46,929 nt of DNA from a virus (taxonomy: Duplodnaviria; Heunggongvirae; Uroviricota; Caudoviricetes). The position numbers and the translations under genes were made by a program. Positions within the stretch are counted from its first letter, which is position 1; each line of letters opens with the position of its first letter. The notes beneath the pieces were generated by a model. That model worked only from the letters and a program-made list of their open reading frames with translations. It did not search any database and was not told the DNA's origin. The stretch is from IMG/VR virus record IMGVR_UViG_2703718815_000012, positions 1 through 46,929 of that record. One strand, written 5' to 3'. Shown one piece after another: positions 1-46,929 of the stretch.

Positions 1-459
1 ATGTGTGGACGTTTCTCACAATCAATGACCCGCGATGACTATCTGGCTCTGCTGGCTGATGAATCCGATCGCGATATTCCCTATGACCCTGAACCAATCG
101 GGCGATTCAACGTGGCGCCAGGCACAAAAGTTTTGCTGCTGAGCGAACGTGACGAGCAGCTGCATCTCGATCCGGTGTTCTGGGGTTACGCGCCCGGATG
201 GTGGGATAAAGCCCCATTGATTAACGCACGTGTAGAGACCGCGGCATCCAGCAGAATGTTTAAGCCACTGTGGCAGCATGGCCGGGCGATTTGTTTCGCT
301 GACGGTTGGTTTGAATGGAAAAAGGAAAACGACAAGAAACAGCCCTACTTCATCCATCGTGCCGACGGGCAGCCAATATTTATGGGTCGGAGTTCAAGTA
401 TGATTTTTTATTGTCGTGATGACGAGCGTCAGCGAAATGGTGTAAAGTATTACCGTTAG
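1..459 (+). pseudogene. yedK: yedK 5' fragment (SOS-response-associated peptidase / abasic-site processing protein), disrupted after about codon 128
   Basis: ORF begins MCGRF (catalytic Cys2 of SRAP family) and reads YedK-like to ...GQPIFM (nt ~384), then an unrelated 24-codon tail and stop; full-length YedK is about 220 aa. Confidence 0.7.
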
Positions 460-488
460 TTTGCTCTCAACAGGTTGCTAACAATGAA

Positions 489-514
489 GCCCCTGCTGAG
501 TGATTGGCAGGGGC
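489..514 (-). terminator. stem-loop downstream of acyltransferase gene (possible terminator or junction hairpin)
   Basis: gcccctgc-N10-gcaggggc perfect 8-bp stem ending 10 nt from the stop at 525; only a weak U-tract follows. Confidence 0.3.
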
Positions 515-524
515 CTCTGTATCT

Positions 525-1505
525 CTAATGCTGTGATGAGTTTGTCGATTGTTTTCGGATTGAAAATGGAATGCTCATCAACTTCCTGATCATTTGTTCA
601 GCTGGTAGTTTGACTATCACCACCGTTATCATAATGGTTAGGATGGCGGATGCTAATACTGATAGATACTCATTTATACCATGACCAGCAACTGAATAGA
701 TCTTGCTAACAACGATAACAAAGAAGCCGTGGAGCAAATAAATAGATAAAGATTTTTCTCCAATTATTGAGATTAATCCTTTCTTGCCAGGCATTAAAGA
801 TAACAATGCAATAATAACACTGAATGATGCGATAATTGAGAATATCCGCAGCCCAATACCATCGACTATGCTCACAGATAGATCATTAAAGTTATACACA
901 CCAAACCACAATTTGTAGTTGACGCCGAATGAAAACGTGAATATAACTGACATCAAACCGATGGCTATAGACGCGACCGCAACTGATTTGGATATCTTAA
1001 AGTTCTTAGTACATAAAGCACCTGCCATGAAGAAAGGCATGAATACAGCAGTTCTCAACCAACTAAATATATATTCATTAAATGGTAAAGCTCCAGCTAA
1101 TAACGATACAATGACGGCCCCACAGAACACTTTTAACGTTGACCCAACCAGCCCGCAGATCGCATAGAAAGATGCCAAACTGACCAAAAACCAAAGCAAC
1201 CAATATGGCTTGAGTAATGCGTCACTAGCTGTTATTACGCCTTTGAGGACGAAATATGACGCGTATAGAACCTGAAACACTACATAGAGGAATAATACCT
1301 GAACAGACCTTTCCTTCCATTTGCTCCTATTAAACGTCATTCCCGATAAGAATATGAAGGCAGGCATGTGAAACATAAATATCACCTCCATCAATGATAA
1401 CCCTACCACTGATTCCCACCCTGCCGTAACCTCTACCAAGTGTCCAAGAACAACAAGAAGGATCATGCACCCCTTCATATTGTCTATTTTGTAGTTTCTT
1501 TCCAT
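525..1505 (-). CDS. acyltransferase family 3 integral membrane protein (O-antigen O-acetyltransferase-like; lysogenic conversion candidate)
   Basis: polytopic membrane ORF with N-terminal IDNMKGCMILLVVLGH signature typical of acyltransferase-3; clearly more AT-rich than flanking phage genes; ATG at 1505 preferred over upstream GTG at 1523. Confidence 0.7.
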   Translation of the reverse strand: MERNYKIDNMKGCMILLVVLGHLVEVTAGWESVVGLSLMEVIFMFHMPAFIFLSGMTFNRSKWKERSVQVLFLYVVFQVLYASYFVLKGVITASDALLKPYWLLWFLVSLASFYAICGLVGSTLKVFCGAVIVSLLAGALPFNEYIFSWLRTAVFMPFFMAGALCTKNFKISKSVAVASIAIGLMSVIFTFSFGVNYKLWFGVYNFNDLSVSIVDGIGLRIFSIIASFSVIIALLSLMPGKKGLISIIGEKSLSIYLLHGFFVIVVSKIYSVAGHGINEYLSVLASAILTIMITVVIVKLPAEQMIRKLMSIPFSIRKQSTNSSQH

Positions 1506-1614
1506 TTTTCTGCCAAGATGCACATTTAAAGCTGCAATCTATCACCAGAGGTTGTAGATGTGAAGGTTAAGGTTGTGTGTCGTGAGGTATATCACGGCAC
1601 ACAGCCCAGTAACA

Positions 1615-3753
1615 TCAAATCGCTGTGGTTGTGTATGTTACTTTAGTCCCTGAGGCGGTCCCTGACTTACCTATAGTTGCAAAAGCCTCGTCGCAGGTTG
1701 CTGTGGTATTCCCTGTTAGGTTGATATGAGTTGCTCCGTAACCTCCAGTGATGATGTTGGAAGATGTTTTAACTGTTGCGCTATTGTTTATCACCACTGC
1801 TAAATCCGTCCCTGAACTTAACAGAACTGAATCCCGCAGGACTAATCTCGCGCAATTGTCAAAGTACAACCCCCTGCCAGTTCCCTGAGATACATAGTAA
1901 TTATCAACCACTAGACCAGGGCAAATTGCGGCATATAGAGCGTAGTAGTCGGTAGTAAGCCCAACATACTCAGATGAAGATATACTGCATCTGTCACCAT
2001 AGTAAATAGAATACAAGCAACCGCTCCCTCTGGAGATGTTACCGACGAGCTTGACGGCTATAGAATATGTTGAGTCCACTTCATTTCTTGCAACTGATAT
2101 GCAGACTGGTGCCAGGCATGACTGGAATACATTGTCTGATATGGTCCCACTTTGGCACCCTGAAGCCCTGAGAATGCTTAGTGGATTCTCCTGTGATACA
2201 ACGCCACCAGATGCAGGGGCGGTTGTTCCTCCACATGTATGGAATATATTAGCGTTAAAACTAAACCCATTGGCACCGTTAACTATTACAGGTCTAATTA
2301 TCCCATTAAAAAAGTTTCCATCCAACTTCAGTGTTGTCTGTGTTTGTGAGTAAGGAAGAATGTAAATCCCGTAATACCAGTCGGTAGTATTTCCCCCATA
2401 AATGTTATTATTGACTATACTTAAGCGATCATACCCACCCTTCCAGCTAATTGGTATTCTGCACCTTATAAATGTATTGTTTGATATTTGCGTATTAATG
2501 GTAACATGACTTGTACTGTCATCAGCCAAAATCCCTGAATCACTATCTTCAATGTAATTATTAACTATTCGTATATTTCTGTTGCCAGTATTATGAATGG
2601 AAATCCCACAGTATGCCGAGTTCCTAACCGTGCATCCATCAATCAGGCAGTCATAACCGTATGACCATCCTGCTGTCCCTGCTGCGTCATAGGATATAGG
2701 CAAAATATTTCCTGCGGAATCGCTAGCTTCTGAAGCATTAGGATAACTTGCAACATCGATCTGAAAAGCAGCGCTGTTGGTTCCTTCTGACCAGCAGTTA
2801 ATTACTTTCCAATACTGGCACCCAGCCCCATCCCATAAATGCCAGTGGAGATATTTGCTTCCAACATTAAACAGGGTTATGTGCCTTGCCCTGTTAGCTC
2901 CAATTCCGTTTCCTCGACCAACAGGCCCGCTAACCACTAAATTCATGAAAATGACACGCTCAGTAAATGCGGCATATGATTGGAAGGTCGCAGGCTGAAG
3001 TGCAGAGCCGTTCGTAGTATTGCTATCGTGAAATAAACAGGCTCCCTGCCCATCAACAACCAAATTGCTTCCATATAGCGTGGTATAAGTAGTTCGATAC
3101 GTTTTCCCGGGTGAGAACACGATCTTGCCGCCACCAGCTGCAATGGCAGCCTGGAAGCATGCGTAAATTGCTGCAGTATCATCGGTCCCGTTACCCACAG
3201 TTCCGTTACTATCACCCTTAGCTCCACCAGCAAATTGCGGGTCATCAACACTAAAAACGCGTGAATGCACGGAAAGAATACTGTTGAGCTCCTGCTGAAC
3301 AGTCTTTCCATCAGAGTGTTTGATTAACGATGTGCCTGGCAATGATGAACTATAGAGTTGGCCGCGTAGTGTGGCATCACCTACCGACAGCCATGCACCA
3401 ACACCAATGCCGCCAGTTGAAGTTGGTGTAGAGCCAGGAGGTACCACCTTGCCACTCACAGGAAAAGCCCCACCCCAGCGATAATACTCGCCAGTTGCCT
3501 CAAGGCGAAGAACCTCATTAGGCAAGGTGAGGATCGCACCATCTTCGAAACTATCAATTGTGATGTAGCCGAAGGCGGCCATTGTCTGCTGGGCTAACCA
3601 ACGAAGACCTTCGATTGTATAGTGCTCACCACCAAAGCGGTCTGTGTATTTCAAACCTGATGAGGTTACGAACTCGTCAATTTTCCCGGCATTAAACTTC
3701 AGATCGCGCGGTGATTCGCTTGGTACAGGCTGGTTTGTAGGTTGCGTAGCCAT
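1615..3753 (-). CDS. tailspike / tail fibre with C-terminal right-handed beta-helix (pectate-lyase-like, probable polysaccharide depolymerase)
   Basis: 712-aa ORF at distal end of tail module; Gly/Asn/Ser/Thr-rich repetitive beta-strand sequence with repeated I/V-x-N-N turns. Confidence 0.65.
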   Translation of the reverse strand: MATQPTNQPVPSESPRDLKFNAGKIDEFVTSSGLKYTDRFGGEHYTIEGLRWLAQQTMAAFGYITIDSFEDGAILTLPNEVLRLEATGEYYRWGGAFPVSGKVVPPGSTPTSTGGIGVGAWLSVGDATLRGQLYSSSLPGTSLIKHSDGKTVQQELNSILSVHSRVFSVDDPQFAGGAKGDSNGTVGNGTDDTAAIYACFQAAIAAGGGKIVFSPGKTYRTTYTTLYGSNLVVDGQGACLFHDSNTTNGSALQPATFQSYAAFTERVIFMNLVVSGPVGRGNGIGANRARHITLFNVGSKYLHWHLWDGAGCQYWKVINCWSEGTNSAAFQIDVASYPNASEASDSAGNILPISYDAAGTAGWSYGYDCLIDGCTVRNSAYCGISIHNTGNRNIRIVNNYIEDSDSGILADDSTSHVTINTQISNNTFIRCRIPISWKGGYDRLSIVNNNIYGGNTTDWYYGIYILPYSQTQTTLKLDGNFFNGIIRPVIVNGANGFSFNANIFHTCGGTTAPASGGVVSQENPLSILRASGCQSGTISDNVFQSCLAPVCISVARNEVDSTYSIAVKLVGNISRGSGCLYSIYYGDRCSISSSEYVGLTTDYYALYAAICPGLVVDNYYVSQGTGRGLYFDNCARLVLRDSVLLSSGTDLAVVINNSATVKTSSNIITGGYGATHINLTGNTTATCDEAFATIGKSGTASGTKVTYTTTAI

Positions 3754-3764
3754 ATTGATTCCAT

Positions 3765-3790
3765 AAAAAAACCCGGCGCAGTGGCCGGGT
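3765..3790 (-). terminator. intrinsic terminator-like hairpin between tail-tip gene and tailspike gene
   Basis: minus strand reads cccggc-cactgc-gccggg followed by TTTTTTTAT, about 20 nt after the stop at 3812. Confidence 0.5.
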
Positions 3791-3811
3791 CAGGTTGGTC
3801 GGGGACGGTTC

Positions 3812-6289
3812 TTATTGGTAGATGGCGTCGCTGTACTCCGCGACCGTCAGTGAAACCGTATTATCTGTGTTCGGTTTGATGCTGTTGACCGTCCATAGCT
3901 GACTGTCCAGTTCCTCCACTGTCGCAATGAGATAGCGCGACGGGAGCTGCACAGTGTCTCCGTTCCATATATTGAGCTGAATGTCTGGTAGTGCCGCGGT
4001 GAAGCCGTACTTCGTGTCGCTGCGGGCCGTCGCCGGATAGCGCAGCGTCGGATTACCCAGGCTGTCGGTCACCAGCACGTACATTGAACCGGTAAACGCG
4101 ATCGGCTCGCTTGTATCGAAGTTATTCCCGGCGCGGCCGGTGATGTACCCCTGCTGCTGGTTGCTGTCGTAGATGTCAGGCATCTGAATGACGCTGCCAA
4201 CCTGGATAATGCCGTCTTCGAACACTTTGGCGTTCATCTTCACCCGGGAGTAGATGAGGCGCTTGGTTTCGCGTAATGCGCGCTCACGCGCCTGATACTC
4301 GTTACGGAAGCCGACTATCTCCAACTTATTGGGGTTCTCCGCTTCCTGTTCAACGATAGTGCCGTTCAGCACGCGGTAGTTGATGTACGTCTTATTGTTC
4401 GTGGTTGGGTGAACATAGGACACCTGCACACCGTCGTAGCCGCCAGGAAGAGTGGCCTCGTACGTCATTTTGTACTCGTCCGTCTTCATGTTGGCCCGGT
4501 TGAATACGGCCGCCGGGTAATCAACTTTCTGATCCCTGGTAAAGGTCAGCACGCCGTCATCCCAGTACGCCACCACTGACGCCGCATTGCAGATCGCCTG
4601 CACGCGGTCGCCCAGCGAGTCGTTCTCGTCATCAAACGTGTAGTCGAAATAACCCAGGCGCTCATCAGGCAGGCTTTCAGCAATCGAGTACAGCCCGTAC
4701 AGGTCAATGCTGCTGACCGGCTGCCCACCCATAATCAGCCAGGTGTGTGCTACTGCATCAGCGAACGAACGCGAAGGACGCAGCGTGTAATCCACCGTCT
4801 GCGTGTCCAGGTCGTATGTGATGGTATGACGCGTCACCAGGGCGTTGTATTTGCGGTCACGGCTTCCGAGGGCGTTCTCTGTCGCCCTTACCTTCACGCG
4901 CACCAGCGTATCGGTTGGATGCACTACGTTGGTTCTGACGTTGACCGAGTGGATCTCCTCAACCTTCAGGATAGAAGCATCACTTGAGTTATCTGTGCGC
5001 TGGAAGTTAATGGCGTACTTGCCGAAACCGCCGGTCGGCGTCAGCTTGTCAGTGCGATAAAACACTTCGCTGGATGATTTGTGCGGCGTCCCCTGGTGAT
5101 ACGTGAACGTCTGCTGAGTACCCGGCACCTGGTTGTAGTCATCGTCAATCTTCCAGATCGTGACCTTCCAGTCGGCTGACTTTTTGCCGCCCACTTGCAC
5201 CTGAGTGTGCAGCCACAACTGAGAAGACTCGACCGGCGAGAAGAACGGGCCTACCACGAGCGCTTCGTTATCGTTGAGGATGAATTTCGTCGTGTTGATT
5301 GTCGCCGTTGCCGGCACGTCAGGAGGGCCAATCAGATCCCCCATCGTGAATGTGTACCACCGGACCGGGTTAACAACCGCGCCGTCGTTAGTTTCGACAG
5401 CTGAAATCAGCGTACCGGAGAAATCGACATCCTGCGTGACATTTCCGGTTGGCGTGCTGTAGGTGACGTTAATCGTGAATGTAACCGCATGCGGAAGGAC
5501 GAGGCCCATGAAGTAATCAAACTCAGCCTGCTTGATGATTTTTACTGCAATCTGCCCGCCGGAGTAAGTTCCGCTCACAACCGTATTGGCGGTGGCTGTC
5601 TCGATCGGGAAATTGTCCGATTCGTTTTGGCCAGGCACTTCCTGCCCGTCGACGTCGTCGAACCCGTAGCCTTCGTTGATGGTGGGGATCACTTCGCCAG
5701 GCTGGTAAAACTGAAACTCTGCACCGGCCATGCTTCCGAGGCTGGACTCTGAATAACGCACAGATTCGTAATCGTATTTGCCGATCCCGATGCACATCCA
5801 TTCAGTAACGTATTTCAGGCCGCCATCCGTGTCGCTCTGGCGCACATATTCGAACAAAGATTCCTGAATCAGGTCCGGGAACGAGCGGATTTGCCCGTAA
5901 ATGTCCGGTTTTGCTTTATAGACGCGCGCAGTATTCGTCTGGCCGGTCAGGCTATTGTTTGGCGAGTCAATCGTGTTGCCGCCGGTATTAGCGATCGCCG
6001 GTTTGGGAGCAAGGAACGAGAAGACCGCGCCGACAACTTTGAAAATCGGGCTGAGAATGTCGCCAATGATACCCTTCGGCTGGTCGAATATCTGGATGGT
6101 GTCCAGTTCGCATAGCTCAAACGCCAGTTCATCATCTTCGCTCAGCTTTACGCCATTGCGGACGATCAGCAGGTCGCGGTGGAAAGTAGCGTCATTGGCC
6201 TCCAGCCAGTCATAAAAAAGGGTGCCGTTTGGCACCCTGTAGCGTTCTTTTGGCGTTCCCGGGAAACGCTGGAGTTCAATCAACGCCAT
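3812..6289 (-). CDS. tail tip / host-specificity protein (central fibre, gpJ analogue of T1/GTA-type tails)
   Basis: 825-aa ORF immediately downstream of the tail NlpC/P60 peptidase gene; assignment by size and synteny. Confidence 0.55.
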   Translation of the reverse strand: MALIELQRFPGTPKERYRVPNGTLFYDWLEANDATFHRDLLIVRNGVKLSEDDELAFELCELDTIQIFDQPKGIIGDILSPIFKVVGAVFSFLAPKPAIANTGGNTIDSPNNSLTGQTNTARVYKAKPDIYGQIRSFPDLIQESLFEYVRQSDTDGGLKYVTEWMCIGIGKYDYESVRYSESSLGSMAGAEFQFYQPGEVIPTINEGYGFDDVDGQEVPGQNESDNFPIETATANTVVSGTYSGGQIAVKIIKQAEFDYFMGLVLPHAVTFTINVTYSTPTGNVTQDVDFSGTLISAVETNDGAVVNPVRWYTFTMGDLIGPPDVPATATINTTKFILNDNEALVVGPFFSPVESSQLWLHTQVQVGGKKSADWKVTIWKIDDDYNQVPGTQQTFTYHQGTPHKSSSEVFYRTDKLTPTGGFGKYAINFQRTDNSSDASILKVEEIHSVNVRTNVVHPTDTLVRVKVRATENALGSRDRKYNALVTRHTITYDLDTQTVDYTLRPSRSFADAVAHTWLIMGGQPVSSIDLYGLYSIAESLPDERLGYFDYTFDDENDSLGDRVQAICNAASVVAYWDDGVLTFTRDQKVDYPAAVFNRANMKTDEYKMTYEATLPGGYDGVQVSYVHPTTNNKTYINYRVLNGTIVEQEAENPNKLEIVGFRNEYQARERALRETKRLIYSRVKMNAKVFEDGIIQVGSVIQMPDIYDSNQQQGYITGRAGNNFDTSEPIAFTGSMYVLVTDSLGNPTLRYPATARSDTKYGFTAALPDIQLNIWNGDTVQLPSRYLIATVEELDSQLWTVNSIKPNTDNTVSLTVAEYSDAIYQ

Positions 6290-6668
6290 AAGAAAAATAC
6301 TCCACTTTGGTGAATGCCCGCTGAATAACCAGCAACGAGTCCATGCGCACGCTTCCGTTCTCGCCGCGCGAGTGCAACGCCTGTCGGTTCAGCACCAGGC
6401 CAACGTGTGCCGGTTGCGCGCCGCGGTACCCGACGAATATCCCGCCTTCGATCGGTTTATCGACCTGGCGCCAGAAGACGACGTCACCCTGATAGCAGGT
6501 GAAGAAGTCCTCACCGGCTTCGTAGTCCGGTGTCTGGTGCAGCTCAATGCTGAGGACATGGCGGTAATACAGCACAACCAGCCCCCAGCAATCAGTCTTT
6601 TCGAATGAGCAGGCGCGGTTAGACCACGGCACGCCGATCACCTTGCGAACAAAATCAGAGGTATTCAT
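6276..6668 (-). CDS. tail-associated NlpC/P60-family (C40) cysteine peptidase
   Basis: 130-aa ORF with Cys (TDCWGLV) and His (AHVGLVL) spaced as in the NlpC/P60 fold; ATGA overlap with HNH gene stop. Confidence 0.5.
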   Translation of the reverse strand: MNTSDFVRKVIGVPWSNRACSFEKTDCWGLVVLYYRHVLSIELHQTPDYEAGEDFFTCYQGDVVFWRQVDKPIEGGIFVGYRGAQPAHVGLVLNRQALHSRGENGSVRMDSLLVIQRAFTKVEYFSYGVD

Positions 6669-7129
6669 GTGCCGTGCCTGCCAGTTACATCGCCGCTTCT
6701 CACTTCAGCAATAATTCTCGCCTCACAAGCTGAAGGGAAGTCAGGAAACCAACCAAGATGAGCATTTGCCAATCTTGCGCGCCACTCATTCCTTCTCTTC
6801 AAGAAATCCACGCCAGTAACACCTGATGTATTACCAGTTAGTTTTCTTTTATTCCTTGAGTTGACAGCTCTGCTAACCGCCCTGAGGTTATCTATGTTGT
6901 TATTTTTTTTATCACCATCAATATGATCAATTTCATGACCGTTAGGTATTTCACCATGGTGCATCTCATAAATAATCCTATGAACAAGCAATTGCTTTCC
7001 ATCAACGATTACAGAGAGATATCCTTGTGTAGTAGTCTTGTTTGGTGACCTTCCGTATCTGACACCACTCCTTCTTATATTCCAATATATCTTTCCATCA
7101 TCATATCTGAAAAGTTCATGCCAATTCAT
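6665..7129 (-). CDS. HNH homing endonuclease (NUMOD4-like N-terminus plus HNH_3 motif)
   Basis: HEIDHIDGDKKNNNIDNLR HNH motif, N-terminal DGKIYWNIRRSGV segment; AT-rich gene with AT-rich upstream spacer, sitting between two tail genes. Confidence 0.75.
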   Translation of the reverse strand: MNWHELFRYDDGKIYWNIRRSGVRYGRSPNKTTTQGYLSVIVDGKQLLVHRIIYEMHHGEIPNGHEIDHIDGDKKNNNIDNLRAVSRAVNSRNKRKLTGNTSGVTGVDFLKRRNEWRARLANAHLGWFPDFPSACEARIIAEVRSGDVTGRHGT

Positions 7130-7205
7130 ATAGAGACCTCAACCAGAAGATACAAATATATTTAATAAGAGCAAGAGAAGTAGCGCGCCTAATAATTATA
7201 CCACT

Positions 7206-7676
7206 TCATAAATATTGAAGCCCAGTATATTCGCGGGGGTCGTATAATTTCCCAATATTATTATTGAGTGGATTTGTAACAGAAAGGGTTACCGACGCTG
7301 AGTCTGCGTCGATGTCCACCGTCTTGACGTATAACTGCCACGACTTAATCGGCACCGACACATCGCCGCTGTCGAAGATCTGCCGGGTGGCCGTGATGGC
7401 CGTCAGACGGGCTGCACCCTTCCACTGTTTCATCAGCGCTTTGATATCCGACGACAGCCGCCCTAACTTCACCGTCGCGTCAATCACCGGCGTGCCGCTC
7501 TGCTGACTCTCTTCTATTTCAAAGCGCGCTGGCGTGTATGTCTGGCCGCCAAGTGTCTTCGGGAAGAACTGCTTATCGACCAGGCGGACGTAACCAAAGG
7601 ATGGGTGGTAGAACGTGATGGTGTCGTACAGCCCGCGCGTCGGGCGCTGCTGCTTATAAACTCTGAAGGTAGGCAT
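7206..7676 (-). CDS. tail protein (tail-tip complex component)
   Basis: 156-aa ORF in tail module; start overlaps upstream stop (TAATG). Confidence 0.45.
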   Translation of the reverse strand: MPTFRVYKQQRPTRGLYDTITFYHPSFGYVRLVDKQFFPKTLGGQTYTPARFEIEESQQSGTPVIDATVKLGRLSSDIKALMKQWKGAARLTAITATRQIFDSGDVSVPIKSWQLYVKTVDIDADSASVTLSVTNPLNNNIGKLYDPREYTGLQYL

Positions 7677-8173
7677 TACGGCACTCTCGGTAAAGATTCC
7701 GGGTCGCGCCCGTCAGGATAACCAGTAACAACGATATCTAGCCACGAATCCCACGGCGGCGGAAGTTCAACAATGATGTCGTCAAACTCGTCGTCAGCGT
7801 TGTAGAGGTGGTTTGCGATAACAGTTCCCGTCCAGGTCACCACCCCGCCGTCGATACTGGTTTGCACCGGCATCTGCGTGAAGTGAAGTTCCTGCAACTG
7901 CAGGCCACTGCCGCCAAGGTTGATATTCATCCGGAACCAGTTAAGGCCGCGGTTGAGATAGTTAGGGCTGCGCAGCCACTGCTGAAAAGCGCGCTCCTGG
8001 TCAAGAGTGAAGATCCACGTCAGGGACCATGTCACTTTCAGGTCGTCAGTAAGGCTCTGGAAGATAGCCGGGCCGACCGCTGGCTGATCGGTCTGGAACC
8101 CGGTATCGAGCGTCATGTTTTTGCTGGCCTTCTGCGCCAGCGGCAGCCAGTCGGGATAGTCGATAATTGGCAT
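7676..8173 (-). CDS. tail protein (distal tail / tail-tip complex component)
   Basis: 165-aa ORF following tape measure and small tail protein genes. Confidence 0.45.
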   Translation of the reverse strand: MPIIDYPDWLPLAQKASKNMTLDTGFQTDQPAVGPAIFQSLTDDLKVTWSLTWIFTLDQERAFQQWLRSPNYLNRGLNWFRMNINLGGSGLQLQELHFTQMPVQTSIDGGVVTWTGTVIANHLYNADDEFDDIIVELPPPWDSWLDIVVTGYPDGRDPESLPRVP

Positions 8174-8189
8174 CTAAACTCCAGGCATT

Positions 8190-8210
8190 AAAAAACCCGC
8201 CGAAGCGGGT
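8190..8210 (-). terminator. intrinsic terminator-like hairpin
   Basis: minus strand cccgc-ttcg-gcggg followed by TTTTTTAATG, between genes 8211..8441 and 7676..8173. Confidence 0.45.
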
Positions 8211-8441
8211 TTAATCTATGGCAGTTGGTCGTCTCGGAGCTTCAAAAATTTTAATGTTAAATTCTTGAATAGAGCCGTTACTCTTAAACTCAAGTGTCTC
8301 ACCTGCAGGAATAACACCGGCAATGTAAGTGCCATCTGTTAGCAAAAACTCAAAATTAACAGCCCGGTTAGCTGAGTATTTGACAACCTTCCCGCTTTCA
8401 AGTGGCATGCTTTTTGACTCGCCCGGCAAAATACTATCCAT
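8211..8441 (-). CDS. small tail protein
   Basis: ORF directly after tape measure gene; ATG at 8441 with GAGGG SD preferred over the TTG at 8453 used by the ORF track. Confidence 0.4.
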   Translation of the reverse strand: MDSILPGESKSMPLESGKVVKYSANRAVNFEFLLTDGTYIAGVIPAGETLEFKSNGSIQEFNIKIFEAPRRPTAID

Positions 8442-8449
8442 GTTCCCTC

Positions 8450-11400
8450 TCAATTTTGACCACGTGGAGTTCTTTTGGCATTGAAATTACTTGTTATGCC
8501 CTGAGAAATTGGACCACCATTATTTAGATCAGCAATGATGGCATCCACGGTTATTGTACCATCTCCACTACTCGTAGCCTGAGCATCAAATGTGGCTCCC
8601 GTCATATTCTGAACGTTGATTATGACGTTCACACCTCCGCCAGCATTCATCTCCTTATTGCTGATAACCTTGCCATTGTCGCCCGGTATCATGTACTGCT
8701 TACCGGTACTGGCCTGGTAAATCTCAGGTTTCCCTCGCTCACCGACCTGATAAAGACCTCCTGCATTCACCGGGCCGCCATTGTAACGCATACCGGTTAA
8801 AGCAAGGCCCTGTGCCAGGCCTATCGTTGAAGCAATTCCTGTCATGGCAGGAACTGAGTTACCACCAAAAGAAGCAAGGCTAGCAAAGGCTGCTGCCGGA
8901 GCCCATGCTTTAGCCAGAAATACAGCCTCCGTCGCACTGGCAGCAGTAGCCGCTGCGCCCAATGTCTGCCCTATAATGAAGTTTTTGAGGGCCTCAACAC
9001 CAACCTGGACTAGCGCATTGACCACGCTGTTCAGCATCGTATTCCCGAGTGAACGCATAGCATCCTGCGCTGACATCGTTCCGGTGATCAGCCCGGTTAA
9101 CGCATTGGATGCATTACCTGAAAACGCATCCACCGCGCTTGTCAGCATTTCATAACCAAGACCTTTCTGACTGAGCAATTGCCACTGAGCGGCTGTCATC
9201 TGCTCATTGAACTGGTTTTCCTGCGCAGTCTTTAAGGCAAGGTACTGGGCATCGGTAGCTGCCTTTGCAGCAACGAACTGATCGTAATTTATTTTCCCTT
9301 TTTGGTAACTTTGCTGGAGTATCGCCTGTTCCTGCTGCTGATATTGCTGCAGCAGGGCTAACTTCTGGTTATTTTCATTCACCAGTTGCTGTACCGGGTC
9401 AACTTCTGCTCGGGCAGAAGCTACCGGATTGACTGCGGCCTGGGCGTTAATCTTGGCGAGGTTATTCTGGTGCTCGAGCGCCATTTTCTCCGTGGCAGCG
9501 TTATACTCCTTGAGATCTATTTTCCCAGCGTTCAGTGCGGCCTTCAGATTTTGCATGGATTCGGCGTAGGATTTATTCTCCGCCTGCAAAGGCATTGCCT
9601 TAAGTGCTTCCGTAACCCCTTTGGCTGCCGCTGATGCATCCCATGCTTTTGCTGCATATTCACCGGCCTTTTTAATTTGCTCCTGGGTTGCAGAATTACC
9701 CAGTGACTGCTGAGCACGTAATATGGCCTGCTCTCTGCTTAGCTCCTCCGTTGAATCAGCTGCCAATTCTGACTGCTGCTTCAGATTCGCCAGCTTCTGA
9801 GCAACAGATTCAGCAGAAGACGCTGATTTCTTCCCCTGCCGCTCACTCTCTTGTTGAGATTTTTTTCTGGCTTCTTCTGACTTCTCTAAATCATAATTTT
9901 CAGCAGCCAGCCTGCCAGCTGCAGAGATTTGATTCTGATTGTCAGTGACCTTGGCAGCCTGCATCCTGGCTTTGGCTATCGCCCGCTCTCTCTCGTCCTG
10001 AATTTTAAGTAATTCATTCTGCTCTTCCAGAGTAGCGATAACTTTATCGCCCTCCTTGGTCGCGGGAGATATCTGCAGCGCTTTGTGGTCGAAGCTTTTT
10101 CCGGCCTGATTGGCTCGGTTTATTTCATCAGCCGTCTCCCCAAAGGCTTTCGCTACCGCACCCTGAACTTGCTCAAGAGACCAGGATTTTTCGATGAGTT
10201 GATCATGAACGCCCATCGCCGTAAGCATGTTGTTCGTGAGTGTGCGAGTCGCCTCAGACGCGGTTTCTTCTGTCCGGGATAATTTATCCTTTGCGGCCTC
10301 AAGATCTCGCGTCTTGCGAGCCAGTTCATCAGACACCTCCGCCTGTTGACGGGCGAAATCCGCACCTTGCCCCATAGATTCAGCAACTTCCTGCGCTGCC
10401 GGGGTAAAGTTCTGATATCTGTCTCTCAGCGAGTCAACTTCACTCTGCAGATCTGCTACATCCTCTTTCTGAGCTCGAATAGAATTATTGGCATCTGCAA
10501 TAGCCCCACGCAGCTGCGTGTTCGACATTGCATTCATGGCGGCGTTGAGCTTATCCAGACCATCGGCGAAGGCGATAGCCTCCTCTTTTGCCTGTTGAGC
10601 TTTCTGCCAGAAATAGAAGATCGCTCCGGCAGCAAGCATAGCCGCACCAGCTGGACCCCCTATAAGAGCAAGTGCACCACGGGCCATTCCGATACCAATT
10701 GACGCTGCACGAGCAGCGGTCGCTGCGCGGGCAGATGCTGCAGCCTGGGCAGTTTCAGCCTCGGCAAGAGCAAGAGATGCGGTAGTAGCACGAGTTTTTG
10801 CGGCCACAAGAGCATCCATTGCCAGCATCTCTGCAGCGCTACCTTTTGCCACGTTATATTCAGCCTGGGCCAGCGCGAGAGACGAAAGAGCAGCCTCTTT
10901 ATCAGCCAGAGCCTTACGCTGAGCAGAATTAGCAGCAACCAAAGCTGCTTGTGCCGCCTGACTCTCTGCAACAGCCTGCTGACGGGATGCTGCGATATCA
11001 GCGATTTTCGCTGAGGTAGCCATGGTCAGCGCACCGACATACCGCGCACCCATTACGCCGGCAACAATCGTGAGCGTAGTGCTGAGAACGTCCAGGTTTT
11101 CACTGAGAGAAATGACTGAATCACTGAATATTTTGACGCCAGTTTTTACAGTGGCATTCTCGCCAAAGAACTTCGTGATGTTGTTGTTGGCAATTTCAAG
11201 AGACTGGCTGATCGTGGCAGTAGTTTTAGCGAACTCCTGTCCAATTTTATCGCCCTGAGAAAGCAACCCATTCACGATCACATCAGTGGTTAACTTGCCC
11301 TCTGCAGCCATGTTTCTGAGCGCCCCAATGCTGACATTCATCGAGTCAGCAAGAGCAATCATGAGCCGGTTACCCTGCTCGTTCACAGAGTTAAATTCAT

Positions 11401-11965
11401 CACCTCTTAAAGCTCCGGACGCCAGCCCCTGAGCAAGCTGAATGATTGCGTTGCTTGCCTCCTCGGCTGTTGACCCTGAGACCACGAAGCCCTGGTTAAT
11501 AATGGTTGTCAACCTGGTAATGTCCTCAACACTGACACCATAACTCCGTGTTGATCGCTCGAGACGTGCATAGAGAGTGGCCGTGGCATCGAGACCTGAA
11601 CGAGTCTTTTGAGAGATGTCAAAAACACGCTCTGTGACATCAGCCAGGGTCTCAAAAGGCGGTACGGAATCCCTGACGGCGTTTGCCAGTTTATTACTCA
11701 GGTCCTGCCATGCCTGGGCGTATGCGCCGACCTGCTGGACAGAAAGAGCGGCAATGAGCGCTTTCGCGACGCCAGTTAAGCTGGACATAGTGCCTTCAAT
11801 CGAAGACAGGGATCGTTCAGTGCGGTTTAACCCCGCCTCAAGACGACCCATGCTACCGTTAAGACCATTTAACGCGGCATCGATATCCCGGCGTCCCTGA
11901 AGGATCCCGGCGGTGTCCATGTCAACTTCATAAACAATCGTTCCAGCGCTGACAGTACCAGCCAT
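8450..11965 (-). CDS. tail tape measure protein
   Basis: 1171-aa Ala/Gln/Glu-rich largely helical ORF in the canonical position between chaperone and tail-tip genes. Confidence 0.85.
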   Translation of the reverse strand: MAGTVSAGTIVYEVDMDTAGILQGRRDIDAALNGLNGSMGRLEAGLNRTERSLSSIEGTMSSLTGVAKALIAALSVQQVGAYAQAWQDLSNKLANAVRDSVPPFETLADVTERVFDISQKTRSGLDATATLYARLERSTRSYGVSVEDITRLTTIINQGFVVSGSTAEEASNAIIQLAQGLASGALRGDEFNSVNEQGNRLMIALADSMNVSIGALRNMAAEGKLTTDVIVNGLLSQGDKIGQEFAKTTATISQSLEIANNNITKFFGENATVKTGVKIFSDSVISLSENLDVLSTTLTIVAGVMGARYVGALTMATSAKIADIAASRQQAVAESQAAQAALVAANSAQRKALADKEAALSSLALAQAEYNVAKGSAAEMLAMDALVAAKTRATTASLALAEAETAQAAASARAATAARAASIGIGMARGALALIGGPAGAAMLAAGAIFYFWQKAQQAKEEAIAFADGLDKLNAAMNAMSNTQLRGAIADANNSIRAQKEDVADLQSEVDSLRDRYQNFTPAAQEVAESMGQGADFARQQAEVSDELARKTRDLEAAKDKLSRTEETASEATRTLTNNMLTAMGVHDQLIEKSWSLEQVQGAVAKAFGETADEINRANQAGKSFDHKALQISPATKEGDKVIATLEEQNELLKIQDERERAIAKARMQAAKVTDNQNQISAAGRLAAENYDLEKSEEARKKSQQESERQGKKSASSAESVAQKLANLKQQSELAADSTEELSREQAILRAQQSLGNSATQEQIKKAGEYAAKAWDASAAAKGVTEALKAMPLQAENKSYAESMQNLKAALNAGKIDLKEYNAATEKMALEHQNNLAKINAQAAVNPVASARAEVDPVQQLVNENNQKLALLQQYQQQEQAILQQSYQKGKINYDQFVAAKAATDAQYLALKTAQENQFNEQMTAAQWQLLSQKGLGYEMLTSAVDAFSGNASNALTGLITGTMSAQDAMRSLGNTMLNSVVNALVQVGVEALKNFIIGQTLGAAATAASATEAVFLAKAWAPAAAFASLASFGGNSVPAMTGIASTIGLAQGLALTGMRYNGGPVNAGGLYQVGERGKPEIYQASTGKQYMIPGDNGKVISNKEMNAGGGVNVIINVQNMTGATFDAQATSSGDGTITVDAIIADLNNGGPISQGITSNFNAKRTPRGQN

Positions 11966-11981
11966 AATCTAATCTCCGGGC

Positions 11982-12013
11982 AATAAAAAACCCCGCCGTA
12001 GAGGGGTTGTTTT
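11982..12013 (-). terminator. terminator-like hairpin upstream of tape measure gene
   Basis: minus strand cccctctacggcgggg followed by TTTTTTATT, between the stop at 12027 and the start at 11965. Confidence 0.4.
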
Positions 12014-12026
12014 GGTGTGTTCTTTT

Positions 12027-12704
12027 TTACTTGGCCCGTTCCGCCAGGGCTAATCGCTTCGCTTTCTTCGCCATGTAATCATCGGCGATCGCATCGTACT
12101 CATCGCGAGTGAAGCCTTTCTGCTCTGGGTATTTTGCCGACAGAAGCATCTGAAATTCGGTCATCGTTAATTGAGAGGCTTCTTCGCGGATCATGCCAAA
12201 ATGAGTACGCGCCGCGCTGATGTAGTCGAAGGCTTTAAATTCGTTTGTTCTCGCACCTGTTTCGTGGCGCTGCAGCTGGCGGACCTTAGCTTTGCCGACG
12301 ACACCATGCTGCATAAGGTGCTGCGCCAGCACGATGATGTCGTTCTTCGGCATCTGTCCCGGTCGGTATACGACGCAATGCCGCCATCCCTTCCATTCGC
12401 CGATCATAGGCGTCAGGTCTTCCTCGCAGCACGCCTGAAGCACCAACATGCACGTTGATAAAAGCTTCTCAGCAGCGCGGTTGAATGATGGAGATAGCCA
12501 TTCAGGAAATCCTCCCAGCGTGCCAGCGCAAACCTCAATTAGCTGAGCGACATCATTGCCGTGTATGGTGGCGTACGCCTGCACAATCTCTTCCGGAGTG
12601 CCGATCCTCGTCATAGCCTCGAATGAAGGCCGTAGCAGGTAATCTTTCCCGCCTTCGCGGCTGTCGCTGATGGAGAGTTCGCCAATATCGGTTAAAGCGG
12701 TCAT
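12027..12704 (-). CDS. putative tail assembly chaperone
   Basis: 225-aa ORF in the position of G/GT-type chaperones immediately upstream of tape measure; synteny only. Confidence 0.35.
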   Translation of the reverse strand: MTALTDIGELSISDSREGGKDYLLRPSFEAMTRIGTPEEIVQAYATIHGNDVAQLIEVCAGTLGGFPEWLSPSFNRAAEKLLSTCMLVLQACCEEDLTPMIGEWKGWRHCVVYRPGQMPKNDIIVLAQHLMQHGVVGKAKVRQLQRHETGARTNEFKAFDYISAARTHFGMIREEASQLTMTEFQMLLSAKYPEQKGFTRDEYDAIADDYMAKKAKRLALAERAK

Positions 12705-12761
12705 AAGCCTTCCAGTAAACGGTCATTATCAAGGGCAGCACGCCGCCCTTTGTAATGTCCG

Positions 12762-13505
12762 TTAGGAAACGGTAACCGTATGCACGGCCACAAAATTGCC
12801 GTCTACAGTGTTGATGATGATCTGCGCGCTGCCGGTGGCGACACGCGTCACGGTAACGGTGTTGCCGGATGCGGTAGCCGTTGCCTTTGTCGCATCGGTA
12901 GTCGCTACAGTGAAGTCTTTGTTGGTTGCGCCTGTTGGTGCGATATTCACCGTGAAGGTACTGGTGCCGCCTGCAGCGCCAGTGCTGGTTGTCGGCGTTA
13001 CCGTCACGCCAGTCACGGCAACCGCAGTGATTTCGTTCACTTCGATGGTGCTTGCGTCGCCGACTTTGAACTCGGTTGAGAACGTGACAATGTCGTTGGT
13101 ACCACCGTCTGAACTCAGAGCCGTAATGTTCATGTAGCCGATGAATTCTACCGGACCGTAGTCCATGCGCACCCAGATACCAGGCTGGCGCTTAGCCTTC
13201 AGCTCATCAGCGAAATACTTGATGAACTTGCCAACACCGTACTGGTCCAGTTTGTCCTTCTTGCGCACTTCACCTTCAAAGCTCAGAGTGAAGTCACTGT
13301 TGGTGATGATGGTCTCGACATAGCCGCCGCCGTCATCCGCATCAGAGGTAACCGAGTTCGGGTTGAAGTCGAAGCCTTTCGACGTACCAGCAGCCAGCGC
13401 CTTCCACTCAGATTCAAGTGGCTTGACGTCCGGGCAGCCATCGGCGACTTCCAGCACGACCGCACCGCCGAACAGGCGCTCGTTCGAGTTCTGGCAATTA
13501 GCCAT
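12762..13505 (-). CDS. major tail protein with C-terminal Ig-like (Big_2-type) domain
   Basis: 247-aa ORF with strong SD (AAAGAGGAG); C-terminal Thr/Val-rich segment (VTGVTVTPTT...TVTVTRVATG) typical of Ig-like extensions on siphovirus tail tube proteins. Confidence 0.7.
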   Translation of the reverse strand: MANCQNSNERLFGGAVVLEVADGCPDVKPLESEWKALAAGTSKGFDFNPNSVTSDADDGGGYVETIITNSDFTLSFEGEVRKKDKLDQYGVGKFIKYFADELKAKRQPGIWVRMDYGPVEFIGYMNITALSSDGGTNDIVTFSTEFKVGDASTIEVNEITAVAVTGVTVTPTTSTGAAGGTSTFTVNIAPTGATNKDFTVATTDATKATATASGNTVTVTRVATGSAQIIINTVDGNFVAVHTVTVS

Positions 13506-13527
13506 GTGAAACTCCTCTTTGACGTAT

Positions 13528-13552
13528 AAAAGAAAACCCGCCGGAGCGGGTT
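13528..13552 (-). terminator. hairpin (terminator-like or RNA processing element) just upstream of major tail gene RBS
   Basis: minus strand cccgc-tccg-gcggg followed by TTTTCTTTTATAC, then the SD. Confidence 0.35.
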
Positions 13553-13567
13553 ATTTGGTTGGGATGG

Positions 13568-13951
13568 CTATTCGCCGTAAGTGCAGGCGAACTGGAGTCG
13601 GAAGACTATTCGCCCTTCTTCTGTGAGCACCGGCGCGGGAATTGCGCCCATGTTCTGGATGTAGCCGACACACTCGTCAGCCATGGGGTTGGCCTGGACG
13701 TAATCGACGATGCGCTGTACGGCATTGAGTGCGTCTTTGCGCTTATCTTTTGCGCCTACTACGTCGACCAGGACGTGATACTCAGAGCCGAGGTCTGTAC
13801 GGATATTCGAGCCGCCGTTTGGCCTGAACACCATGATCGCCTTCGACATGTCACCTGGGTCATCAAACATCAGCTGTTGCACCGTGAAACCGGTCGTTAG
13901 ACCGGCGTCGCCGAACATATTTCGCACCCGTTCGTGCATCATGGGTGTCAT
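13568..13951 (-). CDS. tail completion / tail terminator protein (putative)
   Basis: 127-aa ORF between head-tail joining genes and major tail gene; ATGA overlap with upstream gene. Confidence 0.4.
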   Translation of the reverse strand: MTPMMHERVRNMFGDAGLTTGFTVQQLMFDDPGDMSKAIMVFRPNGGSNIRTDLGSEYHVLVDVVGAKDKRKDALNAVQRIVDYVQANPMADECVGYIQNMGAIPAPVLTEEGRIVFRLQFACTYGE

Positions 13952-14316
13952 AGTGAAAGCTCCTTACGCACAACATCATCGATGGCAGATCGCTCCTCTT
14001 CAAACCCAAGAGTGAGGAATTCCTTTTTAGCAGTTGAGCGACGGAACCTCTGCGGGTTGGCCGGGTCATGAACATAAACGGCATAGTTGGTCGAGTAACC
14101 TACCCTGCCTGTAATTACCGCTCCGTCAGTTACGATTTCGCGAAACTGGCTATTTAAAAGTGCTGAGGTATCGATCGGCGTGTAAAGTGCCGCTCTAGCA
14201 GCCCCAAGAATCATCGCCGACTGGAGTGCGCGAATGACTTTTCTACCCTGAATATCATTCAGAATTCGGTCAATATTGCGCTCAACACGTGCAGTGCCAC
14301 GCACTTTGATGCCCAT
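13948..14316 (-). CDS. head-tail joining protein (HK97 gp10-like, putative)
   Basis: 122-aa ORF in head-tail connector cluster. Confidence 0.45.
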   Translation of the reverse strand: MGIKVRGTARVERNIDRILNDIQGRKVIRALQSAMILGAARAALYTPIDTSALLNSQFREIVTDGAVITGRVGYSTNYAVYVHDPANPQRFRRSTAKKEFLTLGFEEERSAIDDVVRKELSL

Positions 14317-14318
14317 GG

Positions 14319-14675
14319 CTACACTCCCGTAATTATCGCCCAGTCATCTTCCAGACCGTCGAGAGTGTCGTTCCAGAGCGTCACGTGGCGAACCTCATCG
14401 GCACCTGCCACGACCGGGTCTGTTTCTGTGCTGACGCCAATCAGGATGTAATCGCCCTCATCGGCCAGTGCGTAAGCCGTGAAAAAGGTGTTTTTGACCA
14501 CAACCTCTTTACCGATTGACCCGAGCTTTGCAGACAGGCCGCCGATGTAGTCACACATGATGGTTTCAGGTGGTTCGTATGGGTCGACAGGATCGCCCCA
14601 CTCGTCATTACCGCCCGCTCCCTTACGCCATATCGTGCACGGCTTGTTGTATGACCATGAAGCAGTAGACGACAT
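14319..14675 (-). CDS. head closure / head-tail adaptor protein (putative)
   Basis: 118-aa product from ATG 14675 (MSSTASW...), coupled by ATGA to an upstream small ORF; the 159-aa reading from 14798 adds a low-complexity Arg/Gly N-terminus. Confidence 0.4.
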   Translation of the reverse strand: MSSTASWSYNKPCTIWRKGAGGNDEWGDPVDPYEPPETIMCDYIGGLSAKLGSIGKEVVVKNTFFTAYALADEGDYILIGVSTETDPVVAGADEVRHVTLWNDTLDGLEDDWAIITGV

Positions 14676-14848
14676 CAACCCTCCTTCCAGCGCAGCACCT
14701 TCGCGCCAGTCGCCCGGATGCGCGGGCAGTTGATGTGCCACTCCCCGTCCGATTTCACGTAACCGGTAGTCTCCCGCCCGGTGTCGGTCATCACCCATAC
14801 GCGAGTGAAGGAACGGGGCAACCCGTGCTTAACTGATTTGTACGTCAT
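14675..14848 (-). CDS. small head-tail region protein (57 aa, below ORF-track cutoff)
   Basis: ORF MTYKSVKHGLPRSF... whose ATG overlaps the stop of 14848..15249 and whose TGA overlaps the next ATG. Confidence 0.35.
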   Translation of the reverse strand: MTYKSVKHGLPRSFTRVWVMTDTGRETTGYVKSDGEWHINCPRIRATGAKVLRWKEG

Positions 14849-15249
14849 CACTTATCCCCGCACATGCAGCCGCCCTTACCGATCCAGATACCAGCGAATG
14901 CCGGGGTGGCGGTAGGGTCGGCAGGAATAAGGGAGGTTGCACAACCGTACTTATCCAGCCCCCGCAACAGGTTCACTGATGCTTTCCAGCGGTCGGTGAA
15001 CGACTGGTACCGGAAAGAGCGGGACGCCCCGCTTGGAGCCGTCTGGCTGGAGATGTATTTGTCCCCCTGCCCGAGCCCCATAAGCGCCAGCAGATAGAGC
15101 TGAATCAACAGCGAGGTCGATGCCGGATAATGCGCATCGAGACACTCCTGAATGCTGTTGGCCTGGTCGACGAGAGCCTGAAGAACAAAATCGGGAATGG
15201 TAATTCCCTGGCTCTCCAGATACTCCTTCGCCTGTTCGAGAGTTACCAT
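14848..15249 (-). CDS. head-tail connector / adaptor protein (putative)
   Basis: 133-aa ORF, first gene after the capsid-proximal terminator. Confidence 0.45.
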   Translation of the reverse strand: MVTLEQAKEYLESQGITIPDFVLQALVDQANSIQECLDAHYPASTSLLIQLYLLALMGLGQGDKYISSQTAPSGASRSFRYQSFTDRWKASVNLLRGLDKYGCATSLIPADPTATPAFAGIWIGKGGCMCGDK

Positions 15250-15267
15250 TATCGACTCCGTGAAATA

Positions 15268-15308
15268 CCCCGCCGGAGCGGGGCATAAAAAAACCGCCTT
15301 AGCGGCGG
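15268..15308 (-). terminator. tandem hairpins with U-tract after capsid-associated gene
   Basis: minus strand ccgccgctaaggcgg followed by TTTTTTT, then second hairpin ccccgctccggcgggg. Confidence 0.5.
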
Positions 15309-15311
15309 CTG

Positions 15312-15605
15312 TTATTCAGCAGGGAAAAGCTTTTCGAGCTCACCGTCAGGCAACAGCTCACTGAGCTTTTCTTCGCCCAGATTGCCTTTGAACTCGATGC
15401 CCAGCTCAGTCAAACGAGCCTGGATAGCCTCTTTGCGTGATTTCTCACCGGTACCGGCATCAGGTGTTGCAGGTTTCAGCTCGCCACCAGCCTCGCCTTT
15501 CATCAGCCGGACGTTAGACTTCAGCGCCGGGTGAAGCTCTTTCAACTCCACCACGTCGCCAATCTTCACGCCGAACCATGGGCGCACAACTTCGTATTTA
15601 GCCAT
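15312..15605 (-). CDS. hypothetical protein (capsid module, 97 aa)
   Basis: ORF immediately downstream of major capsid gene, followed by a terminator. Confidence 0.45.
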   Translation of the reverse strand: MAKYEVVRPWFGVKIGDVVELKELHPALKSNVRLMKGEAGGELKPATPDAGTGEKSRKEAIQARLTELGIEFKGNLGEEKLSELLPDGELEKLFPAE

Positions 15606-15614
15606 GCTGTTTCC

Positions 15615-16691
15615 TTACGCCAGGTTAGCGCCGTAGACAACGCCAGACAGGCCCTGATCGTCTGCGGTTATTTGCAGACCTTCAGCAGACATAATCTGGA
15701 AGTTGTAGTTAACGTTAGGCAGTGGGCGCGGCAGCGGAACAACGCCGACAGCCATACCAACCAGTGGGGAGATCACGTCACGACGACGAACGTACGCGAT
15801 AAACTCGTTACCACTCAGTGCGAAGCTCATGCGGATTTCTTTCACCGGCGCGAAAGGCAGAACAGCCTGCAACACAGTGCCGCTTACGACGCCATTCACC
15901 ACGTACGGCTGCGCCAGGTTTGCCCAGATTTCCGGGGAAACCCACATCACATCGTAGGCGGCGACTTTGTTCGTGCGTGCGGTGGTGCCGAATGCGCCTT
16001 TACCGAAGAATGCAAAGATCGCGGTCATGTCAGCGGTTGTCAGGTCGATGTTCGCACCACCAGCACCAGAACCGAGGTTAATCTTCTTGGTGTTGCGGTG
16101 GTTCTTGATGCCCTGCGCCGGGTAGGACTGAACCTGAATTTTTGAATCGCCGTTCAGGTAGTAGTTAACGCGCTTCTGGTTGAACTTGCGCATCTTCGCC
16201 ATCTGCGAGTCCAGCACCAAGTCAATGCCAACAGAGTTCAGACCAGCAGCATGACGCCAGTTAACACCGTAACCAGCAGTGAACACCGGAATCGGGTCAC
16301 CGTCGCTCGCGTAGTCGGTGTGATCGAAGGAGAACGGCGCCTGACCATCGATGCTTACTGACACGTCGTCAGCGATGTCGCCAACGACGTTATACAGCTT
16401 GGCGGTTTTACCGACCGGCAGCACGGTCTGAACGCCGATCAGGTCGTTCACGATTTCCATGCCAACTTCCTGATCGCGCAGTTGCAGCACCTGATTGTCA
16501 ATCTCAGCCCAGAAGTCACGGGAGAAACCGCCAACGGCGTTACATGCCAGCATGTCAGGCGTCATGATTGCGCGGTTAGCCGCGATGATGGAATCGTTCT
16601 GAAGGTTCCACATGTTGCGGTTTGCCCACAGTTCGCTCCAGTGCCCGCCGAGGCGGGAGTTAGTCGCCAGCGTCTCTTTAGAGAAGTACAT
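15615..16691 (-). CDS. major capsid protein
   Basis: 358-aa ORF downstream of scaffold gene; size and position typical of coat proteins. Confidence 0.75.
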   Translation of the reverse strand: MYFSKETLATNSRLGGHWSELWANRNMWNLQNDSIIAANRAIMTPDMLACNAVGGFSRDFWAEIDNQVLQLRDQEVGMEIVNDLIGVQTVLPVGKTAKLYNVVGDIADDVSVSIDGQAPFSFDHTDYASDGDPIPVFTAGYGVNWRHAAGLNSVGIDLVLDSQMAKMRKFNQKRVNYYLNGDSKIQVQSYPAQGIKNHRNTKKINLGSGAGGANIDLTTADMTAIFAFFGKGAFGTTARTNKVAAYDVMWVSPEIWANLAQPYVVNGVVSGTVLQAVLPFAPVKEIRMSFALSGNEFIAYVRRRDVISPLVGMAVGVVPLPRPLPNVNYNFQIMSAEGLQITADDQGLSGVVYGANLA

Positions 16692-16708
16692 ATGTGTTTG
16701 TCCTTTTG

Positions 16709-17158
16709 TTACGCGCCAGCTGCGGCGACAGTGCCAACGCGCATACGCACGCGAATGAAGTCAGTGGTGCTGGCCGCGATGGTGTATTCATCCTGGCTGT
16801 AGCCGATCACTGAATCAGTATCATCGGTTGCCAGGGTAAACTGACCGGCAGTACCCAGCTTGATCGGACTGTCTTTCTTATACGCACCAGGCAGGCAGCG
16901 CAGCGCCAGCTCACGACCTTCTTCGACGTAGTTGCCGACAGCAGAATCACCGGCAGGGATTGATTCAGTGATGGTCAGGCCCTGGTGGTAACCAACATCG
17001 ATGATGTACAGGCGACCGGTTAGCGCGGTGGCCTGAGCGAATTTATCGGATGAGTTGATAGTTGCCGCAGTACCGGGAAGCAGCGCGGCGGCCGTAGTGC
17101 GGGTTTCGGTCTTGTACAGAGACTGACCGTCGATATTAACGCGACGATAACGTGGCAT
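16709..17158 (-). CDS. putative head decoration / minor capsid protein
   Basis: 149-aa ORF between scaffold and major capsid genes; synteny only. Confidence 0.3.
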   Translation of the reverse strand: MPRYRRVNIDGQSLYKTETRTTAAALLPGTAATINSSDKFAQATALTGRLYIIDVGYHQGLTITESIPAGDSAVGNYVEEGRELALRCLPGAYKKDSPIKLGTAGQFTLATDDTDSVIGYSQDEYTIAASTTDFIRVRMRVGTVAAAGA

Positions 17159-17170
17159 TATTCCGGCTCC

Positions 17171-18493
17171 TTACTTGAAGTGTTCGTCTGCGGCTGGTGC
17201 GCCGGTTTCTTTGTGCTGCTGAGCATTGTTGGTGCCCAGCGGCGCAGCTTCGCCCAGCGACTTGAACATCGCGTCCAGAGCTTCGCCTGACAGAGCGTTC
17301 GCGACGATATCGCCATGGGCCTTCGCAACCGCTTCGCGCTTTGCTTTCTCTTCGGCACGGGAGTTCGCGGTCAGGGTTTCCGCGAGTTGCTTCTGATTGG
17401 CCTGCAGCGCATCAACCTTTTCCGCGAGAGGCTTAATAGCCGCTTCAGTATTGGTCGCAACAGCCTGGCCGATCATGCTGCCGATTTGTTCCAGTTCTTC
17501 TTTGGTTAAAGGCATGTCGCCCTCCGTTTTGTGGTTTGGTGCAGGCTGTTCCTGCGGTGTGAATAGAGCTTTGAATTTGTTAGCGACGACTGCCACCCAC
17601 GACTCCTGGCGCGCTACTGCGGTGCCGGTATCGTCGATAGCGATCTTCCCGCCATCAGCGGAATAGCCGTAAACCTGCGCATCGCCGCCATTTCGCACGA
17701 TAACTACCTGCGAATCAGTGAAGTCAGCAACCCAGGCATATTCATCCGCGCCCGCCGCAAACTTCGCTTTGGCTGCGCGATCAAGACGCTGTTCGCGCTC
17801 CCGGTAGGATTCACCCACCAGCGCGCCGGAGTTCGCTTTAAGCGGCTGCGCCAGATCGGCGTTTACCATCAGGCCAACGCCCTGCTCAGGGGTGGCGGCT
17901 CCGACTTCGTGCAGCAGGATCGCGTCGTGATCCATGCTGTAAATCTTCGCAACCCACTCAGCGCCAGTGGCCCGTTGCTGTTCGTTTGGTTCAAGCTGGT
18001 CGAGGAAAGCAGCGACGCTGGTGTGAATCGGCGGAACGTTTTCACCGCGCTCAATGGCAGCGACACGCTCAAGCAGTTCCCTGCCACCTTCCGACTCGCT
18101 GGCACGGGCCACATCAACCCACTTTTCGAGGTAGATACGATTACCGGACTTCTTAACGTTGCGGTTCCACGCGCCGATATGGCCTGCGTTAATCCCCTCA
18201 GGAGAGAAAGCAGACACGAACTGACCGTTAACCTGAGGGTGACCCAGCGGCGCCAGGGTACCTTCCAGCCCCTTATAGTGGGCGTCGATTTGCTCTTGCG
18301 TGTACAAGCCGCCATTCATGACGACGTTAGCTGGAAGTGTGTAGCTCGGCAGCACCAGGTGCTCACGCCCGTTGTATGTTTCGCGCCGGATAGACTGGCT
18401 GTTCACCTTTGTGGTGATGTTGACCTGAATATGCTCACCATGTTTCGGTGCCTGGATTGGACGCTGTGCTTCGTGGTTTACCTGGAATTTCAT
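17171..18493 (-). CDS. putative head scaffolding protein
   Basis: 440-aa ORF with Ala/Glu/Lys-rich helical C-terminal half, between head morphogenesis and capsid genes. Confidence 0.45.
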   Translation of the reverse strand: MKFQVNHEAQRPIQAPKHGEHIQVNITTKVNSQSIRRETYNGREHLVLPSYTLPANVVMNGGLYTQEQIDAHYKGLEGTLAPLGHPQVNGQFVSAFSPEGINAGHIGAWNRNVKKSGNRIYLEKWVDVARASESEGGRELLERVAAIERGENVPPIHTSVAAFLDQLEPNEQQRATGAEWVAKIYSMDHDAILLHEVGAATPEQGVGLMVNADLAQPLKANSGALVGESYREREQRLDRAAKAKFAAGADEYAWVADFTDSQVVIVRNGGDAQVYGYSADGGKIAIDDTGTAVARQESWVAVVANKFKALFTPQEQPAPNHKTEGDMPLTKEELEQIGSMIGQAVATNTEAAIKPLAEKVDALQANQKQLAETLTANSRAEEKAKREAVAKAHGDIVANALSGEALDAMFKSLGEAAPLGTNNAQQHKETGAPAADEHFK

Positions 18494-18496
18494 GAG

Positions 18497-19423
18497 TTAT
18501 TTCTCCGCCCAGGCGTAACCGCTCGCCTGCATCGATTTATATTCCTGTTTGAGTTTCGTGATGGTGTCCGGGTATTCCGGCTTGCCGTCCGCATCCACCA
18601 GCACCGACTGCTGGCTGCATTTGCAGTTGATGGAGTTGCCATCTTTGCTGTACCAGTCACGCACCTCTTCGTTGGTGTAGAGGTGGGCATGGCGCACTGC
18701 GTGGGTATGTCGCGTTGTCGGCGACAGAGCCGAGATGTGAACCAGCAGAGTTTTCAGGCCGAAGAGGTCATTCGCCTCCTGGTCTTCATCCCACTTGGCC
18801 CGGCGCAGCGCGGTAGTCACTTCAGTGCGCGCTATCCGGTTCGCCCGGCGCTTCTCGATGCCGGTCTGTTCTGTGAGGTTGCGGGCAATGTCCAGCGGAT
18901 TGAGACCACGCCCCACACCATCAGTCAGCACGCGCGCCATGTCGCGCTTAACGTCAGCCGTCAGCCCCTTCATTTCCTCAAACACACGGGCATGCACCAG
19001 CGCCATGCGTTGCTGGTAAGGGTCGCTTGCGAGGATGGAGGCCAGCGACTCACGACCGGCGGCGTACACCGGCGACTGCTGGCTGAGGTTGTAGAATGAC
19101 TGCCCGGTCCCCTTCTCCGAAGCCAGATCGATGTACTCGTAAAACCACAGGTCATAATCGCCACCTTCAAGCAGCACCTGATCCACCAGGTAACTGGCAT
19201 CGTTCAGGATGATGGAGAGTAGCGTTGGGTTTAACTGGTATTCGTATCTGGCGTTTACTGCGAGGGAGGAAGGTATTTTGTCGAGTGCTGATTTGTACGC
19301 CTTGCCAATCTTTTTCATCCGCCTGGCGAAGTCTTTCATTGTCCGTCGTTCCAGCGCATCGGCTCCGGTAGGATCCTGATAGTTACGCGGTAGAATTGGT
19401 GGCTTCGTCTTGTTCGTCGCCAT
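18497..19423 (-). CDS. head morphogenesis protein (Mu F / SPP1 gp7-like minor head protein, putative)
   Basis: 308-aa ORF immediately after portal gene; 5' end overlaps portal 3' end by 41 nt. Confidence 0.5.
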   Translation of the reverse strand: MATNKTKPPILPRNYQDPTGADALERRTMKDFARRMKKIGKAYKSALDKIPSSLAVNARYEYQLNPTLLSIILNDASYLVDQVLLEGGDYDLWFYEYIDLASEKGTGQSFYNLSQQSPVYAAGRESLASILASDPYQQRMALVHARVFEEMKGLTADVKRDMARVLTDGVGRGLNPLDIARNLTEQTGIEKRRANRIARTEVTTALRRAKWDEDQEANDLFGLKTLLVHISALSPTTRHTHAVRHAHLYTNEEVRDWYSKDGNSINCKCSQQSVLVDADGKPEYPDTITKLKQEYKSMQASGYAWAEK

Positions 19424-20732
19424 CCTCTTCTCCTAACGGCTCTTCGTCGTCATTGTCATAACCCGCAGCTGTACGAATCTCTTCACGGCTGAACGCTGGC
19501 TCTTCGCCGCTGCCCTGCATGGTCTGGTTAATTTCGCCCATGGTCTTGGCGTTAGTGAGCTTCTCAGTACCGGTCTGTTCGTTAAGGTCATCCCAGATAA
19601 CAGCCTTCTGGCTGACTGAGTCTACGATTTGTAGATCGATAAGCTTGTCGCAGAAGTCCTCTATTTCGAAAGAGAGGTCTACGCGTCGCGACTGACAACG
19701 AGCATTAAAGTATTTCTGGTCTTCGGTGCTGGAGCGCTCGGCCTGCTGATTACCAACCAGAATGCGCGTCGGGATATCAACACCGGCGGCAGCCGTTTGC
19801 AGGTTGACGTTATAGGTCGCTGAAGGATCAGCTACAGCAGTCACCAGCGGTGTGACCGTGGCCCCTTGGGTTGTCATCAAAACATCGTTGCCACGGTTCA
19901 TTTCCCCGGCAACTTCGTTAAACTTATCCTGCAACTCGTCAATGCTCACGCCATAAAGTGACGCAAGATTGTTGAAGTCGATTTCCTTCTCAAAGTTGAC
20001 ATTAAGCTGGCGCGCGGCGTTCTTCAGGAATGACTCGCCGGATCCACCCTCTACCTTCTCCAGGCTTACAAAGGCGTTATAAGCTGGCTCAAGGAAGCCA
20101 ATAGCATCGTCTGAGTAATCACCAAGGATGAAAACGCGATCGGGGTGGATATTGACGCGGCGACTTGAACCATTCGGCAAGCGTTCGGCGTACTGCCACA
20201 TTTTCGGCTGGCCGTATGTCTTCGAATTCAGGCCTGTGTCCCACTCGCTCACCATGAGCGATCCTGCCCAAGCCACTGAAACCTTCTGCAACCCGCGCCC
20301 TTTAGTAACCGGAAGGTTCCAGTCTTTTTCATCGCGGACGTGCAGAAGGATGCCTGCATAACGACCGACAAGGCGACGACGATCCGCCTCGGCAAATGAG
20401 CGCCAGAACCGGTTGTTGAATACCTGCTTTGACTTGTTTTCCCAGGCGGTTTCGTTTTCGCTCTCGTCGGCATCGTCACCCTCGATGATTTCCGGGTTAG
20501 TCTGCCAGCATTTGCCCACCAGCTTCTCAACGGCACCGTGAGCGATACCACCGCGACGGTACAGGGCATAAAGGTTTTCGTAGGTTACCTGCTCAGGGAA
20601 GCCATACTCGCACCATGCAGAATGGCGCTTATTGTCCAGCCCCATAGTCGGCGCCATCAGTCCCATACGGGCGCGCGCCATCCGCGCATCGTTCAACGCA
20701 TGGTTGACGGCGAGAGTTAATTTGTCAGTCAT
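19383..20732 (-). CDS. portal protein
   Basis: 449-aa ORF directly downstream of terminase large subunit, acidic C-terminus. Confidence 0.75.
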   Translation of the reverse strand: MTDKLTLAVNHALNDARMARARMGLMAPTMGLDNKRHSAWCEYGFPEQVTYENLYALYRRGGIAHGAVEKLVGKCWQTNPEIIEGDDADESENETAWENKSKQVFNNRFWRSFAEADRRRLVGRYAGILLHVRDEKDWNLPVTKGRGLQKVSVAWAGSLMVSEWDTGLNSKTYGQPKMWQYAERLPNGSSRRVNIHPDRVFILGDYSDDAIGFLEPAYNAFVSLEKVEGGSGESFLKNAARQLNVNFEKEIDFNNLASLYGVSIDELQDKFNEVAGEMNRGNDVLMTTQGATVTPLVTAVADPSATYNVNLQTAAAGVDIPTRILVGNQQAERSSTEDQKYFNARCQSRRVDLSFEIEDFCDKLIDLQIVDSVSQKAVIWDDLNEQTGTEKLTNAKTMGEINQTMQGSGEEPAFSREEIRTAAGYDNDDEEPLGEEDGDEQDEATNSTA

Positions 20733-20747
20733 GGTTTGTCCGTTTGG

Positions 20748-21995
20748 TTAGCGAAGGCGTTTCGGAATCATCATCCCAGCCATCTGGCCTTTGCGCTTAA
20801 TGTGTCCGTCGAGGCTATAGCGAATACCATCCCAGCAGTGCTCATAGCCATCGGCGAGCTTAGGCAACACCTCGCCAGTGATGCGGTCCGTTTTGTACGA
20901 CCACATGCGGGCCTCTCGCGCTACGTTCTTGCAGCGCGGATGGATAATGATTTCGTCGAATCCGCGAAGATGTGCAATACCGTCCTCAACGCTCCCCTGC
21001 CATTTCTCGGCGGCCGAGATGTTGAAGCCCTGCCGCTTGAGATAGCTGATCGTCTCGGGTCGAGCGGAGTCGGCCTTGATGGGCCAGTCACGCGCGCCTG
21101 GTATCGTGTCGTACAGCTCAGGCATGTGGTCGAGCTCTGTCTGCTGACCGTATGCCTCGTATTCGATGTAGAGCCGGTTGTGCAGGATGAACGAGCGAAC
21201 TAGCGTGTTGGGGTCTTTAGCGAAACCGAAGTCCGCGCCGAAGAACAACCGATCAGCCTCTTTCCAGAGGTTATCCGAGAACTCAGCAATCCGGTATTTA
21301 CCGGCCAGCACCTGCTTATCAGAGTTTTCGAGGTAAGCCCCCTCCCACACCCATGCGTATGTTGCCGGGTCGAGGCGTCGCTGATCGTTCTGTCTCTCAC
21401 CTTCCAGCACGTCAGGGAACCACGGGTTATCCGTGTAGTTCATTTCAACGGTGATGCAGTCGTCGCCAGCCTCTTTGCGGAAACGCTTATCCGTGGCGCT
21501 ACCGTCACGCTCCGGGTTCCACGTCACCCAAATCTCTGATCCCTCTTCACGAACGGTAGGACTCAGCTTCTGCCAGGCAATTTCGCTGACTGATTCAGCC
21601 TCGTCCACCCAGCACAATAGAATGCGCGCTTTCGACTTGATGCTGTCGAGGTTATGCCTAAGACCGCAGAACACGTAGTTAACGCTCTTGTCGATGGTGC
21701 GGATGTACTTCTCGCCGATATCAAAGTTGGAAGCCAGCCAAGGGACAGACAGGATCGCCTGCTTCACCTCCTGCATACTCGACTCTTCCAACGAGTTCAT
21801 GAACTCACGGGCGCAGAGCACCACGCCGCTTTCACCGTTCATCATCGACTGATAAGCCTTTACAGCAGTCATCAGGGCGAATGTGCGCGTCTTGGCGCTG
21901 CCGCGCCCACCGTGCGAACACCGGTAACGCTTATTCACGGCGGTGAACAGTGGTGCAAGCTTCGCGGGGATCGGCAGTTGAACGGCTTCACTCAT
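20748..21995 (-). CDS. terminase large subunit (PBSX / Terminase_3-type)
   Basis: N-terminal ATPase region (P-loop-like HGGRGSAKT, Walker B-like LLCWVDEAE) and C-terminal nuclease region; ATGA coupling to small subunit. Confidence 0.85.
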   Translation of the reverse strand: MSEAVQLPIPAKLAPLFTAVNKRYRCSHGGRGSAKTRTFALMTAVKAYQSMMNGESGVVLCAREFMNSLEESSMQEVKQAILSVPWLASNFDIGEKYIRTIDKSVNYVFCGLRHNLDSIKSKARILLCWVDEAESVSEIAWQKLSPTVREEGSEIWVTWNPERDGSATDKRFRKEAGDDCITVEMNYTDNPWFPDVLEGERQNDQRRLDPATYAWVWEGAYLENSDKQVLAGKYRIAEFSDNLWKEADRLFFGADFGFAKDPNTLVRSFILHNRLYIEYEAYGQQTELDHMPELYDTIPGARDWPIKADSARPETISYLKRQGFNISAAEKWQGSVEDGIAHLRGFDEIIIHPRCKNVAREARMWSYKTDRITGEVLPKLADGYEHCWDGIRYSLDGHIKRKGQMAGMMIPKRLR

Positions 21996-22447
21996 GCTTT
22001 CGGCTCAACAGGTAGTAACTGGATGATTGTCGGCTGCGGAGTCATGCTGCCATCAGGGCTTGTATGCTCGACTTTCTGGCGATTTGTGTAGGCATCGCCC
22101 ATTTCTTTGGCGGCCTGCTCGATAAGCTGCGAGGTCATGCCGTAGTTCTTCATCTTTTCAGCATTGGTCGCCATTCGGTCGAGAACGCGCAACCGGTACG
22201 CTTTATTTGCGATCGGAATGTCACCGATCTCATTCTGGAATCGTTTACGGGTAGCGTTGAACAGGTCAATCCACTTCTGGCTCAACTTGGCCGCCATTGC
22301 GTTGCCTGGCGTATATTGCGACACCTGCTGACGTGAGACATCGATGCCATATTCAGCCTTTACAAGCTCAATGACTTTTACCGGGGTCTCGTAGCAGGCG
22401 AGTGATTGAACGATGAAGGCTTTAACCTCTGTCGATAATGCTGCCAC
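21992..22447 (-). CDS. terminase small subunit (putative)
   Basis: 151-aa ORF upstream of and coupled to terminase large subunit; GTG start with GGAGG SD. Confidence 0.6.
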   Translation of the reverse strand: MAALSTEVKAFIVQSLACYETPVKVIELVKAEYGIDVSRQQVSQYTPGNAMAAKLSQKWIDLFNATRKRFQNEIGDIPIANKAYRLRVLDRMATNAEKMKNYGMTSQLIEQAAKEMGDAYTNRQKVEHTSPDGSMTPQPTIIQLLPVEPKA

Positions 22448-22478
22448 AGGCTACCTCCATGACAATCTGAATAAAGCA

Positions 22479-23117
22479 TTACGCCAGCTTCAACATGCAC
22501 GTCCCGCATGACCTGGCTATATCGATGTGAGCCACTTCTGCTGGCGCATTGGCCGCATCAACGAGCTCCTGTACTTCTTTGCTGGCACCGTATCGCCGTA
22601 CGACACCAGTGAATTCTTCGACGTCGTGGCCGCGCAGTGTAAGCACTGGCTGCCCGGTCTCTTTGTTGAACTTAGGCACGCCGAAATCATCGGTGTCCTG
22701 GGCGATGTGGTAAAGCTCATGCTCTACCAGTGCGCAGAATTCAAGGTCACTGCATTGTGAGCAGTAATCGGCTGCCAGCGTGATGATGAACTTCGGGATT
22801 CGTCCGAACCATTCATGCATCTGCTGTTCCATTCTGGCTTTCTGCCAGCCACCGGCGCGTAGCATTACCTGTTCAGCCTGACCGAGAACGTAGCGCCCTT
22901 TCTTCGCGAACGAGTCAGAGGCCCACATGAAGCAGAGATCAGCCTCTAACAGGTGCTCGTGGTCAGAGTTATGGATGCTTCCGGTGTCGCTGAGGATTTG
23001 GCGGTTTATCCACTCATGCACTTCGTTGGCGGGGATCAGCCTGGTGTATGGCTGCCAGTTGTCGGAGTCGATGAAGTCGACTGGCGGATATGGCCTGCGA
23101 TCGTCATCGTTATCCAT
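22479..23117 (-). CDS. hypothetical protein with HExxH motif (putative metallopeptidase-like)
   Basis: 212-aa ORF containing HELYH; first gene of the packaging block. Confidence 0.35.
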   Translation of the reverse strand: MDNDDDRRPYPPVDFIDSDNWQPYTRLIPANEVHEWINRQILSDTGSIHNSDHEHLLEADLCFMWASDSFAKKGRYVLGQAEQVMLRAGGWQKARMEQQMHEWFGRIPKFIITLAADYCSQCSDLEFCALVEHELYHIAQDTDDFGVPKFNKETGQPVLTLRGHDVEEFTGVVRRYGASKEVQELVDAANAPAEVAHIDIARSCGTCMLKLA

Positions 23118-23150
23118 ATCTTACTCCGTTCATTCGATCGCTATTTAAAT

Positions 23151-23183
23151 GTGATTTGCTCCTCATGATTTGCTCAAAATCAC
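23151..23183 (+). promoter_or_regulatory. operator-like repeat cluster upstream of plus-strand moron
   Basis: direct repeat TGATTTGCTC x2 (23152..23161, 23166..23175) nested in inverted repeat GTGATTT...AAATCAC; followed by TAAGGAGG SD and ATG at 23237. Confidence 0.4.
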
Positions 23184-23236
23184 TCAATAATTCCTACTTT
23201 TAGTCGATTATTGAAGAGGTTTCATAAGGAGGAACT

Positions 23237-23575
23237 ATGGGTATTGAAGAGAACTTGCTCGAAACACTGTTAAAGCATGATGTTTTCCATAATGAAGATG
23301 GCAAAGTATCAGGCATTGCCAAGCTTGCTATCGACAAAGGATATGCAACTTTATCGCCAGCACAAAAGAGAGTATTACAACCGTTTATGAGTCATGGTTG
23401 TGAGGGTTACACCGATCCTGGTGGACATCACAACGGTTGCGGAAAGGTTCTTGAAGGTGCAGAGCTTGATGAAGCTTATGAGCATACCTGGGAACATGGC
23501 GGCTTAGTCTGCGAAGACTGTCGCGAACAAAGTGATTATGACGATTACCGTCGTGAAAGGTTCATGAAAGACTAA
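23237..23575 (+). CDS. hypothetical Cys/His-rich protein (moron, 112 aa)
   Basis: only plus-strand gene in the late region; strong SD, own upstream repeats, own terminator; HGCEGY...HHNGCG...CEDC suggests metal binding. Confidence 0.55.
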   Translation: MGIEENLLETLLKHDVFHNEDGKVSGIAKLAIDKGYATLSPAQKRVLQPFMSHGCEGYTDPGGHHNGCGKVLEGAELDEAYEHTWEHGGLVCEDCREQSDYDDYRRERFMKD

Positions 23576-23581
23576 TGTTTC

Positions 23582-23614
23582 GGCCTATCTAACGGTAGGC
23601 CTTTCGCTTTTCCC
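23582..23614 (+). terminator. intrinsic terminator between convergent genes
   Basis: ggccta-tctaacgg-taggcc followed by tttcgcttttccc, 7 nt after the stop. Confidence 0.6.
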
Positions 23615-23619
23615 TTCCT

Positions 23620-23835
23620 TTACTCACTTTCTTCTGTTGACTGGTTGGCCTGCTCTGCCGGTACTGGCGTGAACTGCACGCGCTTCACATCGGCCGGTGC
23701 GAAATACAGCCACTCGCCTGAATCAGTCGCCAGCGGCACAAAGCCATTAACCAACTCAGGCTGACGTCGTGACATCTTGCCCGTGAAGGTTTCGCCTGTT
23801 TGAGTGGTTAGCGTGATTTGGTAGATGTCGGACAT
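23620..23835 (-). CDS. hypothetical protein (71 aa)
   Basis: ATG 23835 with GAGGG SD (track ORF starts at GTG 23847). Confidence 0.4.
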   Translation of the reverse strand: MSDIYQITLTTQTGETFTGKMSRRQPELVNGFVPLATDSGEWLYFAPADVKRVQFTPVPAEQANQSTEESE

Positions 23836-23858
23836 GAAGACCCTCACAAGCCACTGTT

Positions 23859-23890
23859 GAAGAAAATGCCATCAGCATGGTGATGGCATT
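23859..23890 (-). terminator. intrinsic terminator after AT-rich moron gene
   Basis: minus strand perfect 10-bp stem AATGCCATCA/TGATGGCATT, 6-nt loop, then TTCTTC; 23 nt after the stop at 23913. Confidence 0.6.
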
Positions 23891-23912
23891 ACAATTCAAT
23901 AATATGGCTGTA

Positions 23913-24497
23913 TTATTTTGCAGTTTTGTATTCAATAAACCCGTCAAAAATCAGACTATCGATGGTCATCATTTTCGTAAGTTTTTCCATAACCTCAGGA
24001 TTTTCTTGCATATCAACAAGCCATCTCCTCACGCCATTAGCTATATCATTACATAACTCAATAACATCTAATTGCAGAACACCATTAAAAGCATTCATAT
24101 GTGCATGAAGGTTTTCTCGCGCAGGGGTCGTTATCTTAAACTTCCTTAGCTTCGTTTCATCAACGCCTTCATGCAAACATGCATTCCTTAAACTCCAACA
24201 GTCTTCTGCAGTGAATGAGACTACGGGTTTTTGCGCCCTTAAGCTTTGCTTTATTCCTTCAGGCATGCTCTGAACCATTGCAGGGCTGGTGAGACTTAAA
24301 TAGTCATACATGTTATCAGCGTTATATCTTGGCTTAAGATAGCGATTAAACCAGTCCTTGTACCTCGCGCCATTTCCTTTGATTTTATCCTCTGTCGCGC
24401 CACAGATGTCAGGAAGTGATATTGCTATGAATAAAGCACCAAACCAATTCTTTTTAGACAAGCAATCATCTATTCCACTCAGCAACTGTTGCATATA
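23913..24497 (-). CDS. hypothetical protein, AT-rich moron (194 aa from ATG 24497; 220 aa if started at 24575)
   Basis: codon composition much more AT-rich than neighbours; SD AAGGTG before ATG 24497; C-terminal helical region contains RENLHAH (R-x5-H), reminiscent of a HEPN motif. Confidence 0.5.
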   Translation of the reverse strand, partial: YMQQLLSGIDDCLSKKNWFGALFIAISLPDICGATEDKIKGNGARYKDWFNRYLKPRYNADNMYDYLSLTSPAMVQSMPEGIKQSLRAQKPVVSFTAEDCWSLRNACLHEGVDETKLRKFKITTPARENLHAHMNAFNGVLQLDVIELCNDIANGVRRWLVDMQENPEVMEKLTKMMTIDSLIFDGFIEYKTAK

Positions 24498-24562
24498 TGA
24501 GCACCTTATTTTGTTGTAGACAGAGCCTACAATACAACCAGATGCAACTATTAAGAAAACCT

Positions 24563-25024
24563 TTACTTCAAGCACTGAGTGCTTAGATATTCCTGAAGAT
24601 AGCCAACCTGCTTCATCACTGTGGCGATTCTTTCTCTGAGGGTGAAATAATCCCGTTCAGCGGAGTCAGTAAGTCGGGGGCCGGAAGCATCGCCCATGCC
24701 GCTGGAGCCGGTCGTTCCGTTCGCGGGACAGTTTGCGTTGAGCTGCAGCCGCTTACGGCCAGCAATGACATCGCTATGCAGACGCTCAATGGTTTCTTTC
24801 GCATCAGCTAGTTCTCCGGTGTATTTGGCATCCAGTGCAGCGACATCACGCTGGCGGGCCTGCATGTCTTTTATGGTGGTGTTAGCCAGGCTGAGTTTCT
24901 CAGTGGCTTTATCGCGCTGGTCTTTATAAGCGATGGCGTTGTCGCGGTAGTGGTTAATCGCCCAGGCCATGGAAACGAGCAGGCAGATAACGACAGCACA
25001 GATGATTGCTGTTAATCGGCTCAT
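24563..25024 (-). CDS. Rz: i-spanin Rz
   Basis: N-terminal TM anchor then coiled-coil periplasmic domain; ATG 25024 overlaps endolysin stop; lipoprotein gene embedded in another frame. Confidence 0.8.
24616..24804 (-). CDS. Rz1: o-spanin Rz1 (outer-membrane lipoprotein) embedded in Rz
   Basis: signal peptide ending in lipobox VSGC, Pro-rich mature part, entirely inside Rz in a different frame. Confidence 0.75.
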
Positions 25025-25515
25025 TTCTGGCCCCACTCGCAAACTTCGCGCTCAATCTCGCGCCGGGTTATCAGTCCCTTCCACTGCTTGCCACCGGCAT
25101 ACGTCCAGCGTTGCAGTTCTTTGCATGCCCCCGGCACGTCTCCGGCGTTCAGCTTCTTCAGCAGCGTCGAGCTGGCAAAAGCACCAGAGCCAACGTTATA
25201 GGTGAAGGAGTAAAGCGCGGCGCGGGTTGGCTCAGGAATGCGAACCTTGATCAGCGGGTCGATAGCATTTGCCACCTTTCGCAGATCGGCCTTCAGCATG
25301 TTGTCGCACTCTTTGTCGGTGTATCGGTGACCGCGGCGAATGTCCGCTCCGGTGTGCCCATCGCAAACAGTCCAGACGCCGACCACATCCTGATAGGCGT
25401 AATAGCGCCGTCCTTCCAGCCCATCGGCATTGCCCAGCATTACTGCAGCAATGGTGATGGCTCCGGATCCGCCAACAATGGCACCCACCAGCTTATTCCT
25501 CAACGTTGGGTTCAT
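25021..25515 (-). CDS. SAR endolysin (T4-type lysozyme, P21 R-like)
   Basis: N-terminal Gly/Ala-rich signal-arrest-release TM ([20 protein letters not shown]), catalytic core LEG...[10 protein letters not shown], conserved C-terminus [13 protein letters not shown]. Confidence 0.85.
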
Positions 25516-25717
25516 CTCGGCTCCTGCTGCGGCGGTTGTCTTCGCGGATCTTGAAATAGAGATTCGTCAGATACGTCAGTACGGCAATGATGATACCCAC
25601 CAGCACGCCGATAGCGTTCCACTGCTCGGGGCTGTAGGCATTAAGCATGCCGTTTAGGATGCTCCCGGCTGAAGCGCCATAGGCAGCACCAGTGGTTATT
25701 TTTTCCATGCGATACAT
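25493..25717 (-). CDS. class II holin (pinholin S21-like) with dual-start motif
   Basis: 74-aa two-TM protein; MYRMEK N-terminus gives Met1/Met4 dual start; basic C-terminal tail [12 protein letters not shown]. Confidence 0.8.
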
Positions 25718-25816
25718 GCTCTCACCTCGCGTAGTTAGCGGGTGCTGTTCGTGTAGTGGGAAAGGCCGTCAAACACGATAGCTACGGGGCATCTGAAAGT
25801 GATTGTCTGCGGCCTG

Positions 25817-25842
25817 AATAAAAAACCCGGCGACAGGCCGGG
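25817..25842 (-). terminator. intrinsic terminator between tRNA and holin gene
   Basis: minus strand cccggc-ctgtc-gccggg followed by TTTTTTATT. Confidence 0.6.
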
Positions 25843-25896
25843 AAGATGAGGGTAAGGCAATGTCGGCTCTACGGCCTATCCCAGCTGGCGGGATTC

Positions 25897-25972
25897 TGGT
25901 GCTGATTGACGGAGTTGAACCGCCGACATCCTGCTTACAAGGCAGGCGCTCTACCTACTGAGCTAAATCAGC
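25897..25972 (-). tRNA. tRNA-Thr (anticodon UGU)
   Basis: 76-nt cloverleaf on minus strand: acceptor stem GCTGATT/AATCAGC, D-arm AGCTCAGTAGGTAGAGC, anticodon stem CCTGC/GCAGG with loop CUUGUAA, T-arm GGCGG-TTCAACT-CCGTC, encoded CCA. Confidence 0.85.
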
Positions 25973-25973
25973 C

Positions 25974-26002
25974 AATAAAAAAGCCCCGCACGATGGCGAG
26001 GC
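25974..26002 (-). terminator. intrinsic terminator immediately downstream of Q (tR'-like)
   Basis: minus strand gcctcgc-catcgt-gcggggc (one G-U pair) followed by TTTTTTATTG, ending 2 nt before the tRNA 5' end. Confidence 0.5.
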
Positions 26003-26064
26003 TGGTTATTCATTCATGTCACACACAACAATGGCAACATATACGAATTATTCTGCTCATTTGT

Positions 26065-26565
26065 TCATTGAAAAGCAAGCACGTTGTGAACATTTTTTGC
26101 AACTTTGTTCACATTATCGCGGCTGATAAAGGCATTTTGCAGCGGTTGATACAGGCAGAACAGTGCCGCGTTAAGTGTTTCCTTCACCTCCCGGCGTATG
26201 GTGGATATGCTCGGGTGCTTATACTGATTCCCGCCACGCGTCTTCATCACTCGAGGTTTGCTCACAGCGTGCTGCCAGCTGGCGATGCGGATCTCACTGG
26301 AGTTGCAGACGTAATAGGCGAAGACAACACGCCAGGCGTTCTCGTCGATATTTTTCAGGTAATGGCGCAGCACTGCGTCAATCAGCATACCGTCGTCGTC
26401 GCTACATACCGGGCGAGATGCCTGCTGCGGTTCGACGGTCGCCATAAACTTGGCAATCATGTTGATCATCGCCTTGTCTATCTTCCCGGTCTGCGACCAT
26501 GCACCCCACAACTGGAGCCACTGATCAATCCACTGATGCTGCTCGTTGGTTAATTCCAGTTTCAT
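26065..26565 (-). CDS. Q: late-gene antiterminator Q (putative)
   Basis: 166-aa ORF at end of nin region, immediately upstream of the terminator-tRNA-lysis cassette; AGAAGGAGG SD. Confidence 0.6.
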   Translation of the reverse strand: MKLELTNEQHQWIDQWLQLWGAWSQTGKIDKAMINMIAKFMATVEPQQASRPVCSDDDGMLIDAVLRHYLKNIDENAWRVVFAYYVCNSSEIRIASWQHAVSKPRVMKTRGGNQYKHPSISTIRREVKETLNAALFCLYQPLQNAFISRDNVNKVAKNVHNVLAFQ

Positions 26566-26678
26566 GCGGCCTCCTTCTTTGGCTGGTTGGTTTTGGTCTG
26601 GCTGTGCTTTGCTATTGGCGGCAGACTGGCGCGCTTAACGCTTTCGGCCTGGTATCTGGCTATCTGGTCACTGGTCAT
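26562..26678 (-). CDS. small basic protein (38 aa, below ORF-track cutoff)
   Basis: ATG overlaps stop of 26678..26890 and its TGA overlaps the Q ATG; could alternatively be only the Q leader. Confidence 0.3.
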   Translation of the reverse strand: MTSDQIARYQAESVKRASLPPIAKHSQTKTNQPKKEAA

Positions 26679-26890
26679 CAAATCGCCCTCGGCCTAGTTA
26701 CGCACACAGAAATTCGGTAATGCTCACCTGCATCAAATACGAATCCTTTTGCGTAAGTGGATAGCCCATCAGATACCGTCTTCCTTGCTAGCCTGTCAGC
26801 CGCGTGTTGTGCCTGCCTCTTGCTCATCCTGATAGCGTTAAAATCGGCGTCCGTCAGCGGGCCACCTATGCCGAAAACTGGCTTTATCAT
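26678..26890 (-). CDS. hypothetical nin-region protein (70 aa)
   Basis: ORF coupled to NinG stop by ATGA overlap. Confidence 0.45.
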   Translation of the reverse strand: MIKPVFGIGGPLTDADFNAIRMSKRQAQHAADRLARKTVSDGLSTYAKGFVFDAGEHYRISVCVTRPRAI

Positions 26891-27519
26891 GCTGCCTCCT
26901 GTTGACGGGCGCGGCGCTTCTCCAGCGCGCGGGCTTTACGGGTGAAAATGGATTTGATGCGTTGCAGGTATTGGATGTCGAACCGGCGGACGGAGTTATC
27001 GTTGTTTATCGCCTCAACTTTTTCGGCACCGATGCGCTCGATAAGGCCCTGTTCAAATGCCTTTTGCGCGCCGTCCCGATCCCGGTTGCAATAGACACAC
27101 TGGGCAGCGGTATTGTGAAGGTTGAAAGCCAGATGCGCGGCAGCGCCACGGGTGCGATAGTGTCCGCAGTCCATGGTTCCGCCAAACTTCTGCTCTGGCA
27201 GCCTGCCGCAGCTGATGCACGGCTTACCTGCATCCCTCAGACGGACGTACCGGTTGAATGCCGCCTGCGCTTCCGATCTCCACTGCGGTTTCGTTTTTAG
27301 CGCCACCTTTCTCGCTTTCAGATCCCGGCGTTCCGCGCGCTCTTTCTCTTTGCGCTCCTTGATGCGCTTAGCCGCGGCTTTAACCTTCTCCTTTTCGCGC
27401 TCCTCCATCGCGAGGATTGCGCCGTGCTCCGGACAGCACCAGCGGATCCGGATGTCGTGGAATTTCGGCACGAAGTATTCACCGCATACTTTGCACTTAC
27501 GGCGGGATGGTTTACGCAT
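26887..27519 (-). CDS. ninG: NinG/Rap-family protein
   Basis: basic Cys-rich protein (CKVCG...CPEHG, CISCG...CGHY...CVYCN) typical of NinG; ATG 27519 (MRKPSRRK) overlaps upstream stop. Confidence 0.7.
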
Positions 27520-28180
27520 GGGCACCACCTTGAACCTGTACCAGCGTGAGGTTTCCGCAGAACACGGCACCGGTATCGATGTACATCTGGTTGGCATACT
27601 TCAGGGGCTGGCGCGCTGGGGTGTGTCCGAAGATAAACAGATCAGCACCGGATATCGGCGAGACAATGCCGTCCTGAGCGTCGCTAACCCGCTCACGATT
27701 CCAGATGACCATTTCTTTCGGCACTGGCTTATCAAATTCATATTCGTTGTGCGGGTAGTCAGCGTGACAGATGACTATTTTTCGATCGGAGGTAACCAAC
27801 TCGATGATGAGTGGTAACTCAGCCGCTTTGTGAACCAGAGCCTTAGCCAGCACTTCTTTGTCATAGTCGAGATTGAAGAACCAACCGCCACCATTTACCA
27901 GCCAGTGATTGACGTTTCCATACTCCGACAGCCCATCAATCATCATCTGCTCATGGTTTCCTCGCACAGCCCGGAGCCAAGGCATAGTAATCAACTCCAG
28001 GCACTCGACGTTTTCCGCGCCGCGGTCAACAAGGTCTCCAACCGAAATCAGCAAATCACACGCAGGGTCGAACGAAACTTTTTCGAGCTCATTCATCAGC
28101 AGCGTGTAGCACCCATGCAGATCGCCGACGACGAAAATATTGCGCCATTCAGCGCCATTAATGCGTTGATACATGCTCAT
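27512..28180 (-). CDS. serine/threonine protein phosphatase (lambda PPase-like metallophosphoesterase)
   Basis: calcineurin-like motifs GDLHG, GDLVDRG, GNHE; ATG 28180 coupled to NinE stop. Confidence 0.85.
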
Positions 28181-28347
28181 GCAGATTTTCTCCTCGCCGC
28201 GAGACGCAGCCATTTCTGATCCACCAGACGGGCGGTGTAGCCCTTCAGTGTCGGGATGTCGGACGGCTTAACCGCAGGCTTACGCTGGCGGCGCGCAGGA
28301 ACGCGGAATATTTCGTTTGTGATGATGCGGGAAAGTGGAGTAGACAT
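28177..28347 (-). CDS. ninE: NinE-family protein (56 aa, below ORF-track cutoff)
   Basis: [17 protein letters not shown]...[23 protein letters not shown], coupled on both sides; C-terminus resembles lambda NinE. Confidence 0.5.
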
Positions 28348-28802
28348 CAGGCCTCCTGCTTATCGCGCAGCTGCTGGTATTCACAGCTCTGCGGAATGGT
28401 CAGGTGGCAGCCGATATTCATCGCCCAGGCTTCGACCTTGCACAGGAAGATGTACATTTCGCCAGTTTCCAGATCAGACGTATGGCGGAGGGATTGGACG
28501 GTGGTGACCTCGCCGGACACGACGTCTACACGGTCTTTGCTTTCGTAGCCGAGATAGGTGTGCTTCATCGCGTCTTTGACCCACTCAGGCGTAGCGAAGG
28601 TCTTGCCGCGGGCGATGAGGTACTCGCTGATTTCCGTGTACCACATGTGGCTGAGCGCGTTCTGTGACAGGCTGCGCTTCTCTCGCCACGGCTTAACCTG
28701 CAGGCGGAAGCACTGCCCGGCATCCAGCAATGGCTGAATCTGCTGGCCGATGGCCGCGAAGTTGCCACGATGGAGTTTGATACCGTCTACTGGCAGAGTC
28801 AT
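28347..28802 (-). CDS. ninB: NinB/Orf-family recombination mediator
   Basis: 151-aa ORF with strong SD TTAAGGAGG; first gene of nin block. Confidence 0.65.
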   Translation of the reverse strand: MTLPVDGIKLHRGNFAAIGQQIQPLLDAGQCFRLQVKPWREKRSLSQNALSHMWYTEISEYLIARGKTFATPEWVKDAMKHTYLGYESKDRVDVVSGEVTTVQSLRHTSDLETGEMYIFLCKVEAWAMNIGCHLTIPQSCEYQQLRDKQEA

Positions 28803-28992
28803 ACGGCCTCCTTAACGGAAACCGCAGAATGCAGAAAATCGCAGGTGCATTTCTGCATCTGTGACAATGTGAGGAGTTCAGATTGTGGTCGCATTTAAGT
28901 CCCCTTAAATGCGCAGAAGTCACCAATGGGTGTTCAGACCATCAGCAAAGAAAGTATGGACGGTTGATTCAACAAAATCAACTGAAGAGAAA

Positions 28993-29008
28993 GGCCTCCG
29001 GAGAGGCC
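28993..29008 (-). terminator. hairpin after small Cys-rich gene (terminator-like)
   Basis: palindrome GGCCTCCGGAGAGGCC 7 nt from the stop at 29015, followed on minus strand by TTTCTCTTCAGTTGATTTTG. Confidence 0.4.
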
Positions 29009-29014
29009 AATGAG

Positions 29015-29296
29015 TTAGTCGTCCACGCGTTTAAAGCACTGCGGGCAAACATCATTTCCACCGTGTTCTTCGTATGCGCTTTTAACAGCATCAGTCATCT
29101 CTTTAAAGCTTTCGAATAGATGACTACCGTTGCTTTTTTTATAAGCTCCGGCTGCGTATTTGTAGATGTCGGACTCTTCTATGCCCTCATCAACATAAGT
29201 GCCCTCATGATGAGGGCACTGCGTTAAAGCGCCAACCCTACCAAGCATCTCCAATGCCCAACACTCTTGTTTCATGCAAAGTTGATCGATACTCAT
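29015..29296 (-). CDS. hypothetical Cys-rich protein (93 aa)
   Basis: ATG 29296 with AGGAGG SD; Cys spacing ending in CPQC suggests zinc binding; 266-nt AT-rich non-coding spacer upstream. Confidence 0.45.
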   Translation of the reverse strand: MSIDQLCMKQECWALEMLGRVGALTQCPHHEGTYVDEGIEESDIYKYAAGAYKKSNGSHLFESFKEMTDAVKSAYEEHGGNDVCPQCFKRVDD

Positions 29297-29562
29297 AACG
29301 CCTCCTGTTGGTTTTACATCGCCAAATGAATGTACCACCATGCAAGAGGAAATGAAGCAGTTAAATTGTAAAACATGTGTATATATCAATGAGTTAAAAT
29401 AGTTTGCTATTTTTCTTACAGCCTTGCTGCGTCGAATGGGTTAGGCATGGCGACCTCTACACGAGCTGAAAATATAAGCCGCTACAGCCAAATCCTGAAT
29501 TGCTGTTATTGCCAGCATCCAACCATAAATGCTGTCATTGAAATGCCACGCCAGCGCTGTAA

Positions 29563-29778
29563 TCACGGCTTCACCTCCTTAGCCGTTTTGACGATTGCAG
29601 CGAGGCACTTCTTGCATGGAACCTGCAATGAACCCTGCTCAATGCTCAACAGTGCATGCTGAGCGTCCTGAAACAACCAGTCAGAAAATTGAGGCTTATG
29701 TCCGCACCATGTTTCTGTTTCATGCTTCGCAAGTTTTACGCCGTCACGATAGTCATATTTGATGATGTGATTACTCAC
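29563..29778 (-). CDS. hypothetical protein (71 aa)
   Basis: ORF coupled by ATGA to upstream Lar-like gene. Confidence 0.45.
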   Translation of the reverse strand: MSNHIIKYDYRDGVKLAKHETETWCGHKPQFSDWLFQDAQHALLSIEQGSLQVPCKKCLAAIVKTAKEVKP

Positions 29779-30074
29779 GGCTGTACCTCCTGCTGCGGTG
29801 CTGCAATTAGTTCTAGCGTGAAGCCGTCTTGCTTAAGACTATCAATGTAAGCCGCAGTTCTCCTGCGCTCGCCAGCACATGCCAGCGTTTCTGGGTCGTA
29901 AAACCACACCTTCATTCGGCTATTCCATGCAGAAATTGCTTCAGCCTTATTGCGCTTTAATGGCCCATGAGCACCACATTTGCAGTGGACGTAGCGCTTC
30001 TTTCCCATAATACTGAATGAGTAGCCAATACCAAGCGCTGTCGATTCGCAAAATGGGCAGAGTAGTGGAGTCAT
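29775..30074 (-). CDS. Lar-family restriction alleviation protein (putative)
   Basis: N-terminus MTPLLCPFCES with downstream CKCG zinc-ribbon pattern typical of Lar family. Confidence 0.5.
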   Translation of the reverse strand: MTPLLCPFCESTALGIGYSFSIMGKKRYVHCKCGAHGPLKRNKAEAISAWNSRMKVWFYDPETLACAGERRRTAAYIDSLKQDGFTLELIAAPQQEVQP

Positions 30075-30775
30075 TTATCCTCCTGCTGAGGTGCTGCTGA
30101 AGATGCAAAAATATCAATCAGCGTATCTTCTCCCATGCTATTGCAATGAGCCTGAAGCCTATTGATGATTGCCTGAAGAGCAAACTTCGGAACCATATTT
30201 TCCTTACCTATCTGCGGGCAGTTTTCGGTACCGAACCAAAATTGCTCGATCTGCAGCAGCAGACCATTTTTGCCTTCAGTTGCACTGAATACGCCGAACG
30301 CTTCAATGTCGTATGCTTTCGCAATCACAGGAGAGTTGCCATCGGCACCCTGAAGCATGGCGGCGCGGCGCTCCCAGTCAGCTATTGCGGCTGAATGTTC
30401 CATCGAGTCGTCGCCAAACTCAGCATGTGCGCACTCGTCTGCCGCATTGGCGGCAGTTTTCGCAATCGTCAAGAGATCTGACAGGAGCGAATCAGATATC
30501 GGTGCTGGCGGGGCGGTGTAAAGCGGCTCACATTCCCAGCCTTGCTTTTGCCAGGATGCCAGGACATTTTTTGAATCTGTCAGAAGGCCGTGATTCTCGT
30601 AATAAAGCGATCGCCACGCCACAGGATCCGCTTCGAGAGATGCCAGCGCGATACGAAACACCTCTGCAGTCATGCTGCGAGGCGACTGATTGTCATGCGC
30701 TGGGTCGGTAAGGAAGCCAGTAATAAACGCCTTCAATTGCTGATTGTGAATATCGCGTTTGTCGATGTTGCTCAT
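30071..30775 (-). CDS. hypothetical protein (234 aa)
   Basis: ATG 30775 overlaps upstream stop. Confidence 0.45.
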   Translation of the reverse strand: MSNIDKRDIHNQQLKAFITGFLTDPAHDNQSPRSMTAEVFRIALASLEADPVAWRSLYYENHGLLTDSKNVLASWQKQGWECEPLYTAPPAPISDSLLSDLLTIAKTAANAADECAHAEFGDDSMEHSAAIADWERRAAMLQGADGNSPVIAKAYDIEAFGVFSATEGKNGLLLQIEQFWFGTENCPQIGKENMVPKFALQAIINRLQAHCNSMGEDTLIDIFASSAAPQQEDK

Positions 30776-31419
30776 TGGGCGGTCCTCCAACCTTCACATT
30801 CAATGTCACTGCAGCCATCGAAATCGTATGGATTTAGCTGCCAGCTAATCTTTCCGCAGCAAGGGCAATTCCAGCGAACCTTACCGCTGCGTGATTTTTT
30901 TCGGTTGTGCTTTTTCAGCCACTCAGGCATGACAAGCCCTGCCGCCTGAACCATGGTGCGTCGGTTAAACTCATTGATGCTGAACGTGCGGCGCTTAGCC
31001 TTGTCAGCTAAAGCAAAAGGAATCCAGACAATGCCAGGCTCTGCCGTGTTGGCGGATACAAAAACGAATGCCTTACTGAAGTCGTCAGTTGGAAGGCCTC
31101 CATGTTGCAACCAGTACACATCGTTACCGTTCCAACTGCCTTTTTTGTAGGCCACATAGGACTCACAGCCAGGCTCAATAACACTTTCGGTAGGTATGTA
31201 CTGACAATCGACATGCCAGACAGCCATGGAATCAACACTGTCAGCGCAAACCGGCTGATCAATCTCTCTACCCAATTCCCAGCTTCTTTGAGCTTCTTCA
31301 CGGGTGTACACGTGGGCGCGGTCTATATTGGAGCTATATCCGTTGCCGTTGTGGCAGTGGAATGACGCGTTACTGCCAACCGTTTCGCGAGTACAAAGCA
31401 TGTAAAATCTATCGCTCAT
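30772..31419 (-). CDS. hypothetical protein with C-terminal zinc ribbon (215 aa)
   Basis: CPCCGK...CSDIECEG at C-terminus; coupled to neighbours. Confidence 0.45.
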   Translation of the reverse strand: MSDRFYMLCTRETVGSNASFHCHNGNGYSSNIDRAHVYTREEAQRSWELGREIDQPVCADSVDSMAVWHVDCQYIPTESVIEPGCESYVAYKKGSWNGNDVYWLQHGGLPTDDFSKAFVFVSANTAEPGIVWIPFALADKAKRRTFSINEFNRRTMVQAAGLVMPEWLKKHNRKKSRSGKVRWNCPCCGKISWQLNPYDFDGCSDIECEGWRTAQ

Positions 31420-31850
31420 GACTGCACTCCTTTGCGAAGCTCGTCGGCGAAGTTCTCAGCATCTGCGGCCATGCCAGCAGCCTCTTCAGACATCCTCATG
31501 CTTCGGCTACGCAGAGCCTGCTGTCGTTCTCGCTTATGTGCGGCAAACATCTCCACACCCTGCGCCCGCACTTCAGCCAGGAAAGCGTCGGTGGCTGGGG
31601 TTTTGACCTTATTCGCAGCGAACTCAATTTTTTCTTTCGTGTCTCTGCCGATTTCGCTTGAGCCCAACTTTCCGATGAAGCTAACGATTTGGTCAGGGAA
31701 CTGCTTCAGCCCCGCATTCTCCGCAGCCAGCGCAGCGAATGTGGTTTCAAACACGTTAAGCAGAGTCGTAACTTCTGCCGGTGACATGTGCTCACCACAT
31801 TCTGCATTCACCCTGGCGTTTTTAATCAGATCTTCGTATTTGTTGCTCAT
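31416..31850 (-). CDS. hypothetical protein (144 aa)
   Basis: ATG 31850 (MSNKYEDL) overlapping upstream stop. Confidence 0.4.
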   Translation of the reverse strand: MSNKYEDLIKNARVNAECGEHMSPAEVTTLLNVFETTFAALAAENAGLKQFPDQIVSFIGKLGSSEIGRDTKEKIEFAANKVKTPATDAFLAEVRAQGVEMFAAHKRERQQALRSRSMRMSEEAAGMAADAENFADELRKGVQS

Positions 31851-32191
31851 ACCCCTACCCTCCCCCAAACCATCAATACTCGCTTCATCGCCGCGCTGTT
31901 GCGGCACTCCTGGCAGATCACGTTTGCCTCTGTACGCTGCACCAGCTTCGAATTTCCCTTCGGCATAGCCGGGATTGTTTCTGGTGCGTATTTCATGCCG
32001 TAATCGGTCAGCCGATAAAGCCGCTGTCCGTGCTTGCCTTCGAACTCGATCAGGCCGTCTGCCAGCAGCGTGCTTAACGGGCCGGAAATCTTTTTTGTGG
32101 TCATGCCGATCATGCTGGCAATACGAGCACTATTCAGCCCTGGGTTATTGCGCAGGGCCGCCAGCACCTGCTCACGGATTGTTATGGTCAT
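31847..32191 (-). CDS. winged-helix DNA-binding protein (putative)
   Basis: ATG 32191 overlaps DnaC-like stop; HTH-like segment LNSARIASMIGMTTKKISGPLSTLLADGLIEF. Confidence 0.4.
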   Translation of the reverse strand: MTITIREQVLAALRNNPGLNSARIASMIGMTTKKISGPLSTLLADGLIEFEGKHGQRLYRLTDYGMKYAPETIPAMPKGNSKLVQRTEANVICQECRNSAAMKRVLMVWGRVGV

Positions 32192-33042
32192 GCTGCCCCC
32201 TTGGAACGGTAAGAATCCCAGGTGAATGACAGCGTGCACCCGCCGCCGTCGCTCATGCGGTCAATAACACGCTCACTCACGAACGCTGCCAACTCTTCTT
32301 TGGTCTGGTTGCTGATCAGGATGGTCGGCTTCATCCGCTCGTACCGGGTGTTGATGATTTCGAACATGATCAGCTTCTCGGCCTCGCTGCCGAACTGGAC
32401 GCCAACTTCGTCGATGATCAAAAGGTCCGGAGTGGTGAAGTGCGCAATCACGTCGTTCTCGCAGCGCGTCGCAGTTTTCGACCACGTTGATTTGAACTCA
32501 CGGGCAATCTTCAGCGCGGTGGTAAAAATTACCGGGCTCTGGTGTTTCTCGATGACATCACGGGCGATCGCCAGGGCAAGGTGGTTTTTACCGGTTCCCG
32601 GCTTGCCGCACATCACCAGACCACCTCCCTGCTTCAGCCGCTCGGGCCACTTCGCGGCATACGCCTGACAAACCCGCAGCGCACGTTCTGACTCCTTGCC
32701 AACCGGCTGATAGTTTTCCAGCGTGCACGTCACAAAGCGCTCAGGGATTTCGAGCTGGCGCAGCAGGCGATCGATGTTCTGCTGGCGCGTGCGGTCTTCC
32801 CACCGCTTTTTCTCGTCATACAGGAAGGTCAGCTCATCGCGAAGGCAGCCCGGACAACGAGTCGGCGGTGACGGCAGCTTGATCAGGCTGCTGGTAAGCA
32901 CGCGTTTACGCTGTTCGTACTCGCCATGTTTCTCGCAAAGCACTGTTTCGAAGACGGTCTCGCAGTTAGGGAGCTGCTCTGGAGGTCTACCAAGGACTTC
33001 CAGCATTTTTTCGATAGCGTCGATTTTTTCGAGCAGTTCCAT
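32188..33042 (-). CDS. DnaC-like helicase loader (IstB-type AAA+ ATPase)
   Basis: Walker A GKPGTGKNHLALAIA and Walker B LLIIDEVG; ATG 33042 with GAGGGA SD; follows O-like initiator. Confidence 0.8.
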   Translation of the reverse strand: MELLEKIDAIEKMLEVLGRPPEQLPNCETVFETVLCEKHGEYEQRKRVLTSSLIKLPSPPTRCPGCLRDELTFLYDEKKRWEDRTRQQNIDRLLRQLEIPERFVTCTLENYQPVGKESERALRVCQAYAAKWPERLKQGGGLVMCGKPGTGKNHLALAIARDVIEKHQSPVIFTTALKIAREFKSTWSKTATRCENDVIAHFTTPDLLIIDEVGVQFGSEAEKLIMFEIINTRYERMKPTILISNQTKEELAAFVSERVIDRMSDGGGCTLSFTWDSYRSKGAA

Positions 33043-33044
33043 AC

Positions 33045-33914
33045 TCAGTCCCTCGCCCAAGGTGGAATTTCAGTCTGGCCATAGTCCTTGCCAGCGAAGT
33101 TCTCAGATACGCGAGACTGATTGCGGGCTGGCTGCTTGATGCCTTTCGGCTCAAACAATCCCTGCCAGCCGTTCGCAATGCTCTGGTTGATGATTTCTTC
33201 AGGCTGATATCCGCTGCACTTGCAACGCTCAAGCAGGTTGATGGCCTGGGTAACCGTCTGCTGAGACTTGATCGGTTTCTTCAGGTCGCGACGATAATCG
33301 ACCCATGACTTCCAGACTGAAACTGACAGCCATTCAGGAAGGTCAACACCAGCCGGATCGAACGAAGCATGTTTGGGGGATTTAGGGGGTTTATTAATAT
33401 TGTCTTTATTGTCTTTTGTAATAGTGTCTTTTGTGTGTCCCCATTTTGGTGACAGGGTTGTCACTGTTTTGGTGACACTTTTTGTCACTACCGTAGGGAC
33501 ATTGTCACTACTATGGTGACAGTCACTACTATGGTGACATTTTGGCGCAGGCTTAGTGCCCGGAATTACCCATTCACTTAGGTTTTTGTTGGGCCCGATC
33601 AGCATGCCGTCGGACACCAAAACATTCATCGCAATGAGTTCGTTTTTGGCAGCGTTAACCTTCTGGCGAGGTAGTCTGGTCAGCTCAGAAAGTTGTGAGT
33701 CTGCTATGCGGTCCATCTTCTTGTTGAACCCATAGGTTTTGCGGCAAACAGCATGAGCTACCTTGGCCTGATTTTTGGTCAGGTTCGCGCCGATAAGCTC
33801 CTCATACAACTCGTTTGCCAGACGGGTGTACCCATCGTCTGTATCGGCCACGCGTTGCTCCTGTATTCCCGAAACTACAGCGGGAAAGTTGAGAATTTCT
33901 GCGGTGTTTGACAT
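33045..33914 (-). CDS. replication initiator (lambda O-like N-terminal domain) containing the origin
   Basis: N-terminal YTRLANELYEELI...QAKVAHAVCRKTYGFNKKMDRIADSQL resembles replication protein O N-domain; iterons inside coding sequence; ATG 33914 with GGGAG SD. Confidence 0.75.
   Translation of the reverse strand: MSNTAEILNFPAVVSGIQEQRVADTDDGYTRLANELYEELIGANLTKNQAKVAHAVCRKTYGFNKKMDRIADSQLSELTRLPRQKVNAAKNELIAMNVLVSDGMLIGPNKNLSEWVIPGTKPAPKCHHSSDCHHSSDNVPTVVTKSVTKTVTTLSPKWGHTKDTITKDNKDNINKPPKSPKHASFDPAGVDLPEWLSVSVWKSWVDYRRDLKKPIKSQQTVTQAINLLERCKCSGYQPEEIINQSIANGWQGLFEPKGIKQPARNQSRVSENFAGKDYGQTEIPPWARD
33441..33545. repeat. replication origin iterons inside initiator gene
   Basis: tandem 18-bp direct repeat gtcactactatggtgaca x2 (33504..33539) plus further GGTGACA/GTCAC copies, flanked at 33375..33440 by an AT-rich tract. 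Confidence 0.65.
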
Positions 33915-33999
33915 ACTTACTCCCGTTACTTGGCGTAACACAGTGTTTGGAAGGCCTTTGAAGTTACCGCTTCAAGGGCTTTTTCTTTTCTGGTGACTC

Positions 34000-34545
34000 T
34001 CACATAACCCCCAGCATCGACGTGACCATCGTCATCAGTGGGCCTACCTGCTCCGGCATGAGGCGAAACAGCGACGCTATACCCTCGCTCACCTCTTTCA
34101 GCTTCTGATGCTCTGGAGCGTCCAGCAGCACGGCCTGTTTAGCCTCGGCACACTCTTTCATCGCAGAGGCGATCAGCGACATCGTGTCGTTCTGCGGCGC
34201 CAGACGGTTTCGGTACTCCAGCGGCAGGACCGACATGATTGCCGGGGCCAGCTGGCGAATGTTGTTGGCGGCGTATTCGGTATCGCCATCAATCCATCGA
34301 AACACTTTCTGCATCTGGCGGTGCGAGTCAGTCGGGATATCCAGACCGGTTCCGCCGGACGCCCGCCACTCTTCCACGATCAGCGCGGCAACAAATTCAC
34401 GGCTTCGGCAATCAGCTGCCCAGGCGCGAACAGCTGCGCGGATCCCATCGATGTTTAACGCCGTGGAATCAGGCTCCCGGCGATTCTGGTAAATCATCGC
34501 CGTTGGCGAAAATTTGTTACCTTGTTGATACGCAAGTGAATGCAT
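34000..34545 (-). CDS. YdaT-like protein (CII-position regulator)
   Basis: 181-aa ORF directly downstream of Cro/YdaS-like gene; family assignment from recalled resemblance only. Confidence 0.4.
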   Translation of the reverse strand: MHSLAYQQGNKFSPTAMIYQNRREPDSTALNIDGIRAAVRAWAADCRSREFVAALIVEEWRASGGTGLDIPTDSHRQMQKVFRWIDGDTEYAANNIRQLAPAIMSVLPLEYRNRLAPQNDTMSLIASAMKECAEAKQAVLLDAPEHQKLKEVSEGIASLFRLMPEQVGPLMTMVTSMLGVM

Positions 34546-34574
34546 TGCTTTCCCTTTCGTGGTTAGGGCCGCCG

Positions 34575-34802
34575 TTAAGCGGCATGGTTCTCTGGGTGTG
34601 GAAACAGGTCGGGAAGATCAGGTCGAATTTCGTGTGCCTTAATCTCGCCACCAGTAGCGTTTACGATGGCTGTTACTTTTTCCGGAGATACGGAACCACC
34701 GTTAAGCCACTTGTGAACCGCTGGCTGGCTAACGCCGCAAATATCTGCGAGTCGCTTCTGGCTGCCAACGATTTCTAAAGCTCGTTGAATAACTTTGTTC
34801 AT
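34575..34802 (-). CDS. Cro/YdaS-like HTH transcriptional regulator
   Basis: 75-aa HTH protein (QKRLADICGVSQPAVHKWLNG) divergent from cI across the operator region. Confidence 0.75.
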   Translation of the reverse strand: MNKVIQRALEIVGSQKRLADICGVSQPAVHKWLNGGSVSPEKVTAIVNATGGEIKAHEIRPDLPDLFPHPENHAA

Positions 34803-34838
34803 GGATTTTACCTATCCGATTACTGGATTAATGAAAAG

Positions 34839-34901
34839 ATAACCCAAGTTATGACCATTGTCCATAACCTTTGTTATTTTACTCTGCATAACCTGAGTTA
34901 T
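34839..34901. promoter_or_regulatory. OR operator region: three 14-bp operators ATAACC-N3-GTTAT
   Basis: ATAACCCAAGTTAT (34839..34852), ATAACCTTTGTTAT (34864..34877), ATAACCTGAGTTAT (34888..34901); last operator ends 11 nt before the cI ATG. Confidence 0.7.
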
Positions 34902-34912
34902 ATATTGGCGCT

Positions 34913-35617
34913 ATGAAAACATTCGCAGATCGACTCAACGCGGCTATGAGAGCCGCAGGCATATCCCAAGGGCAGCTGGCTGAGAAAGTCGGCATATCTC
35001 AACCTGCAATTCAGAAAATGACATCAGGCAAAACCACAGGCAGCCGTAAGATGGTTGAGCTTGCTCATGCATTGAACGTGCGTCCGGAATGGCTCAGTTC
35101 GGGCATAGGCTCAATGCAGGACGAAGGACGCAAGGACTCCGCTATCCCACCAGAATCGGAATGGGGTAAAGTTGACGCTTGGGATAGCAAAACAGATCTG
35201 CCAGATGACGAGGTCGAAGTGCCATATCTGAAAGATATAGAACTTGCGTGTGGTGATGGTTCCTGCTTGGAAGATGACTATAACGGATTCAAACTTCGTT
35301 TTGCGAAGTCTACCCTTCGTAAGGTGGGAGCCCAGAAAGATAGCGTGCTGTGCTTCCCGGCATCAGGAAATAGCATGGAGCCCATGATCCCGGAAGGGAC
35401 GACGGTCGCCATCAACACGAACGACAAAAAGATCGTTGATGGCAAGGTTTATGCAATAAGCCAGGACGGATGGAAAAGGCTAAAATCCATTTATCGTGTG
35501 AGTCCTACCCGCATCGTGATTCGCAGCTTCAACAGTGAAGAGTACCCAGATGAAGAAGCGGATATCGAGAGCGTAGAGATTATTGGTCGCATGTTCTGGA
35601 CATCTACTATCTGGTAA
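34913..35617 (+). CDS. cI: CI-type repressor (HTH plus LexA-like S24 peptidase domain)
   Basis: N-terminal HTH (ISQGQLAEKVGISQPAIQKM), C-terminal S24 autocleavage domain with Ser in GNSMEP and Lys in WKRLK. Confidence 0.85.
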   Translation: MKTFADRLNAAMRAAGISQGQLAEKVGISQPAIQKMTSGKTTGSRKMVELAHALNVRPEWLSSGIGSMQDEGRKDSAIPPESEWGKVDAWDSKTDLPDDEVEVPYLKDIELACGDGSCLEDDYNGFKLRFAKSTLRKVGAQKDSVLCFPASGNSMEPMIPEGTTVAINTNDKKIVDGKVYAISQDGWKRLKSIYRVSPTRIVIRSFNSEEYPDEEADIESVEIIGRMFWTSTIW

Positions 35618-35631
35618 TCAAGAGGGAAGGG

Positions 35632-36321
35632 ATGAAATTAGAACTAATAGCATTATCTTTACTGGCTTTAACTACGAACGCAATCGGCTCTAGCACCCTG
35701 AGCTGCGATTACGCTAAGTCGGACATCAGTAATGGAGCTAATGCTCCAATGATTCCTGGCGGAAAAGGCACTGTCGAATTTGATGGAAAATCCTTTAAAG
35801 CCACACGTCCAAATGGTGGTGTGATCATTTCACCAATAATCAGTGAACAAAAAAATGGAATGCTTTTTCTTGACGACAAGACAAAAGTGTTCGCGGCAAG
35901 CCTTTCTAAAACTGATTTCGCTATCTCTGACCGAATTGCTCGAATTACTGAGCAATGGGCCAACTGCATTGATGTTAGTCCATCGCCGAACAATTCAGAT
36001 AACGACAAACCGGCAACTGCCTGGAAATATAGGTCTCTCACGAAGCAGGAGATAAATGCTGTTGAGGCAGCAGTGAAAGACCAATTGAAGGATCCAGAAA
36101 GTGCCAGATTCAAGCACTCTAAGTTTGTGAGCAACGGGAAAGGCGCTTACTGCGGCCTGGTTAATTCCAAAAACTCATATGGCGGCTATGCTGGAAACAC
36201 TCCTTTCATGGTCATGCTTATCAACAATGGCAAACCTCACGCTGGCTTTATTGGTATGGGCGGAGATGATGCCGAGACCCTGTCAACGCTATCCGTCTGC
36301 AAAGACAGTGGTTATTTCTAA
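35632..36321 (+). CDS. secreted protein of unknown function (immunity-region moron)
   Basis: 229-aa ORF with N-terminal signal peptide MKLELIALSLLALTTNAIG; AT-rich; co-oriented with and immediately downstream of cI. Confidence 0.55.
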   Translation: MKLELIALSLLALTTNAIGSSTLSCDYAKSDISNGANAPMIPGGKGTVEFDGKSFKATRPNGGVIISPIISEQKNGMLFLDDKTKVFAASLSKTDFAISDRIARITEQWANCIDVSPSPNNSDNDKPATAWKYRSLTKQEINAVEAAVKDQLKDPESARFKHSKFVSNGKGAYCGLVNSKNSYGGYAGNTPFMVMLINNGKPHAGFIGMGGDDAETLSTLSVCKDSGYF

Positions 36322-36337
36322 ACCCCACCTTGATTGA

Positions 36338-36364
36338 AAGCCCCGCATTGCGGGGTTTTTTATT
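36338..36364 (+). terminator. intrinsic terminator ending the cI operon
   Basis: ccccgc-att-gcgggg followed by TTTTTTATT. Confidence 0.7.
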
Positions 36365-36426
36365 GCCAGAAATCCCCCCCCGCCACATTTTTTACAAAAA
36401 TAAATTCATTTAGCTATCAGTGCATT

Positions 36427-36489
36427 ATAACTTATGTGATGATAATTATAAATTAGGTTATTGCCATCACTCATAACTAAGGTTATCTT
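36427..36489 (+). promoter_or_regulatory. OL-like operators and PL-like promoter
   Basis: three 14-mers related to the OR sites (ATAACTTATGTGAT 36427..36440, ATAAATTAGGTTAT 36448..36461, ATAACTAAGGTTAT 36473..36486) overlapping -35 TTGCCA (36461..36466) and -10 TATCTT (36484..36489), 17-nt spacer. Confidence 0.55.
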
Positions 36490-36684
36490 TAATCCATCGA
36501 AACGAAACATCGACAGCTGAGCGAAGTTAGCCAGCGGCGAAGTGGAGATTCGGTCAGTCGAACGGCGCGACAGTAAACCATGCGTCGGACCATAGGCGGG
36601 CTCAGGAAGAGCGGCAATTATGGCTAAACGATTTACCAGCAGCTCTTTGCGAGGGGCTGACGGTAAACAATCAGAGGGGTGTAT

Positions 36685-37026
36685 ATGTCAGATAAAAAAA
36701 TGGCGCCACTACTGCTCAATGTAGACGCCAGCGAAGTGCTTACCCAGACCGGGGAGCTTTTAAAGTTACTTGAACTTCCAGCCAGCTCCTTTCAGGGAAT
36801 TCCTGAGCATGTCGTCGATCTGTTTTTTGACCGTGTCCGTGGCCTGATTGACAACATCGTCCTTAGTGATTTCGCGACCACAGTCAGCACAACTGACGCC
36901 GGTGAAATTTGTCTCAAAGTCAAAATCATCGGGCTGGTTGAACATCTCACTTCCGCAGTCAGGGCACACGGTCCGCATGGTTTGCATGAACATATCCTTT
37001 CTACTGTTGGGGAGCTTAAAGAGTAA
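36685..37026 (+). CDS. hypothetical protein, first ORF of early-left operon (uncertain; overlaps antisense ORF)
   Basis: 113-aa ORF from ATG 36685 with GAGGGG SD; N-position gene by synteny but acidic rather than Arg-rich. Confidence 0.3.
   Translation: MSDKKMAPLLLNVDASEVLTQTGELLKLLELPASSFQGIPEHVVDLFFDRVRGLIDNIVLSDFATTVSTTDAGEICLKVKIIGLVEHLTSAVRAHGPHGLHEHILSTVGELKE
36766..36987 (-). CDS. hypothetical zinc-ribbon protein (73 aa; uncertain, antisense to 36685..37026)
   Basis: CPDCG and CADCG pairs, AAAGGA SD 7 nt before ATG 36987; hand-counted third-position GC higher than in the overlapping plus frame. Confidence 0.35.
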   Translation of the reverse strand: MQTMRTVCPDCGSEMFNQPDDFDFETNFTGVSCADCGREITKDDVVNQATDTVKKQIDDMLRNSLKGAGWKFK

Positions 37027-37215
37027 GCGATTTCTTGCTGTTGGGGAATAGCGGGAAAGCGCGCGCCGGGCGCGGATAAATACCCCGGCAATAACTGGAA
37101 TGTTTTGTAGTGCAGTGAATTGCAGCTGCATCGACGGCAACCGGAAGATAAGCACCCGGCGCTGCACCACAAAGCATTTCTCCCGCATCAGCGGGTAACG
37201 ACAGAGGGTAAGAGC

Positions 37216-37398
37216 ATGCGTAAACCTAAAGCTACAAGCGAAACAGTGGTTCATTTCACCATGATGCGCCGACCTGATTGTGCAAAGCATGGTGATCAGC
37301 GCGGCAGAGTGTGGCGACATAAGTATCAATTCCTTGATAGCGCATTTTGCAGGGCTGCAAGCCAAATATCTCCCCGCTCATTTAATTTCAATCAATAG
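37216..37398 (+). CDS. small basic protein (60 aa)
   Basis: GAGGG SD, Arg/Lys-rich N-terminus MRKPKATSETVVHFTMMRRPDCAKHGDQRGRVWRHK, terminator immediately after stop. Confidence 0.45.
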   Translation: MRKPKATSETVVHFTMMRRPDCAKHGDQRGRVWRHKYQFLDSAFCRAASQISPRSFNFNQ

Positions 37399-37421
37399 CC
37401 GCCTAACCAGCGGCTTTTTTC
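37397..37421 (+). terminator. intrinsic terminator (tL1-like)
   Basis: agccgc-ctaacca-gcggct followed by TTTTTT. Confidence 0.7.
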
Positions 37422-37555
37422 ATACCTCAGTCGCTTCACCGAGGCGGCTTAGTTATGACAACCGGCGGCCATCCACCGCCCATTGAAACACTGAATAAAT
37501 GCGTTGAAGTCTTGTATTAACCGTTCCGTTCGCCGCGATAAGGCCAAGAGGATTT

Positions 37556-37765
37556 ATGAGTGATTTGGAGTTGGGCTTAAAGATATACGCATTATGGTTT
37601 GTCGGGACGTTTCTGCTCGGCATAGCAATCAACTCGCTGACGAAAAAAGAACATCGCCAGCCACTTTCAAAACTAGCCATTGACCATGTACGCATGTCTT
37701 CCGCAATAACCATTGTGGGCCTGATTGTGTGCGGTATGGGCTGGTTCTTATTCAAGGTGGTGTGA
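37556..37765 (+). CDS. small membrane protein (two predicted TM helices)
   Basis: 69-aa ORF with hydrophobic segments IYALWFVGTFLLGIAI and AITIVGLIVCGMGWFLF. Confidence 0.45.
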   Translation: MSDLELGLKIYALWFVGTFLLGIAINSLTKKEHRQPLSKLAIDHVRMSSAITIVGLIVCGMGWFLFKVV

Positions 37766-37766
37766 G

Positions 37767-37925
37767 ATGACAGTCACCCACAACGGCAAGCAGTACACCG
37801 CCAAAAAGCTCAACGATAACGAGTGGCAGCTGACGTCGGTATCTAACCCGCGTGAAAAGCTGACGATGAACCGCTGGCATATGAAGCTGGCTGGCCTCCT
37901 GGAACAGGTTGAGGTGAAGGCATGA
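37767..37925 (+). CDS. hypothetical protein (52 aa)
   Basis: ATG 37767 directly after upstream stop; coupled to next gene. Confidence 0.3.
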   Translation: MTVTHNGKQYTAKKLNDNEWQLTSVSNPREKLTMNRWHMKLAGLLEQVEVKA

Positions 37926-38131
37926 TCAACCACTACGGCACCACCCCGCTCATTCGCCAGTGCGTCACGCCCGGCATGATGGCATTGCATGAAGGCCGCA
38001 CATATCGCGTCTCAGCAGTCATTCAGGAGCGCAAATGGGTATACCTGCACACTGACGCAGAAATAATCCGACTCAGTGACTGCGTGATTGACGTCCTTCT
38101 TGACGGTCACGGCAACCCTATCCAGCACTAA
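37922..38131 (+). CDS. hypothetical protein (69 aa)
   Basis: ATGA overlap with upstream ORF. Confidence 0.4.
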   Translation: MINHYGTTPLIRQCVTPGMMALHEGRTYRVSAVIQERKWVYLHTDAEIIRLSDCVIDVLLDGHGNPIQH

Positions 38132-38201
38132 CCACCCTATTCAACCGTTCGGCCTGGCATTACGCGGGCGTGATCTGCACATCCAAATTTCAGGAGAAAC
38201 C

Positions 38202-39173
38202 ATGAGCGAAGTAACGGACTTAACTGTCATCGAAATCAAGCCGGAACAGGCCCCAGTGCTTTACGTAGCGGGCGGCCTTGACGCGTACCTTGAGCAAATC
38301 CGCCAGGCTGTAAACGAAGTGCCGGACCTGTCCACGAAGAAAGGCCGTGACCGTGTTGCCTCTCTGGCAGCGCAGGTGTCCCGCAGCAAGACGGCAATCG
38401 AAAAGCCGGGCCGTGAGTACCTGAAGCGCCTGAAAGAGGCTGTGCGTCCGGCTGAGGCCGAAATTAAGCGATTCGTTGATGCCTGCGACGAGCTGCGCGA
38501 TGCGACCCGCCGCCCTCTAACCGAATGGGAAGCCGAGCAGGAACGCATCAAGGCTGAAGAAGCCATGAACGCGCTACACGCCGAAGCGCTGGTCATGAAC
38601 GAGAGCATCGATCTACAGCGGGCTATTCAGTTCGAAGCAGACCACGAAATGGCTCTGCTGATGAATGACAAGTTTGACCGTGAACGCGAAGAGCAGCGCC
38701 GCCTGGCGGAACAGGCTCAACGCGAGCGTGACGAGCGGCTGAAGCAGGAGGCGGCAGAGCAAGCCCGCCGAGATGCAGAAGCGAAGCACAAAGCGGAGAT
38801 TGAAGCCGCAGCGCGCCGTGAAGCAGAAGAGAAAGCCCGCGCTGAACTGGCGGAACGCCAGCGCATTGAAGCGGAACAGCGTGCGGCACGCGAGAAGCAG
38901 GAAGCAGAAGCCCGGGCGGAAAGAGATAAAGCTGCGGCAGTGGAAGCTGAGCGCCTCAAAGCAAAACAGGCAGAAGAGAAACGCCTGGCAGAAGAGAAGC
39001 GAATCGCCGATGAGCAGGCAAAACGTGAAGCCGATGTGAAGCACCGCAAAACGGTCGGCACCAACATCGTTAACGCGCTCACCAGCCAAACCAGCTTAAC
39101 CCGCGAGCAGGCTATCGAAGTGCTTACCGCTCTGAAAGATGACCTGATCCCCTGCGCGAAAATTCATTACTGA
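38202..39173 (+). CDS. coiled-coil protein of unknown function (recombination module)
   Basis: 323-aa ORF from ATG 38202 (CAGGAGAAACC SD); C-terminal half is Ala/Glu/Arg/Lys-rich low complexity. Confidence 0.55.
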   Translation: MSEVTDLTVIEIKPEQAPVLYVAGGLDAYLEQIRQAVNEVPDLSTKKGRDRVASLAAQVSRSKTAIEKPGREYLKRLKEAVRPAEAEIKRFVDACDELRDATRRPLTEWEAEQERIKAEEAMNALHAEALVMNESIDLQRAIQFEADHEMALLMNDKFDREREEQRRLAEQAQRERDERLKQEAAEQARRDAEAKHKAEIEAAARREAEEKARAELAERQRIEAEQRAAREKQEAEARAERDKAAAVEAERLKAKQAEEKRLAEEKRIADEQAKREADVKHRKTVGTNIVNALTSQTSLTREQAIEVLTALKDDLIPCAKIHY

Positions 39174-39180
39174 GGCAACC

Positions 39181-39465
39181 ATGAACGCATACCTCACTTA
39201 CGACCGCATCGAAGATCGGCGCTGGGCTGAGCAGCAGATCACCGACGAGAAAGAGAAGTGGATCGACGACCGGGCGCAGAAAATCATCGACATGATGCCT
39301 AAAGAGCCGTCCGGCCTCTTCCACTTCACGATCCCGATAGACTCCAGCCCATACGAAGGGCTTCGCAGCGATAAAGCTGGCGAGGCCTACAACGATTTCA
39401 TTTCGGTAGTTGCTTACGCCCAGGCGGAATACGACTGGGAACACCGTACCGGCTGCCCGTTTTAA
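39181..39465 (+). CDS. gam: Gam-like host nuclease (RecBCD) inhibitor
   Basis: N-terminus MNAYLTYDRIEDRRWAEQQITDEKEKW parallels the lambda Gam short-form N-terminus as recalled; immediately upstream of bet. Confidence 0.65.
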   Translation: MNAYLTYDRIEDRRWAEQQITDEKEKWIDDRAQKIIDMMPKEPSGLFHFTIPIDSSPYEGLRSDKAGEAYNDFISVVAYAQAEYDWEHRTGCPF

Positions 39466-39483
39466 TTTTTGAGGGATTTAACA

Positions 39484-40230
39484 ATGAGTACTGCACTTTC
39501 CACCATGGCCGGGAAACTGGCCGCACGCCTCGGCATGGATGCCGGTACAGACCTGATGAATACGCTGAAGAATACAGCGTTCAAAGGTGGCAACGTCACG
39601 GACGAGCAGTTTACAGCCCTGTTGATCGTCGCCAACCAGTACGGCCTGAACCCATGGACCAAAGAGATTTACGCATTCCCAGATAAAGGCGGGATTGTCC
39701 CGGTCGTCGGCGTTGATGGATGGGCTCGCATTATCAACGAGCATCCTCAGTTTGACGGCATGGAGTTCTCTTACGACAAGGAGGAAGGCGCGTGTACCTG
39801 CAAGATTTACCGCAAAGACCGTAAGCACCCGACCATCGTCACCGAGTACATGGGAGAGTGCAAACGCAACACTCAGCCATGGCAGTCCCACCCTACCCGC
39901 ATGCTTCGCCACAAGACGCTGATTCAGTGCGCGCGTCTGGCCTTTGGTTTCGCTGGCATCTTCGACCAGGACGAGGCCGAGCGAGTGATTGAAGGAACAA
40001 CGGCAGAGGTTCATGCAGGCCATGAATCAGATAGCCGTCGTCCGGACCTGATCGCAAAAGGCGAGTCTGCCGCGCGCCTTGGAACCGTTAAGTATCAAGA
40101 GTTCTGGGTGGCGCTGAGCGCTGAAGAGAAGCAGGTAATTGGAGCAGTTGAGAAGCGACGCATGTATGACATGAGTCTTGCTGTCGACAACGCCGAGCCT
40201 GTCAATGTCGCAGATGCGGAGGCTGAATGA
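39484..40230 (+). CDS. bet: Bet (Red-beta) single-strand annealing recombinase
   Basis: near-colinear resemblance to lambda Bet: MSTAL..., LIVANQYGLNPWTKEIYAFPDK, GIVPVVGVDGW, QSHPTRMLRHK, IQCARLAFGFAGI. Confidence 0.9.
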   Translation: MSTALSTMAGKLAARLGMDAGTDLMNTLKNTAFKGGNVTDEQFTALLIVANQYGLNPWTKEIYAFPDKGGIVPVVGVDGWARIINEHPQFDGMEFSYDKEEGACTCKIYRKDRKHPTIVTEYMGECKRNTQPWQSHPTRMLRHKTLIQCARLAFGFAGIFDQDEAERVIEGTTAEVHAGHESDSRRPDLIAKGESAARLGTVKYQEFWVALSAEEKQVIGAVEKRRMYDMSLAVDNAEPVNVADAEAE

Positions 40231-40844
40231 TGGAGCAACGCACCCCTGAATGGTTTGCTGCGCGCTGCGGCAAGGTCACAGCCAGTCGACTGGCTGATGT
40301 CATGGCCCGGACTAAGTCGGGCTACTCCACCAGCCGCCAGAACTACATGGCAGAGCTGATTTGCCAACGACTGACCGGGAAGCTGGAGGAAGGGTTTTCG
40401 AATGCCGCGATGATGCGCGGCACTGAACTTGAGCCAGTGGCGCGCGAAATGTACGCGCTGAATGAGTTCGATGCGGAAATCACTGAAGTTGGACTCATCG
40501 ATCACCCAACCATACCCGGATTCGCAGCCAGCCCGGACGGACTTGTTAACGACGACGGGCTTATCGAAATCAAATGCCCCAACACCTGGACCCACCTTGA
40601 AACGCTGAAAACTGGCGAGCCAAAGCGCCAGTACATGCTGCAAATGCATGCGCAGATGATGTGCACCGGGCGGAAATGGTGTGATTTCGTTAGTTTCGAT
40701 GATCGCCTGCCGCCTGACCTCGCATATTTCAAGAAGCGGATTCATTTCGATGAAGAGCTGGCGCGCGAAATCGAATCTGAGGTTAAGAGCTTCCTTGCGG
40801 ATCTGGAATCGGAAATTCAGAAAATCACAGAGCGTGCAGCATGA
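40227..40844 (+). CDS. exo: recombination exonuclease (YqaJ / lambda-Exo family, PD-(D/E)xK)
   Basis: 205-aa ORF coupled to bet; SPDG...EIKCP segment typical of YqaJ-type viral exonucleases. Confidence 0.7.
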   Translation: MMEQRTPEWFAARCGKVTASRLADVMARTKSGYSTSRQNYMAELICQRLTGKLEEGFSNAAMMRGTELEPVAREMYALNEFDAEITEVGLIDHPTIPGFAASPDGLVNDDGLIEIKCPNTWTHLETLKTGEPKRQYMLQMHAQMMCTGRKWCDFVSFDDRLPPDLAYFKKRIHFDEELAREIESEVKSFLADLESEIQKITERAA

Positions 40845-41269
40845 AACGCACACCATTTTACCGCAGGCCCGGGCGAACCGGGCAATTCTCTGGCCTCCGT
40901 GAGCGCGTAATCTGGATGATTCAGACGCGCGGACGCCCGGTGACCGGCAGCGAAATCGCTGAGAAGTTTGGCGTAACGCTCATTGAGTTTAACCGGGTCG
41001 CCAACGGAATCACCCGCGGCTCCGGACAGATAGCTCAGATCGTTGAGTCGGAAAAATGGATCAACGAGGAAGGCATCTGCGACCGGAAATTCGACCTGGT
41101 CACGAAGCCAAAGGTCGTAACGCCGCAGGGTAAATCGCGGCTGTTCACCCGGCGCGCCATAGAGCAATCGCAGGAAGGCAGACGGCAGGAGTGCATTGAA
41201 CGTGCCGCCCGCCGTAGCCGCCTGATTGCTCAGGGCCTCTACATCGACGAAATGGAGTCCATCCTATGA
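40841..41269 (+). CDS. hypothetical protein (142 aa, possibly DNA-binding)
   Basis: ATGA coupling to exo. Confidence 0.4.
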   Translation: MKRTPFYRRPGRTGQFSGLRERVIWMIQTRGRPVTGSEIAEKFGVTLIEFNRVANGITRGSGQIAQIVESEKWINEEGICDRKFDLVTKPKVVTPQGKSRLFTRRAIEQSQEGRRQECIERAARRSRLIAQGLYIDEMESIL

Positions 41270-41418
41270 CTCACGCTCACGACGACATCAGGGTTGGCAA
41301 ACTCTGCCTTCCCTTCATTGGTAACGGCTGGCTAAAGCCATGGGGTGAAGTGGTCTGCAATCCATTAAAGGCGCAGCGGCTCGCTGAGGAATATCGGGAA
41401 AGGCAGGAGGCGGCATGA
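41266..41418 (+). CDS. small protein (50 aa, below ORF-track cutoff)
   Basis: ORF MTHAHDDIRVGKLCLPFIGNGW... bridging two genes with ATGA overlaps at both ends. Confidence 0.3.
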   Translation: MTHAHDDIRVGKLCLPFIGNGWLKPWGEVVCNPLKAQRLAEEYRERQEAA

Positions 41419-42074
41419 CAGCGAAATACTCACTTCTGTATGTCGATCCGCCCTGGTCTTACGGCAACACCATCAGTAACGGTGCCGCCGCCGACCACTA
41501 CTCCACCATGAAGTTAATCGACATAAAGCGCCTGCCGGTGTGGGAGCTTGCCGCCGAAAACGCGGTGCTGGCGATGTGGTACACCGGCACGCATAACCAG
41601 GAGGCTATCGAACTGGCAGAGGCCTGGGGCTTTACCGTTCGCACGATGAAGGGCTTCACCTGGGTGAAGCTGAATCAGAACGCAGAGCTGCGCATCAACA
41701 AGGCGCTGGCCGAGGGTGAAGTCACCGACTTTTACGACTTCCTCGATCTGCTTAACGTCGAGACGCGCATGAACGGCGGCAACCACACCCGGGCCAATAC
41801 CGAAGATCTGCTGATTGCTACCCGCGGCGCCGGACTGGAAAGAAAGCACGCCGGGATTAAGCAGGTGGTATACAGCCCGCTCGGCGCGCACAGCGAAAAA
41901 CCATGGGAAGTTCGCCACCGGCTGGAGCTGCTTTACGGCGATGTGCCGCGTATTGAGCTATTTAGCCGCAGCGCGGCACCAGGCTGGCACCACTGGGGAA
42001 ATCAGTGCGCCACCGCCGCTGTAGAGCTGCTACCCGGCTGCGCCATCGATGTTGTGAAAACGGAGGCCGCATGA
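41415..42074 (+). CDS. MT-A70-family DNA N6-adenine methyltransferase
   Basis: catalytic DPPW motif (LLYVDPPWSYG) near N-terminus, 219 aa. Confidence 0.8.
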   Translation: MTAKYSLLYVDPPWSYGNTISNGAAADHYSTMKLIDIKRLPVWELAAENAVLAMWYTGTHNQEAIELAEAWGFTVRTMKGFTWVKLNQNAELRINKALAEGEVTDFYDFLDLLNVETRMNGGNHTRANTEDLLIATRGAGLERKHAGIKQVVYSPLGAHSEKPWEVRHRLELLYGDVPRIELFSRSAAPGWHHWGNQCATAAVELLPGCAIDVVKTEAA

Positions 42075-42289
42075 CGCCAGCAAATGAAAACGCCATCCGC
42101 GCCGCCTGCCGCCGCTGCACCGAAGAAATCCAGCAGGCCATGCGCAAGAAGCCAAAGCCTAACTGGAACGAAACGGTGCCTCCCATTATCAACAAGCATC
42201 ACAAGAAAATTGAAGTTCTGGGAGTTAGCCTCCTGGAGTTCGTCGTATACACAGGTCGGCTTAATCGCCGCTTCGGAGTTGATTCATGA
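42071..42289 (+). CDS. hypothetical protein (72 aa)
   Basis: ATG 42071 overlapping methyltransferase stop. Confidence 0.4.
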   Translation: MTPANENAIRAACRRCTEEIQQAMRKKPKPNWNETVPPIINKHHKKIEVLGVSLLEFVVYTGRLNRRFGVDS

Positions 42290-42852
42290 GCAATTCGATA
42301 GCAGACGGAGCGAAATTAACTCCGGAGACATTCGCAGATTTCATTGAGCGCTTGAGGTATCACCATCGCGGCGATGGTGTTAATCGTCACGCCACCGCCG
42401 ATCCGATTTTCATGGTTCAGAAGCAGGCAACCATTTATGGCCTGGCAGAAGAGTACGGCGAATCGAAGATAGTCCATTTCGAAGAATGCGAATGGGACAG
42501 CCCTCAAGAGTATTGGGACGATCTGGATGAACAACAGCAGGAAGAGTTAAACGCCTTCTGCATTGACCAGTGCGACACTACCTTTACTGATCTCGATGAA
42601 GATGCTCAGTGGGAAGTGCTGGCTGACCTTGACGGCCACACTGTCTGCGGTACACGTAAAGAGTGGCAGAACATTAACGCTCATTTTACCCGTGAAGCAG
42701 CGGATGCTTTCATTCGCCGCAAACAGCATGATTATCCTCCTCTGCGGGTCTACGTCGAGAGCATGTACTTCGGCTGGGAGTATCAGGAAATCGTCCGCGC
42801 TCTATGCGACGGAAGACTGGTGCTAACCGAAAAAAATAGCGGTGCAGCATGA
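42286..42852 (+). CDS. acidic hypothetical protein (188 aa)
   Basis: strongly Asp/Glu-rich central segment (EECEWDSPQEYWDDLDEQQQEEL...DLDEDAQWEVLADLDG). Confidence 0.5.
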   Translation: MSNSIADGAKLTPETFADFIERLRYHHRGDGVNRHATADPIFMVQKQATIYGLAEEYGESKIVHFEECEWDSPQEYWDDLDEQQQEELNAFCIDQCDTTFTDLDEDAQWEVLADLDGHTVCGTRKEWQNINAHFTREAADAFIRRKQHDYPPLRVYVESMYFGWEYQEIVRALCDGRLVLTEKNSGAA

Positions 42853-43040
42853 ACAGAGCCTCACCAGTTGATTTGAGGAAAAGCCTCGAAATCGCCAACC
42901 ATCTGGCGCATATCGGGATTCGCTTTGTGCCGATCCCGGTAGCTACAGAGGAAGAATTCCAGACACTGGCCGCAGAGCTATCGCGACGGCTTGAGCAGAT
43001 GGCGGTCGAAGCCGAGAAGAATGAAGGCGGTGCAGCATGA
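42849..43040 (+). CDS. hypothetical protein (63 aa)
   Basis: coupled ORF. Confidence 0.35.
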   Translation: MNRASPVDLRKSLEIANHLAHIGIRFVPIPVATEEEFQTLAAELSRRLEQMAVEAEKNEGGAA

Positions 43041-43131
43041 AGGCACTAATCACCAGGTCGCTAGCGCGGCCTTTTTTATTGTTGGCGTTCACCTTCAACA
43101 GAATTAACCGACAGTTCCGGGAGCATTGACC

Positions 43132-43347
43132 ATGGACATCATCGATACCGCAGCAGAGATTGAAGAGCTTCAGCGTAACGCTGCCCTTTCCGCCCACCGG
43201 CTCAACCGCAACTCCGTATCAGCTGAGCGTTGTGAAGAATGTGACGAACCAATTCCCGAGCCGCGGCGCGCTGCCGTTCCCGGCTGCCAGACGTGCGCCA
43301 GTTGCCAGGCTGATTTGGAACTTATCCGTAAGCAAAGGGGCTCCTGA
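43132..43347 (+). CDS. TraR/DksA-family C4 zinc-finger protein
   Basis: CEECDEPIPEPRR...CQTCASCQ: two CxxC pairs with spacing typical of TraR/DksA fingers; ATG 43132. Confidence 0.65.
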   Translation: MDIIDTAAEIEELQRNAALSAHRLNRNSVSAERCEECDEPIPEPRRAAVPGCQTCASCQADLELIRKQRGS

Positions 43348-43694
43348 TGGATTACACCAAACTCAGTGACGGTGAAATAAGTGTAAGGCTCGCATATTTC
43401 CTGAAGCCAAAGTACACCGCCACTATTCACCCGCATGAAAAGACCGGTGCCAATTTGTCGTGGAACTGGTTTAACACGGTACAGAACACCGCCTGGTTTC
43501 CGTTACGTCGTGCCGAAGAGATCTACCCGGCAATGAAGAAGCATCGAATCGGTCTGGTACCATTAGGTAAGACCGTGTGGCAGGCAACTCATGAGTCTGG
43601 TGTCAGCTCGACTCACCGTAACCCGCTGCGTGCTGTGGCAATCGTCTACCTCATTTTGCAGGAGTCAGCCAATGTTCAGGATAATCCAGCCTAA
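43347..43694 (+). CDS. hypothetical protein (115 aa)
   Basis: ATG overlaps upstream stop. Confidence 0.45.
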   Translation: MDYTKLSDGEISVRLAYFLKPKYTATIHPHEKTGANLSWNWFNTVQNTAWFPLRRAEEIYPAMKKHRIGLVPLGKTVWQATHESGVSSTHRNPLRAVAIVYLILQESANVQDNPA

Positions 43695-43986
43695 TACTTG
43701 GTACGCCGACATGTTTGGTGAACCCTGCAAAATCCTCCGCGCTACCCACGAAGTAATCCACTACATCCGCAACGGTCGCACCTGCATCGCCAGCATTGGC
43801 CGCTTTCAACATGAATTCGAGCCGCTGACCAAAGCACAGGCTGAGCGGATCGCCGAAGAAATCGAAACAGCAGAGCACATCGAAAAATTAAGGAGCATGA
43901 GACGTGATCGGAATACTCAAGCCGGTACCGGAATCGCAATGGCCGGTACGATGCCACGACCCCAAGCGGAGCAACGTGTGGGCTAA
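43672..43986 (+). CDS. hypothetical protein (104 aa)
   Basis: ATG 43672 with AGGAG SD; overlaps next ORF by 83 nt, so one boundary may be wrong. Confidence 0.3.
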   Translation: MFRIIQPNTWYADMFGEPCKILRATHEVIHYIRNGRTCIASIGRFQHEFEPLTKAQAERIAEEIETAEHIEKLRSMRRDRNTQAGTGIAMAGTMPRPQAEQRVG

Positions 43987-44236
43987 CTCTTACTTTCTTG
44001 TTCAGGAGTTTCAGGAAGAGAACGGTGTTATTCGCCTGACGGTGAACACCACCAGCATTGGCAGCTCTGACCGGTGGAAGGATGGCATCAGTTGGGATGC
44101 ATTGCAGGAGATAAAGTCAGCCGTTGGCTATGGGGATCGGGATGCCGTGGAGATTTACCCGCGGGATTATGATGTGGTGAACGTGGCGAACATGCGCCAC
44201 CTGTGGATTACGCCGGAGCCAATTAGCTTCGCCTAG
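43904..44236 (+). CDS. hypothetical protein (110 aa)
   Basis: GTG start preceded by AAGGAG SD. Confidence 0.4.
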   Translation: MIGILKPVPESQWPVRCHDPKRSNVWANSYFLVQEFQEENGVIRLTVNTTSIGSSDRWKDGISWDALQEIKSAVGYGDRDAVEIYPRDYDVVNVANMRHLWITPEPISFA

Positions 44237-44335
44237 CGGAAGTAAACAGCATCAGCGCATCGCCGTGTGGCGGGTGACATCCCGCCAAATAACGACGATC
44301 AACTGAACATCAACACATTATATGTACATACGACC

Positions 44336-45427
44336 ATGAACATTCAGATCAAAACACTATCTGTCCGAATTAAAGACAAGCACGCAGCCGTTTTGCGGCA
44401 GATGGCCTTTGAGGTCAATCAGATCTTTAATCTGGCAAACGAGATAACCAGCGTAGCATACGGCAACGCTGGCTTTTTTGGCGCGCAAAAACCGCAATGG
44501 CTATCGGCGTTTGATGTTCAGAAACCGCTCCTTAAAGAGCGAAAAGAGCGCGGGTATACCATCCCCAGCCATACCGTACAGGAAATCGCAGCAATTCACG
44601 GCAAGGCACGGAAGCAATTTAAACGCTCTCGCTTACGCTGGCGAGTCAGTGGGGGATCTCGCCGTTCGTTGGGTTGGGTGCCGTTTAAAATAGGCAGCGC
44701 TGTCTGGAAAAATGGCGCGGTGCGGTTCGCTGGCAGGATTTTTAATGTCTGGGATAGCTACGGCTTGGGAGGATTTAAATTCCGTGCTGGAAGCTTTTCA
44801 GAAGACAGCCGTGGACGCTGGTACTTCAATGTTTGCGTAGAGGTCGAAACTGTCCCATCAACGGCCACTTCCGCCGTGGGTATCGATTTAGGGCTGAAAG
44901 ACTACGCCACCCCGTCAGAAGGTGATCCGCTGATTGCCGGTAGATTCTATCGAGATCTGGAGCCTGCATTAGGAAAGGCACAGCGTGCAAACAAAAAAGC
45001 CCGTGTACGCGCCATACACGCCAAAATTAAGAACCGCCGCAAAGATGCCCTGCACAAGTACAGCACGGCGCTGGTTAACAGCCATGCGGCAATATTCGTA
45101 GGCGACGCGAGCAGTAAGAAACTGGTTAAAACCAAAATGGCAAAAAGCATTTTGGACGCTGGCTGGTTCATGCTCAAAACACAACTGGAATATAAAGCGA
45201 TTGCGCGGTCAGTGGTGTTTGAAGTGGTCAACGAAAGTTATTCCACCCAAGCTTGTTCGTGTTGCGGGGCTATCTCCGCCAACAGTCCGAAAGGTAGAGC
45301 AGGCCTGCGAATAAGAGAATGGACTTGTTGTGAGTGCGGAACCACTCATGACCGCGACGTGAACGCCGCAAAGAACATTCTCGCGGCGGGGCATCGCCGT
45401 CTAGCTGTAGGAATCCCCTTCCTTTAG
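44336..45427 (+). CDS. tnpB: TnpB (IS200/IS605 OrfB-type RuvC-like RNA-guided endonuclease)
   Basis: RuvC-I GIDLG, C-terminal zinc finger CSCCG...CCECG, RuvC-III RDVNAAKNI; ATG 44336. Confidence 0.75.
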   Translation: MNIQIKTLSVRIKDKHAAVLRQMAFEVNQIFNLANEITSVAYGNAGFFGAQKPQWLSAFDVQKPLLKERKERGYTIPSHTVQEIAAIHGKARKQFKRSRLRWRVSGGSRRSLGWVPFKIGSAVWKNGAVRFAGRIFNVWDSYGLGGFKFRAGSFSEDSRGRWYFNVCVEVETVPSTATSAVGIDLGLKDYATPSEGDPLIAGRFYRDLEPALGKAQRANKKARVRAIHAKIKNRRKDALHKYSTALVNSHAAIFVGDASSKKLVKTKMAKSILDAGWFMLKTQLEYKAIARSVVFEVVNESYSTQACSCCGAISANSPKGRAGLRIREWTCCECGTTHDRDVNAAKNILAAGHRRLAVGIPFL

Positions 45428-45510
45428 GACGGGGAGGATGTCAAGCAACTGATAGCCAGTTATGAGCTGGCTATTGGGTGCGAAAGCACTGCTCAGTTAT
45501 CCCCCATTTT

Positions 45511-45538
45511 GCCCGGCCCCGCGCCGGGCGCTCTTTTT
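45511..45538 (+). terminator. hairpin plus U-tract at right end of IS element
   Basis: gcccggc-cccgc-gccgggc followed by GCTCTTTTT. Confidence 0.5.
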
Positions 45539-45551
45539 CTGGAGATCACAG

Positions 45552-45767
45552 ATGAATGACAGCATCCTGGTTACAAGCGAAATCCTTGCGCGCTACAAAA
45601 TATCGCGCAGCACGCTCTATTTCTGGAGCACTCCCGCACGTATGCCATCCAGCTTTTCATGCCCATTCCCGAAACCAACCATCCCCGGAAATCCGAAGCG
45701 CTGGCGTGAGTCAGAAATCAAGTCATGGGAAGACAAGGTCAACTTTGCTAAAGGGGATACCCAATAA
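45552..45767 (+). CDS. AlpA-family excisionase / transcriptional regulator
   Basis: ATG 45552; ILARYKISRSTLYFW...FPKP...PKRWRESEIKSW resembles AlpA/Xis HTH family; converges on integrase. Confidence 0.6.
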   Translation: MNDSILVTSEILARYKISRSTLYFWSTPARMPSSFSCPFPKPTIPGNPKRWRESEIKSWEDKVNFAKGDTQ

Positions 45768-46929
45768 TCTCCTGCAAATGCTTCTGCCAGATATCCAGCC
45801 ATTCATGCTGATCGTCCATATAGTCATGAAGGTTGTATCTGGCCATAACCCCGCCCATCTGATGTCCGAGCAACTTTTCTATAACGTGTGGTGGAGCGCC
45901 AAGCTCGGACAGGCGCGTGGCCACCGTTCTCCGCAAATCATGTAATGACCACTCCTTCATTCCGTTCTTACGCACTACCTGCATTGAGTACGTCGAGACA
46001 AGCGTCTGCCCAGGTGGGACATCTTCTTTATCCCGGAACTGTGCTGGAGTCAGAACGTGCTTAGTGATTGATCCGCGTTGATGCTCTTGCAGAAGCCTGA
46101 CCGCAGTATCCGGCAACGCACGACGAATAGTTTTACCGGTCTTATAATCCTCTGCCGGCACAGTCCATGACCTTTCTTTGAAATCGAACCACTCCCATCT
46201 CGACTTTCTTATTTCTGCGGCGCGGCATCCGGTTAGAATCATGAACCTGATTACCAGTTGTTGAGAGGGAGGCAGAGAGAAAAGAGTATCCCACACCTGC
46301 TTTATCTCACTATCTGAAAGCCGCCTCTCCTTCATCTTCGCTGCTATACCGACATCCGATTTTCGTAACGACTCCAGTGGATTGGTTTTGATTACTCCCC
46401 TGTTGTGGCAGAACCGGAAAGCACGCTTGGTCAGAGACAGCATCTCACCTGATATGACACTCCTCCCCATTGCATCGAAAACCTCAAGCCAGTTCGCCTT
46501 CACTGTCTGGTCCACAATAGCCTTCCCTAGCCGCGGGCTAATGTGCTTTTTGAAGCTTTTACCGTTCGCATCAATTTTAATGAGCCCCTCCGGGATACAG
46601 TAATGCTTCACCCAGTACTCATAGGCCTCATCGACTGTCAGCGCTTCTATTCTTTCAGCCTTCTCCACCAGCACTTTCTGCCGGGGATCATACCCCTCGC
46701 TCAACCACGCTCTGAACTGCTGTCTTCTGTCTCTCGCCTGAGAGAGTGAAATAGTTGGATAGTCACCAATGCTTAACTGCACAGGCTTGCCCTGCCAGCG
46801 ATACCGATAGAAGAATGTGATAGAACCGGTTATGCTTAGACGCACATTCAGTCCGTTTGAATCAGAGAGAACCTCAACCTTCTCCCTGCGCTTTCCGAGC
46901 GACTTTCGTAACTTAGTATCTGTGAGCAC
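45748..46929 (-). CDS. int: tyrosine integrase (P4-type); 5' end at or just beyond window edge
   Basis: N-terminal LTDTKLRK...YRYRWQGKPVQLSIGDYP arm-type domain and C-terminal catalytic region HDLRRT...LLGH...Y; ORF runs to the last base of the window. Confidence 0.85.
   Translation of the reverse strand: MLTDTKLRKSLGKRREKVEVLSDSNGLNVRLSITGSITFFYRYRWQGKPVQLSIGDYPTISLSQARDRRQQFRAWLSEGYDPRQKVLVEKAERIEALTVDEAYEYWVKHYCIPEGLIKIDANGKSFKKHISPRLGKAIVDQTVKANWLEVFDAMGRSVISGEMLSLTKRAFRFCHNRGVIKTNPLESLRKSDVGIAAKMKERRLSDSEIKQVWDTLFSLPPSQQLVIRFMILTGCRAAEIRKSRWEWFDFKERSWTVPAEDYKTGKTIRRALPDTAVRLLQEHQRGSITKHVLTPAQFRDKEDVPPGQTLVSTYSMQVVRKNGMKEWSLHDLRRTVATRLSELGAPPHVIEKLLGHQMGGVMARYNLHDYMDDQHEWLDIWQKHLQEIIGYPL

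Follow-up and report, generated by a model that had tools for sequence, protein, structure and literature searches.

Does one end of this E. coli prophage carry a tailspike together with the enzyme that alters the tailspike's own receptor? The question arises from the window, i.e. the whole stretch of 46,929 nt that has been analysed, where the gene of an acyltransferase-3 (AT3) membrane protein and the gene of a beta-helix tailspike are located next to each other, both on the minus strand, between positions 525 and 3753. The initial annotation had placed the two genes there and had assigned the pairing to the serotype-conversion type; both genes are present, and the assignment is supported, as far as sequence comparison can carry it, by the temperate context, the position of the genes, their conserved signals and their co-inheritance. 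Here, we propose that this temperate siphovirus carries a “bind and mask” cassette of two genes, extending from about position 387 to about position 3470.

Table. Elements of the cassette and of the prophage around it, in window coordinates.
Feature	Coordinates	Strand	Evidence
Prophage SRAP gene (YedK-like), truncated; conserved flank to the left of the variable cassette	1..432	+	Profile matches
GC-rich terminator-like hairpin directly 3' of the AT3 stop codon	486..517	-	RNA fold -22.9 kcal/mol
AT3-only membrane O-acyltransferase, predicted receptor-modifying enzyme, 326 aa	525..1505	-	Pfam PF01757 (Acyl_transf_3)
Sigma-70-like promoter with extended -10, upstream of AT3 (candidate)	1536..1564	-	TTCACA, 17 nt, TG-A-TAGATT; scan
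Conserved hairpin just 3' of the tailspike stop codon	1571..1607	-	Fold energy -19.8 kcal/mol; no U-tract
Tailspike gene, 712 aa	1615..3753	-	Pfam Tail_spike_N, E 9e-15; Beta_helix, E 5e-9
Receptor-binding/enzymatic domain (about aa 161-712; predicted), variable part of the cassette	1615..3273	-	Beta_helix; GC 44.4%
Adaptor domain at the N-terminus (about aa 1-160), belonging to the conserved backbone	3274..3753	-	Tail_spike_N; GC 50.2%
TipJ-family tail tip protein, conserved right flank	3812..6289	-	NCBIfam NF040662, E 5e-148; PHROG 469
CI/LexA-like repressor	34913..35617	+	Pfam HTH_3 and Peptidase_S24
Tyrosine integrase, at the prophage end opposite AT3	45748..46929	-	Pfam Phage_integrase and Arm-DNA-bind_3

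The window as a whole is a complete temperate siphovirus prophage of an E. coli host, integrated at the 3' end of yciB, with genes for the tape measure, the major tail protein, the capsid, the portal, the large terminase and the spanin, replication genes and Bet. The att core, CAGGAAGA, is located at the 3' end of yciB and has been identified by aligning both prophage junctions to the empty K-12 yciB-yciA site; in the search for att sites as exact repeats, within the window and between the prophage flanks, the longest shared word was 12 nt, which is at chance level. In strain 53, the integrase adjoins yciA. Integrase, CI-like repressor, structural gene set and att core together identify the carrier of the two genes as temperate. 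The AT3 gene is located between the tailspike gene and the prophage end, followed by the truncated SRAP gene and about 270 nt before attL. The SRAP gene, a RefSeq pseudogene, is missing its C-terminus: it covers positions 1-131 of 214 of the Pfam SRAP model and positions 1-141 of 222 of NCBIfam PRK09951, and its blastn alignments with the complete SRAP genes of the related records L008, L017 and L018 stop at position 385/386.

The two domains of the tailspike are distinguished by their relatives. Residues 1-160, the adaptor, match residues 1-158 of the solved tail protein 9occ gp13 (E 1e-52), and at positions 3474-3661 the nucleotide sequence becomes homologous again to that of the sister prophages and of Enterobacter phage CobraSix. 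The AlphaFold2 model of residues 151-712 as a monomer (pLDDT 88.5) is a right-handed parallel beta-helix, and Foldseek aligns it with the tailspikes of Sf6, HK620 and CBA120 at probability 1.0, which bears out the beta-helix tailspike of the initial annotation; the Foldseek matches also include AlgE epimerases, alginate epimerases and lyases. Invariant acidic residues occur in the beta-helix domain and allow no catalytic assignment, and no NCBIfam or PADLOC model matches the protein. The domain is rare, with 13 homologue clusters in a database of 5.8 billion proteins, where it is found on many different N-termini: homologous domains (44-78% identity) are carried on N-termini of T7 type, SU10 type, Phapecoctavirus, siphovirus and other kinds, i.e. 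the domain is exchanged modularly between phage types.

The longest open reading frame of the AT3 gene extends from 525 to 1523 (332 aa); counted from the ATG at 1505, where all close homologues share their start (MERNYK...), the protein has 326 aa. The PF01757 match (E 2.1e-19; 70.2 bits against a cut-off of 31) places residues 10-303 of the 332-aa frame on positions 1-324 of the 326 of the model, and PHROG 3333, “O-acetyltransferase”, also matches (E 1.9e-7). Approximately 10 hydrophobic segments are recognised by hydropathy windows, and the AlphaFold2 model (pLDDT 93.3, pTM 0.90) is all-helical, with 10 long helices and additional short ones, in agreement with the earlier identification as an AT3 membrane protein; by Pfam, there is no fused SGNH domain. 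The gene had also been called AT-rich, correctly so, because its GC content is 39.1% against 52.3% for the whole window. Residues K11 and H22 form a K11-X10-H22 element that fits the R/K-X10-H motif of TM1, which is essential in OafA and OafB (PMC9558356). The RefSeq model of the gene (942 nt) omits K11, since its start falls after this residue. H22, H46, R151 and H259 are invariant in 46 homologues, and H22 is also kept in the unrelated AT3s of the sister prophages. In OacA, an RXXR motif of the first cytoplasmic loop is essential; the corresponding loop of the window protein, NRSKWKERSVQ, has no strict RXXR, and in a profile alignment of low confidence its R66, invariant within the clade, is located at most two residues from the KRARR motif of Sf6 Oac.

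The nearest named relatives of the protein are generic “fucose 4-O-acetylase-like” proteins, a label used in annotation for COG3594-type proteins. This COG3594/NolL-type group is the closest named one (25-32% identity over nearly the full length), and, like the window protein, it is AT3-only in architecture, with His, Arg and Pro invariant at the same positions; NolL itself acetylates the fucose of Nod factors in rhizobia (PMC9558356). The AT3s of Escherichia and Erwinia prophages (at least 44% identity) form a small clade, separate from this group; a scan of species-representative genomes has found a single close relative, in Erwinia mediterraneensis. Among 50,697 phage records, the only matches to the window AT3 (tblastn, E ≤ 1e-3) are distant relatives (about 30% identity) in records of Acinetobacter, Listeria, Staphylococcus and Enterococcus, and no Oac-bearing record is among them. 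A sequence search against solved structures returned nothing even at E ≤ 1, Foldseek searches of PDB and BFVD with the model gave nothing beyond meaningless matches to transporters and GPCRs (probability below 0.35), and the NCBIfam equivalogs and PADLOC gave no match.

The two genes are co-directional and separated by 109 nt, directly beside each other as had been claimed, and this short gap contains conserved signals. The hairpin after the tailspike stop codon has 14 pairs, four of which are kept through compensatory changes among three diverged copies; it is likely to mark the end of the late transcript, or to act as an insulator before the AT3 promoter. The candidate promoter varies in its spacer, but neither in its two hexamers nor in its TG, across four copies of the cassette whose flanking coding DNA is 66-87% identical; promoter-like matches are not enriched in the region (8, against 8.1 in shuffled sequence), and it is thus conservation that supports this candidate. 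The hairpin beyond the AT3 stop codon consists of an 11-bp stem followed by UUCAUUGUU, and is missed by a simple terminator scan because its loop is 10 nt long. Conserved hairpin, promoter elements and terminator hairpin together support a predicted independent transcription unit for AT3. The same junction is covered by a recombination tract, comprising the 3' end of the tailspike gene, the intergenic region and the 5' end of the AT3 gene, where the window and contig L012 are 99-100% identical, with approximately 70% identity on either side.

The pair recurs in other phage elements, here listed with the identities of tailspike and AT3 to those of the window: the short contigs L011 (89% and 77%) and L012 (91%, for the C-terminal 328 aa, and 71%); L021 (77% and 79%); L008 (29% and 48%), a lambda-like siphovirus located at the same yciB site; and L004-L007 (28% and 47%), P22-like prophages of E. 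albertii. L021 is a second, different phage backbone with the same beta-helix domain and AT3, characterised by DNA polymerase A and a T7-type terminase and only partially similar to Escherichia phage vB_EcoM-606R2 and two sister records. Between L008 and L004, the beta-helix domains are 75% and the AT3s 83% identical, on unrelated adaptor domains, and the genes downstream of AT3 differ by backbone (L021 has a holin there, L008 SRAP, and L004 host genes). To judge from these alignments, the receptor-binding domain and AT3 are co-inherited across unrelated phage backbones; it should be noted that physical linkage alone co-transfers two adjacent genes, and that the late-operon end is generally prone to acquiring accessory genes. 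The pairing is not invariable, since L022 couples a related beta-helix domain (64% identity) with an unrelated AT3 (23% identity). Chance adjacency has been rejected, as the arrangement recurs in every temperate relative examined. The beta-helix domain is found without AT3 in four phages that show no sign of lysogeny (Phapecoctavirus iGC_PHA_EC001, two T7-like phages, and a siphovirus with DNA polymerase A and SNF2); such absence is non-discriminating, because it is expected for any gene that is expressed in lysogeny.

The comparison with the sister prophages concerns the same site with other contents. TipJ is 84-90% identical in nucleotide sequence in sister prophages that have other receptor-binding proteins, and everything between the tailspike adaptor and SRAP has been exchanged. 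Three of the four sampled sister prophages have another receptor-binding protein (a GDSL esterase, a GDPD phosphodiesterase and a “head-binding” spike) together with another AT3, 19-22% identical to that of the window, while the fourth has a GNAT acetyltransferase and a polysaccharide deacetylase. Sister prophages also gather other cargo in this region, such as umuDC-like genes, SRAP and even qnrS1.

With regard to the host, a sensitive blastn search has found the cassette in 4 of 5426 complete E. coli genomes; all four are of serogroup O100, to which 39 of the 5426 belong. These four genomes look clonal (same size, same site, cassettes 99.9% identical), so that the serogroup association effectively corresponds to one lineage. 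The diverged cassette of L008 had no match in the complete E. coli genomes. In strain 53, wca genes adjoin the O100 cluster. Strain NCTC9100 has the O100 cluster without the cassette. The serogroup of the single host lineage suggests the O100 O-antigen, rather than a capsule, as the receptor.

The closest parallel in gene arrangement is Shigella phage Sf6, where, as we have checked directly, the order is tailspike (gene 14), oac (gene 15, OacA), int. Both are temperate phages with a beta-helix tailspike gene followed by the gene of an AT3-only membrane O-acetylase of about 330 aa near the prophage end; the tailspike folds are similar, and oac has a promoter and a terminator of its own, as is predicted from sequence for the window AT3. 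The differences are that Sf6 is a P22-like podovirus and the window element a siphovirus with a TipJ tail tip; that oac is convergent with the tailspike gene and adjoins int, whereas the window AT3 is co-directional and located at the end opposite int; and that the host polysaccharide is of S. flexneri Y type for Sf6, while the window host is O100. The two enzymes have the Pfam family alone in common (BLASTP E 0.024; hhalign probability below 1%); without significant pairwise or profile similarity, the window AT3 is not an Oac orthologue, although by analogy it may be Oac-like in its working.

Receptor-modifying conversion genes are also located beside the tailspike gene in P22 (gtrABC) and in epsilon15. 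The same position is described for the O-acetyltransferase gene of phiV10, a temperate phage of E. coli O157 (PMC9558356). The enzymes of these phages differ, being Oac-type AT3s, glucosyltransferases and polymerase inhibitors. In Salmonella phage BTP1, a prophage AT3 enzyme (GtrC/OafB) acetylates the O-antigen and shields the lysogen from the phage's own tailspike (PMC4413052, PMC9558356); BTP1 is P22-like and its OafB is an AT3-SGNH fusion, unlike the window protein, which has no SGNH domain. For both Sf6 Oac and BTP1 OafB, acetylation blocks the cognate tailspike, which in Sf6 is the phage's own endorhamnosidase (PMC9558356).

We consider it probable, at roughly 0.65, that the cassette is a bind-and-mask, or serotype-conversion, module of the Sf6 tailspike-oac type. 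The beta-helix of the tailspike would bind, and probably cleave, a serogroup-specific surface polysaccharide of the host, most likely the O100 O-antigen; the lysogen would transcribe AT3 from its own promoter, and the 10-helix inner-membrane enzyme would acylate the same polysaccharide, presumably with acetyl taken from cytoplasmic acetyl-CoA, on the periplasmic side and during polymer assembly. The modified polymer would no longer be a substrate for the cassette tailspike or for related tailspikes of other phages, and therefore the lysogen would resist superinfection at adsorption and released virions would not be wasted on sister cells. In this sequence of events, we infer which acyl donor and which acceptor sugar are used, what the receptor is, that acetylation takes place and that adsorption is blocked; homology names no substrate for AT3, since its relation to Sf6 Oac is at the level of the Pfam family only.

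The same coupling could act on a different polymer: the receptor, and the glycan that AT3 acylates, might be a capsule or exopolysaccharide (K antigen, O-antigen capsule or colanic acid), which we regard as rather unlikely. Klebsiella prophage acetyltransferases are associated with capsule type (PMC13123978), beta-helix tailspikes of the same fold also act on capsules, the Foldseek matches extend to alginate epimerases and lyases, and neither the tailspike nor AT3 bears anything that separates O-antigen from capsule. What speaks for the O-antigen is the rarity of the beta-helix domain, both in its few homologue clusters and in the four genomes, all O100, which fits a rare, serogroup-specific target and is unlike what a widely shared polymer would lead to; colanic acid is such a polymer, common to most E. 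coli.

That AT3 is an accessory gene, unrelated to the receptor of the tailspike and acylating another envelope glycan for the benefit of the host, e.g. in immune evasion, seems to us improbable. The glycan could be the enterobacterial common antigen (ECA), osmoregulated periplasmic glucans or peptidoglycan, given that AT3 enzymes have many substrates (PMC9558356) and that homology points to none here, and the gene could have come to stand beside the tailspike simply through an insertion hot spot at the late-operon end, where umuDC-like genes, SRAP and qnrS1 accumulate in sister prophages. Against this stands the finding that, in several backbones that differ in their downstream genes, AT3s of one clade stand behind one and the same beta-helix domain, and that a change of receptor-binding protein accompanies the change of AT3 in three of the four sampled sister prophages. 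A peptidoglycan O-acetylase has been rejected as a candidate: the peptidoglycan acetylases of the family are AT3-SGNH fusions, while the window protein is AT3-only. Finally, it is very improbable that the acyl group is needed for recognition, with the phage creating or maintaining its own receptor or marking cells: some receptor-binding proteins do require O-acetylated O-antigen, e.g. gp63.1 of G7C (cited in PMC13123978), and sister prophage L017 couples an esterase-type receptor-binding protein with AT3, but a lysogen gains nothing from attracting a phage it already carries, the cassette tailspike is of the beta-helix depolymerase type and not an esterase, and all characterised cases of the arrangement (Sf6, BTP1) are exclusionary (PMC9558356).

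The bind-and-mask reading can be extended into a joint one, in which the cassette is a mobile unit of key and lock-changer; taken as a whole, this extension is possible but doubtful. A selected two-gene block may move among siphovirus, P22-like and other temperate backbones, with lytic phages taking the key only. The AT3 clade, which on this extension has no relation to Oac and occurs in Escherichia and Erwinia prophages only, may make an O-acylated form of the glycerol-phosphate-containing O100 antigen that has been missed by serotyping and by the published structure. Among the close relatives, identity is lower for AT3 (71-77%) than for the tailspike (89-91%), and this faster divergence of AT3 would be the outcome of an arms race with competitor phages bearing the same beta-helix domain.

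The principle of receptor masking has been known since Sf6, P22 and epsilon15, and the cassette appears to be a new example of this familiar, Sf6-oac type of lysogenic conversion module. If this is true, some O100 E. coli bear a phage-made O-antigen variant that is invisible to genotype-based serotyping and that alters the susceptibility to any phage with this tailspike domain, T7-like phages and a Phapecoctavirus among them; the prediction of host range in phage therapy would be concerned, as would vaccines and diagnostics based on the O-antigen. The receptor-binding module is usually exchanged along with a polysaccharide-modifying gene in this prophage lineage, and such joint exchange offers a simple rule by which genomes can be searched for cognate receptor-masking enzymes.

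The best explanation of the tailspike-acyltransferase pair at the left end of the window, to which we assign a probability of about 65%, is that the acyltransferase-3 (AT3) protein is expressed from the prophage and acts against adsorption: it would add an acyl group to the polysaccharide that is bound by the adjoining tailspike (most likely the O100 O-antigen while it is attached to its lipid carrier on the periplasmic side), and this acylation would block adsorption of the window phage itself and of other phages with related β-helix domains. Both the gene arrangement and the function proposed here are shared with the tailspike-oac pair of Shigella phage Sf6, whose gene order we have verified in the Sf6 record; BTP1 OafB and phiV10 are further precedents (PMC9558356).

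The initial annotation had described an AT-rich acyltransferase-3 gene directly beside a β-helix tailspike, and both parts of this description are borne out. The longest acyltransferase ORF covers the entire Pfam model Acyl_transf_3 (E = 2.1e-19, 70 bits against a cut-off of 31) and matches PHROG 3333, “O-acetyltransferase” (E = 1.9e-7); the GC content is 39.1%, against 44.4% in the β-helix part of the tailspike, 50.2% in the tailspike N-terminus, 55% in the tail tip gene TipJ and 52.3% in the window. Every close homologue begins with MER(N/D)Y, so the ATG at 1505 is the true start codon and the protein has 326 aa; the RefSeq model (942 nt) begins 13 codons further downstream and is, by this comparison, too short, with the lysine of the K-X10-H motif (K11-X10-H22) being lost. 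The residues R3, D8, H22, H46, P48, G55, R151 and H259 are invariant across 46 homologues, and the predicted structure (pLDDT 93.3) is helical throughout. As the protein lacks an SGNH domain, it is an “AT3-only” enzyme, a type that includes OacA, Lag-1 and WbaK (PMC9558356). Sequence and profile comparison found no significant similarity to Sf6 Oac, and no Oac-bearing phage is among the tblastn matches to the window AT3, which is not an Oac orthologue.

The tailspike matches Tail_spike_N (E = 9e-15) and Beta_helix (E = 5e-9) in Pfam, as well as many PHROG tail fibre and tail spike families over its first ~250 residues; residues 1-160 match the solved tail protein 9occ gp13 (E = 1e-52). The predicted β-helix (pLDDT 88.5) resembles the tailspikes of Sf6, HK620 and CBA120 and the AlgE epimerases at fold level only (TM 0.3-0.46, 10-15% identity), so that the cleavage chemistry is not readable from structure comparison.

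Features of the window and of related loci
Locus	Feature	Position	Strand	Remark
Window	SRAP (YedK-like) gene	1-432	+	cut at ~nt 385
Window	acyltransferase ORF	525-1523	-	332 aa as longest ORF
Window	RefSeq AT3 model	525-1466
Window	tailspike ORF	1615-3753	-	712 aa
Window	HNH endonuclease gene	6665-7129	-	Pfam HNH_3; GC dip ~36%
Window	tRNA-Thr(TGT) gene	25897-25972	-	phage-borne
Window	iteron cluster	33460-33539		three copies
Window	CI-like repressor	34913-35617
Window	TnpB / IS605 OrfB-type RNA-guided nuclease gene	44267-45427	+	just inside integrase end
Window	tyrosine integrase	45748-46929		right end of window
L017	GDSL esterase receptor-binding protein	3564-6146
L017	AT3	2442-3527
L017	qnrS1	9385-10041
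L018	GDPD phosphodiesterase receptor-binding protein	4857-6092
L018	AT3	3043-4080
L019	spike; GNAT acetyltransferase; polysaccharide deacetylase	4013-6085; 3012-3944; 1141-2106
L022	tailspike with β-helix domain	6001-8148
L022	AT3	8278-9309

The window corresponds almost exactly to one prophage, with the gene order attL, truncated SRAP, AT3, tailspike, TipJ, ..., int, attR; besides integrase and repressor, it carries genes for tape measure, major tail protein, capsid, portal, large terminase, spanin, O/P-like replication proteins and Bet. Its left 4 kb occur in 4 of 5426 complete E. coli genomes (98.6-99% identity), in which the element lies between yciB and yciA. When the two junctions are aligned with the unoccupied K-12 site, the core CAGGAAGA falls at the yciB 3' end; the prophage thus begins ~270 nt beyond the left end of the window, which makes the SRAP fragment a prophage gene. 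Sister prophages have an intact SRAP gene, with umuD/umuC-like genes between it and the acyltransferase; these are missing in the window, where cassette exchange or a deletion took them out. The HNH gene forms an insertion of 549 nt between tail genes, found neither in the sister prophages nor in the lysogen E. coli strain 53 (NZ_CP048359); in strain 23CRST004, an HNH gene is located between tailspike and TipJ instead, and the sister prophage L019 has one at yet another junction, so these look like mobile homing-type genes that move among tail-gene junctions. The TnpB gene is annotated in strain 53 too, and an 18-nt palindromic iteron, GTCACTACTATGGTGACA, lies within the lambda O-like replication initiator gene and probably marks the phage origin.

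The signals around the acyltransferase gene are those of a separately transcribed unit in prediction: a hairpin directly after the tailspike stop (-19.8 kcal/mol), kept in three diverged copies with four compensatory pairs, is followed by TTCACA, 17 nt and TG-A-TAGATT, with both hexamers and the TG being invariant in four copies while the spacer varies. In the diverged cassettes from L008, L004 and Erwinia, we read TGCTATTAT or TGCTATTGT, whose spacing from the ATG is comparable, as an extended -10-like element. Conservation within the cassette is highest between the two genes and at the 5' end of AT3 (84-87% vs 60-82% in the coding flanks), and the AT3 stop codon is followed by a GC-rich hairpin at 486-517 (-22.9 kcal/mol). 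Promoter-like matches in this region are not enriched over shuffled sequence, and the promoter is a predicted one; the putative layout (terminator, promoter, gene, terminator) is classical for phage accessory genes, and comparable signals are annotated for oac in the Sf6 record.

With regard to the polysaccharide, the wzx/wzy cluster of strain 53 is of the O100 family and includes rfbBDAC and a gene for a CDP-glycerol glycerophosphotransferase; this cluster is present at 100% identity in all four cassette-bearing genomes, while O100 accounts for 39 of the 5426 genomes; sensitive blastn detected the cassette in no other genome of this set. The four genomes look clonal and are effectively one observation, so that O100 is the most likely receptor, not a proven one. 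The same logic with a capsule or an exopolysaccharide as the target is an unlikely alternative.

Whether the acyltransferase belongs with the tailspike at all is addressed by the pairing of the two genes across backbones. In nucleotide comparison with five sister prophages (L017-L020 and L022), the backbone is conserved rightwards from 3474-3661, i.e. over the tailspike adaptor and TipJ (84-90% identity), and SRAP is conserved over 1-385 in L017, L018 and L008, the loci whose fetched stretch extends to SRAP; between SRAP and the adaptor, no sequence is shared with the five sisters, and the variable block is, on this alignment, the β-helix domain plus AT3. Three of the four sisters with a different receptor-binding protein have an AT3 of their own, each only 19-22% identical to that of the window: L017 (GDSL esterase), L018 (glycerophosphodiester-phosphodiesterase) and L020 (“head-binding” spike); in L019, another spike is accompanied by a GNAT acetyltransferase and a polysaccharide deacetylase. 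An esterase-type tail protein makes a paradoxical neighbour for an acyltransferase if the same acyl group is the target of both. The L017 prophage, from E. coli XJ5.2, also carries a quinolone-resistance gene, qnrS1, with IS3 and Tn3 fragments, in the tail module beside an NlpC/P60 gene.

Relatives of the window AT3 are few, and the gene follows a receptor-binding gene wherever the retrieved context includes one. Tailspike and AT3 identities to the window are 89% and 77% in a short contig (L011), 91% (C-terminal 328 aa) and 71% in another (L012), 77% and 79% in L021 (DNA polymerase A and T7-type terminase, then holin and lysozyme), 29% and 48% in L008, a lambda-like siphovirus at the same yciB site, and 28% and 47% in the P22-like prophages of E. 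albertii (L004-L007). L008 and L004 are 75% identical in the β-helix domain and 83% in AT3, with different adaptors (Tail_spike_N vs the P22 head-binding domain); a 32%-identical relative in IMG/VR is located after a tail fibre gene and its chaperone, within a P2-like baseplate module. The window and L012 are 99-100% identical along a tract that runs from the 3' end of the tailspike across the intergenic region into the 5' end of AT3, and ~70% identical on either side of it: the junction is thus handled by recombination as a single unit. The pairing is not strict: in the sister siphovirus L022 a β-helix domain 64% identical to that of the window precedes an AT3 of an unrelated clade (23% identity), i.e. 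related receptor-binding domains can go with different modifiers. Of the close relatives, only P0006 from Erwinia mediterraneensis (44% identity) was not seen next to a receptor-binding gene; one copy of it adjoins a prophage integrase and another lies amid host genes. An accessory role without connection to the tailspike, with another glycan as the substrate, is an unlikely reading of the AT3.

The β-helix domain has only 13 homologue clusters in a database of 5.8 billion proteins, on many N-termini. It occurs in the Phapecoctavirus iGC_PHA_EC001 (57% identity), a T7-like phage seen in two samples (59%), a second T7-like phage (44%) and a siphovirus with DNA polymerase A and SNF2 (58%); in these four phages, labelled lytic-type from their gene content, there is no AT3 beside the spike. 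This absence fits a function expressed in lysogeny, as it would for any accessory gene, and is weak for coupling. That acylation is instead needed for recognition is very improbable.

Under receptor masking by the prophage, the pair is unsurprising to a specialist; what is new is a small AT3 clade, related to Oac at family level only, a siphovirus at yciB as the host element, the O100 background, and explicit evidence, from sequence comparison, that β-helix domain and AT3 move as a block between phage morphotypes. O100 is, according to the title of Shashkov et al. 2016 (cited in PMC7685785), a glycerol-1-phosphate-containing O-polysaccharide; NCTC9100 has the O100 cluster and lacks the cassette, and if the published structure came from this strain, it would not show an acyl group that the phage adds. 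The pair is useful for phage host-range prediction and for serotyping.

Follow-up and report, generated by a model that had tools for sequence, protein, structure and literature searches.

A short AT-rich gene between the minor-tail and NlpC/P60 genes of a lambdoid Enterobacter prophage very probably encodes a free-standing, I-HmuI-like HNH_3 homing endonuclease with a putatively AP2-like C-terminus, carried within a mobile cassette at this junction; we infer its homing from sequence comparisons. The window, by which we mean the whole 46,929-nt stretch of DNA that was analysed (IMG/VR record IMGVR_UViG_2703718815_000012), had earlier been read from the sequence alone as containing a mobile, intron-less HNH endonuclease gene that invaded the tail module. 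This interpretation is supported by empty sites in relatives, a foreign base composition and conserved catalytic residues, although the inserted segment turned out to be larger than the sequence-only reading had proposed. The features discussed below are all located on the minus strand:

6276..6668 (-), NlpC/P60 tail-tip gene, the downstream neighbour, 130 aa (Pfam NLPC_P60, phrog_329)
6664..7268 (-), whole mobile cassette of about 605 bp, made up of a gene-end copy, the spacer, the HNH ORF and a new NlpC start
6665..6668 (-), ATGA in which the HNH stop codon TGA overlaps the NlpC/P60 ATG, a start codon supplied by the cassette
6665..7129 (-), ORF of the HNH homing endonuclease (putative activity), 154 aa, ATG start, TGA stop
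6692..6829 (-), AP2-like putative DNA-binding domain at the C-terminus, residues ~101-146, three strands and a helix in the AF2 model
6851..6988 (-), HNH (beta-beta-alpha-metal) catalytic core, residues 48-93, from the alignment to I-HmuI
7130..7205 (-), non-coding AT-rich spacer or leader 5' of the HNH ORF, 76 nt, GC 0.34
7137..7140 (-), GAGG, a Shine-Dalgarno-like motif 7 nt 5' of the HNH ATG, found by eye
7195..7203 (-), TGGTATAAT, candidate extended -10-like promoter element, its function suggested by the motif
7206..7268 (-), AT-rich patch of 63 nt, the last 20 codons and stop codon of the minor-tail gene
7206..7676 (-), minor tail protein gene, the upstream neighbour, 156 aa (phrog_396, E 2e-42)

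The overlap between the HNH stop codon and the NlpC/P60 start codon was already noted in the earlier reading, as was the tight coupling of the surrounding genes. The minor-tail gene overlaps a 165-aa gene by the single base at 7676, and the NlpC gene overlaps the TipJ-like gene by 14 nt. The latter matches both phrog_469 and the NCBIfam TipJ family, and a tape-measure gene is located upstream. With minor-tail, NlpC/P60, TipJ-like and tape-measure genes as neighbours, according to their Pfam, PHROG and NCBIfam identities, the description of the region as a tail-tip gene block is therefore correct. The HNH protein and its three small neighbours had no model matches in NCBIfam.

The assignment of an HNH domain to the 154-aa ORF is far beyond chance, as judged from the profile matches to Pfam HNH_3 (PF13392; 75 bits against a cut-off of 24.8, E 3.4e-21, residues 48-92) and to PHROG 99, "HNH endonuclease" (E 6e-48). 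I-HmuI was the sole sequence match in the PDB (1U3E, E 3e-4), and in the alignment D68/H69, N81 and N90 correspond to D74/H75, N87 and N96 of that enzyme. The catalytic residues, for which a check had been proposed, are thus alignable with I-HmuI and also conserved within the family: H50, N77, N81, R83, N90 and N93 are invariant among 62 homologs, with conservation of 90% or more at D68 and H69. The AF2 model (pLDDT 88.3) places strands at residues 65-69 and 82-86 and a helix at 87-91. Its best fold match in Foldseek was 1U3E (E 2.4e-4, probability 1.00), followed by AP2 domains. The superposition on 1U3E covered just 86 aligned columns, with TM-scores of 0.40/0.35, and the C-terminal domains are unlike each other.

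For the C-terminal domain, Foldseek retrieved the AP2 domain of WRINKLED1 (probability 0.92, but E 0.55) and PfAP2. The Pfam AP2 profile had no match in the HNH protein itself even at E up to 10, and the matches obtained for orthologs from the same junction (E 2e-4 and 4e-3) were sub-threshold, falling below the 33.3-bit cut-off. A search of 6200..7800 against Rfam at E up to 1 gave zero matches, group I and group II introns included. This rules out an intron or other structured RNA of a known family at the locus, and the description of the gene as intron-less therefore stands. The gene is intergenic and both flanking ORFs are complete. Among deposited phages, it has no close relative at the DNA level, and protein identity is at most 50%.

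The base composition sets the gene apart from its surroundings. GC content is 0.34-0.39 across 6751..7350 compared with 0.53-0.61 on either side, and the region is one of just seven stretches in the window with GC below 0.38. The HNH ORF has a GC content of 0.41 and a GC3 of 0.34, the window mean being 0.52 and the flanks being at 0.55-0.60. An AT-rich gene preceded by an AT-rich spacer had been recognized from the sequence, and both are real; the foreign block does not end with the spacer at 7205, however, but continues through the final 63 nt of the minor-tail gene and ends at about 7268. Within this patch GC3 is 0.33, compared with 0.73 in the remainder of the gene. The encoded peptide is nearly unchanged relative to the relatives, while about one in three positions is recoded. 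Identity to the window is 100% in loci L024-L033, 85% in empty loci of a class that we refer to as type B (short spacer) and 66% in empty loci of type A (overlapping genes). In occupied loci, the patch is 100% linked to the endonuclease gene and has the same composition.

The junction has been rebuilt at both ends. In the naive type-A relatives the minor-tail and NlpC genes overlap by 38 nt, the NlpC start being located 38 nt further upstream, within the minor-tail gene, and the product is 138 aa instead of 130 aa. In the window the two genes are separated by the cassette, and the internal NlpC start of type A (TATGAC) is abolished in the patch (TACGAC). Since the cassette brings its own gene end and a new start codon, a plain deletion would damage both neighbours. 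The mobile element at 6665-7205 in the earlier reading is thus correctly placed but too small, with about 605 bp (6664..7268) instead of 541 bp. The upstream breakpoints of the cassette vary among lineages. Taken at the level of populations, these breakpoints and the linkage of the patch to the gene offer indirect evidence that flanking DNA was co-converted with the endonuclease gene.

The comparison with relatives revealed that the gene is polymorphic at this exact position. In two isolates, CobraSix and ENT47670, the site is cleanly empty, and relative to them the window contains an insert of 551 bp and no deletion; positions 6663 and 7213 of the window correspond to adjacent bases in CobraSix (15923/15924) and ENT47670 (47168/47169). 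Among the species-representative prophages, 14 of 16 usable loci were empty; a 17th (L023, Pantoea BRM17) was left out because its record is scrambled block-wise. We also collected 78 loci from viral contigs, picked solely by the minor-tail protein, and these comprised 32 loci of type A, 34 of type B and 12 that were occupied. The gene is thus far from being present in all relatives with a matching GC content, the pattern that would have spoken against mobility; most relatives are empty (66 of the 78 viral contigs).

The type-B allele, about as common as the naive type A, has separated genes, the AT-rich patch and what looks like a leftover of the final codons of the endonuclease. The motif AGGCACG(N)CACATGA was found at 30 endonuclease 3' ends and at one type-B junction, and nowhere else in the 2.56 Mb searched. 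Diversity in the type-B patch is low. The short-spacer allele looks like the scar of an endonuclease deletion. We had considered the patch to be a recoding exclusive to occupied genomes, an idea that was dropped because type-B loci without the endonuclease carry it too. It is now reinterpreted as a co-converted tract that would have outlasted the loss of the endonuclease gene. The proposal that the 38-nt overlap is a hyper-conserved dual-coding target was likewise abandoned, as column conservation is 0.82-0.91 there and 0.80-0.95 elsewhere.

Endonucleases of this subfamily at the minor-tail/NlpC junction fall into at least three diverged lineages, and adjacent junctions in relatives carry other HNH genes. 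The same-junction lineages are 46-51% identical to each other and a homolog at the RecT|Gam junction of phage Louie is 50% identical, which leaves a single site-specific clade unsupported.

We propose that homing at this locus would proceed as follows. A related phage genome without the cassette and the prophage would meet in one cell, by superinfection or co-induction, and the enzyme would be expressed from the extended -10-like promoter of the cassette, through transcriptional read-through within the late tail operon, or in both ways. It would then nick or cut the cassette-less allele near the junction, and recombinational repair off the cassette-bearing copy would transfer the gene and, by co-conversion, the recoded patch next to it. 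The patch, with about a third of its positions changed relative to the naive sequence, probably protects the genome that carries it against self-cleavage. If the gene were then deleted, the type-B allele would be left as a scar, presumably immune to re-invasion. It is quite possible, and we put this forward tentatively, that the junction preserves three stages in the life cycle of a homing endonuclease, naive, occupied and scar, at comparable frequencies in natural prophages.

The HNH ORF was intact in all 15 loci checked, with dN/dS values of 0.02-0.21, and on these substitution patterns it is under purifying selection. Such selection would also fit an enzyme that serves the prophage as a weapon in competition, damaging the tail-gene region of superinfecting or co-induced relatives that lack the gene and so excluding their alleles, a form of marker exclusion that shares its mechanism in part with homing. 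Expressed I-HmuI-like HNH enzymes are reported to act against phage infection by marker exclusion (PMC12724721) and endonucleases of T4 to exclude markers of T2 (PMC2988022), and a great many Enterobacter prophages carry the gene. However, 85% of the relatives manage without it, and PADLOC assigned it solely to generic "HEase" homing endonuclease models, with tail genes as its neighbours and no match to a defence system. From the sequence by itself, selfish drive cannot be told apart from an advantage for the phage that carries the gene, and we regard exclusion as the main function as possible but rather unlikely.

The distribution of the cassette also speaks for homing. In the window it is 99.1-99.3% identical to that of ten other prophages, the flanks of which are 82-92% identical, and the block of high identity has a sharp left edge at about 7268 and a right edge at about 6664. 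The exact HNH protein was found in 943 indexed blocks, and all ten of the exact-protein loci that were examined had it at the minor-tail/NlpC junction, despite differing tape-measure and tailspike genes. In the first diversity test, 10 of the 12 loci had been chosen by exact protein identity, which biases the diversity of the ORF downward; the spacer and patch parts and a second set of loci are less affected. This second set, not limited to the exact protein, gave a nucleotide diversity (pi) of 0.03 in the cassette and 0.12-0.18 in the flanks. The type-A empty loci have no diversity trough at the junction. A recent spread of the cassette among diverged prophages is supported by these comparisons.

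If the cassette were instead a passive passenger, a tail-module allele with no drive left that is shuffled by ordinary homologous recombination, mosaic flanks would be expected, and the flanks are indeed highly mosaic. The best matches among empty loci, 98% for the left flank and 97% for the right, come from different partners, and the 64 empty loci included no member of an empty/occupied pair with flanks at least 99% identical; the right-flank value of the window itself, misaligned by one base, was left out of this comparison. A very recent gain or loss was therefore not directly caught. Mosaicism leaves the sharp 605-bp block of near-identity within diverged flanks unexplained, however, as well as the missing trough in type-A loci, and the low dN/dS, intact ORFs and conserved catalytic residues also stand against an element without drive. 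We consider the passive reading improbable.

Still less weight can be given to an HNH protein that was domesticated to serve in the phage life cycle, such as a terminase helper like HK97 gp74 or a factor in tail assembly. HNH proteins of similar architecture work with the terminase in HK97-like phages (PMC10448857), and the purifying selection on the ORF would suit such a role. Terminase-associated HNH genes are expected next to the terminase or cos and conserved in relatives, whereas this gene is about 13.6 kb away from the large terminase gene (20748..21995), is foreign in composition and is missing in 66 of 78 close relatives, with CobraSix and ENT47670 as viable isolates without it. A nuclease-inactive regulator that binds DNA through its AP2-like C-terminal domain, for which homing endonucleases that may double as repressors, such as I-TevI, offer a precedent (PMC2988022), is the least credible of the alternatives, since all catalytic and metal-binding positions are conserved in the protein and in its 62 homologs.

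The preferred reading, a free-standing homing endonuclease cassette, can be placed among several known systems. The closest enzyme, I-HmuI of the Bacillus phage SPO1 (1U3E), has the D-H...N...N catalytic arrangement in common with the HNH protein. I-HmuI, a strand-specific nickase, is encoded in a group I intron within a DNA polymerase gene. The gene described here is intergenic, without an intron signature, and its product is shorter (154 aa vs 174 aa), with an AP2-like domain at the C-terminus in place of that of I-HmuI.

In its organization the cassette resembles the free-standing mob HNH genes of T4, such as mobE, which are located between essential genes and are mobilised with co-conversion of the DNA beside them; these cassettes hold expression signals that the neighbours need, which favours their retention (PMC2988022, PMC2790892). 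Likewise, the cassette in the window contains the minor-tail stop region and the NlpC/P60 start codon. It differs in being part of a temperate lambdoid siphovirus prophage rather than a lytic T-even phage, and in encoding an AP2-like C-terminus where the Mob class has a C-terminal zinc finger (PMC10448857).

The I-HmuI-like HNH genes of lactococcal Skunavirus phages differ in number and position from genome to genome and have been classified by where they are inserted, and marker-exclusion activity has been demonstrated for the endonucleases (Yu et al., 2025, PMC12724721). These too are siphovirus-borne and variable among close relatives, but they belong to another host and phage lineage, and the gene in the window is located in a prophage tail-tip block, where same-junction lineages form no clean clade by identity. 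HNH-AP2 homing endonucleases are described as having an N-terminal HNH and a C-terminal AP2 domain (Magnani et al., 2004, PMC520932, as cited in PMC10448857), and homing endonuclease genes of ICP1-like phages are found in tail and structural operons, at exchange boundaries, where they are mutually replaceable at one location (Barth et al., 2023, PMC10448857). The setting in a tail operon is the same here and, with the AP2 similarity below Pfam significance, the order of domains may be so as well. The "IPA-HNH" domains of ICP1 are too divergent for the HNH_3 profile (PMC10448857), whereas the match here is strong. The cassette is a clear but ordinary case of a well-known mobile element and no new kind of system.

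Free-standing homing endonucleases are known to drive mosaicism in lytic phages (T4, ICP1 and Skunavirus are examples), and in temperate enterobacterial prophages the same process appears to operate here, inside the tail-tip module, in which genes for host range are exchanged. It would account for the local anomaly in composition and for a recombination boundary beside the TipJ-like and tailspike genes. It also carries a warning for annotation, as the ends of both neighbouring genes derive from the cassette. The naive, occupied and scar alleles provide a tractable system for studying how an element invades, persists and is lost. If the three-stage hypothesis is true, endonuclease traffic has permanently rewritten an essential junction in nearly half of the relatives, so that genes which once overlapped now stand apart, and with the cassette-less isolate CobraSix at hand, invasion, immunity and loss would be directly measurable in temperate phages.

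Finally, the spacer was inspected for expression signals. A standard sigma-70 promoter was not found by a -35/-10 scan, which left only the -10-like TGGTATAAT, without a -35. TGNTATAAT occurs here and nowhere else in the 46.9-kb window; as 0.86 occurrences are expected per window, this single occurrence is not significant window-wide. A leader hairpin masking the ribosome-binding site was rejected, since the predicted fold of the leader is no more stable than those of shuffled sequences (z = +1.2). The same -10-like element is kept 5' of the divergent HNH gene of locus L090, and the ENT1-type HNH gene has the form TGGTAAAAT upstream. The spacer is identical throughout loci L024-L033 and carries two private SNPs in the window.

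The 154-aa ORF lying between the minor-tail and NlpC/P60 genes is, judging from its sequence, a free-standing I-HmuI-like HNH homing endonuclease gene in a phage structural operon, a kind that is well known. The window is an integrated lambdoid prophage (integrase at 45748..46929, large terminase gene at 20748..21995) with Enterobacter phage CobraSix, phage ENT1 and Cronobacter phage ENT47670 as relatives. The tail genes are arranged as follows, from the head of the minus-strand gene order.

Tail-tip genes in the window
8450..11965, minus strand, tape-measure gene
between the tape-measure and 165-aa genes, minus strand, 80-aa ORF
7676..8173, minus strand, 165-aa gene (phrog_384)
7206..7676, minus strand, minor-tail gene, 156 aa (phrog_396)
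7130..7205, minus strand, 76-nt spacer between the minor-tail gene and the 154-aa ORF
6665..7129, minus strand, 154-aa ORF (HNH endonuclease)
6276..6668, minus strand, NlpC/P60 gene, 130 aa
3812..6289, minus strand, TipJ-family gene, 825 aa
1615..3753, minus strand, tailspike gene

The sequence-only reading had described an AT-rich HNH gene and spacer interrupting tightly coupled tail genes, with a stop overlapping the NlpC/P60 start, and the gene order, overlaps and GC drop prove it right in every particular. The 165-aa and minor-tail genes share one base and the NlpC and TipJ-like genes 14 nt, ATGA joins the stop of the 154-aa ORF to the NlpC start, and the GC content over 6751..7350 is 0.34-0.39 versus 0.53-0.61 in the flanks.

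The gene is polymorphic at this exact position. In whole-genome BLAST comparisons, window positions 6663 and 7213 map to adjacent positions, overlapping by 2 bp, in CobraSix (15923/15924) and ENT47670 (47168/47169), so that the window has a clean 551-bp insertion and the relatives miss nothing. Among 17 species-representative prophages retrieved by their minor-tail protein, 12 had an empty site of type A (...CAGTACCTCTGATTTT), in which the NlpC ATG precedes the minor-tail stop by 38 nt, and two had an empty site of type B, in which a 9-nt spacer parts the two genes. The same endonuclease gene was present at the same place in Enterobacter genomosp. O (97% identity), as was a 51%-identical homolog in Serratia fonticola. 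The Pantoea sp. BRM17 record (PEFU01000003) was set aside as scrambled and left out of the counts; its tail-gene region (1800..5300) consists of blocks of about 200 nt, each reading forward although the blocks overlap and follow one another in reverse; the public record was most likely misassembled there. Of the best 80 of 402 IMG/VR contigs, picked by the minor-tail protein only, 78 were complete, and of these 32 had a type-A site, 34 a type-B site and 12 an occupied one. The gene is clearly not a fixture, matched in GC content, of all relatives: 66 of the 78 contigs lack it. In the assembly collection, 943 index blocks contain the exact 154-aa protein, which sat at the minor-tail/NlpC junction in all 10 places examined, although the tape-measure (797-1160 aa) and tailspike genes (722-791 aa) of these prophages differ. 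The tape-measure lengths among these carriers of an identical cassette include 797, 836, 891, 976 and 1160 aa, that of the window being 1171 aa, and in one of them the gene is split into two ORFs.

The protein itself matches Pfam HNH_3 (75 bits, E 3.4e-21) and PHROG 99 'HNH endonuclease' (E 6e-48), and its sole PDB relative is the homing endonuclease I-HmuI (1U3E, E 3e-4). The catalytic residues of the HNH motif are present: D68/H69, N81 and N90 align with D74/H75, N87 and N96 of I-HmuI, and across 62 aligned database homologs H50, N77, N81, R83, N90 and N93 are invariant and D68 and H69 are conserved at 90% or more. An AlphaFold2 model (pLDDT 88.3) has a beta-beta-alpha core and, after it, a sheet of three strands and a helix; for this model Foldseek gave I-HmuI as the top match (probability 1.00), followed by the AP2 domains of WRINKLED1 (probability 0.92, but E 0.55) and PfAP2. 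Since Pfam AP2 was undetected in the protein and reached only sub-threshold scores in orthologs, we term the C-terminal domain AP2-like rather than AP2. The description of the gene as intron-less also stood, in that an Rfam search detected no family and hence no intron, and generic homing-endonuclease models were the only matches from PADLOC.

The mobile unit is larger than the ORF. In an alignment of twelve occupied loci, the nucleotide diversity was 0.08-0.15 in the flanking genes but fell to 0.009 across the spacer and 0.006 across the ORF, and the window was 99.1-99.3% identical to ten other prophages over the insert versus only 82-92% in the genes on either side. The near-invariant block extends from 63 nt before the minor-tail stop (about 7268) to the endonuclease stop (about 6664); we refer to it as the cassette and to its minor-tail part (7206..7268, the final 63 nt of that gene) as the patch. 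Because ten of the twelve loci had been selected by exact protein identity, the test was repeated on 14 IMG/VR loci with 94-100% protein identity. The trough persisted (patch 0.030, ORF 0.028) in flanks of higher diversity (minor-tail 5' part 0.116, NlpC 0.134, TipJ-like 0.171, 165-aa gene 0.176), and type-A empty loci, serving as a control, had no trough at the junction. The ORF was intact in 15 of 15 cases, with pairwise dN/dS of 0.02-0.21. A young, discrete block that lies in old, diverged flanks and encodes a protein under purifying selection has the appearance expected of a functional element that was transferred recently and repeatedly. Identity is lost within a few bases of the endonuclease stop at the downstream edge, and the upstream breakpoint varies by lineage, from about 7268 in the window to 30-45 nt farther upstream in others, which fits co-conversion tracts that vary in length. 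Among 64 empty loci, none formed an isogenic pair with an occupied one.

The cassette also rebuilds both neighbours. In type A, the NlpC gene begins within the end of its minor-tail neighbour (ATGACCCAACGG...; the protein, MTQRNTLAFSTSDF..., has 138 aa in CobraSix). In the window, the patch is recoded with a near-unchanged peptide (LNNNIGKLYDPREYTGLQYL); it is 66% identical to type A, and its GC3 of 0.33 is like that of the endonuclease (0.34), with 0.73 in the rest of the minor-tail gene. The internal NlpC ATG is destroyed (TATGAC to TACGAC), the final minor-tail codons and stop come from the cassette (TAT TTA TGA), and its terminal ATGA provides a new NlpC start (MNTSDF..., 130 aa) overlapping the endonuclease stop. 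Since the recoded gene end, new stop and new start all reside in it, the cassette carries the expression signals on which its neighbours now rely, a parallel to the T4 seg and mob genes, whose embedded promoters favour their retention (PMC2988022).

Among the readings considered, intronless homing (PMC2988022) has the best support. In this scheme the enzyme would attack the cassette-less allele in a co-resident relative, repair would copy in the cassette together with the patch, and the patch, mismatched to type A at roughly every third position, would shield its carrier. A benefit in competition or marker exclusion could coexist with homing. Several findings count against the three other rivals, namely passive hitch-hiking, a domesticated role in packaging or assembly, and a nuclease-dead regulator: the site is polymorphic, the diversity trough is sharp, the ORF is under purifying selection, its catalytic residues are conserved, and it lies at a distance from the terminase gene. 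The proposal of a mobile homing endonuclease in the tail module holds.

We lean towards type B being the scar of a deleted cassette. This non-overlapping junction is found in about 44% of relatives (34/78 IMG/VR contigs, for example L089 at 3457..3500). Its patch is AT-rich (GC3 0.41), 85% identical to the cassette patch (type A 66%) and low in diversity (pi 0.019 versus about 0.1 around), and it shares with the cassette the destroyed internal ATG and the relocated NlpC start. The 9-nt spacers form a series (GGCACGCAC, GGCACGCGC, GGCATGCTC, GGCATACTC, GGAATCCGC), and the L089 junction, AGGCACGCACATGAAT, equals the last four endonuclease codons and stop (AGG CAC GGC ACA TGA AT) with one G missing. 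Over 2.56 Mb searched, AGGCACG(N)CACATGA turned up 31 times, 30 times at endonuclease 3' ends and once at the L089 junction. Because the C-terminal R/N-H/N-G motif is kept in the subfamily at any insertion site, the remnant bases should be those of the endonuclease and not of the target, and this fixes the direction of descent. Modest extra interest lies in the recoded ends of both neighbours travelling in the cassette, in the conversion of an overlapping gene pair into separated genes, and in an apparent loss scar that equals the naive allele in frequency.

The minor-tail/NlpC junction is home to at least three diverged lineages from a single subfamily of 154-155 aa: the window type, that of contig L090 (51% identity), and a group from Salmonella, Serratia and contig L101 (49-51% to the window, 65-77% among themselves). 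L090 and the window type have both cassette ends in common, with just 51% protein identity. A homolog at the RecT/Gam junction of phage Louie is as close to the window type (50%) as its junction-mates are, and for this reason we make no claim of one clade faithful to the site. The NlpC/TipJ-like junction, uninterrupted in the window, holds other HNH_3 genes in ENT1 and BHUENT phages, including a 175-aa gene 28% identical to that of the window (ENT1 3463..3990, minus strand; also in BHUENT3, BHUENT6 and the Pantoea record). A Salmonella enterica contig (ABOWDQ010000021) has two low-GC (0.36-0.39) HNH_3 genes in one tail-tip block (3947..4486 and 5001..5468), one at the junction used in the window and 51-52% identical to its gene, and a second, of 179 aa, one junction upstream between a 167-aa gene and the minor-tail gene. 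CobraSix carries an HNH endonuclease gene, gp10 (7635..8236), in the head-tail connector region; it is absent from the window, where the BLAST segments abut at 15266..15282, so that each relative has an HNH gene that the other lacks. The picture at this locus, with HEGs interchangeable at set sites of a structural operon, agrees with the descriptions by Barth et al. 2023 (PMC10448857) and Yu et al. 2025 (PMC12724721).

At 7195..7203 the spacer contains TGGTATAAT, and TGNTATAAT occurs nowhere else in the window; the element lacks a -35 partner, and a standard promoter scan of the spacer found nothing. The motif is found again ahead of the L090 gene (51% identity) and, as the variant TGGTAAAAT, upstream of the unrelated ENT1-type gene, a recurrence that argues for, but does not prove, a function as an expression signal. 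GAGG lies 7 nt ahead of the endonuclease ATG, and no significant structure was found in the leader RNA. L090 (3470..3569) and ENT1 (about 3991..4085, minus strand) have in common a leader of about 85 nt (TGGTAWAAT ... CTAGGGTNGCTCCCGAAAANGCNGAAC ... CCATCATCT ... GAGG, then ATG), with one possible compensatory stem change (GCGG/CCGC versus GCAG/CTGC), although their genes are merely 28% identical and lie at different junctions. This leader may be a portable promoter-leader module, of which the window cassette retains the TGGTATAAT end only.

Elsewhere in the prophage, a second and unrelated mobile element, a TnpB-type IS200/IS605 element, lies near the integrase end (integrase on the minus strand), with a 386-aa ORF (44267..45427, plus strand) matching OrfB_IS605 and a Cas12f1-like TNB domain. 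Just downstream of the tailspike gene, a 332-aa Acyl_transf_3 ORF (525..1523, minus strand; GC 0.33-0.41) is probably an O-antigen-modifying moron; relatives have glucosyltransferase-type genes in its position. Further low-GC islands (0.33-0.37) occur at 23101..24601 and 36301..36551, and the ORFs at 23237..23575, 23913..24575 and 35632..36321 had no Pfam match. The prophage also contains a tRNA-Thr (TGT) gene (25897..25972, minus strand), and CobraSix has a tRNA-Arg at a comparable position.

Follow-up and report, generated by a model that had tools for sequence, protein, structure and literature searches.

Why does a single gene for a small Cys- and His-rich protein stand on the plus strand among the minus-strand genes of a lambda-like prophage, is it a unit of its own, and what might its product do? 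The stretch of DNA analysed here as a whole, hereafter called the window, comprises 46,929 nt and is a lambdoid (lambda-like) prophage. It carries an integrase gene on the minus strand (45748-46929), a gene for a cI-type repressor on the plus strand (34913-35617) and, again on the minus strand, the genes for Q (26065-26565), a tRNA-Thr (25897-25972), lysozyme (25021-25515), Rz (24563-25042), the small terminase (DUF2280; 21992-22447) and the large terminase subunit (Terminase_3; 20748-21995), followed by head and tail genes down to position 525. Between 525 and 34802 (about 34 kb) all ORFs with family support are located on the minus strand, with the exception of the gene under study. The longer plus-strand ORFs of this region overlap minus-strand genes, two of which (lysozyme and Q) are supported by Pfam. 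The first-pass annotation had described the gene as the only plus-strand gene in about 35 kb of late genes. It is indeed the lone family-supported plus-strand ORF of this region, but the late genes span only about 25 kb (525-25717), and the segment from 26 to 34.8 kb represents the early-right/nin/replication arm. A 71-aa plus-strand ORF at 29447-29662 is the sole other plus-strand candidate left within 525-34802.

The gene is part of a compact plus-strand unit at 23149-23611, called the cassette in the following, which consists of a leader, a Shine-Dalgarno sequence, an ORF of 112 codons and a terminator. It is flanked by two late-operon genes on the minus strand, both outside the unit. A putative phage metallopeptidase gene (PF18894; 22479-23117) is divergent from the cassette and is considered here as context only, and a small gene termed ORF75 (phrog_6581; 23620-23835, about 71 aa from the ATG of MSDIYQ) is convergent with it. 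The non-coding leader or regulatory block of 87 nt (23149-23236) contains repeats and is conserved in close relatives. The near-perfect Shine-Dalgarno sequence that had been claimed was read directly as TAAGGAGG at 23225-23232, 4 nt ahead of the ATG at 23237; AAGGAGG is invariant across 14 relatives. The CDS (23237-23575) encodes the 112-aa product with the motifs HGCEGY...HHNGCG...CEDC that had been noticed before, and matches phrog_12178, a family with unassigned function in PHROGs. An intrinsic terminator for the plus strand only is found at 23582-23611. It is composed of the hairpin GGCCTATCTAACGGTAGGCC, with an 8-bp stem and a 4-nt loop, and the tail TTTCGCTTTT. On its minus-strand side the hairpin is followed by GAAACATT, without a T-run. 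Thus, the cassette possesses its own plus-strand hairpin and T-tract as proposed, but the terminator is not shared with the convergent gene. The hairpin is kept in relatives, the Yersinia homology reaching 23605. Among 50 distinct viral loci, 19 have a terminator-like site behind the stop codon, an enrichment over random windows (38 of 405).

The leader contains the direct repeat TGATTTGCTC in exactly two copies (23152-23161 and 23166-23175), which are nested within GTGATTT (23151-23157) and AAATCAC (23177-23183). This arrangement agrees with the first-pass annotation, from which a second inverted repeat, TCAATAAT (23184-23191) and ATTATTGA (23207-23214), was absent. For a 10-nt direct repeat in a 119-nt spacer with a GC content of 34% the chance probability is about 0.02. 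Inverted repeats of 7-8 nt are unremarkable against chance (P 0.09-0.29). Absence of the ORF and of the repeats from related prophages had been named as an observation that would speak against such a unit. The opposite was observed: the ORF is under purifying selection (see below), and leader identity amounts to 90-97% in 10 of the 11 closest relatives, for which the dS of the ORF is 0.08-0.43 and mostly 0.3-0.4. The stretch from the leader block to the start of the metallopeptidase gene is variable among close relatives. The leader block is retained in locus L065 despite a different upstream neighbour, and it is missing from Klebsiella phages that share the metallopeptidase. Since the leader is better conserved than synonymous sites and moves with the gene, it is a constrained cis element of the cassette. 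The upstream repeats are limited to close relatives; other family members lack them. In a group of homologues with 42-47% identity the start codon of TerS is located just about 29 nt upstream of the gene, and integron-borne copies carry an attC site in place of the leader.

The repeats had been thought to look like an operator. The operators of the resident repressor follow the pattern ATAAC-N4-GTTAT, with three copies at OR (34839-34901) and three at OL (36427-36486), and no such operator was found within 23100-23240. The leader repeats were consequently rejected as operators of the resident cI, which they do not resemble, and their restriction to close relatives further weakens the operator interpretation. 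Promoter prediction, which had been suggested as a check, yielded no sigma-70 candidate that beats background. A consensus scan of the leader found no site at 9/12, and with a position weight matrix the best score (5.3) was below the background median of random windows (5.7); in relatives, likewise, nothing exceeded background. The weak candidates in the leader are TCAATA-16-GATTAT, with a predicted start near 23218, and TTGCTC-17-CCTACT. As no sigma-70 site rises above background, the cassette promoter is probably weak or factor-dependent. A CRP-like sequence, TGTGATTTGCTCCTCA (AAATGTGAT...), deviates by two mismatches from TGTGA-N6-TCACA and is located about 40 nt ahead of the start that would go with a -10-like AATAAT. 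Because matches of this type occur in the window at chance frequency (22 seen versus 20.8 expected), a CRP site is speculation only. A structured RNA leader or riboswitch was also considered and rejected, with a fold z-score of 0.02 and no match in Rfam.

The borders of the cassette were examined by base composition and by comparison with related elements. The GC content is 0.35-0.47 at 23100-23500 versus 0.52-0.59 (about 55%) in the flanking late genes. In sequence comparisons the mosaic boundaries coincide with the edges of the cassette at 23107, 23237, 23605 and 23647. Homology to Klebsiella phages, which covers the metallopeptidase, ends at 23107; the stretch shared with a Yersinia prophage comprises only 23237-23605, that is, ORF and terminator; and homology to the Enterobacter phage BHUENT6, which covers the downstream small gene, begins at 23647. 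In BHUENT6 the slot is empty, TerS and the ORF75 homologue being direct neighbours. Klebsiella phage 2 LV-2017 carries another opposite-strand ORF in this position, of 203 aa and with a weak PLD/NgoFVII-like similarity (E about 3e-4, below the Pfam cut-off). The lysis-terminase junction thus serves as a cargo slot in this phage group; related phages have it empty or filled with other opposite-strand cargo.

A similar position was observed among 77 IMG/VR loci and NCBI prophages. Homologues with 41-98% identity are located between Rz/lysozyme clusters and the terminase or metallopeptidase cluster, and of 81 viral loci, 50 have both recurrent neighbours on the other strand. In a Serratia-type group the homologue is inserted between the small and the large terminase genes. 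ORF75 is a neighbour in 36 loci, and its degree of divergence does not follow that of the cassette; in one example ORF75 is 85% identical and the cassette protein 42%. The two therefore recombine independently. The GC dip, the homology breakpoints at the edges and the frequent antisense placement bear out the earlier description of an autonomous accessory unit. The cassette is very probably a moron, i.e. a horizontally mobile single-gene accessory unit placed antisense at the lysis-terminase junction.

Comparison of the cassette ORF with 12 relatives gave dN/dS values of 0.04-0.16. Such low values mark the ORF as a real gene that is subject to strong purifying selection. The encoded family is small. 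Among 5.8 billion proteins 29 clusters at 90% identity were found, and an exhaustive HMMER search of 1.84 billion representatives revealed 74 clusters with lengths of 37-180 aa, the full-length matches having about 99-122 aa. This profile search was directed at fusions and at distant relatives that would name a domain, and it returned small stand-alone proteins only. The exact 112-aa protein is recorded in E. coli, and the members of its 90% cluster stem from E. coli, Citrobacter, Kosakonia, Enterobacter and Salmonella. The region is present in only 2 of 5426 complete E. coli genomes (at 90% nucleotide identity), and only 1 of 50,697 deposited phage genomes encodes a protein of the family.

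An alignment of 26 family members, reaching down to 43% identity, was used to define the conserved residues. C55, C68, C92 and C95 are invariant, and P61, G62, G63, H65, N66 and E93 are invariant or nearly so. The N-terminal helix carries the conserved pattern GIAKLA-DKGF--LS-AQK-VL. The protein of the window, which is cytoplasmic, has a pI of 4.9 and a net charge of about -11; across all 26 members the pI is 4.4-5.05. AlphaFold2 with the family alignment produced a confident model (pLDDT 93.7, pTM 0.80) with helices at residues 3-50, a beta-hairpin region at 52-73, helices at 74-87 and a long C-terminal helix that starts from C92-x2-C95. In this model the hairpin bears C55 and C68 around a DPGGHHN loop. 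The predicted layout of the four cysteines, two in the hairpin and two at the N-terminus of a helix, plausibly fits a structural C4 zinc site. A metal-binding domain had been suggested before on the basis of Cys and His residues. A metal site is plausible, since four cysteines are invariant over 26 sequences down to 43% identity. Of the seven histidines only H65 is nearly invariant, and the others noticed before are not conserved.

Searches with the single protein and with the 26 members identified no Pfam, NCBIfam or PADLOC family and no relative by sequence in the PDB, phrog_12178 being the only match. PADLOC models gave no match at E values up to 0.1, and matches to zinc-finger families of Pfam (B-box, LIM, SCAND3) were at noise level only. 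The AlphaFold2 model has no fold relatives in the PDB or in BFVD. A literature look-up by the protein accessions and the PHROG identifier retrieved no paper.

The gene also occurs outside prophages. By tblastn it was located on 36 plasmid records, 32 of which are conjugative; the two conjugative records that were typed are IncX1 and IncU. On the IncX1 plasmid the gene is found by the replication/partition region, a short distance upstream of an Abi_2 (AbiD-type) gene and close to a gene with a DpnII-MboI-like restriction endonuclease domain. The same endonuclease-domain family and an Abi_C protein are encoded nearby on a Pantoea plasmid, and on IncU and Pseudomonas plasmids the gene adjoins HTH or toxin-antitoxin genes. 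Family members outside the window were inspected for attC sites, defined as an imperfect palindrome of the type RYYYAAC ... GTTRRRY at the gene edge. A foldable attC (GCCTAAC...GTTAGGC) of 63-136 nt abuts the gene in at least five loci (L038, L040, L043, L031 and L046), and the same attC core sequences are visible in L007, L008, L028 and L042. The site either follows the stop codon directly or precedes the gene, ending about 40-55 nt ahead of the start codon. The genomes with attC-bounded copies are those of marine and other gammaproteobacteria, among them Ferrimonas, Oceanimonas, Marinobacter, Halomonas/Vreelandella and Gayadomonas, and also include a Desulfurivibrio MAG. Since attC bounds the gene in these genomes, it is an integron cassette there. 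The copy in the window has no attC.

In the search for a partner, 1616 neighbour ORFs from 126 loci were clustered. Only phage structural and lysis genes recur next to the gene. When 120 non-phage neighbours were compared with Pfam and PADLOC, no recurrent family was detected; they are heterogeneous and include AbiD/Abi_2, the DpnII-MboI-like restriction endonuclease domain, PD-(D/E)XK, a type I methyltransferase and NYN. Since no partner gene recurs, the protein presumably works alone. In the window, a HEPN-like ORF (23913-24494) is located near the cassette. The association of the family with defence genes is anecdotal, as plasmid accessory regions, integron arrays and prophage junctions bear many kinds of cargo.

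What, then, might the protein do? According to PMC7067206, an orientation antisense to lytic genes is a hallmark of accessory loci that are active in lysogens, and in lambda the prophage expresses bor and lom. Because the cassette runs against the late operon and has a terminator of its own, its plus-strand transcription would be independent of the lytic genes and would most likely take place in the lysogen, from a weak or activator-dependent promoter within the conserved leader. The protein alone may then bind or inhibit a conserved target stoichiometrically; this target could be a protein or a nucleic-acid-binding factor of an incoming element. The carrier cell would gain in conflicts with phages or other mobile elements, so that the gene would represent a small single-protein defence or exclusion function. 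In Vibrio cholerae, 16 integron cassettes without known function (18% of those tested) were anti-phage, the smallest encoding 64 aa (bioRxiv 10.1101/2024.07.02.601686). We rank a cell-protective role first because the gene is kept in chromosomal integrons and in plasmid accessory regions and because it occupies a lysogenic-conversion slot beside other defence-type cargo. A moron that encodes a cell-protective binder is, with a probability of roughly 0.4, the best overall explanation; a host-protective conflict function as such, defence or exclusion, is put forward with slightly more reserve. For the family as a whole we tentatively propose a zinc-dependent single-protein module with a new fold, used in phage-host or element-element conflict (as defence, exclusion or inhibitor of defence) and swapped among prophage moron slots, conjugative plasmids and integron arrays.

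Small acidic proteins that lack an effector domain are found among anti-defence inhibitors and immunity proteins at least as typically as among defence proteins, and two alternatives start from this point. In a counter-defence role, the acidic, zinc-stabilised protein would block a nuclease or RNase of the host or of a rival, as an inhibitor or nucleic-acid mimic, and would thereby aid the establishment of the phage or plasmid. All members are indeed acidic (pI 4.4-5.05), small and devoid of an enzymatic domain, their carriers include phages and conjugative plasmids, and alleles of 42-100% identity occupy one slot beside near-identical flanks (ORF75 83-86% identical in most), as would be expected from an arms race. 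Proteins of the HEPN type are encoded near the gene in four contexts, namely Abi_2 on the IncX1 plasmid, Abi_C in Pantoea, a 418-aa 'RNRNVH' protein in L010 and the HEPN-like ORF of the window. However, an antisense site in the late operon with a terminator of its own is the classic position of a conversion gene expressed in the lysogen and not that of early anti-defence genes. The location of the IncX1 copy by the replication/partition region, the occurrence of just one gene among 50,697 deposited phage genomes and the lack of any known anti-defence gene among the 25 neighbour families listed speak against this role as well, and the cassettes in chromosomal integrons argue for a benefit to the cell. 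We therefore regard counter-defence as rather unlikely. The same four HEPN contexts could indicate an orphan immunity or antitoxin-like protein directed against a basic toxin (a HEPN RNase, a bacteriocin or a contact-dependent toxin) encoded nearby or elsewhere. The size, acidity and helical content of the 112-aa protein resemble those of colicin-type immunity proteins. Toxin-antitoxin genes, moreover, are over-represented in integron arrays (bioRxiv 10.1101/2024.07.02.601686). This explanation is weakened by the absence of a tightly coupled toxin, the nearest same-strand HEPN gene being 131-380 nt away, and by the lack of a HEPN neighbour at most prophage loci. The sole bacteriocin nearby is a pyocin-type DNase in L024, 53% identical to the colicin E9 DNase; its gene lies on the other strand at a distance of more than 1.2 kb and is accompanied by its own small ORFs. 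Immunity to this DNase was rejected on the grounds of distance and strand, and an immunity function in general appears improbable.

The invariant cysteines could alternatively belong to a small zinc-finger regulator that binds DNA or RNA polymerase, possibly autoregulates via the upstream repeats and reprograms transcription of host or prophage. Small zinc-finger regulators of phages are known, e.g. Ogr/Delta, Com and TraR, and the repeat-bearing leader is constrained in close relatives. Yet the net charge of about -11 and the lack of a match to any HTH family do not favour such a protein, the repeats are unconserved beyond the closest relatives and hence no family-wide operator, and the copies in integron cassettes are devoid of such a leader. 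This role is very improbable. A degenerate HNH or His-Me-finger nuclease, possibly a packaging accessory like terminase-adjacent HNH proteins, is suggested by one UniRef record of the 90% cluster labelled 'HNH endonuclease', by the HHN tripeptide in the Cys-braced beta-hairpin and by the fact that the gene always adjoins terminase genes in phages. No HNH model of Pfam or NCBIfam, however, matches any of the 26 members at E values up to 10; H65 and N66 stand side by side, and after C92-x2-C95 the alignment shows no conserved His or Asn that could bind metal. The protein is acidic, its gene is encoded on the strand opposite to the terminase genes, and copies are found on plasmids and in integrons, which package no DNA. 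Such a nuclease is hardly credible. Likeness to the beta-beta-alpha-metal fold of solved HNH nucleases was not observed either, and an HNH nuclease or packaging factor was rejected. The preferred reading is that of a moron whose product would protect the carrier cell.

In genetic terms the cassette is nothing unusual and corresponds to a textbook moron at the position of bor. The new part is the protein family, which is rare and uncharacterised, has four invariant cysteines and a confident model, and lacks a fold relative in the PDB and BFVD. Its gene was captured independently by three platforms (prophage, plasmid and integron cassette) without a partner gene. This pattern marks single-gene functions that are useful in any host, for example minimal defence or counter-defence proteins. 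The family is therefore worth considering as a possible new minimal conflict module, and the 339-bp gene is trivial to clone.

Several known systems share features with the cassette and its product. Treble-clef and zinc-ribbon proteins have a comparable distribution of ligands, as the predicted ligands are supplied in pairs, one pair by a beta-hairpin region and the other (C92-x2-C95) by the N-terminal end of a helix. In the cassette protein, however, the first two ligands are separated by 12 residues around the DPGGHHN loop instead of forming a CxxC knuckle, and none of the zinc-finger families gave a significant match to it. Ocr, ArdA and the colicin Im proteins are likewise small and strongly acidic, have no enzymatic domain, occur on phages and conjugative plasmids and exist as divergent alleles. 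They differ from the present family in that there is no similarity of sequence or fold, that the Cys4 site is found only in the present family and that its position is not an early or leading-region one. The anti-phage integron cassettes described by Darracq et al. (bioRxiv 10.1101/2024.07.02.601686) resemble the marine gammaproteobacterial copies in being single small ORFs flanked by attC, in lacking known domains and in being found on other mobile elements, too. The present family differs from them in having no PADLOC match and in being known from sequence alone.

The closest counterpart with respect to genome organisation is lambda bor. The position of the cassette between Rz and the packaging genes and its orientation against late transcription are those which we take to be characteristic of bor. 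The gene products are different: Bor is an exported outer-membrane lipoprotein, while the cassette protein is acidic, carries the Cys4 motif, shows no detectable similarity to Bor and has no N-terminal hydrophobic segment or lipobox obvious by inspection. The likeness to lambda bor and lom concerns the unit itself, which is compact, carries its own signals and has a GC content unlike that of its flanks, and which, by analogy with these morons, would be dispensable for the lytic cycle.

Homologues of the 112-aa cassette protein are flanked by attC-type sites (GCCTAAC...GTTAGGC, 63-136 nt) in marine and other gammaproteobacteria. This arrangement was found in loci L007, L008, L028, L031, L038, L040, L042, L043 and L046, in which the gene lies at approximately 6001-6342 or at a locus-specific position. 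Judged by these flanking sites, the homologues are integron gene cassettes. It follows that one and the same gene is shared among prophages, plasmids and integrons.

The plasmid-borne neighbourhoods were compared on the IncX1 plasmid pE1-TEM (L012, 8718-10572) and a Pantoea plasmid (L014, 6205-7771). The two plasmids are unrelated and their gene arrangements differ. Both encode the same protein of 262 aa with a DpnII-MboI-like restriction endonuclease domain near the homologue, together with an Abi protein of the HEPN type, either Abi_2 or Abi_C. The homologue, the endonuclease-domain protein and the Abi protein may form a small accessory or defence module common to both plasmids. In a prophage locus of an Erwinia metagenome-assembled genome (L024), the cassette gene is present in truncated form, about 1.2 kb from the gene of a 785-aa pyocin/colicin-type bacteriocin (6568-8925, minus strand), the DNase domain of which is 53% identical to that of colicin E9.

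The slot that holds the cassette was also inspected in related phages. In Klebsiella phage 2 LV-2017 (L018) the metallopeptidase-to-Rz slot is occupied by an unlike opposite-strand ORF of 203 aa (1250-1861, plus strand) with an HxK...GSxN motif, and its matches to PLD/NgoFVII restriction endonucleases were weak (E ~3e-4, under the Pfam cut-off). Enterobacter phage BHUENT6 (L019) has no gene in this slot. In the window, a small phrog_6581 gene of about 71 aa (23620-23835, minus strand) is convergent with the cassette; it probably starts at the ATG of MSDIYQ and not at the listed GTG. This gene is the convergent neighbour in 36 loci and is also found without the cassette; the two diverge independently.

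A phage-borne tRNA-Thr gene (anticodon TGT; 25897-25972, minus strand) separates the Q antiterminator gene from the lysis genes. A TnpB-type protein with OrfB_IS605 and Cas12f1-like TNB domains is encoded within the prophage (44267-45427, plus strand), adjoining the integrase gene (45748-46929, minus strand).

The cI-like repressor region (34913-36321) is flanked by triplets of the palindrome ATAAC-N4-GTTAT (34839-34901 and 36427-36486). Eight matches with at most one mismatch were obtained versus 0.7 expected. The two triplets are presumed to be the OR and OL operators. A search of Pfam matched no family to the 229-aa ORF directly downstream of cI (35632-36321, plus strand). This ORF and an SRAP (SOS-response associated peptidase) fragment at the left end of the window, past the tail genes (1-459, plus strand), may be further accessory cargo. 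The 229-aa ORF occupies the slot that rexAB fills in lambda.

Follow-up and report, generated by a model that had tools for sequence, protein, structure and literature searches.

How a tRNA gene that is enclosed by two intrinsic terminators comes to be transcribed, and why it should stand at the head of a late operon, is the question raised by the region downstream of the Q gene in the 46,929 nucleotides of phage DNA analysed here (the whole of this stretch is referred to as the window). The window holds a complete lambdoid prophage, in which the integrase occupies one end and the early regions the middle, followed by the Q, lysis, terminase, head and tail genes, all of them on the minus strand. 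On that strand the order at the locus of interest is Q, a first terminator (t1), tRNA-Thr(UGU), a second terminator (t2), holin, endolysin and spanin. A preliminary description of this DNA had placed the tRNA between two terminators downstream of Q, and this was borne out by ARAGORN, Rfam and a terminator scan, the coordinates proving correct. We consider it very probable that this locus holds the cassette by which a lambdoid prophage regulates its late genes, and that the cassette is of the phage 21 (Q21) type; this reading is supported by the detailed homology of the locus to an experimentally characterised one. The arrangement as such is already known, as it is annotated in phage 21, seen in BTP1 and described for phages L and Sf6.

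The tRNA-Thr gene (25897..25972, minus strand) has the anticodon UGU and an encoded CCA end, and is the sole tRNA found by ARAGORN in the whole window. As had been proposed, the cloverleaf was put to a dedicated tRNA finder, and ARAGORN accepted it as tRNA-Thr with anticodon TGT; the Rfam tRNA model scored the gene at 75.1 bits (gathering score 29; E 6e-16), and its minimum-free-energy fold, computed alone, is the cloverleaf. It possesses U8, A14, G18G19, U33, the T-loop and the pairs G1-C72 and C2-G71. The identity elements for the threonyl-tRNA synthetase (ThrRS) of E. coli are G1-C72, C2-G71, G35 and U36, and all of these are present, as read from GCUGAUU...AAUCAGC-A-CCA and the anticodon UGU. 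Among four phage tRNA-Thr genes, compensatory changes were seen in 9 of the 20 pairs. The gene is 91.5% identical to its counterparts in P1-type phages and plasmids, and about 78% identical to E. coli chromosomal tRNA-Thr. By all indications it is a canonical tRNA under structural selection, and one that belongs to a phage lineage.

The tRNA gene lies between Q and the lysis genes. Upstream, the Q gene (26065..26565, minus strand, stop codon 26067..26065) encodes a late antiterminator of 166 aa that belongs to the Q21 family (PF06530, E 2.7e-21) and matches, over residues 2-155, the Q21 chains of PDB 6JNX/6P18 with an E of 3.3e-45; its identity with phage 21 Q is 47-50%, and with the Q proteins of the HK639 type 87-92%. 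Downstream, and likewise on the minus strand, the first late gene is an S21-type class II holin (pinholin) of 74 aa (25493..25717; PF04971, E 1.5e-25), whose ORF begins about 100 nt past t2, with its start at 25717, and whose dual-start motif MYRMEKI parallels the MKSMDKI of the dual-start holin of phage 21. It is followed by an endolysin of the phage lysozyme type (25021..25515; PF00959, E 5e-44) and by the spanin genes with an embedded 62-aa ORF (24563..25042), which were recognised from the ORF list and RefSeq names. The segment from Q to the lysis genes shows 100% identity with a prophage carried by E. coli 23CRST004; by blastn, the window and that record are colinear only over 23653..28924, and elsewhere they are mosaic relatives. 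At the other side of Q, a 38-aa ORF (26562..26678, minus strand) overlaps the Q start codon in an ATGA; the identical ORF of E. coli 23CRST004 is named "PPVAKH motif-containing phage-derived small protein" by RefSeq, the motif in the window reads PPIAKH, and Pfam gave no match for this ORF. A CII-dependent antisense promoter in Q, comparable to paQ of phage 21, was considered and rejected, since the pattern TTGYN6TTGY has no match inside Q and its window-wide count lies below chance. Far from the cassette, beside the integrase end of the prophage, lies a gene for a TnpB or Cas12f-like RNA-guided endonuclease of 386 aa (PF07282 and PF01385; 44267..45427, plus strand).

A pR'-like promoter and a qut-like site had been predicted near the 3' end of Q, and candidates for both were found there on the minus strand. 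The promoter candidate is a sigma-70-like match at 26078..26050 or, alternatively, at 26074..26047, and the counterpart of the qut site is a putative tandem Q-binding element (QBE) at 26069..26054 that overlaps the Q stop codon. Predicted by homology, the QBE consists of QBEu AATGAACA (26069..26062) and QBEd AATGAGCA (26061..26054); the phage 21 record lists QBEu ATTGAGCA and QBEd AATGAGCA in the homologous place, so that the QBEd of the two phages is identical. The QBE motif has a single occurrence in the window (0 mismatches). In a relaxed form, as a tandem of NNTGANCA at the Q stop, it was present in 25 of the 46 Q-family loci examined, 16 of these 25 coming from the set of 39 species representatives. 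At the level of homology, the comparison shows that the HK639-type Q is predicted to recognise essentially the QBE of phage 21.

The probable -35 hexamer of pR', TTGCTT (26073..26078), aligns with the annotated -35 of phage 21, TTGACA, and its CTTGC core is kept in all HK639-type relatives. With 3 of 6 consensus matches TTGCTT is weak, which we count against our preferred explanation. For the -10 element (26047..26055), the promoter scans offer two overlapping choices, namely CAGAAT at 26055..26050, 17 bp from TTGCTT, and AATAAT at 26052..26047, 16 bp from TTTTCA. The two are indistinguishable by sequence, and either places the start at 26040-26043. The pattern CAnnAT is present at this position in all HK639-type leaders and equals the -10 of phage 21, shifted by 1 nt along with the -35. 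By alignment with the mapped start of phage 21, which is the A that ends TTCGCA and precedes TAAGCTG, late transcription would start in the window at 26042 (+/- 2 nt), at the A that ends TTCGTA and precedes TATGTTG, with 11 bases lying between QBEd and this A. TATGTTG itself (26035..26041) is a putative sigma-dependent pause element (SDPE) that resembles a -10 element and stands in register with TAAGCTG, the SDPE of phage 21; it retains T1, A2, T6 and G7 of the family consensus TAnnnTG, the positions that count in a -10 element. The window and phage 21 align without gaps, base for base, over the stretch that begins at the QBE and ends with the pause element.

The stretch around the tRNA was searched for other promoters with relaxed settings (positions 25700..26120, at least 3/6 matches per hexamer, A2 and T6 required, spacers of 15-19, consensus sigma-70 only). 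Upstream of the tRNA, this search yielded the overlapping pR' candidates and one match inside Q; the latter, with a 17-bp spacer, lies wholly within the gene about 50 nt further upstream of pR' and was discounted as unconserved. Between the putative start and the tRNA no sigma-70-like site was found under these settings, and between t2 and the holin the same sigma-70 search gave nothing convincing. A candidate tRNA promoter that had been spotted by hand, TTGCCA-17-AATGAA at 26037..26009, has a -10 element that lacks the key positions A2 and T6, falls short of the relaxed settings as well and was rejected. That late transcription must pass both terminators, as had been proposed, fits this outcome, with no further promoter-like site between the predicted start and the holin even by the relaxed settings.

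From its predicted start to t1, the leader RNA would measure roughly 65 nt and fold into two hairpins. The 5' hairpin (26015..26041, minus strand) appears in the minimum-free-energy fold of the 70-nt leader with a z of -3.0 and is kept in 12 HK639-type relatives, with compensatory changes at 3 pairs. It starts inside the pause element; in phage 21, which has no separate hairpin, the pause element lies within the terminator stem. The second hairpin is that of t1, the putative equivalent of tR' (25974..26003, minus strand), which the terminator scan and the fold both identify as AGCCTCGC-CATCGT-GCGGGGCT (26003..25982) followed by TTTTTTATT. Its stem has 8 pairs by the scan, 6 of them G-C, and 8-9 pairs overall, and the tract TTTTTTATT provides six uninterrupted U. 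The last T of t1 is position 25974 and the first base of the tRNA is 25972, in agreement with the earlier statement that the tRNA begins 2 nt later. The terminator t2 (25817..25842, minus strand), also found by the scan, is made up of the hairpin CCCGGC-CTGTC-GCCGGG (25842..25826), with 6 G-C pairs, and again TTTTTTATT; its fold has -11.8 kcal/mol and a z of -3.4. A terminator search, which had been suggested as a check, therefore returned t1 and t2, both on the minus strand.

Terminator-like sites in the surrounding 3 kb are not above chance, however, with 5 found and 3.4 +/- 2.3 expected, and it is thus conservation that must carry the case for t1 and t2. In every HK639-type relative the t1 position is taken by a hairpin and T-tract, 60-98 nt past the QBE and sometimes with a wholly different stem, and the HK639 record itself annotates the site homologous to t1 as a terminator. 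For t2, the stem variants CCCGGC/GCCGGG, CCTGGC/GCCAGG, GCCAGC/GCTGGC and CCCGGT/GCCGGG show compensatory changes in 3 of the 6 pairs, with 100% of cells paired, counted on these four distinct variants of equal length only, as the divergent stems came out misaligned when all relatives were aligned with MAFFT. In more distant relatives the t2 stem is unrelated and is followed by the same T-tract at the same place. On this comparative evidence, t1 and t2 are real terminators.

Between the CCA end of the tRNA and t2 lies a trailer of 54 nt (25843..25896, minus strand), which comparison with relatives reveals to be conserved. Together with t2 it forms a unit of about 75 nt that follows the Arg, Asn-Thr, Asn-Thr-Arg and Met tRNAs of other prophages and also the tRNA remnant of one of them (L002, see below). 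The trailer may act as a signal for processing, or it may be no more than a flank for recombination. It contains a small hairpin, ATCCC...GGGAT in the window and CCCA...TGGG in relatives (loci L002, L004, L005, L009 and L011).

The leader was also compared with the Rfam family isrJ (RF01393), and this assignment was rejected, as the 23.3 bits obtained at 25980..26052 are below the gathering threshold of 37, and the similarity is mostly that of the shared terminator hairpin. A prophage of E. coli M37H does contain a true isrJ (L005, 2319..2392; 68.7 bits), between the stop codon of a PF06323-type Q and a tRNA-Asn-Thr-Arg cluster; its terminator hairpin, AGCCTCGCCATCGTGCGGGGCT, is the same as that of t1. 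It would thus seem that the Salmonella Gifsy-1 "Hfq-binding sRNA" IsrJ is, for another Q family, the short leader RNA between pR' and tR'.

Comparison among the relatives points to an exchangeable slot for the tRNA. The breakpoints of homology are sharp: HK639 matches the window in Q, leader and t1 and ceases to match at the T-tract, and a Klebsiella phage matches from the first base of the tRNA through the lysis genes. The slot is occupied by Thr in the window, by Arg(UCU) in E. coli GN25, by Asn in HK639 (L003), by Asn-Thr in Enterobacter intestinihominis (L009), by Asn-Thr-Arg in E. coli M37H, there behind a different Q family, by Met(CAU) in Citrobacter (L011) and by only some 12 nt of a tRNA 3' end in E. 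coli 2021CK-01361 (L002), and its flanks are conserved, with t1 on one side and the trailer plus t2 (~75 nt) on the other. The tRNA of HK639 is not annotated in its record; the GenBank entry lists four terminators downstream of Q and no tRNA, and ARAGORN places a tRNA-Asn(GUU) right after the first annotated terminator past Q (HM208537, ~44363..44437; L003, 3211..3285). More widely, a tRNA on the same strand is found no more than 1.5 kb downstream of Q in 12 of the 39 Q21-family loci chosen as species representatives, 7 of these 12 having it abutting the first terminator; a tRNA after Q and a terminator is also seen in HK639, GN25, BTP1 and phage 21. Relatives have a second terminator ahead of the lysis genes whether they carry a tRNA or not. 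The sandwich is therefore best regarded as a tRNA dropped into a double-gated leader, and not as a device specific to the tRNA. Established directly are the anatomy of the locus, the homology that each element shows to its phage 21 counterpart, and the patterns of conservation and covariation.

From this sequence evidence we infer promoter activity, dependence on Q, excision of the tRNA and a benefit of the tRNA, and propose the following mechanism. Transcription would start near 26042 from pR', which overlaps the end of the Q gene. When Q is absent, RNA polymerase would pause at TATGTTG and then stop at t1, and the product would be a two-hairpin leader RNA of ~65 nt. Once Q accumulates, two Q molecules would bind the tandem AATGAACA AATGAGCA and load onto the paused polymerase. 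For Q21 it has been reported that a pair of protomers bound to the QBE is loaded onto the paused complex, where it builds a nozzle at the RNA exit channel that keeps terminator hairpins from forming (Yin et al., bioRxiv 10.1101/651190). The modified polymerase would then read through t1, the tRNA-Thr gene and t2 into the holin, endolysin, spanin and virion genes, and the tRNA would be cut from the long late RNA by host enzymes, with RNase P acting at the 5' end and trimming proceeding to the encoded CCA at the 3' end. In this scheme t2 would be a general back-up gate of the phage group that is not specific to the tRNA, and tRNA-Thr would modestly supplement the decoding of ACA, a codon whose frequency in the late genes is about double that in E. 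coli genes.

The usage of ACA in late genes, for which a comparison with the host had been suggested, supports such a contribution in part. Counted in ORFs called on the window itself, ACA amounts to 12.1/1000 codons and 18% of Thr codons in the late genes and to 14% of Thr codons in the early genes; in a 50-kb sample of E. coli genes it amounts to 6.3/1000 and 12% of Thr codons. The enrichment of the late genes over this sample (odds ratio 1.6, p 0.008, with the reservation that E. coli may not be the host) stands, but it is modest and stems mostly from one gene for a tail fibre or spike (1615..3753, minus strand), in which 24 of 65 Thr codons (37%) are ACA, far above the other late genes. 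This tail-fibre gene is a mosaic segment that is common to the prophage of E. coli 23CRST004. AGA, AGG and ATA are enriched more than ACA, and the phage has no tRNA for any of them. That the tRNA supplies ACA decoding in late genes is therefore plausible and weakly supported.

Other origins of the tRNA transcript have to be weighed against this mechanism. If the gene were an independently transcribed moron, with its own promoter in the leader or t1 region, expression in the lysogen and t2 as its own terminator, one would have precedents to point to: a primary start has been mapped between tR' and the tRNA genes in the Stx2 phage of strain Sakai (PMC7547250), the tRNAs of BTP1 were set aside as highly expressed in lysogens, a terminator directly 3' of the gene is typical of morons, and for phages L and Sf6 the choice between excision and an own promoter is stated as open (PMC8022706). 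The local evidence runs the other way. Only 1 base separates the T-tract of t1 from the first base of the tRNA, and the HK639-type leaders are near-identical whether they lack a tRNA (L002, L008) or are followed by one (the window, L003, L004, L009), and on these two grounds we argue against a dedicated tRNA promoter. Moreover, the relaxed search detected no sigma-70-like site from the late start to the tRNA that could serve as its own promoter, the homology breaks exactly at the 5' end of the tRNA, so that no promoter travels with it, and t2 is found in relatives that have no tRNA. An independent transcription unit thus seems to us quite improbable. Even less credible, and in our opinion extremely improbable, is that the tRNA-like sequence is a leftover, be it a fragment from an integration site or a decaying copy, with the hairpins being incidental. 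The remnant of ~12 nt of a tRNA 3' end in L002 (E. coli 2021CK-01361) does indicate that the slot can decay, but the gene in the window is a full-length canonical cloverleaf of 75 bits with the Thr identity pairs and an encoded CCA, its homologues carry compensatory changes in 9 of the 20 pairs, and the integrase lies at the far end of the window (45748..46929).

A further reading keeps the promoter of our proposed mechanism and alters the timing. With a constitutive pR' and an imperfect t1, some tRNA-Thr would be made in the lysogen, and t2 would keep these transcripts from reaching the holin; in that case the tRNA would count as a product of lysogenic conversion as well as a late product. 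The geometry of t1, tRNA, t2 and holin fits such a two-gate leak, lambdoid late promoters are constitutive in lysogens and yield short terminated RNAs (PMC7547250), and the BTP1 tRNAs are apparently highly expressed in lysogens from a cassette that has no obvious extra promoter. Against it, t1 looks strong, with a G+C-rich stem of 8-9 pairs and six uninterrupted U in TTTTTTATT, and t2 is not specific to the tRNA and has lost its T-tract in BTP1. We regard the leak as possible but rather unlikely. An extension of it, which we hold to be unlikely, is that a leaky t1 supplies the lysogen with tRNA-Thr(UGU), t2 silences the lethal holin, and the slot carries swappable cargo (Thr, Asn, Arg, Met) that is selected because it benefits the lysogen or counters host defences that target tRNAs, and not only for the translation of late genes. 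Published work on BTP1 lysogens keeps the tRNAs separate from the genes listed as highly expressed and describes the lytic operon as starting directly after the tRNAs; tRNA expression in BTP1 lysogens may mean that Q-dependent expression is not the whole story.

Beyond annotation the present findings have little reach; they provide confident labels for pR', QBE, pause element, tR' and back-up terminator in prophages of the HK639 type, a group that is widespread in Enterobacteriaceae. The wider question, which is already in the literature, is whether the tRNAs at the head of lambdoid late operons are made from antiterminated late RNA only or in lysogens as well. Since t1 and the tRNA lie too close together to accommodate a separate promoter, the cassette in the window represents a clean test case for tRNA expression.

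Among the known systems, the analogy with pR', 6S RNA and tR' of lambda that had been drawn in the preliminary description is valid, and a closer precedent, already annotated, exists in phage 21, with tRNA-Asn and tRNA-Thr in the same place. Lambda shares the logic of a constitutive late promoter, a sigma-dependent promoter-proximal pause, loading of Q and a short terminated leader, which is established knowledge (also summarised in bioRxiv 10.1101/651190), but its Q is unrelated in sequence, its leader has 194 nt and there is no tRNA in the leader. The Stx phages 933W and Sakai Sp5, in which Q is followed by pR', StxS/tR', tRNA genes, stx and the lysis genes, likewise have late-operon tRNAs downstream of tR', and their pR' is constitutive and yields a short terminated RNA (PMC7547250). 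Unlike the window, they possess a Q of another family, a leader of 258 nt and tRNAs that are separated from tR' with a mapped primary start of their own in between.

The P22-like phages L, Sf6 and BTP1 are closer, as they have a Q of the Q21 family and tRNAs, usually Asn and Thr, that directly follow the late start and terminator and precede the holin, the order in BTP1 being Q, tRNA-Asn, tRNA-Thr and then holin. In the P22-like phages, tRNAs at the 5' end of the late operon are a recurrent but optional feature, with Sf6 having Asn and Thr (PMC8022706), and whether they are cut out of the late mRNA or made from an unidentified promoter is stated there as not known (PMC8022706). These three phages differ from the window in the sequence of the QBE, which implies a different specificity of Q. 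The Q of phage L and its relatives is described as having a different DNA specificity (PMC8022706), consistent with the sequence at the QBE position of BTP1. In BTP1 (L049, 1690..1720), the leader, terminator and tRNA pair are near-identical to those of phage 21, with a different sequence at the expected QBE, and the hairpin past the tRNAs has lost its T-tract.

Prophages of the HK639 type in Enterobacter, Klebsiella, Citrobacter and E. coli have a promoter, QBE, leader and t1 that are near-identical to those of the window, a tRNA slot that starts 6-13 nt past the t1 hairpin and at least one further terminator before the lysis genes, and they differ from it in the content of the slot and in their lysis modules. 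Of the characterised systems it is phage 21 (GenBank OL657228; genome announcement PMC9119081) that provides the full counterpart. It differs from the window in that the Q proteins are only 47-50% identical and that QBEu differs at 2 of 8 positions; the -35 of the window, TTGCTT in place of TTGACA, lies 1 bp further from the QBE; the leader of the window has roughly 65 nt and a separate 5' hairpin, whereas that of phage 21 has roughly 48 nt with the pause element inside the terminator stem; and there is one tRNA in the window and two in phage 21. Both nevertheless have a Q of the same family, a tandem 8-bp QBE between -35 and -10, the same spacing of QBE, start and pause, a first tRNA directly after the T-tract of the terminator, homologous tRNA-Thr(UGU) genes and, past the tRNAs, a further hairpin with a T-tract, an S21-type pinholin and an endolysin. 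Annotated in the record of phage 21 are the pR' -35, QBEu/QBEd, -10, start, SDPE, terminator, tRNA-Asn, tRNA-Thr and S21 antiholin/holin, and this is the order in which the corresponding elements are found in the window.

Follow-up and report, generated by a model that had tools for sequence, protein, structure and literature searches.

The inverted repeat reported in a phage nin-cluster leader overlaps a covarying RNA hairpin inside a conserved upstream reading frame

In the trp, his and pyrBI leaders of Escherichia coli, a short leader ORF with its own Shine-Dalgarno (SD) sequence is combined with a hairpin located within the ORF or shortly 3' of it. A U-run comes next, and in this arrangement a ribosome that follows the polymerase closely would eliminate the hairpin. 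In secM-secA and in mok-hok of plasmid R1, the downstream SD and AUG are enclosed by a stable hairpin into or across which an upstream ORF extends. A third point of reference is the tR2 region between ren and ninB of phage lambda, where the pR operon passes from replication and accessory genes to the nin genes. How does the nin-cluster leader in our window, the whole 46,929-nt stretch of a Caudoviricetes virus that was analysed (IMG/VR record IMGVR_UViG_2703718815_000012), compare with these systems? It comprises about 180 nt with four covarying hairpins, P1 to P4, and a conserved upstream ORF (Table 1), and it combines the layout of the attenuator leaders with the masked downstream start of secM-secA and mok-hok, at the map position of the lambda tR2 region. 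Unlike the trp, his and pyrBI leaders, however, it has no run of regulatory codons, the terminator score of its hairpin P3 is sub-threshold, and its ORF terminates on the codon from which the first structural gene starts. The only competitor of P3, the reported inverted repeat S1, is also unlike that of the trp/his type in being unconserved and in lying 3' rather than 5' of the hairpin. In contrast to secM-secA and mok-hok, the start of the upstream ORF is itself locked, in P2, and a covarying hairpin, P3, lies inside the ORF; no evidence was found in this leader for a counterpart of the secM arrest peptide or of the antisense RNA Sok. Lambda shares with the window a tR2-type terminator, but reaches from it to the ninB SD within 73 bp, with no promoter-like element, upstream ORF, P1, P2, P3 or P4.

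Table 1. Coordinates of the leader features and of the first nin gene in the window, in the order of transcription; hairpins and ORF as sense-strand features.
Feature	Positions	Strand	Sequence and remarks
tR2-like intrinsic terminator	28993..29008	(-)	GGCCTCTCCGGAGGCC then TTTCTCTTCA; terminator scan, score +14.4
Promoter-like element	28953..28981	(-)	-35 TTGATT (28981-28976), 17-nt spacer, -10 CATACT (28958-28953)
Hairpin P1	28920..28948	(-)	conserved loop UCUGAACAC (28938-28930)
Hairpin P2	28890..28913	(-)	CGCATTTAAG-GGGA-CTTAAATGCG
Upstream ORF, 31 codons	28799..28894	(-)	MRPQSELLTLSQMQKCTCDFLHSAVSVKEAV; TGA stop overlaps first nin gene ATG (ATGA)
Linker P2-P3	28865..28889	(-)	G-poor, C/A-rich; variable 5' half of upstream ORF
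Hairpin P3	28839..28864	(-)	UC-A-CAG-A-UGCA [GAAA] UGCA-C-CUG-C-GA; covariation, RNAalifold
Reported inverted repeat S1	28829-28858	(-)	ATGCAGAAA (28858-28850) with TTTCTGCAT (28837-28829)
U-rich single-stranded tract	28827..28838	(-)	UUUUCUGCAUUC; between P3 and P4
Hairpin P4	28802..28826	(-)	UGCGGUUUCC-GUUAA-GGAGGCCGUA; RNAalifold prediction
First nin gene	28347..28802	(-)	YbcN/NinB(Orf)-family, 151 aa

The sequence-only reading of this locus had described S1 as a 9-bp inverted repeat with a 12-nt spacer, lying in the leader of the nin genes and within a possible 31-residue upstream ORF, and had suggested that it could be a regulatory stem-loop or a protein-binding palindrome. A repeat search and re-reading of the sequence agree with that description to the nucleotide: the two arms are 9 nt long, 100% complementary and 12 nt apart, and follow each other in the sense orientation, that of the surrounding minus-strand genes, as ATGCAGAAA, then TGCACCTGCGAT, then TTTCTGCAT. 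The placement in the nin leader was likewise correct, and so was the ORF, whereas the distance to the SD of the first nin gene, put at about 30 nt, is 17 nt when counted from the 3' end of S1 to GGAGG (28811-28807). The sense RNA of S1 folds at -11.4 kcal/mol (z = -4.4, reached in 0/200 shuffles) and the antisense RNA at -10.8 kcal/mol (z = -2.6), so that its folding energy, one of the two properties on which the reading was to stand or fall, is good and not marginal. With loops of 3-20 nt allowed, the 47-kb window has 11 perfect inverted-repeat seeds of 9 bp, at 5 sites, against 3.95 +/- 2.8 in first-order random sequences and 3.2 by analytic expectation; as a bare sequence feature, S1 is within chance expectation.

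The second property, conservation in relatives, gave a divided answer: the sequence is kept, but the S1 pairing is not. Our comparison set consisted of about 150 related copies of the leader, from which four chance pattern matches (L022, L027, L029 and L105) and one truncated locus (L028) were left out; as both collection scans used patterns taken from the element itself, conservation near the anchors is inflated. Across these copies, S1 has 0 compensatory changes and is 90.6% paired, compared with 90.7% in column shuffles. Its central pairs break with every change in the 5' arm (9-10 of 33 sequences), and in a scan that left the hairpin free they are held in only 37/56 and 28/56 distinct sequences. 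P3, which overlaps the 5' arm of S1, behaves differently. It is 98.3% paired, with double changes at 3 pairs and 23 doubly changed cells, a level that 0/500 shuffles reach; in an independent scan leaving the hairpin free, nine P3 pairs are held in 53-56 of 56 distinct sequences. RNAalifold recovers P3, like P4, unaided. The stem carries two conserved internal A-C mismatches, at positions that are paired in only 3/56 and 1/56 members of the hairpin-free set, and its loop is variable there. Its energy is about -9 to -10 kcal/mol, and one copy (L068) has a longer upper stem through an in-frame 9-nt insertion, with a hairpin at the P3 position retained. The compensatory changes are non-synonymous, replacing Q by A, T, L or P and C by A, V, S or G, and G-U pairs occur in the sense orientation only; because of these two properties, the constraint on P3 appears to act on RNA rather than on DNA or protein. 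Thus, a conserved hairpin of regulatory appearance does exist where a stem-loop had been suspected, but it is P3 that covaries, and the proposed 9-bp pairing finds no support.

What, then, is S1? Its 5' arm consists of the 5' half of P3 together with the GAAA loop, the U-rich tract downstream of P3 provides the 3' arm, and the two helices, S1 and P3, are mutually exclusive. In the aligned set in which this region was free to vary, the U-tract is conserved in its own right, with T35 and T40 invariant and T36 and T37 at >=90%; the phage 82 counterpart reads UUUUUUUGCAU. From these comparisons, S1 probably arises incidentally, from two conserved features that lie side by side in the sense-strand RNA. 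In a 51-nt context, S1 has an energy of -9.7 kcal/mol, or -12.1 with three inner pairs, versus -9.1 for P3, and the minimum-energy fold of the window leader contains the S1 pairing; given that rivalry in energy and its presence in this fold, S1 is thermodynamically competitive with P3 in the window and may form at equilibrium in this lineage. S1 itself is of little importance, an accident of a hairpin beside a U-run, yet it provides a worked example of folding energy alone selecting the wrong helix, where comparative data are needed for the right one.

The leader surrounding P3 begins in the window after an ea8.5-like ORF (Pfam Lambda_ea8_5 match), with the tR2-like terminator as its upstream boundary. 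A strict search recovered an upstream terminator in only 37 of 138 distinct upstream regions, and it was rejected as a universal feature of the leader. The promoter-like element that follows includes the palindrome TTGATT-N6-AATCAA (28981-28964). Its hexamers and 17-nt spacing are conserved over a variable spacer sequence (alignment A4), the family consensus of the -10 hexamer being CATAAT, and TTGNNN-16..18-NATAAT is present in 100 of 108 distinct leaders, with a 17-nt spacer in 89 of 91. The same hexamers are annotated as a putative promoter in the phage 82 record X92588. Their conservation suggests promoter activity; the window copy itself does not reach the cut-off used in the consensus scan. 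In P1, one loop with the family consensus (Y)CUGARCA(M)C is closed by many different stems, and in a register-fixed test the hairpin is 85.8% paired, whereas shuffles average 57.4% and do not exceed 62.8%; for the copy in the window, the folding energy is -7.9 kcal/mol. The same test gives 91.7% for P2, versus a shuffle maximum of 70.2%. P2 folds at -13.3 kcal/mol (z = -5.5); its loop carries GGGA, the SD-like motif of the upstream ORF, its 3' arm carries the AUG (28894-28892), and this start codon is paired in 143/143 distinct copies, in more than a dozen different stems.

All 42 copies in a first set, and 107/108 distinct leaders in an unbiased set, have the upstream ORF open and in frame, with 31-33 codons in 104 of the latter; GGGA or GGGGA stands 6-8 nt 5' of the ORF's ATG in 107/108 distinct leaders. 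It ends in an ATGA or GTGA stop-start overlap in 141 of 145 copies. The distances from its ATG to P3 are 30, 33, 36 or 42 nt, all multiples of 3. The encoded peptide matches no Pfam or NCBIfam family; its N-terminal half is highly variable, the motif DFLHSA is common, and no run of regulatory-amino-acid codons occurs in any of the peptides. Sixty-two distinct linkers between P2 and P3, from several unrelated sequence classes, have a composition of 35% A, 35% C, 8% G and 22% T, the G content contrasting with 26.5% in the downstream gene. At the far end of the leader, P4 buries the SD of the first nin gene and reaches its AUG, so that both are sequestered in a conserved hairpin, as in a masked-SD arrangement. 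RNAalifold finds 13-14 doubly changed sequences at three P4 pairs, and in three unrelated sequence classes the hairpin has energies of -16.0, -16.4 and -15.8 kcal/mol, with SD and AUG always buried. The gene that starts here, called ninB in the sequence-only reading, matches the YbcN subfamily PRK09741 (E = 1.4e-79) and lies just under the Pfam NinB threshold (22.9 vs 23.8 bits); ninE, a NinI-like phosphatase gene and ninG come after it.

The leader is found in phage 82, phi80, HK225 and HK639 and in many Enterobacter, Klebsiella and Citrobacter prophages, with 77-99% identity of the window leader to phage 82, phi80, HK225, HK639 and Enterobacter phages. Klebsiella phages likewise carry a 47-bp core, as do 3021 of 5426 E. 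coli genomes; in more than half of the complete E. coli genomes, the leader is present as the DLP12 remnant. It is flanked by unrelated upstream genes and by at least three classes of downstream genes, and is about 98% identical between phages with differing flanks, such as HK639 and Klebsiella KO-TP1. Parts of it have been annotated before. Orf33 of phage 82 (X92588), ylcH of DLP12 in E. coli K-12 and 'IR4' of phi80 represent the same homologous element at the same position, directly 5' of the ybcN/ninB-type gene, as in the window; P2 corresponds to 'IR4' in phi80 and to a 'possible regulator-binding site' in phage 82. These records annotate the small ORF, the P2 repeat and putative hexamers, and none mentions S1. 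In the records and literature examined, which did not include the phi80 genome and phage 82 papers, there is no description of P1, P3, P4, the covariation or a coupling logic, and the literature on ylcH, ybcN and ninB leaders contains nothing describing the element. A scan of the window against Rfam 15 returned nothing at the gathering score except a tRNA, with only spurious matches in the leader region (E = 2.5-9), and a scan of seven leader variants gave no match with E <= 1. The conserved leader is an uncurated RNA element without an Rfam family.

We consider it probable (at about 0.6) that the whole nin-cluster leader is the unit under selection and acts as a translational gate through its upstream ORF. 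Read in the order promoter-like element, P1, P2, G-poor unstructured linker, P3 with its U-run, P4 and ATGA overlap, the leader suggests the following course of events. P2 would limit initiation on the upstream ORF, its SD being offered in a loop while its AUG is locked in the stem. P3 would be weak by design, given its two conserved A-C mismatches with a U-run next to it, and would most plausibly serve as a co-transcriptional pause or weak attenuator hairpin that is removed by the leading ribosome, thereby keeping transcription and translation of the leader in step. Expression of the first nin gene would then depend on translational coupling: it would be translated only if a ribosome from the upstream ORF opens P4 and stops at the start codon. 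The genes of the DLP12 operon 3' of the leader are poorly expressed unless an insertion supplies a promoter (PMC4118853), which fits a leader that keeps downstream genes off. Past this site, the early right operon continues with the recombination (nin) genes and leads on to the late-gene activator Q. If the leader gates nin/Q expression, it would affect both lysis timing and recombination functions in these phages, and the silence of the DLP12 rusA operon could be explained.

The most serious competitor of this translational reading places the control in transcription, with P3 and its U-run as a genuine, pyrBI-like intrinsic terminator or attenuator, where transcripts from the promoter would end as RNAs of about 110-120 nt (P1-P2-P3) and readthrough would require either that a ribosome on the upstream ORF be tightly coupled or that the polymerase come from pR in antiterminated form. 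A stem kept by covariation, a free loop and an immediate U-run are the usual signature of a terminator, the consensus scan chose a terminator-like site at P3, and in phage 82 seven U's follow the stem, at a d'Aubenton-Carafa score of about 0 (-0.5); moreover, a constitutive-looking promoter directly 5' of genes leading to Q would need a block, and the DLP12 operon is silent without an added promoter (PMC4118853). However, most variants score below zero (Klebsiella -6.2, the window -19.7), as compared with +25 for lambda tR2 and +14.4 for the tR2-like hairpin of the window, and the base of the P3 stem is weak, with a conserved A-C mismatch. An RNA ending within the upstream ORF would be a non-stop message. 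Term-seq in E. coli K-12 records no 3' end after P3, but this is weak evidence, as the U-run of that copy is degenerate (CAAUUCUUU; PMC7815308). A canonical intrinsic terminator was rejected on the score both for P3, which lies below threshold, and for S1, at -51.9, and we regard the attenuator as unlikely. A nut/boxB-like or put-like site was also judged unlikely, the P3 loop being unconserved and the element common to phages with different flanking modules.

The remaining explanations shift the function from P3 to S1, to the DNA or to the peptide. That the S1 stem-loop works in this lineage, for instance as an alternative conformer to P3 that switches after transcription, would accord with its energy and z-score, its choice in the minimum-energy fold, its mutual exclusion with P3, and the fact that phage 82 and phi80 differ in the 3' arm by C-to-U changes, which retain G-U pairs. 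Pair-breaking changes are nevertheless equally numerous, and one C-to-U change is synonymous, in a Leu codon. With not one compensatory change, with the pairing destroyed (-3.0 kcal/mol) in Klebsiella, Raoultella, Pseudescherichia and Siccibacter variants that have an altered P3 but an unaltered 3' arm, and with that arm conserved even in lineages where it is partnerless, a functional S1 is very improbable. Still further from the data is a DNA binding site for a dimeric regulator, the second proposal of the sequence-only reading. The 9-bp palindrome is perfect in DNA, and the phage 82 record speculates that a repeat close by binds a regulator, but the repeat meant there is P2. Conservation does not extend to both half-sites jointly, since the 5' arm varies with no matching change in the 3' arm; the feature that is maintained accepts G-U pairs (A-C on the other strand) and arbitrary loops; the site lies in a translated-looking ORF, an estimated 95-115 nt 3' of the promoter-like element by coordinates; and chance alone would give about 3 such 9-bp repeats in the window. 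We therefore attach next to no weight to a binding site. Finally, the conservation could reflect a functional small protein (the YlcH/orf33 family) or a shared recombination 'linker' at a mosaic module boundary, to which the hairpins would be secondary. The conserved frame and the common DFLHSA motif favor the protein, and the near-identity of the leader between unrelated flanks favors the linker. Yet the N-terminal half of the peptide is unconserved, its central residues follow the RNA pair changes, its C-terminal residues are dictated by the SD and P4, and no protein family matches it, while the covariation of four hairpins is predicted by neither coding constraint nor recombination. Both forms of this explanation are rather improbable, although recombination may be the reason for the spread of the element.

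A more far-reaching version of the translational gate would make the leader, in some lambdoid phages, a self-contained RNA regulator guarding entry to the nin/Q block. Here, a constitutive promoter would fire into the four-hairpin leader, which would be passed only with a co-transcriptionally loaded pioneer ribosome or by an antiterminated pR polymerase, and the invariant P1 loop would be the binding site of a trans-acting factor, be it a host protein, Hfq or an RNA. We offer this as a speculation that is doubtful as a whole. If true, it would add a second checkpoint, not dependent on N or put, ahead of Q and lysis, and the leader might yield a small prophage RNA in lysogens. Known prophage sRNAs were rejected as its identity, as HnrS lies in late genes and the EcOnc anti-sRNAs, downstream of pR', at the moron site. 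A partner in trans for the P1 loop within the window was rejected as well, matches to its complement being at chance level (8 vs 9.7 expected).

Two further observations concern P1. The Term-seq data for E. coli K-12 map RNA 3' ends 5-6 nt past the P1 stem, at 572349/572350 (PMC7815308). In some prophages, the P1 loop CUGAACA is found in three tandem hairpins.

What does the inverted repeat in the nin leader represent? Its 9-nt arms, ATGCAGAAA (28829-28837) and TTTCTGCAT (28850-28858), are perfect complements with 12 nt between them, as described by a sequence-only reading, and lie inside a 31-codon ORF on the minus strand; as sense RNA, this repeat, S1, folds with -11.4 kcal/mol (z = -4.4). 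Perfect 9-bp inverted repeats with loops of 3-20 nt number 11 seeds at 5 sites in the whole 47 kb against 3.2-4 expected (sd 2.8), so that a repeat of this kind is statistically unremarkable. Two more with arms of at least 9 bp were seen in this chance test at 23865-23890 and 35408-35443. In relatives the sequence of the repeat is kept, but its pairing is not. The 5' arm of S1 is the 5' half of another hairpin, P3, plus its GAAA loop, and the 3' arm is the U-rich tract beyond P3, which simply explains the repeat. Thus, S1 is real but incidental, and the proposed regulatory stem-loop holds in so far as the leader carries such a hairpin within the small ORF, though the helix is P3. The repeat itself is of low interest, the leader of moderate interest.

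This conclusion rests on two collections of leader copies. A degenerate pattern across the hairpin returned 35 true copies from 185,579 species genomes (Enterobacter, Citrobacter, Klebsiella/Raoultella, Leclercia, Siccibacter, Pseudescherichia and other genera), and a pattern anchored solely 3' of the hairpin, leaving the hairpin itself unconstrained, gave at least 119 loci in viral contigs. Both pairings were evaluated on an ungapped core alignment of 51 columns and 33 distinct sequences, with 500 column shuffles. For S1, 90.6% of cells are paired against a shuffle mean of 90.7%, no pair is changed on both sides and no cell doubly changed, and all 500 shuffles reach the observed value; of the 33 sequences, 9 break one central pair and 10 the other. 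For P3, 98.3% of cells are paired, with three pairs changed on both sides and 23 doubly changed cells, and none of the 500 shuffles reach the observed value. Among the matches listed from the unconstrained collection, 56 sequences are distinct; each of nine P3 pairs is kept in 53-56 of them, the central S1 pairs in 37 and 28. RNAalifold, run over the full leader, yields P3 unprompted.

The upper stem of P3 occurs as UGCA/UGCA, UGGC/GCCA, UGGC/GUCA, UGAC/GUCA, UGCU/AGCA and UGCU/GGCA, the lower stem as CAG/CUG or CCG/CGG, and the loop is mostly GAAA (otherwise GAAG, GAGA, GCAA, UAAC, UAGC, UAUC, GUCC, ACAC or UUCU); in a divergent copy, L068, a longer upper stem replaces that of P3 through a 9-nt, frame-keeping insertion. 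The compensatory substitutions are non-synonymous, G-U pairs occur in the sense orientation only, and two internal A-C oppositions stay unpaired (paired in 3 and 1 of 56 sequences among the matches listed), even though one synonymous change would suffice to close the outer one. These features locate the constraint in the sense RNA, not in the peptide or the double-stranded DNA.

Could S1 nevertheless form as a lineage-specific conformer? In the 51-nt context of the window its energy is close to that of P3 (-9.7 kcal/mol, or -12.1 with three inner pairs, against -9.1), but this reading has no comparative support, the alignments offering nothing in its favour; in Klebsiella-type copies S1 cannot form (-3.0 against -12.9), and an RNA ending at the 3' end of P3, folded alone as during transcription, forms P3 (-10.1). 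A protein-binding palindrome, the other earlier suggestion, is likewise unsupported as a DNA operator, since the S1 pairing is not maintained and 9-bp repeats occur near chance frequency. The stem, loop and U-run of P3, with seven U's in phage 82, suggest a true intrinsic terminator; however, P3 fails the score test of canonical intrinsic terminators, most variants staying under the threshold (window -19.7, Klebsiella -6.2, phage 82 -0.5; the lambda terminator tR2 scores +25). Term-seq of K-12 (PMC7815308), whose copy has a degenerate U-run, lists no 3' end at P3. Finally, neither a small protein with a function of its own nor a simple linker for recombination would account for the four covarying helices of the leader.

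Features of the nin leader and its surroundings
Feature	Position	Strand	Remarks
ea8.5-like ORF	29389-29015	-	upstream of first nin gene
tR2-like terminator	29008-28993	-	between ea8.5-like ORF and leader
Promoter-like element	TTGATT 28981-28976; CATACT 28958-28953	-	hexamers and spacing (17 nt)
P1	28948-28920	-	register-fixed pairing test
P2	28913-28890	-	-13.3 kcal/mol
Small ORF	28894-28799	-	31 codons; TGA overlaps ATG of first nin gene
P3 and U-run	28864-28839 (P3)	-	between linker and P4, inside small ORF
P4	28826-28802	-	covers GGAGG, extends to AUG of first nin gene
First nin gene	28802-28347	-	YbcN/NinB family, PRK09741 E = 1.4e-79
ninE, NinI-like phosphatase, ninG			downstream of first nin gene, in that order
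tRNA-Thr (anticodon TGT)	25897-25972	-	downstream of nin/ninG region

The leader combines four covarying hairpins (P1 to P4, 5' to 3') with a conserved reading frame of largely free amino acids and a stop-start overlap. The Shine-Dalgarno sequence (SD) and AUG of the small ORF are locked in P2, those of the nin gene in P4. In P2, known as 'IR4' in phi80 and as a 'possible regulator-binding site' in phage 82, the loop holds the purine-rich SD and the 3' arm the AUG, which is paired in 143/143 distinct copies listed by more than 12 different stems (91.7% paired, shuffle maximum 70.2%). P4 has nearly the same energy in three unrelated sequence classes (-16.0, -16.4 and -15.8 kcal/mol), with 13-14 doubly changed sequences at three pairs. 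The small ORF is open in essentially all copies and, among those listed, has 31-33 codons in 104/108 and overlaps the next gene by ATGA or GTGA in 141/145; the distance from its ATG to P3 is a multiple of 3 in every case. The first half of its peptide is unconserved, and the peptide matches no protein family. Over 62 distinct versions of the linker between P2 and P3, G makes up 8% of the bases and C 35%, whereas the gene contains 26.5% G; the linker is therefore kept unstructured and C-rich.

As a P4 of -16 kcal/mol over SD and AUG should prevent independent initiation, we infer that translation of the first nin gene depends entirely on coupling to the upstream ORF, whose initiation P2 would throttle; by analogy, the leader would work like systems in which upstream-ORF coupling relieves a masked SD. 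Located about 28 nt inside the ORF, with a U-run behind it, P3 has the geometry of the hairpins that serve for pausing or attenuation in leader-peptide operons; it may be weak by design, and a ribosome beginning on the ORF would melt it. The elemental pause consensus is G-10/Y-1/G+1. G(28842), U(28833) and G(28832) match it, weak evidence given a chance match at about 1/32 positions. More speculatively, an untranslated ORF might expose the G-poor, C-rich linker to Rho, adding transcriptional polarity to the translational block. Adequate expression of the DLP12 operon reportedly requires a promoter brought in by an insertion (PMC4118853), which is compatible with a gene-silencing leader and equally with an inactive promoter. 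While resembling leader-peptide attenuators, the leader has neither the regulatory codon run nor the conserved antiterminator pairing of the trp/his type. By homology and architecture it is a member of the orf33/ylcH locus; no Rfam family covers it, and no description of its RNA structure was found in the searchable literature, several key papers lying outside that search. It is thus a conserved, uncurated element of a known general kind.

Upstream, the hexamers of a putative promoter, so labelled in the phage 82 GenBank record, are found in 100/108 distinct leaders, with CATAAT, GATAAT or TATAAT as the -10 hexamer in relatives; the 17-nt spacer is kept in length (89/91, both counts among copies listed) and varies in sequence. 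A palindrome, TTGATT-N6-AATCAA (28964-28981, minus strand), covers the -35 hexamer and spacer in most E. coli and Enterobacter-type copies, whereas Klebsiella-type copies lack it and retain only the TTG; it could be an operator or a fortuitous similarity. The P1 loop (Y)CUGARCA(M)C sits on many different stems (85.8% paired, shuffle maximum 62.8%). Three prophages of Pseudescherichia or Escherichia sp. (L013:2395-2490(-), L017 and L032) carry, after a TATAAT box, a tandem of two or three hairpins of this kind instead of the single P1, with CUGAACA-type loops (CCUGAACAAC, UCUGAACAAC, CCCGAACAGCC); this repetition suggests that the loop is a binding motif of some factor. In E. coli K-12, a low-abundance 'orphan' RNA 3' end listed by Term-seq at MG1655 572349/572350 (+) (Adams et al., 2021, PMC7815308) corresponds to L009:649-650, 19 nt upstream of ylcH and 5-6 nt past the P1 stem (…CUCCGGUGACUUCUG), and could mark termination, processing or the point where a very short promoter-proximal RNA ends.

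The leader is common to phi80, HK225, HK639, phage 82, several lambda-like coliphages and Enterobacter phages, and a 47-bp core surrounding the repeat can still be recognised in phages of Klebsiella; 3021/5426 complete E. coli genomes have the core, usually in a single copy at the DLP12 ylcH-ybcN locus. In lambda the leader is absent, the ren-ninB interval holding tR2 only. At least three first-gene classes follow this leader in other phages, YbcN-type and products starting MKQQF… or MKQHY…, one of the latter annotated as NinB in HK639; the leader is therefore a portable module placed where mosaic segments join, spread probably by recombination among differing flanking modules. The window's own gene, named ninB by the sequence-only reading, falls within the YbcN/NinB family, but in the YbcN subfamily, Pfam NinB scoring just below its gathering threshold. 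A spacer, TTGTCACAGATGCAGAAATGCACCTGCGATTTC, in a type I-E CRISPR array (repeat GGTTTATCCCCGCTGGCGCGGGGAACAC) of Enterobacter sp. BIGb0383 (NZ_RJKQ01000002.1, L025:5507-5539) is identical to P3 and its flanks in 'GATTTC' variants and matches the window at 32/33 positions; some host has therefore targeted this conserved segment.

Within the ea8.5-like ORF, a dense repeat cluster at 29182-29220, where an Rfam match to mir-327 is spurious, contains the perfect palindrome GTGCCCTCAT/ATGAGGGCAC; 15 nt upstream lies a direct copy of TGCCCTCAT.
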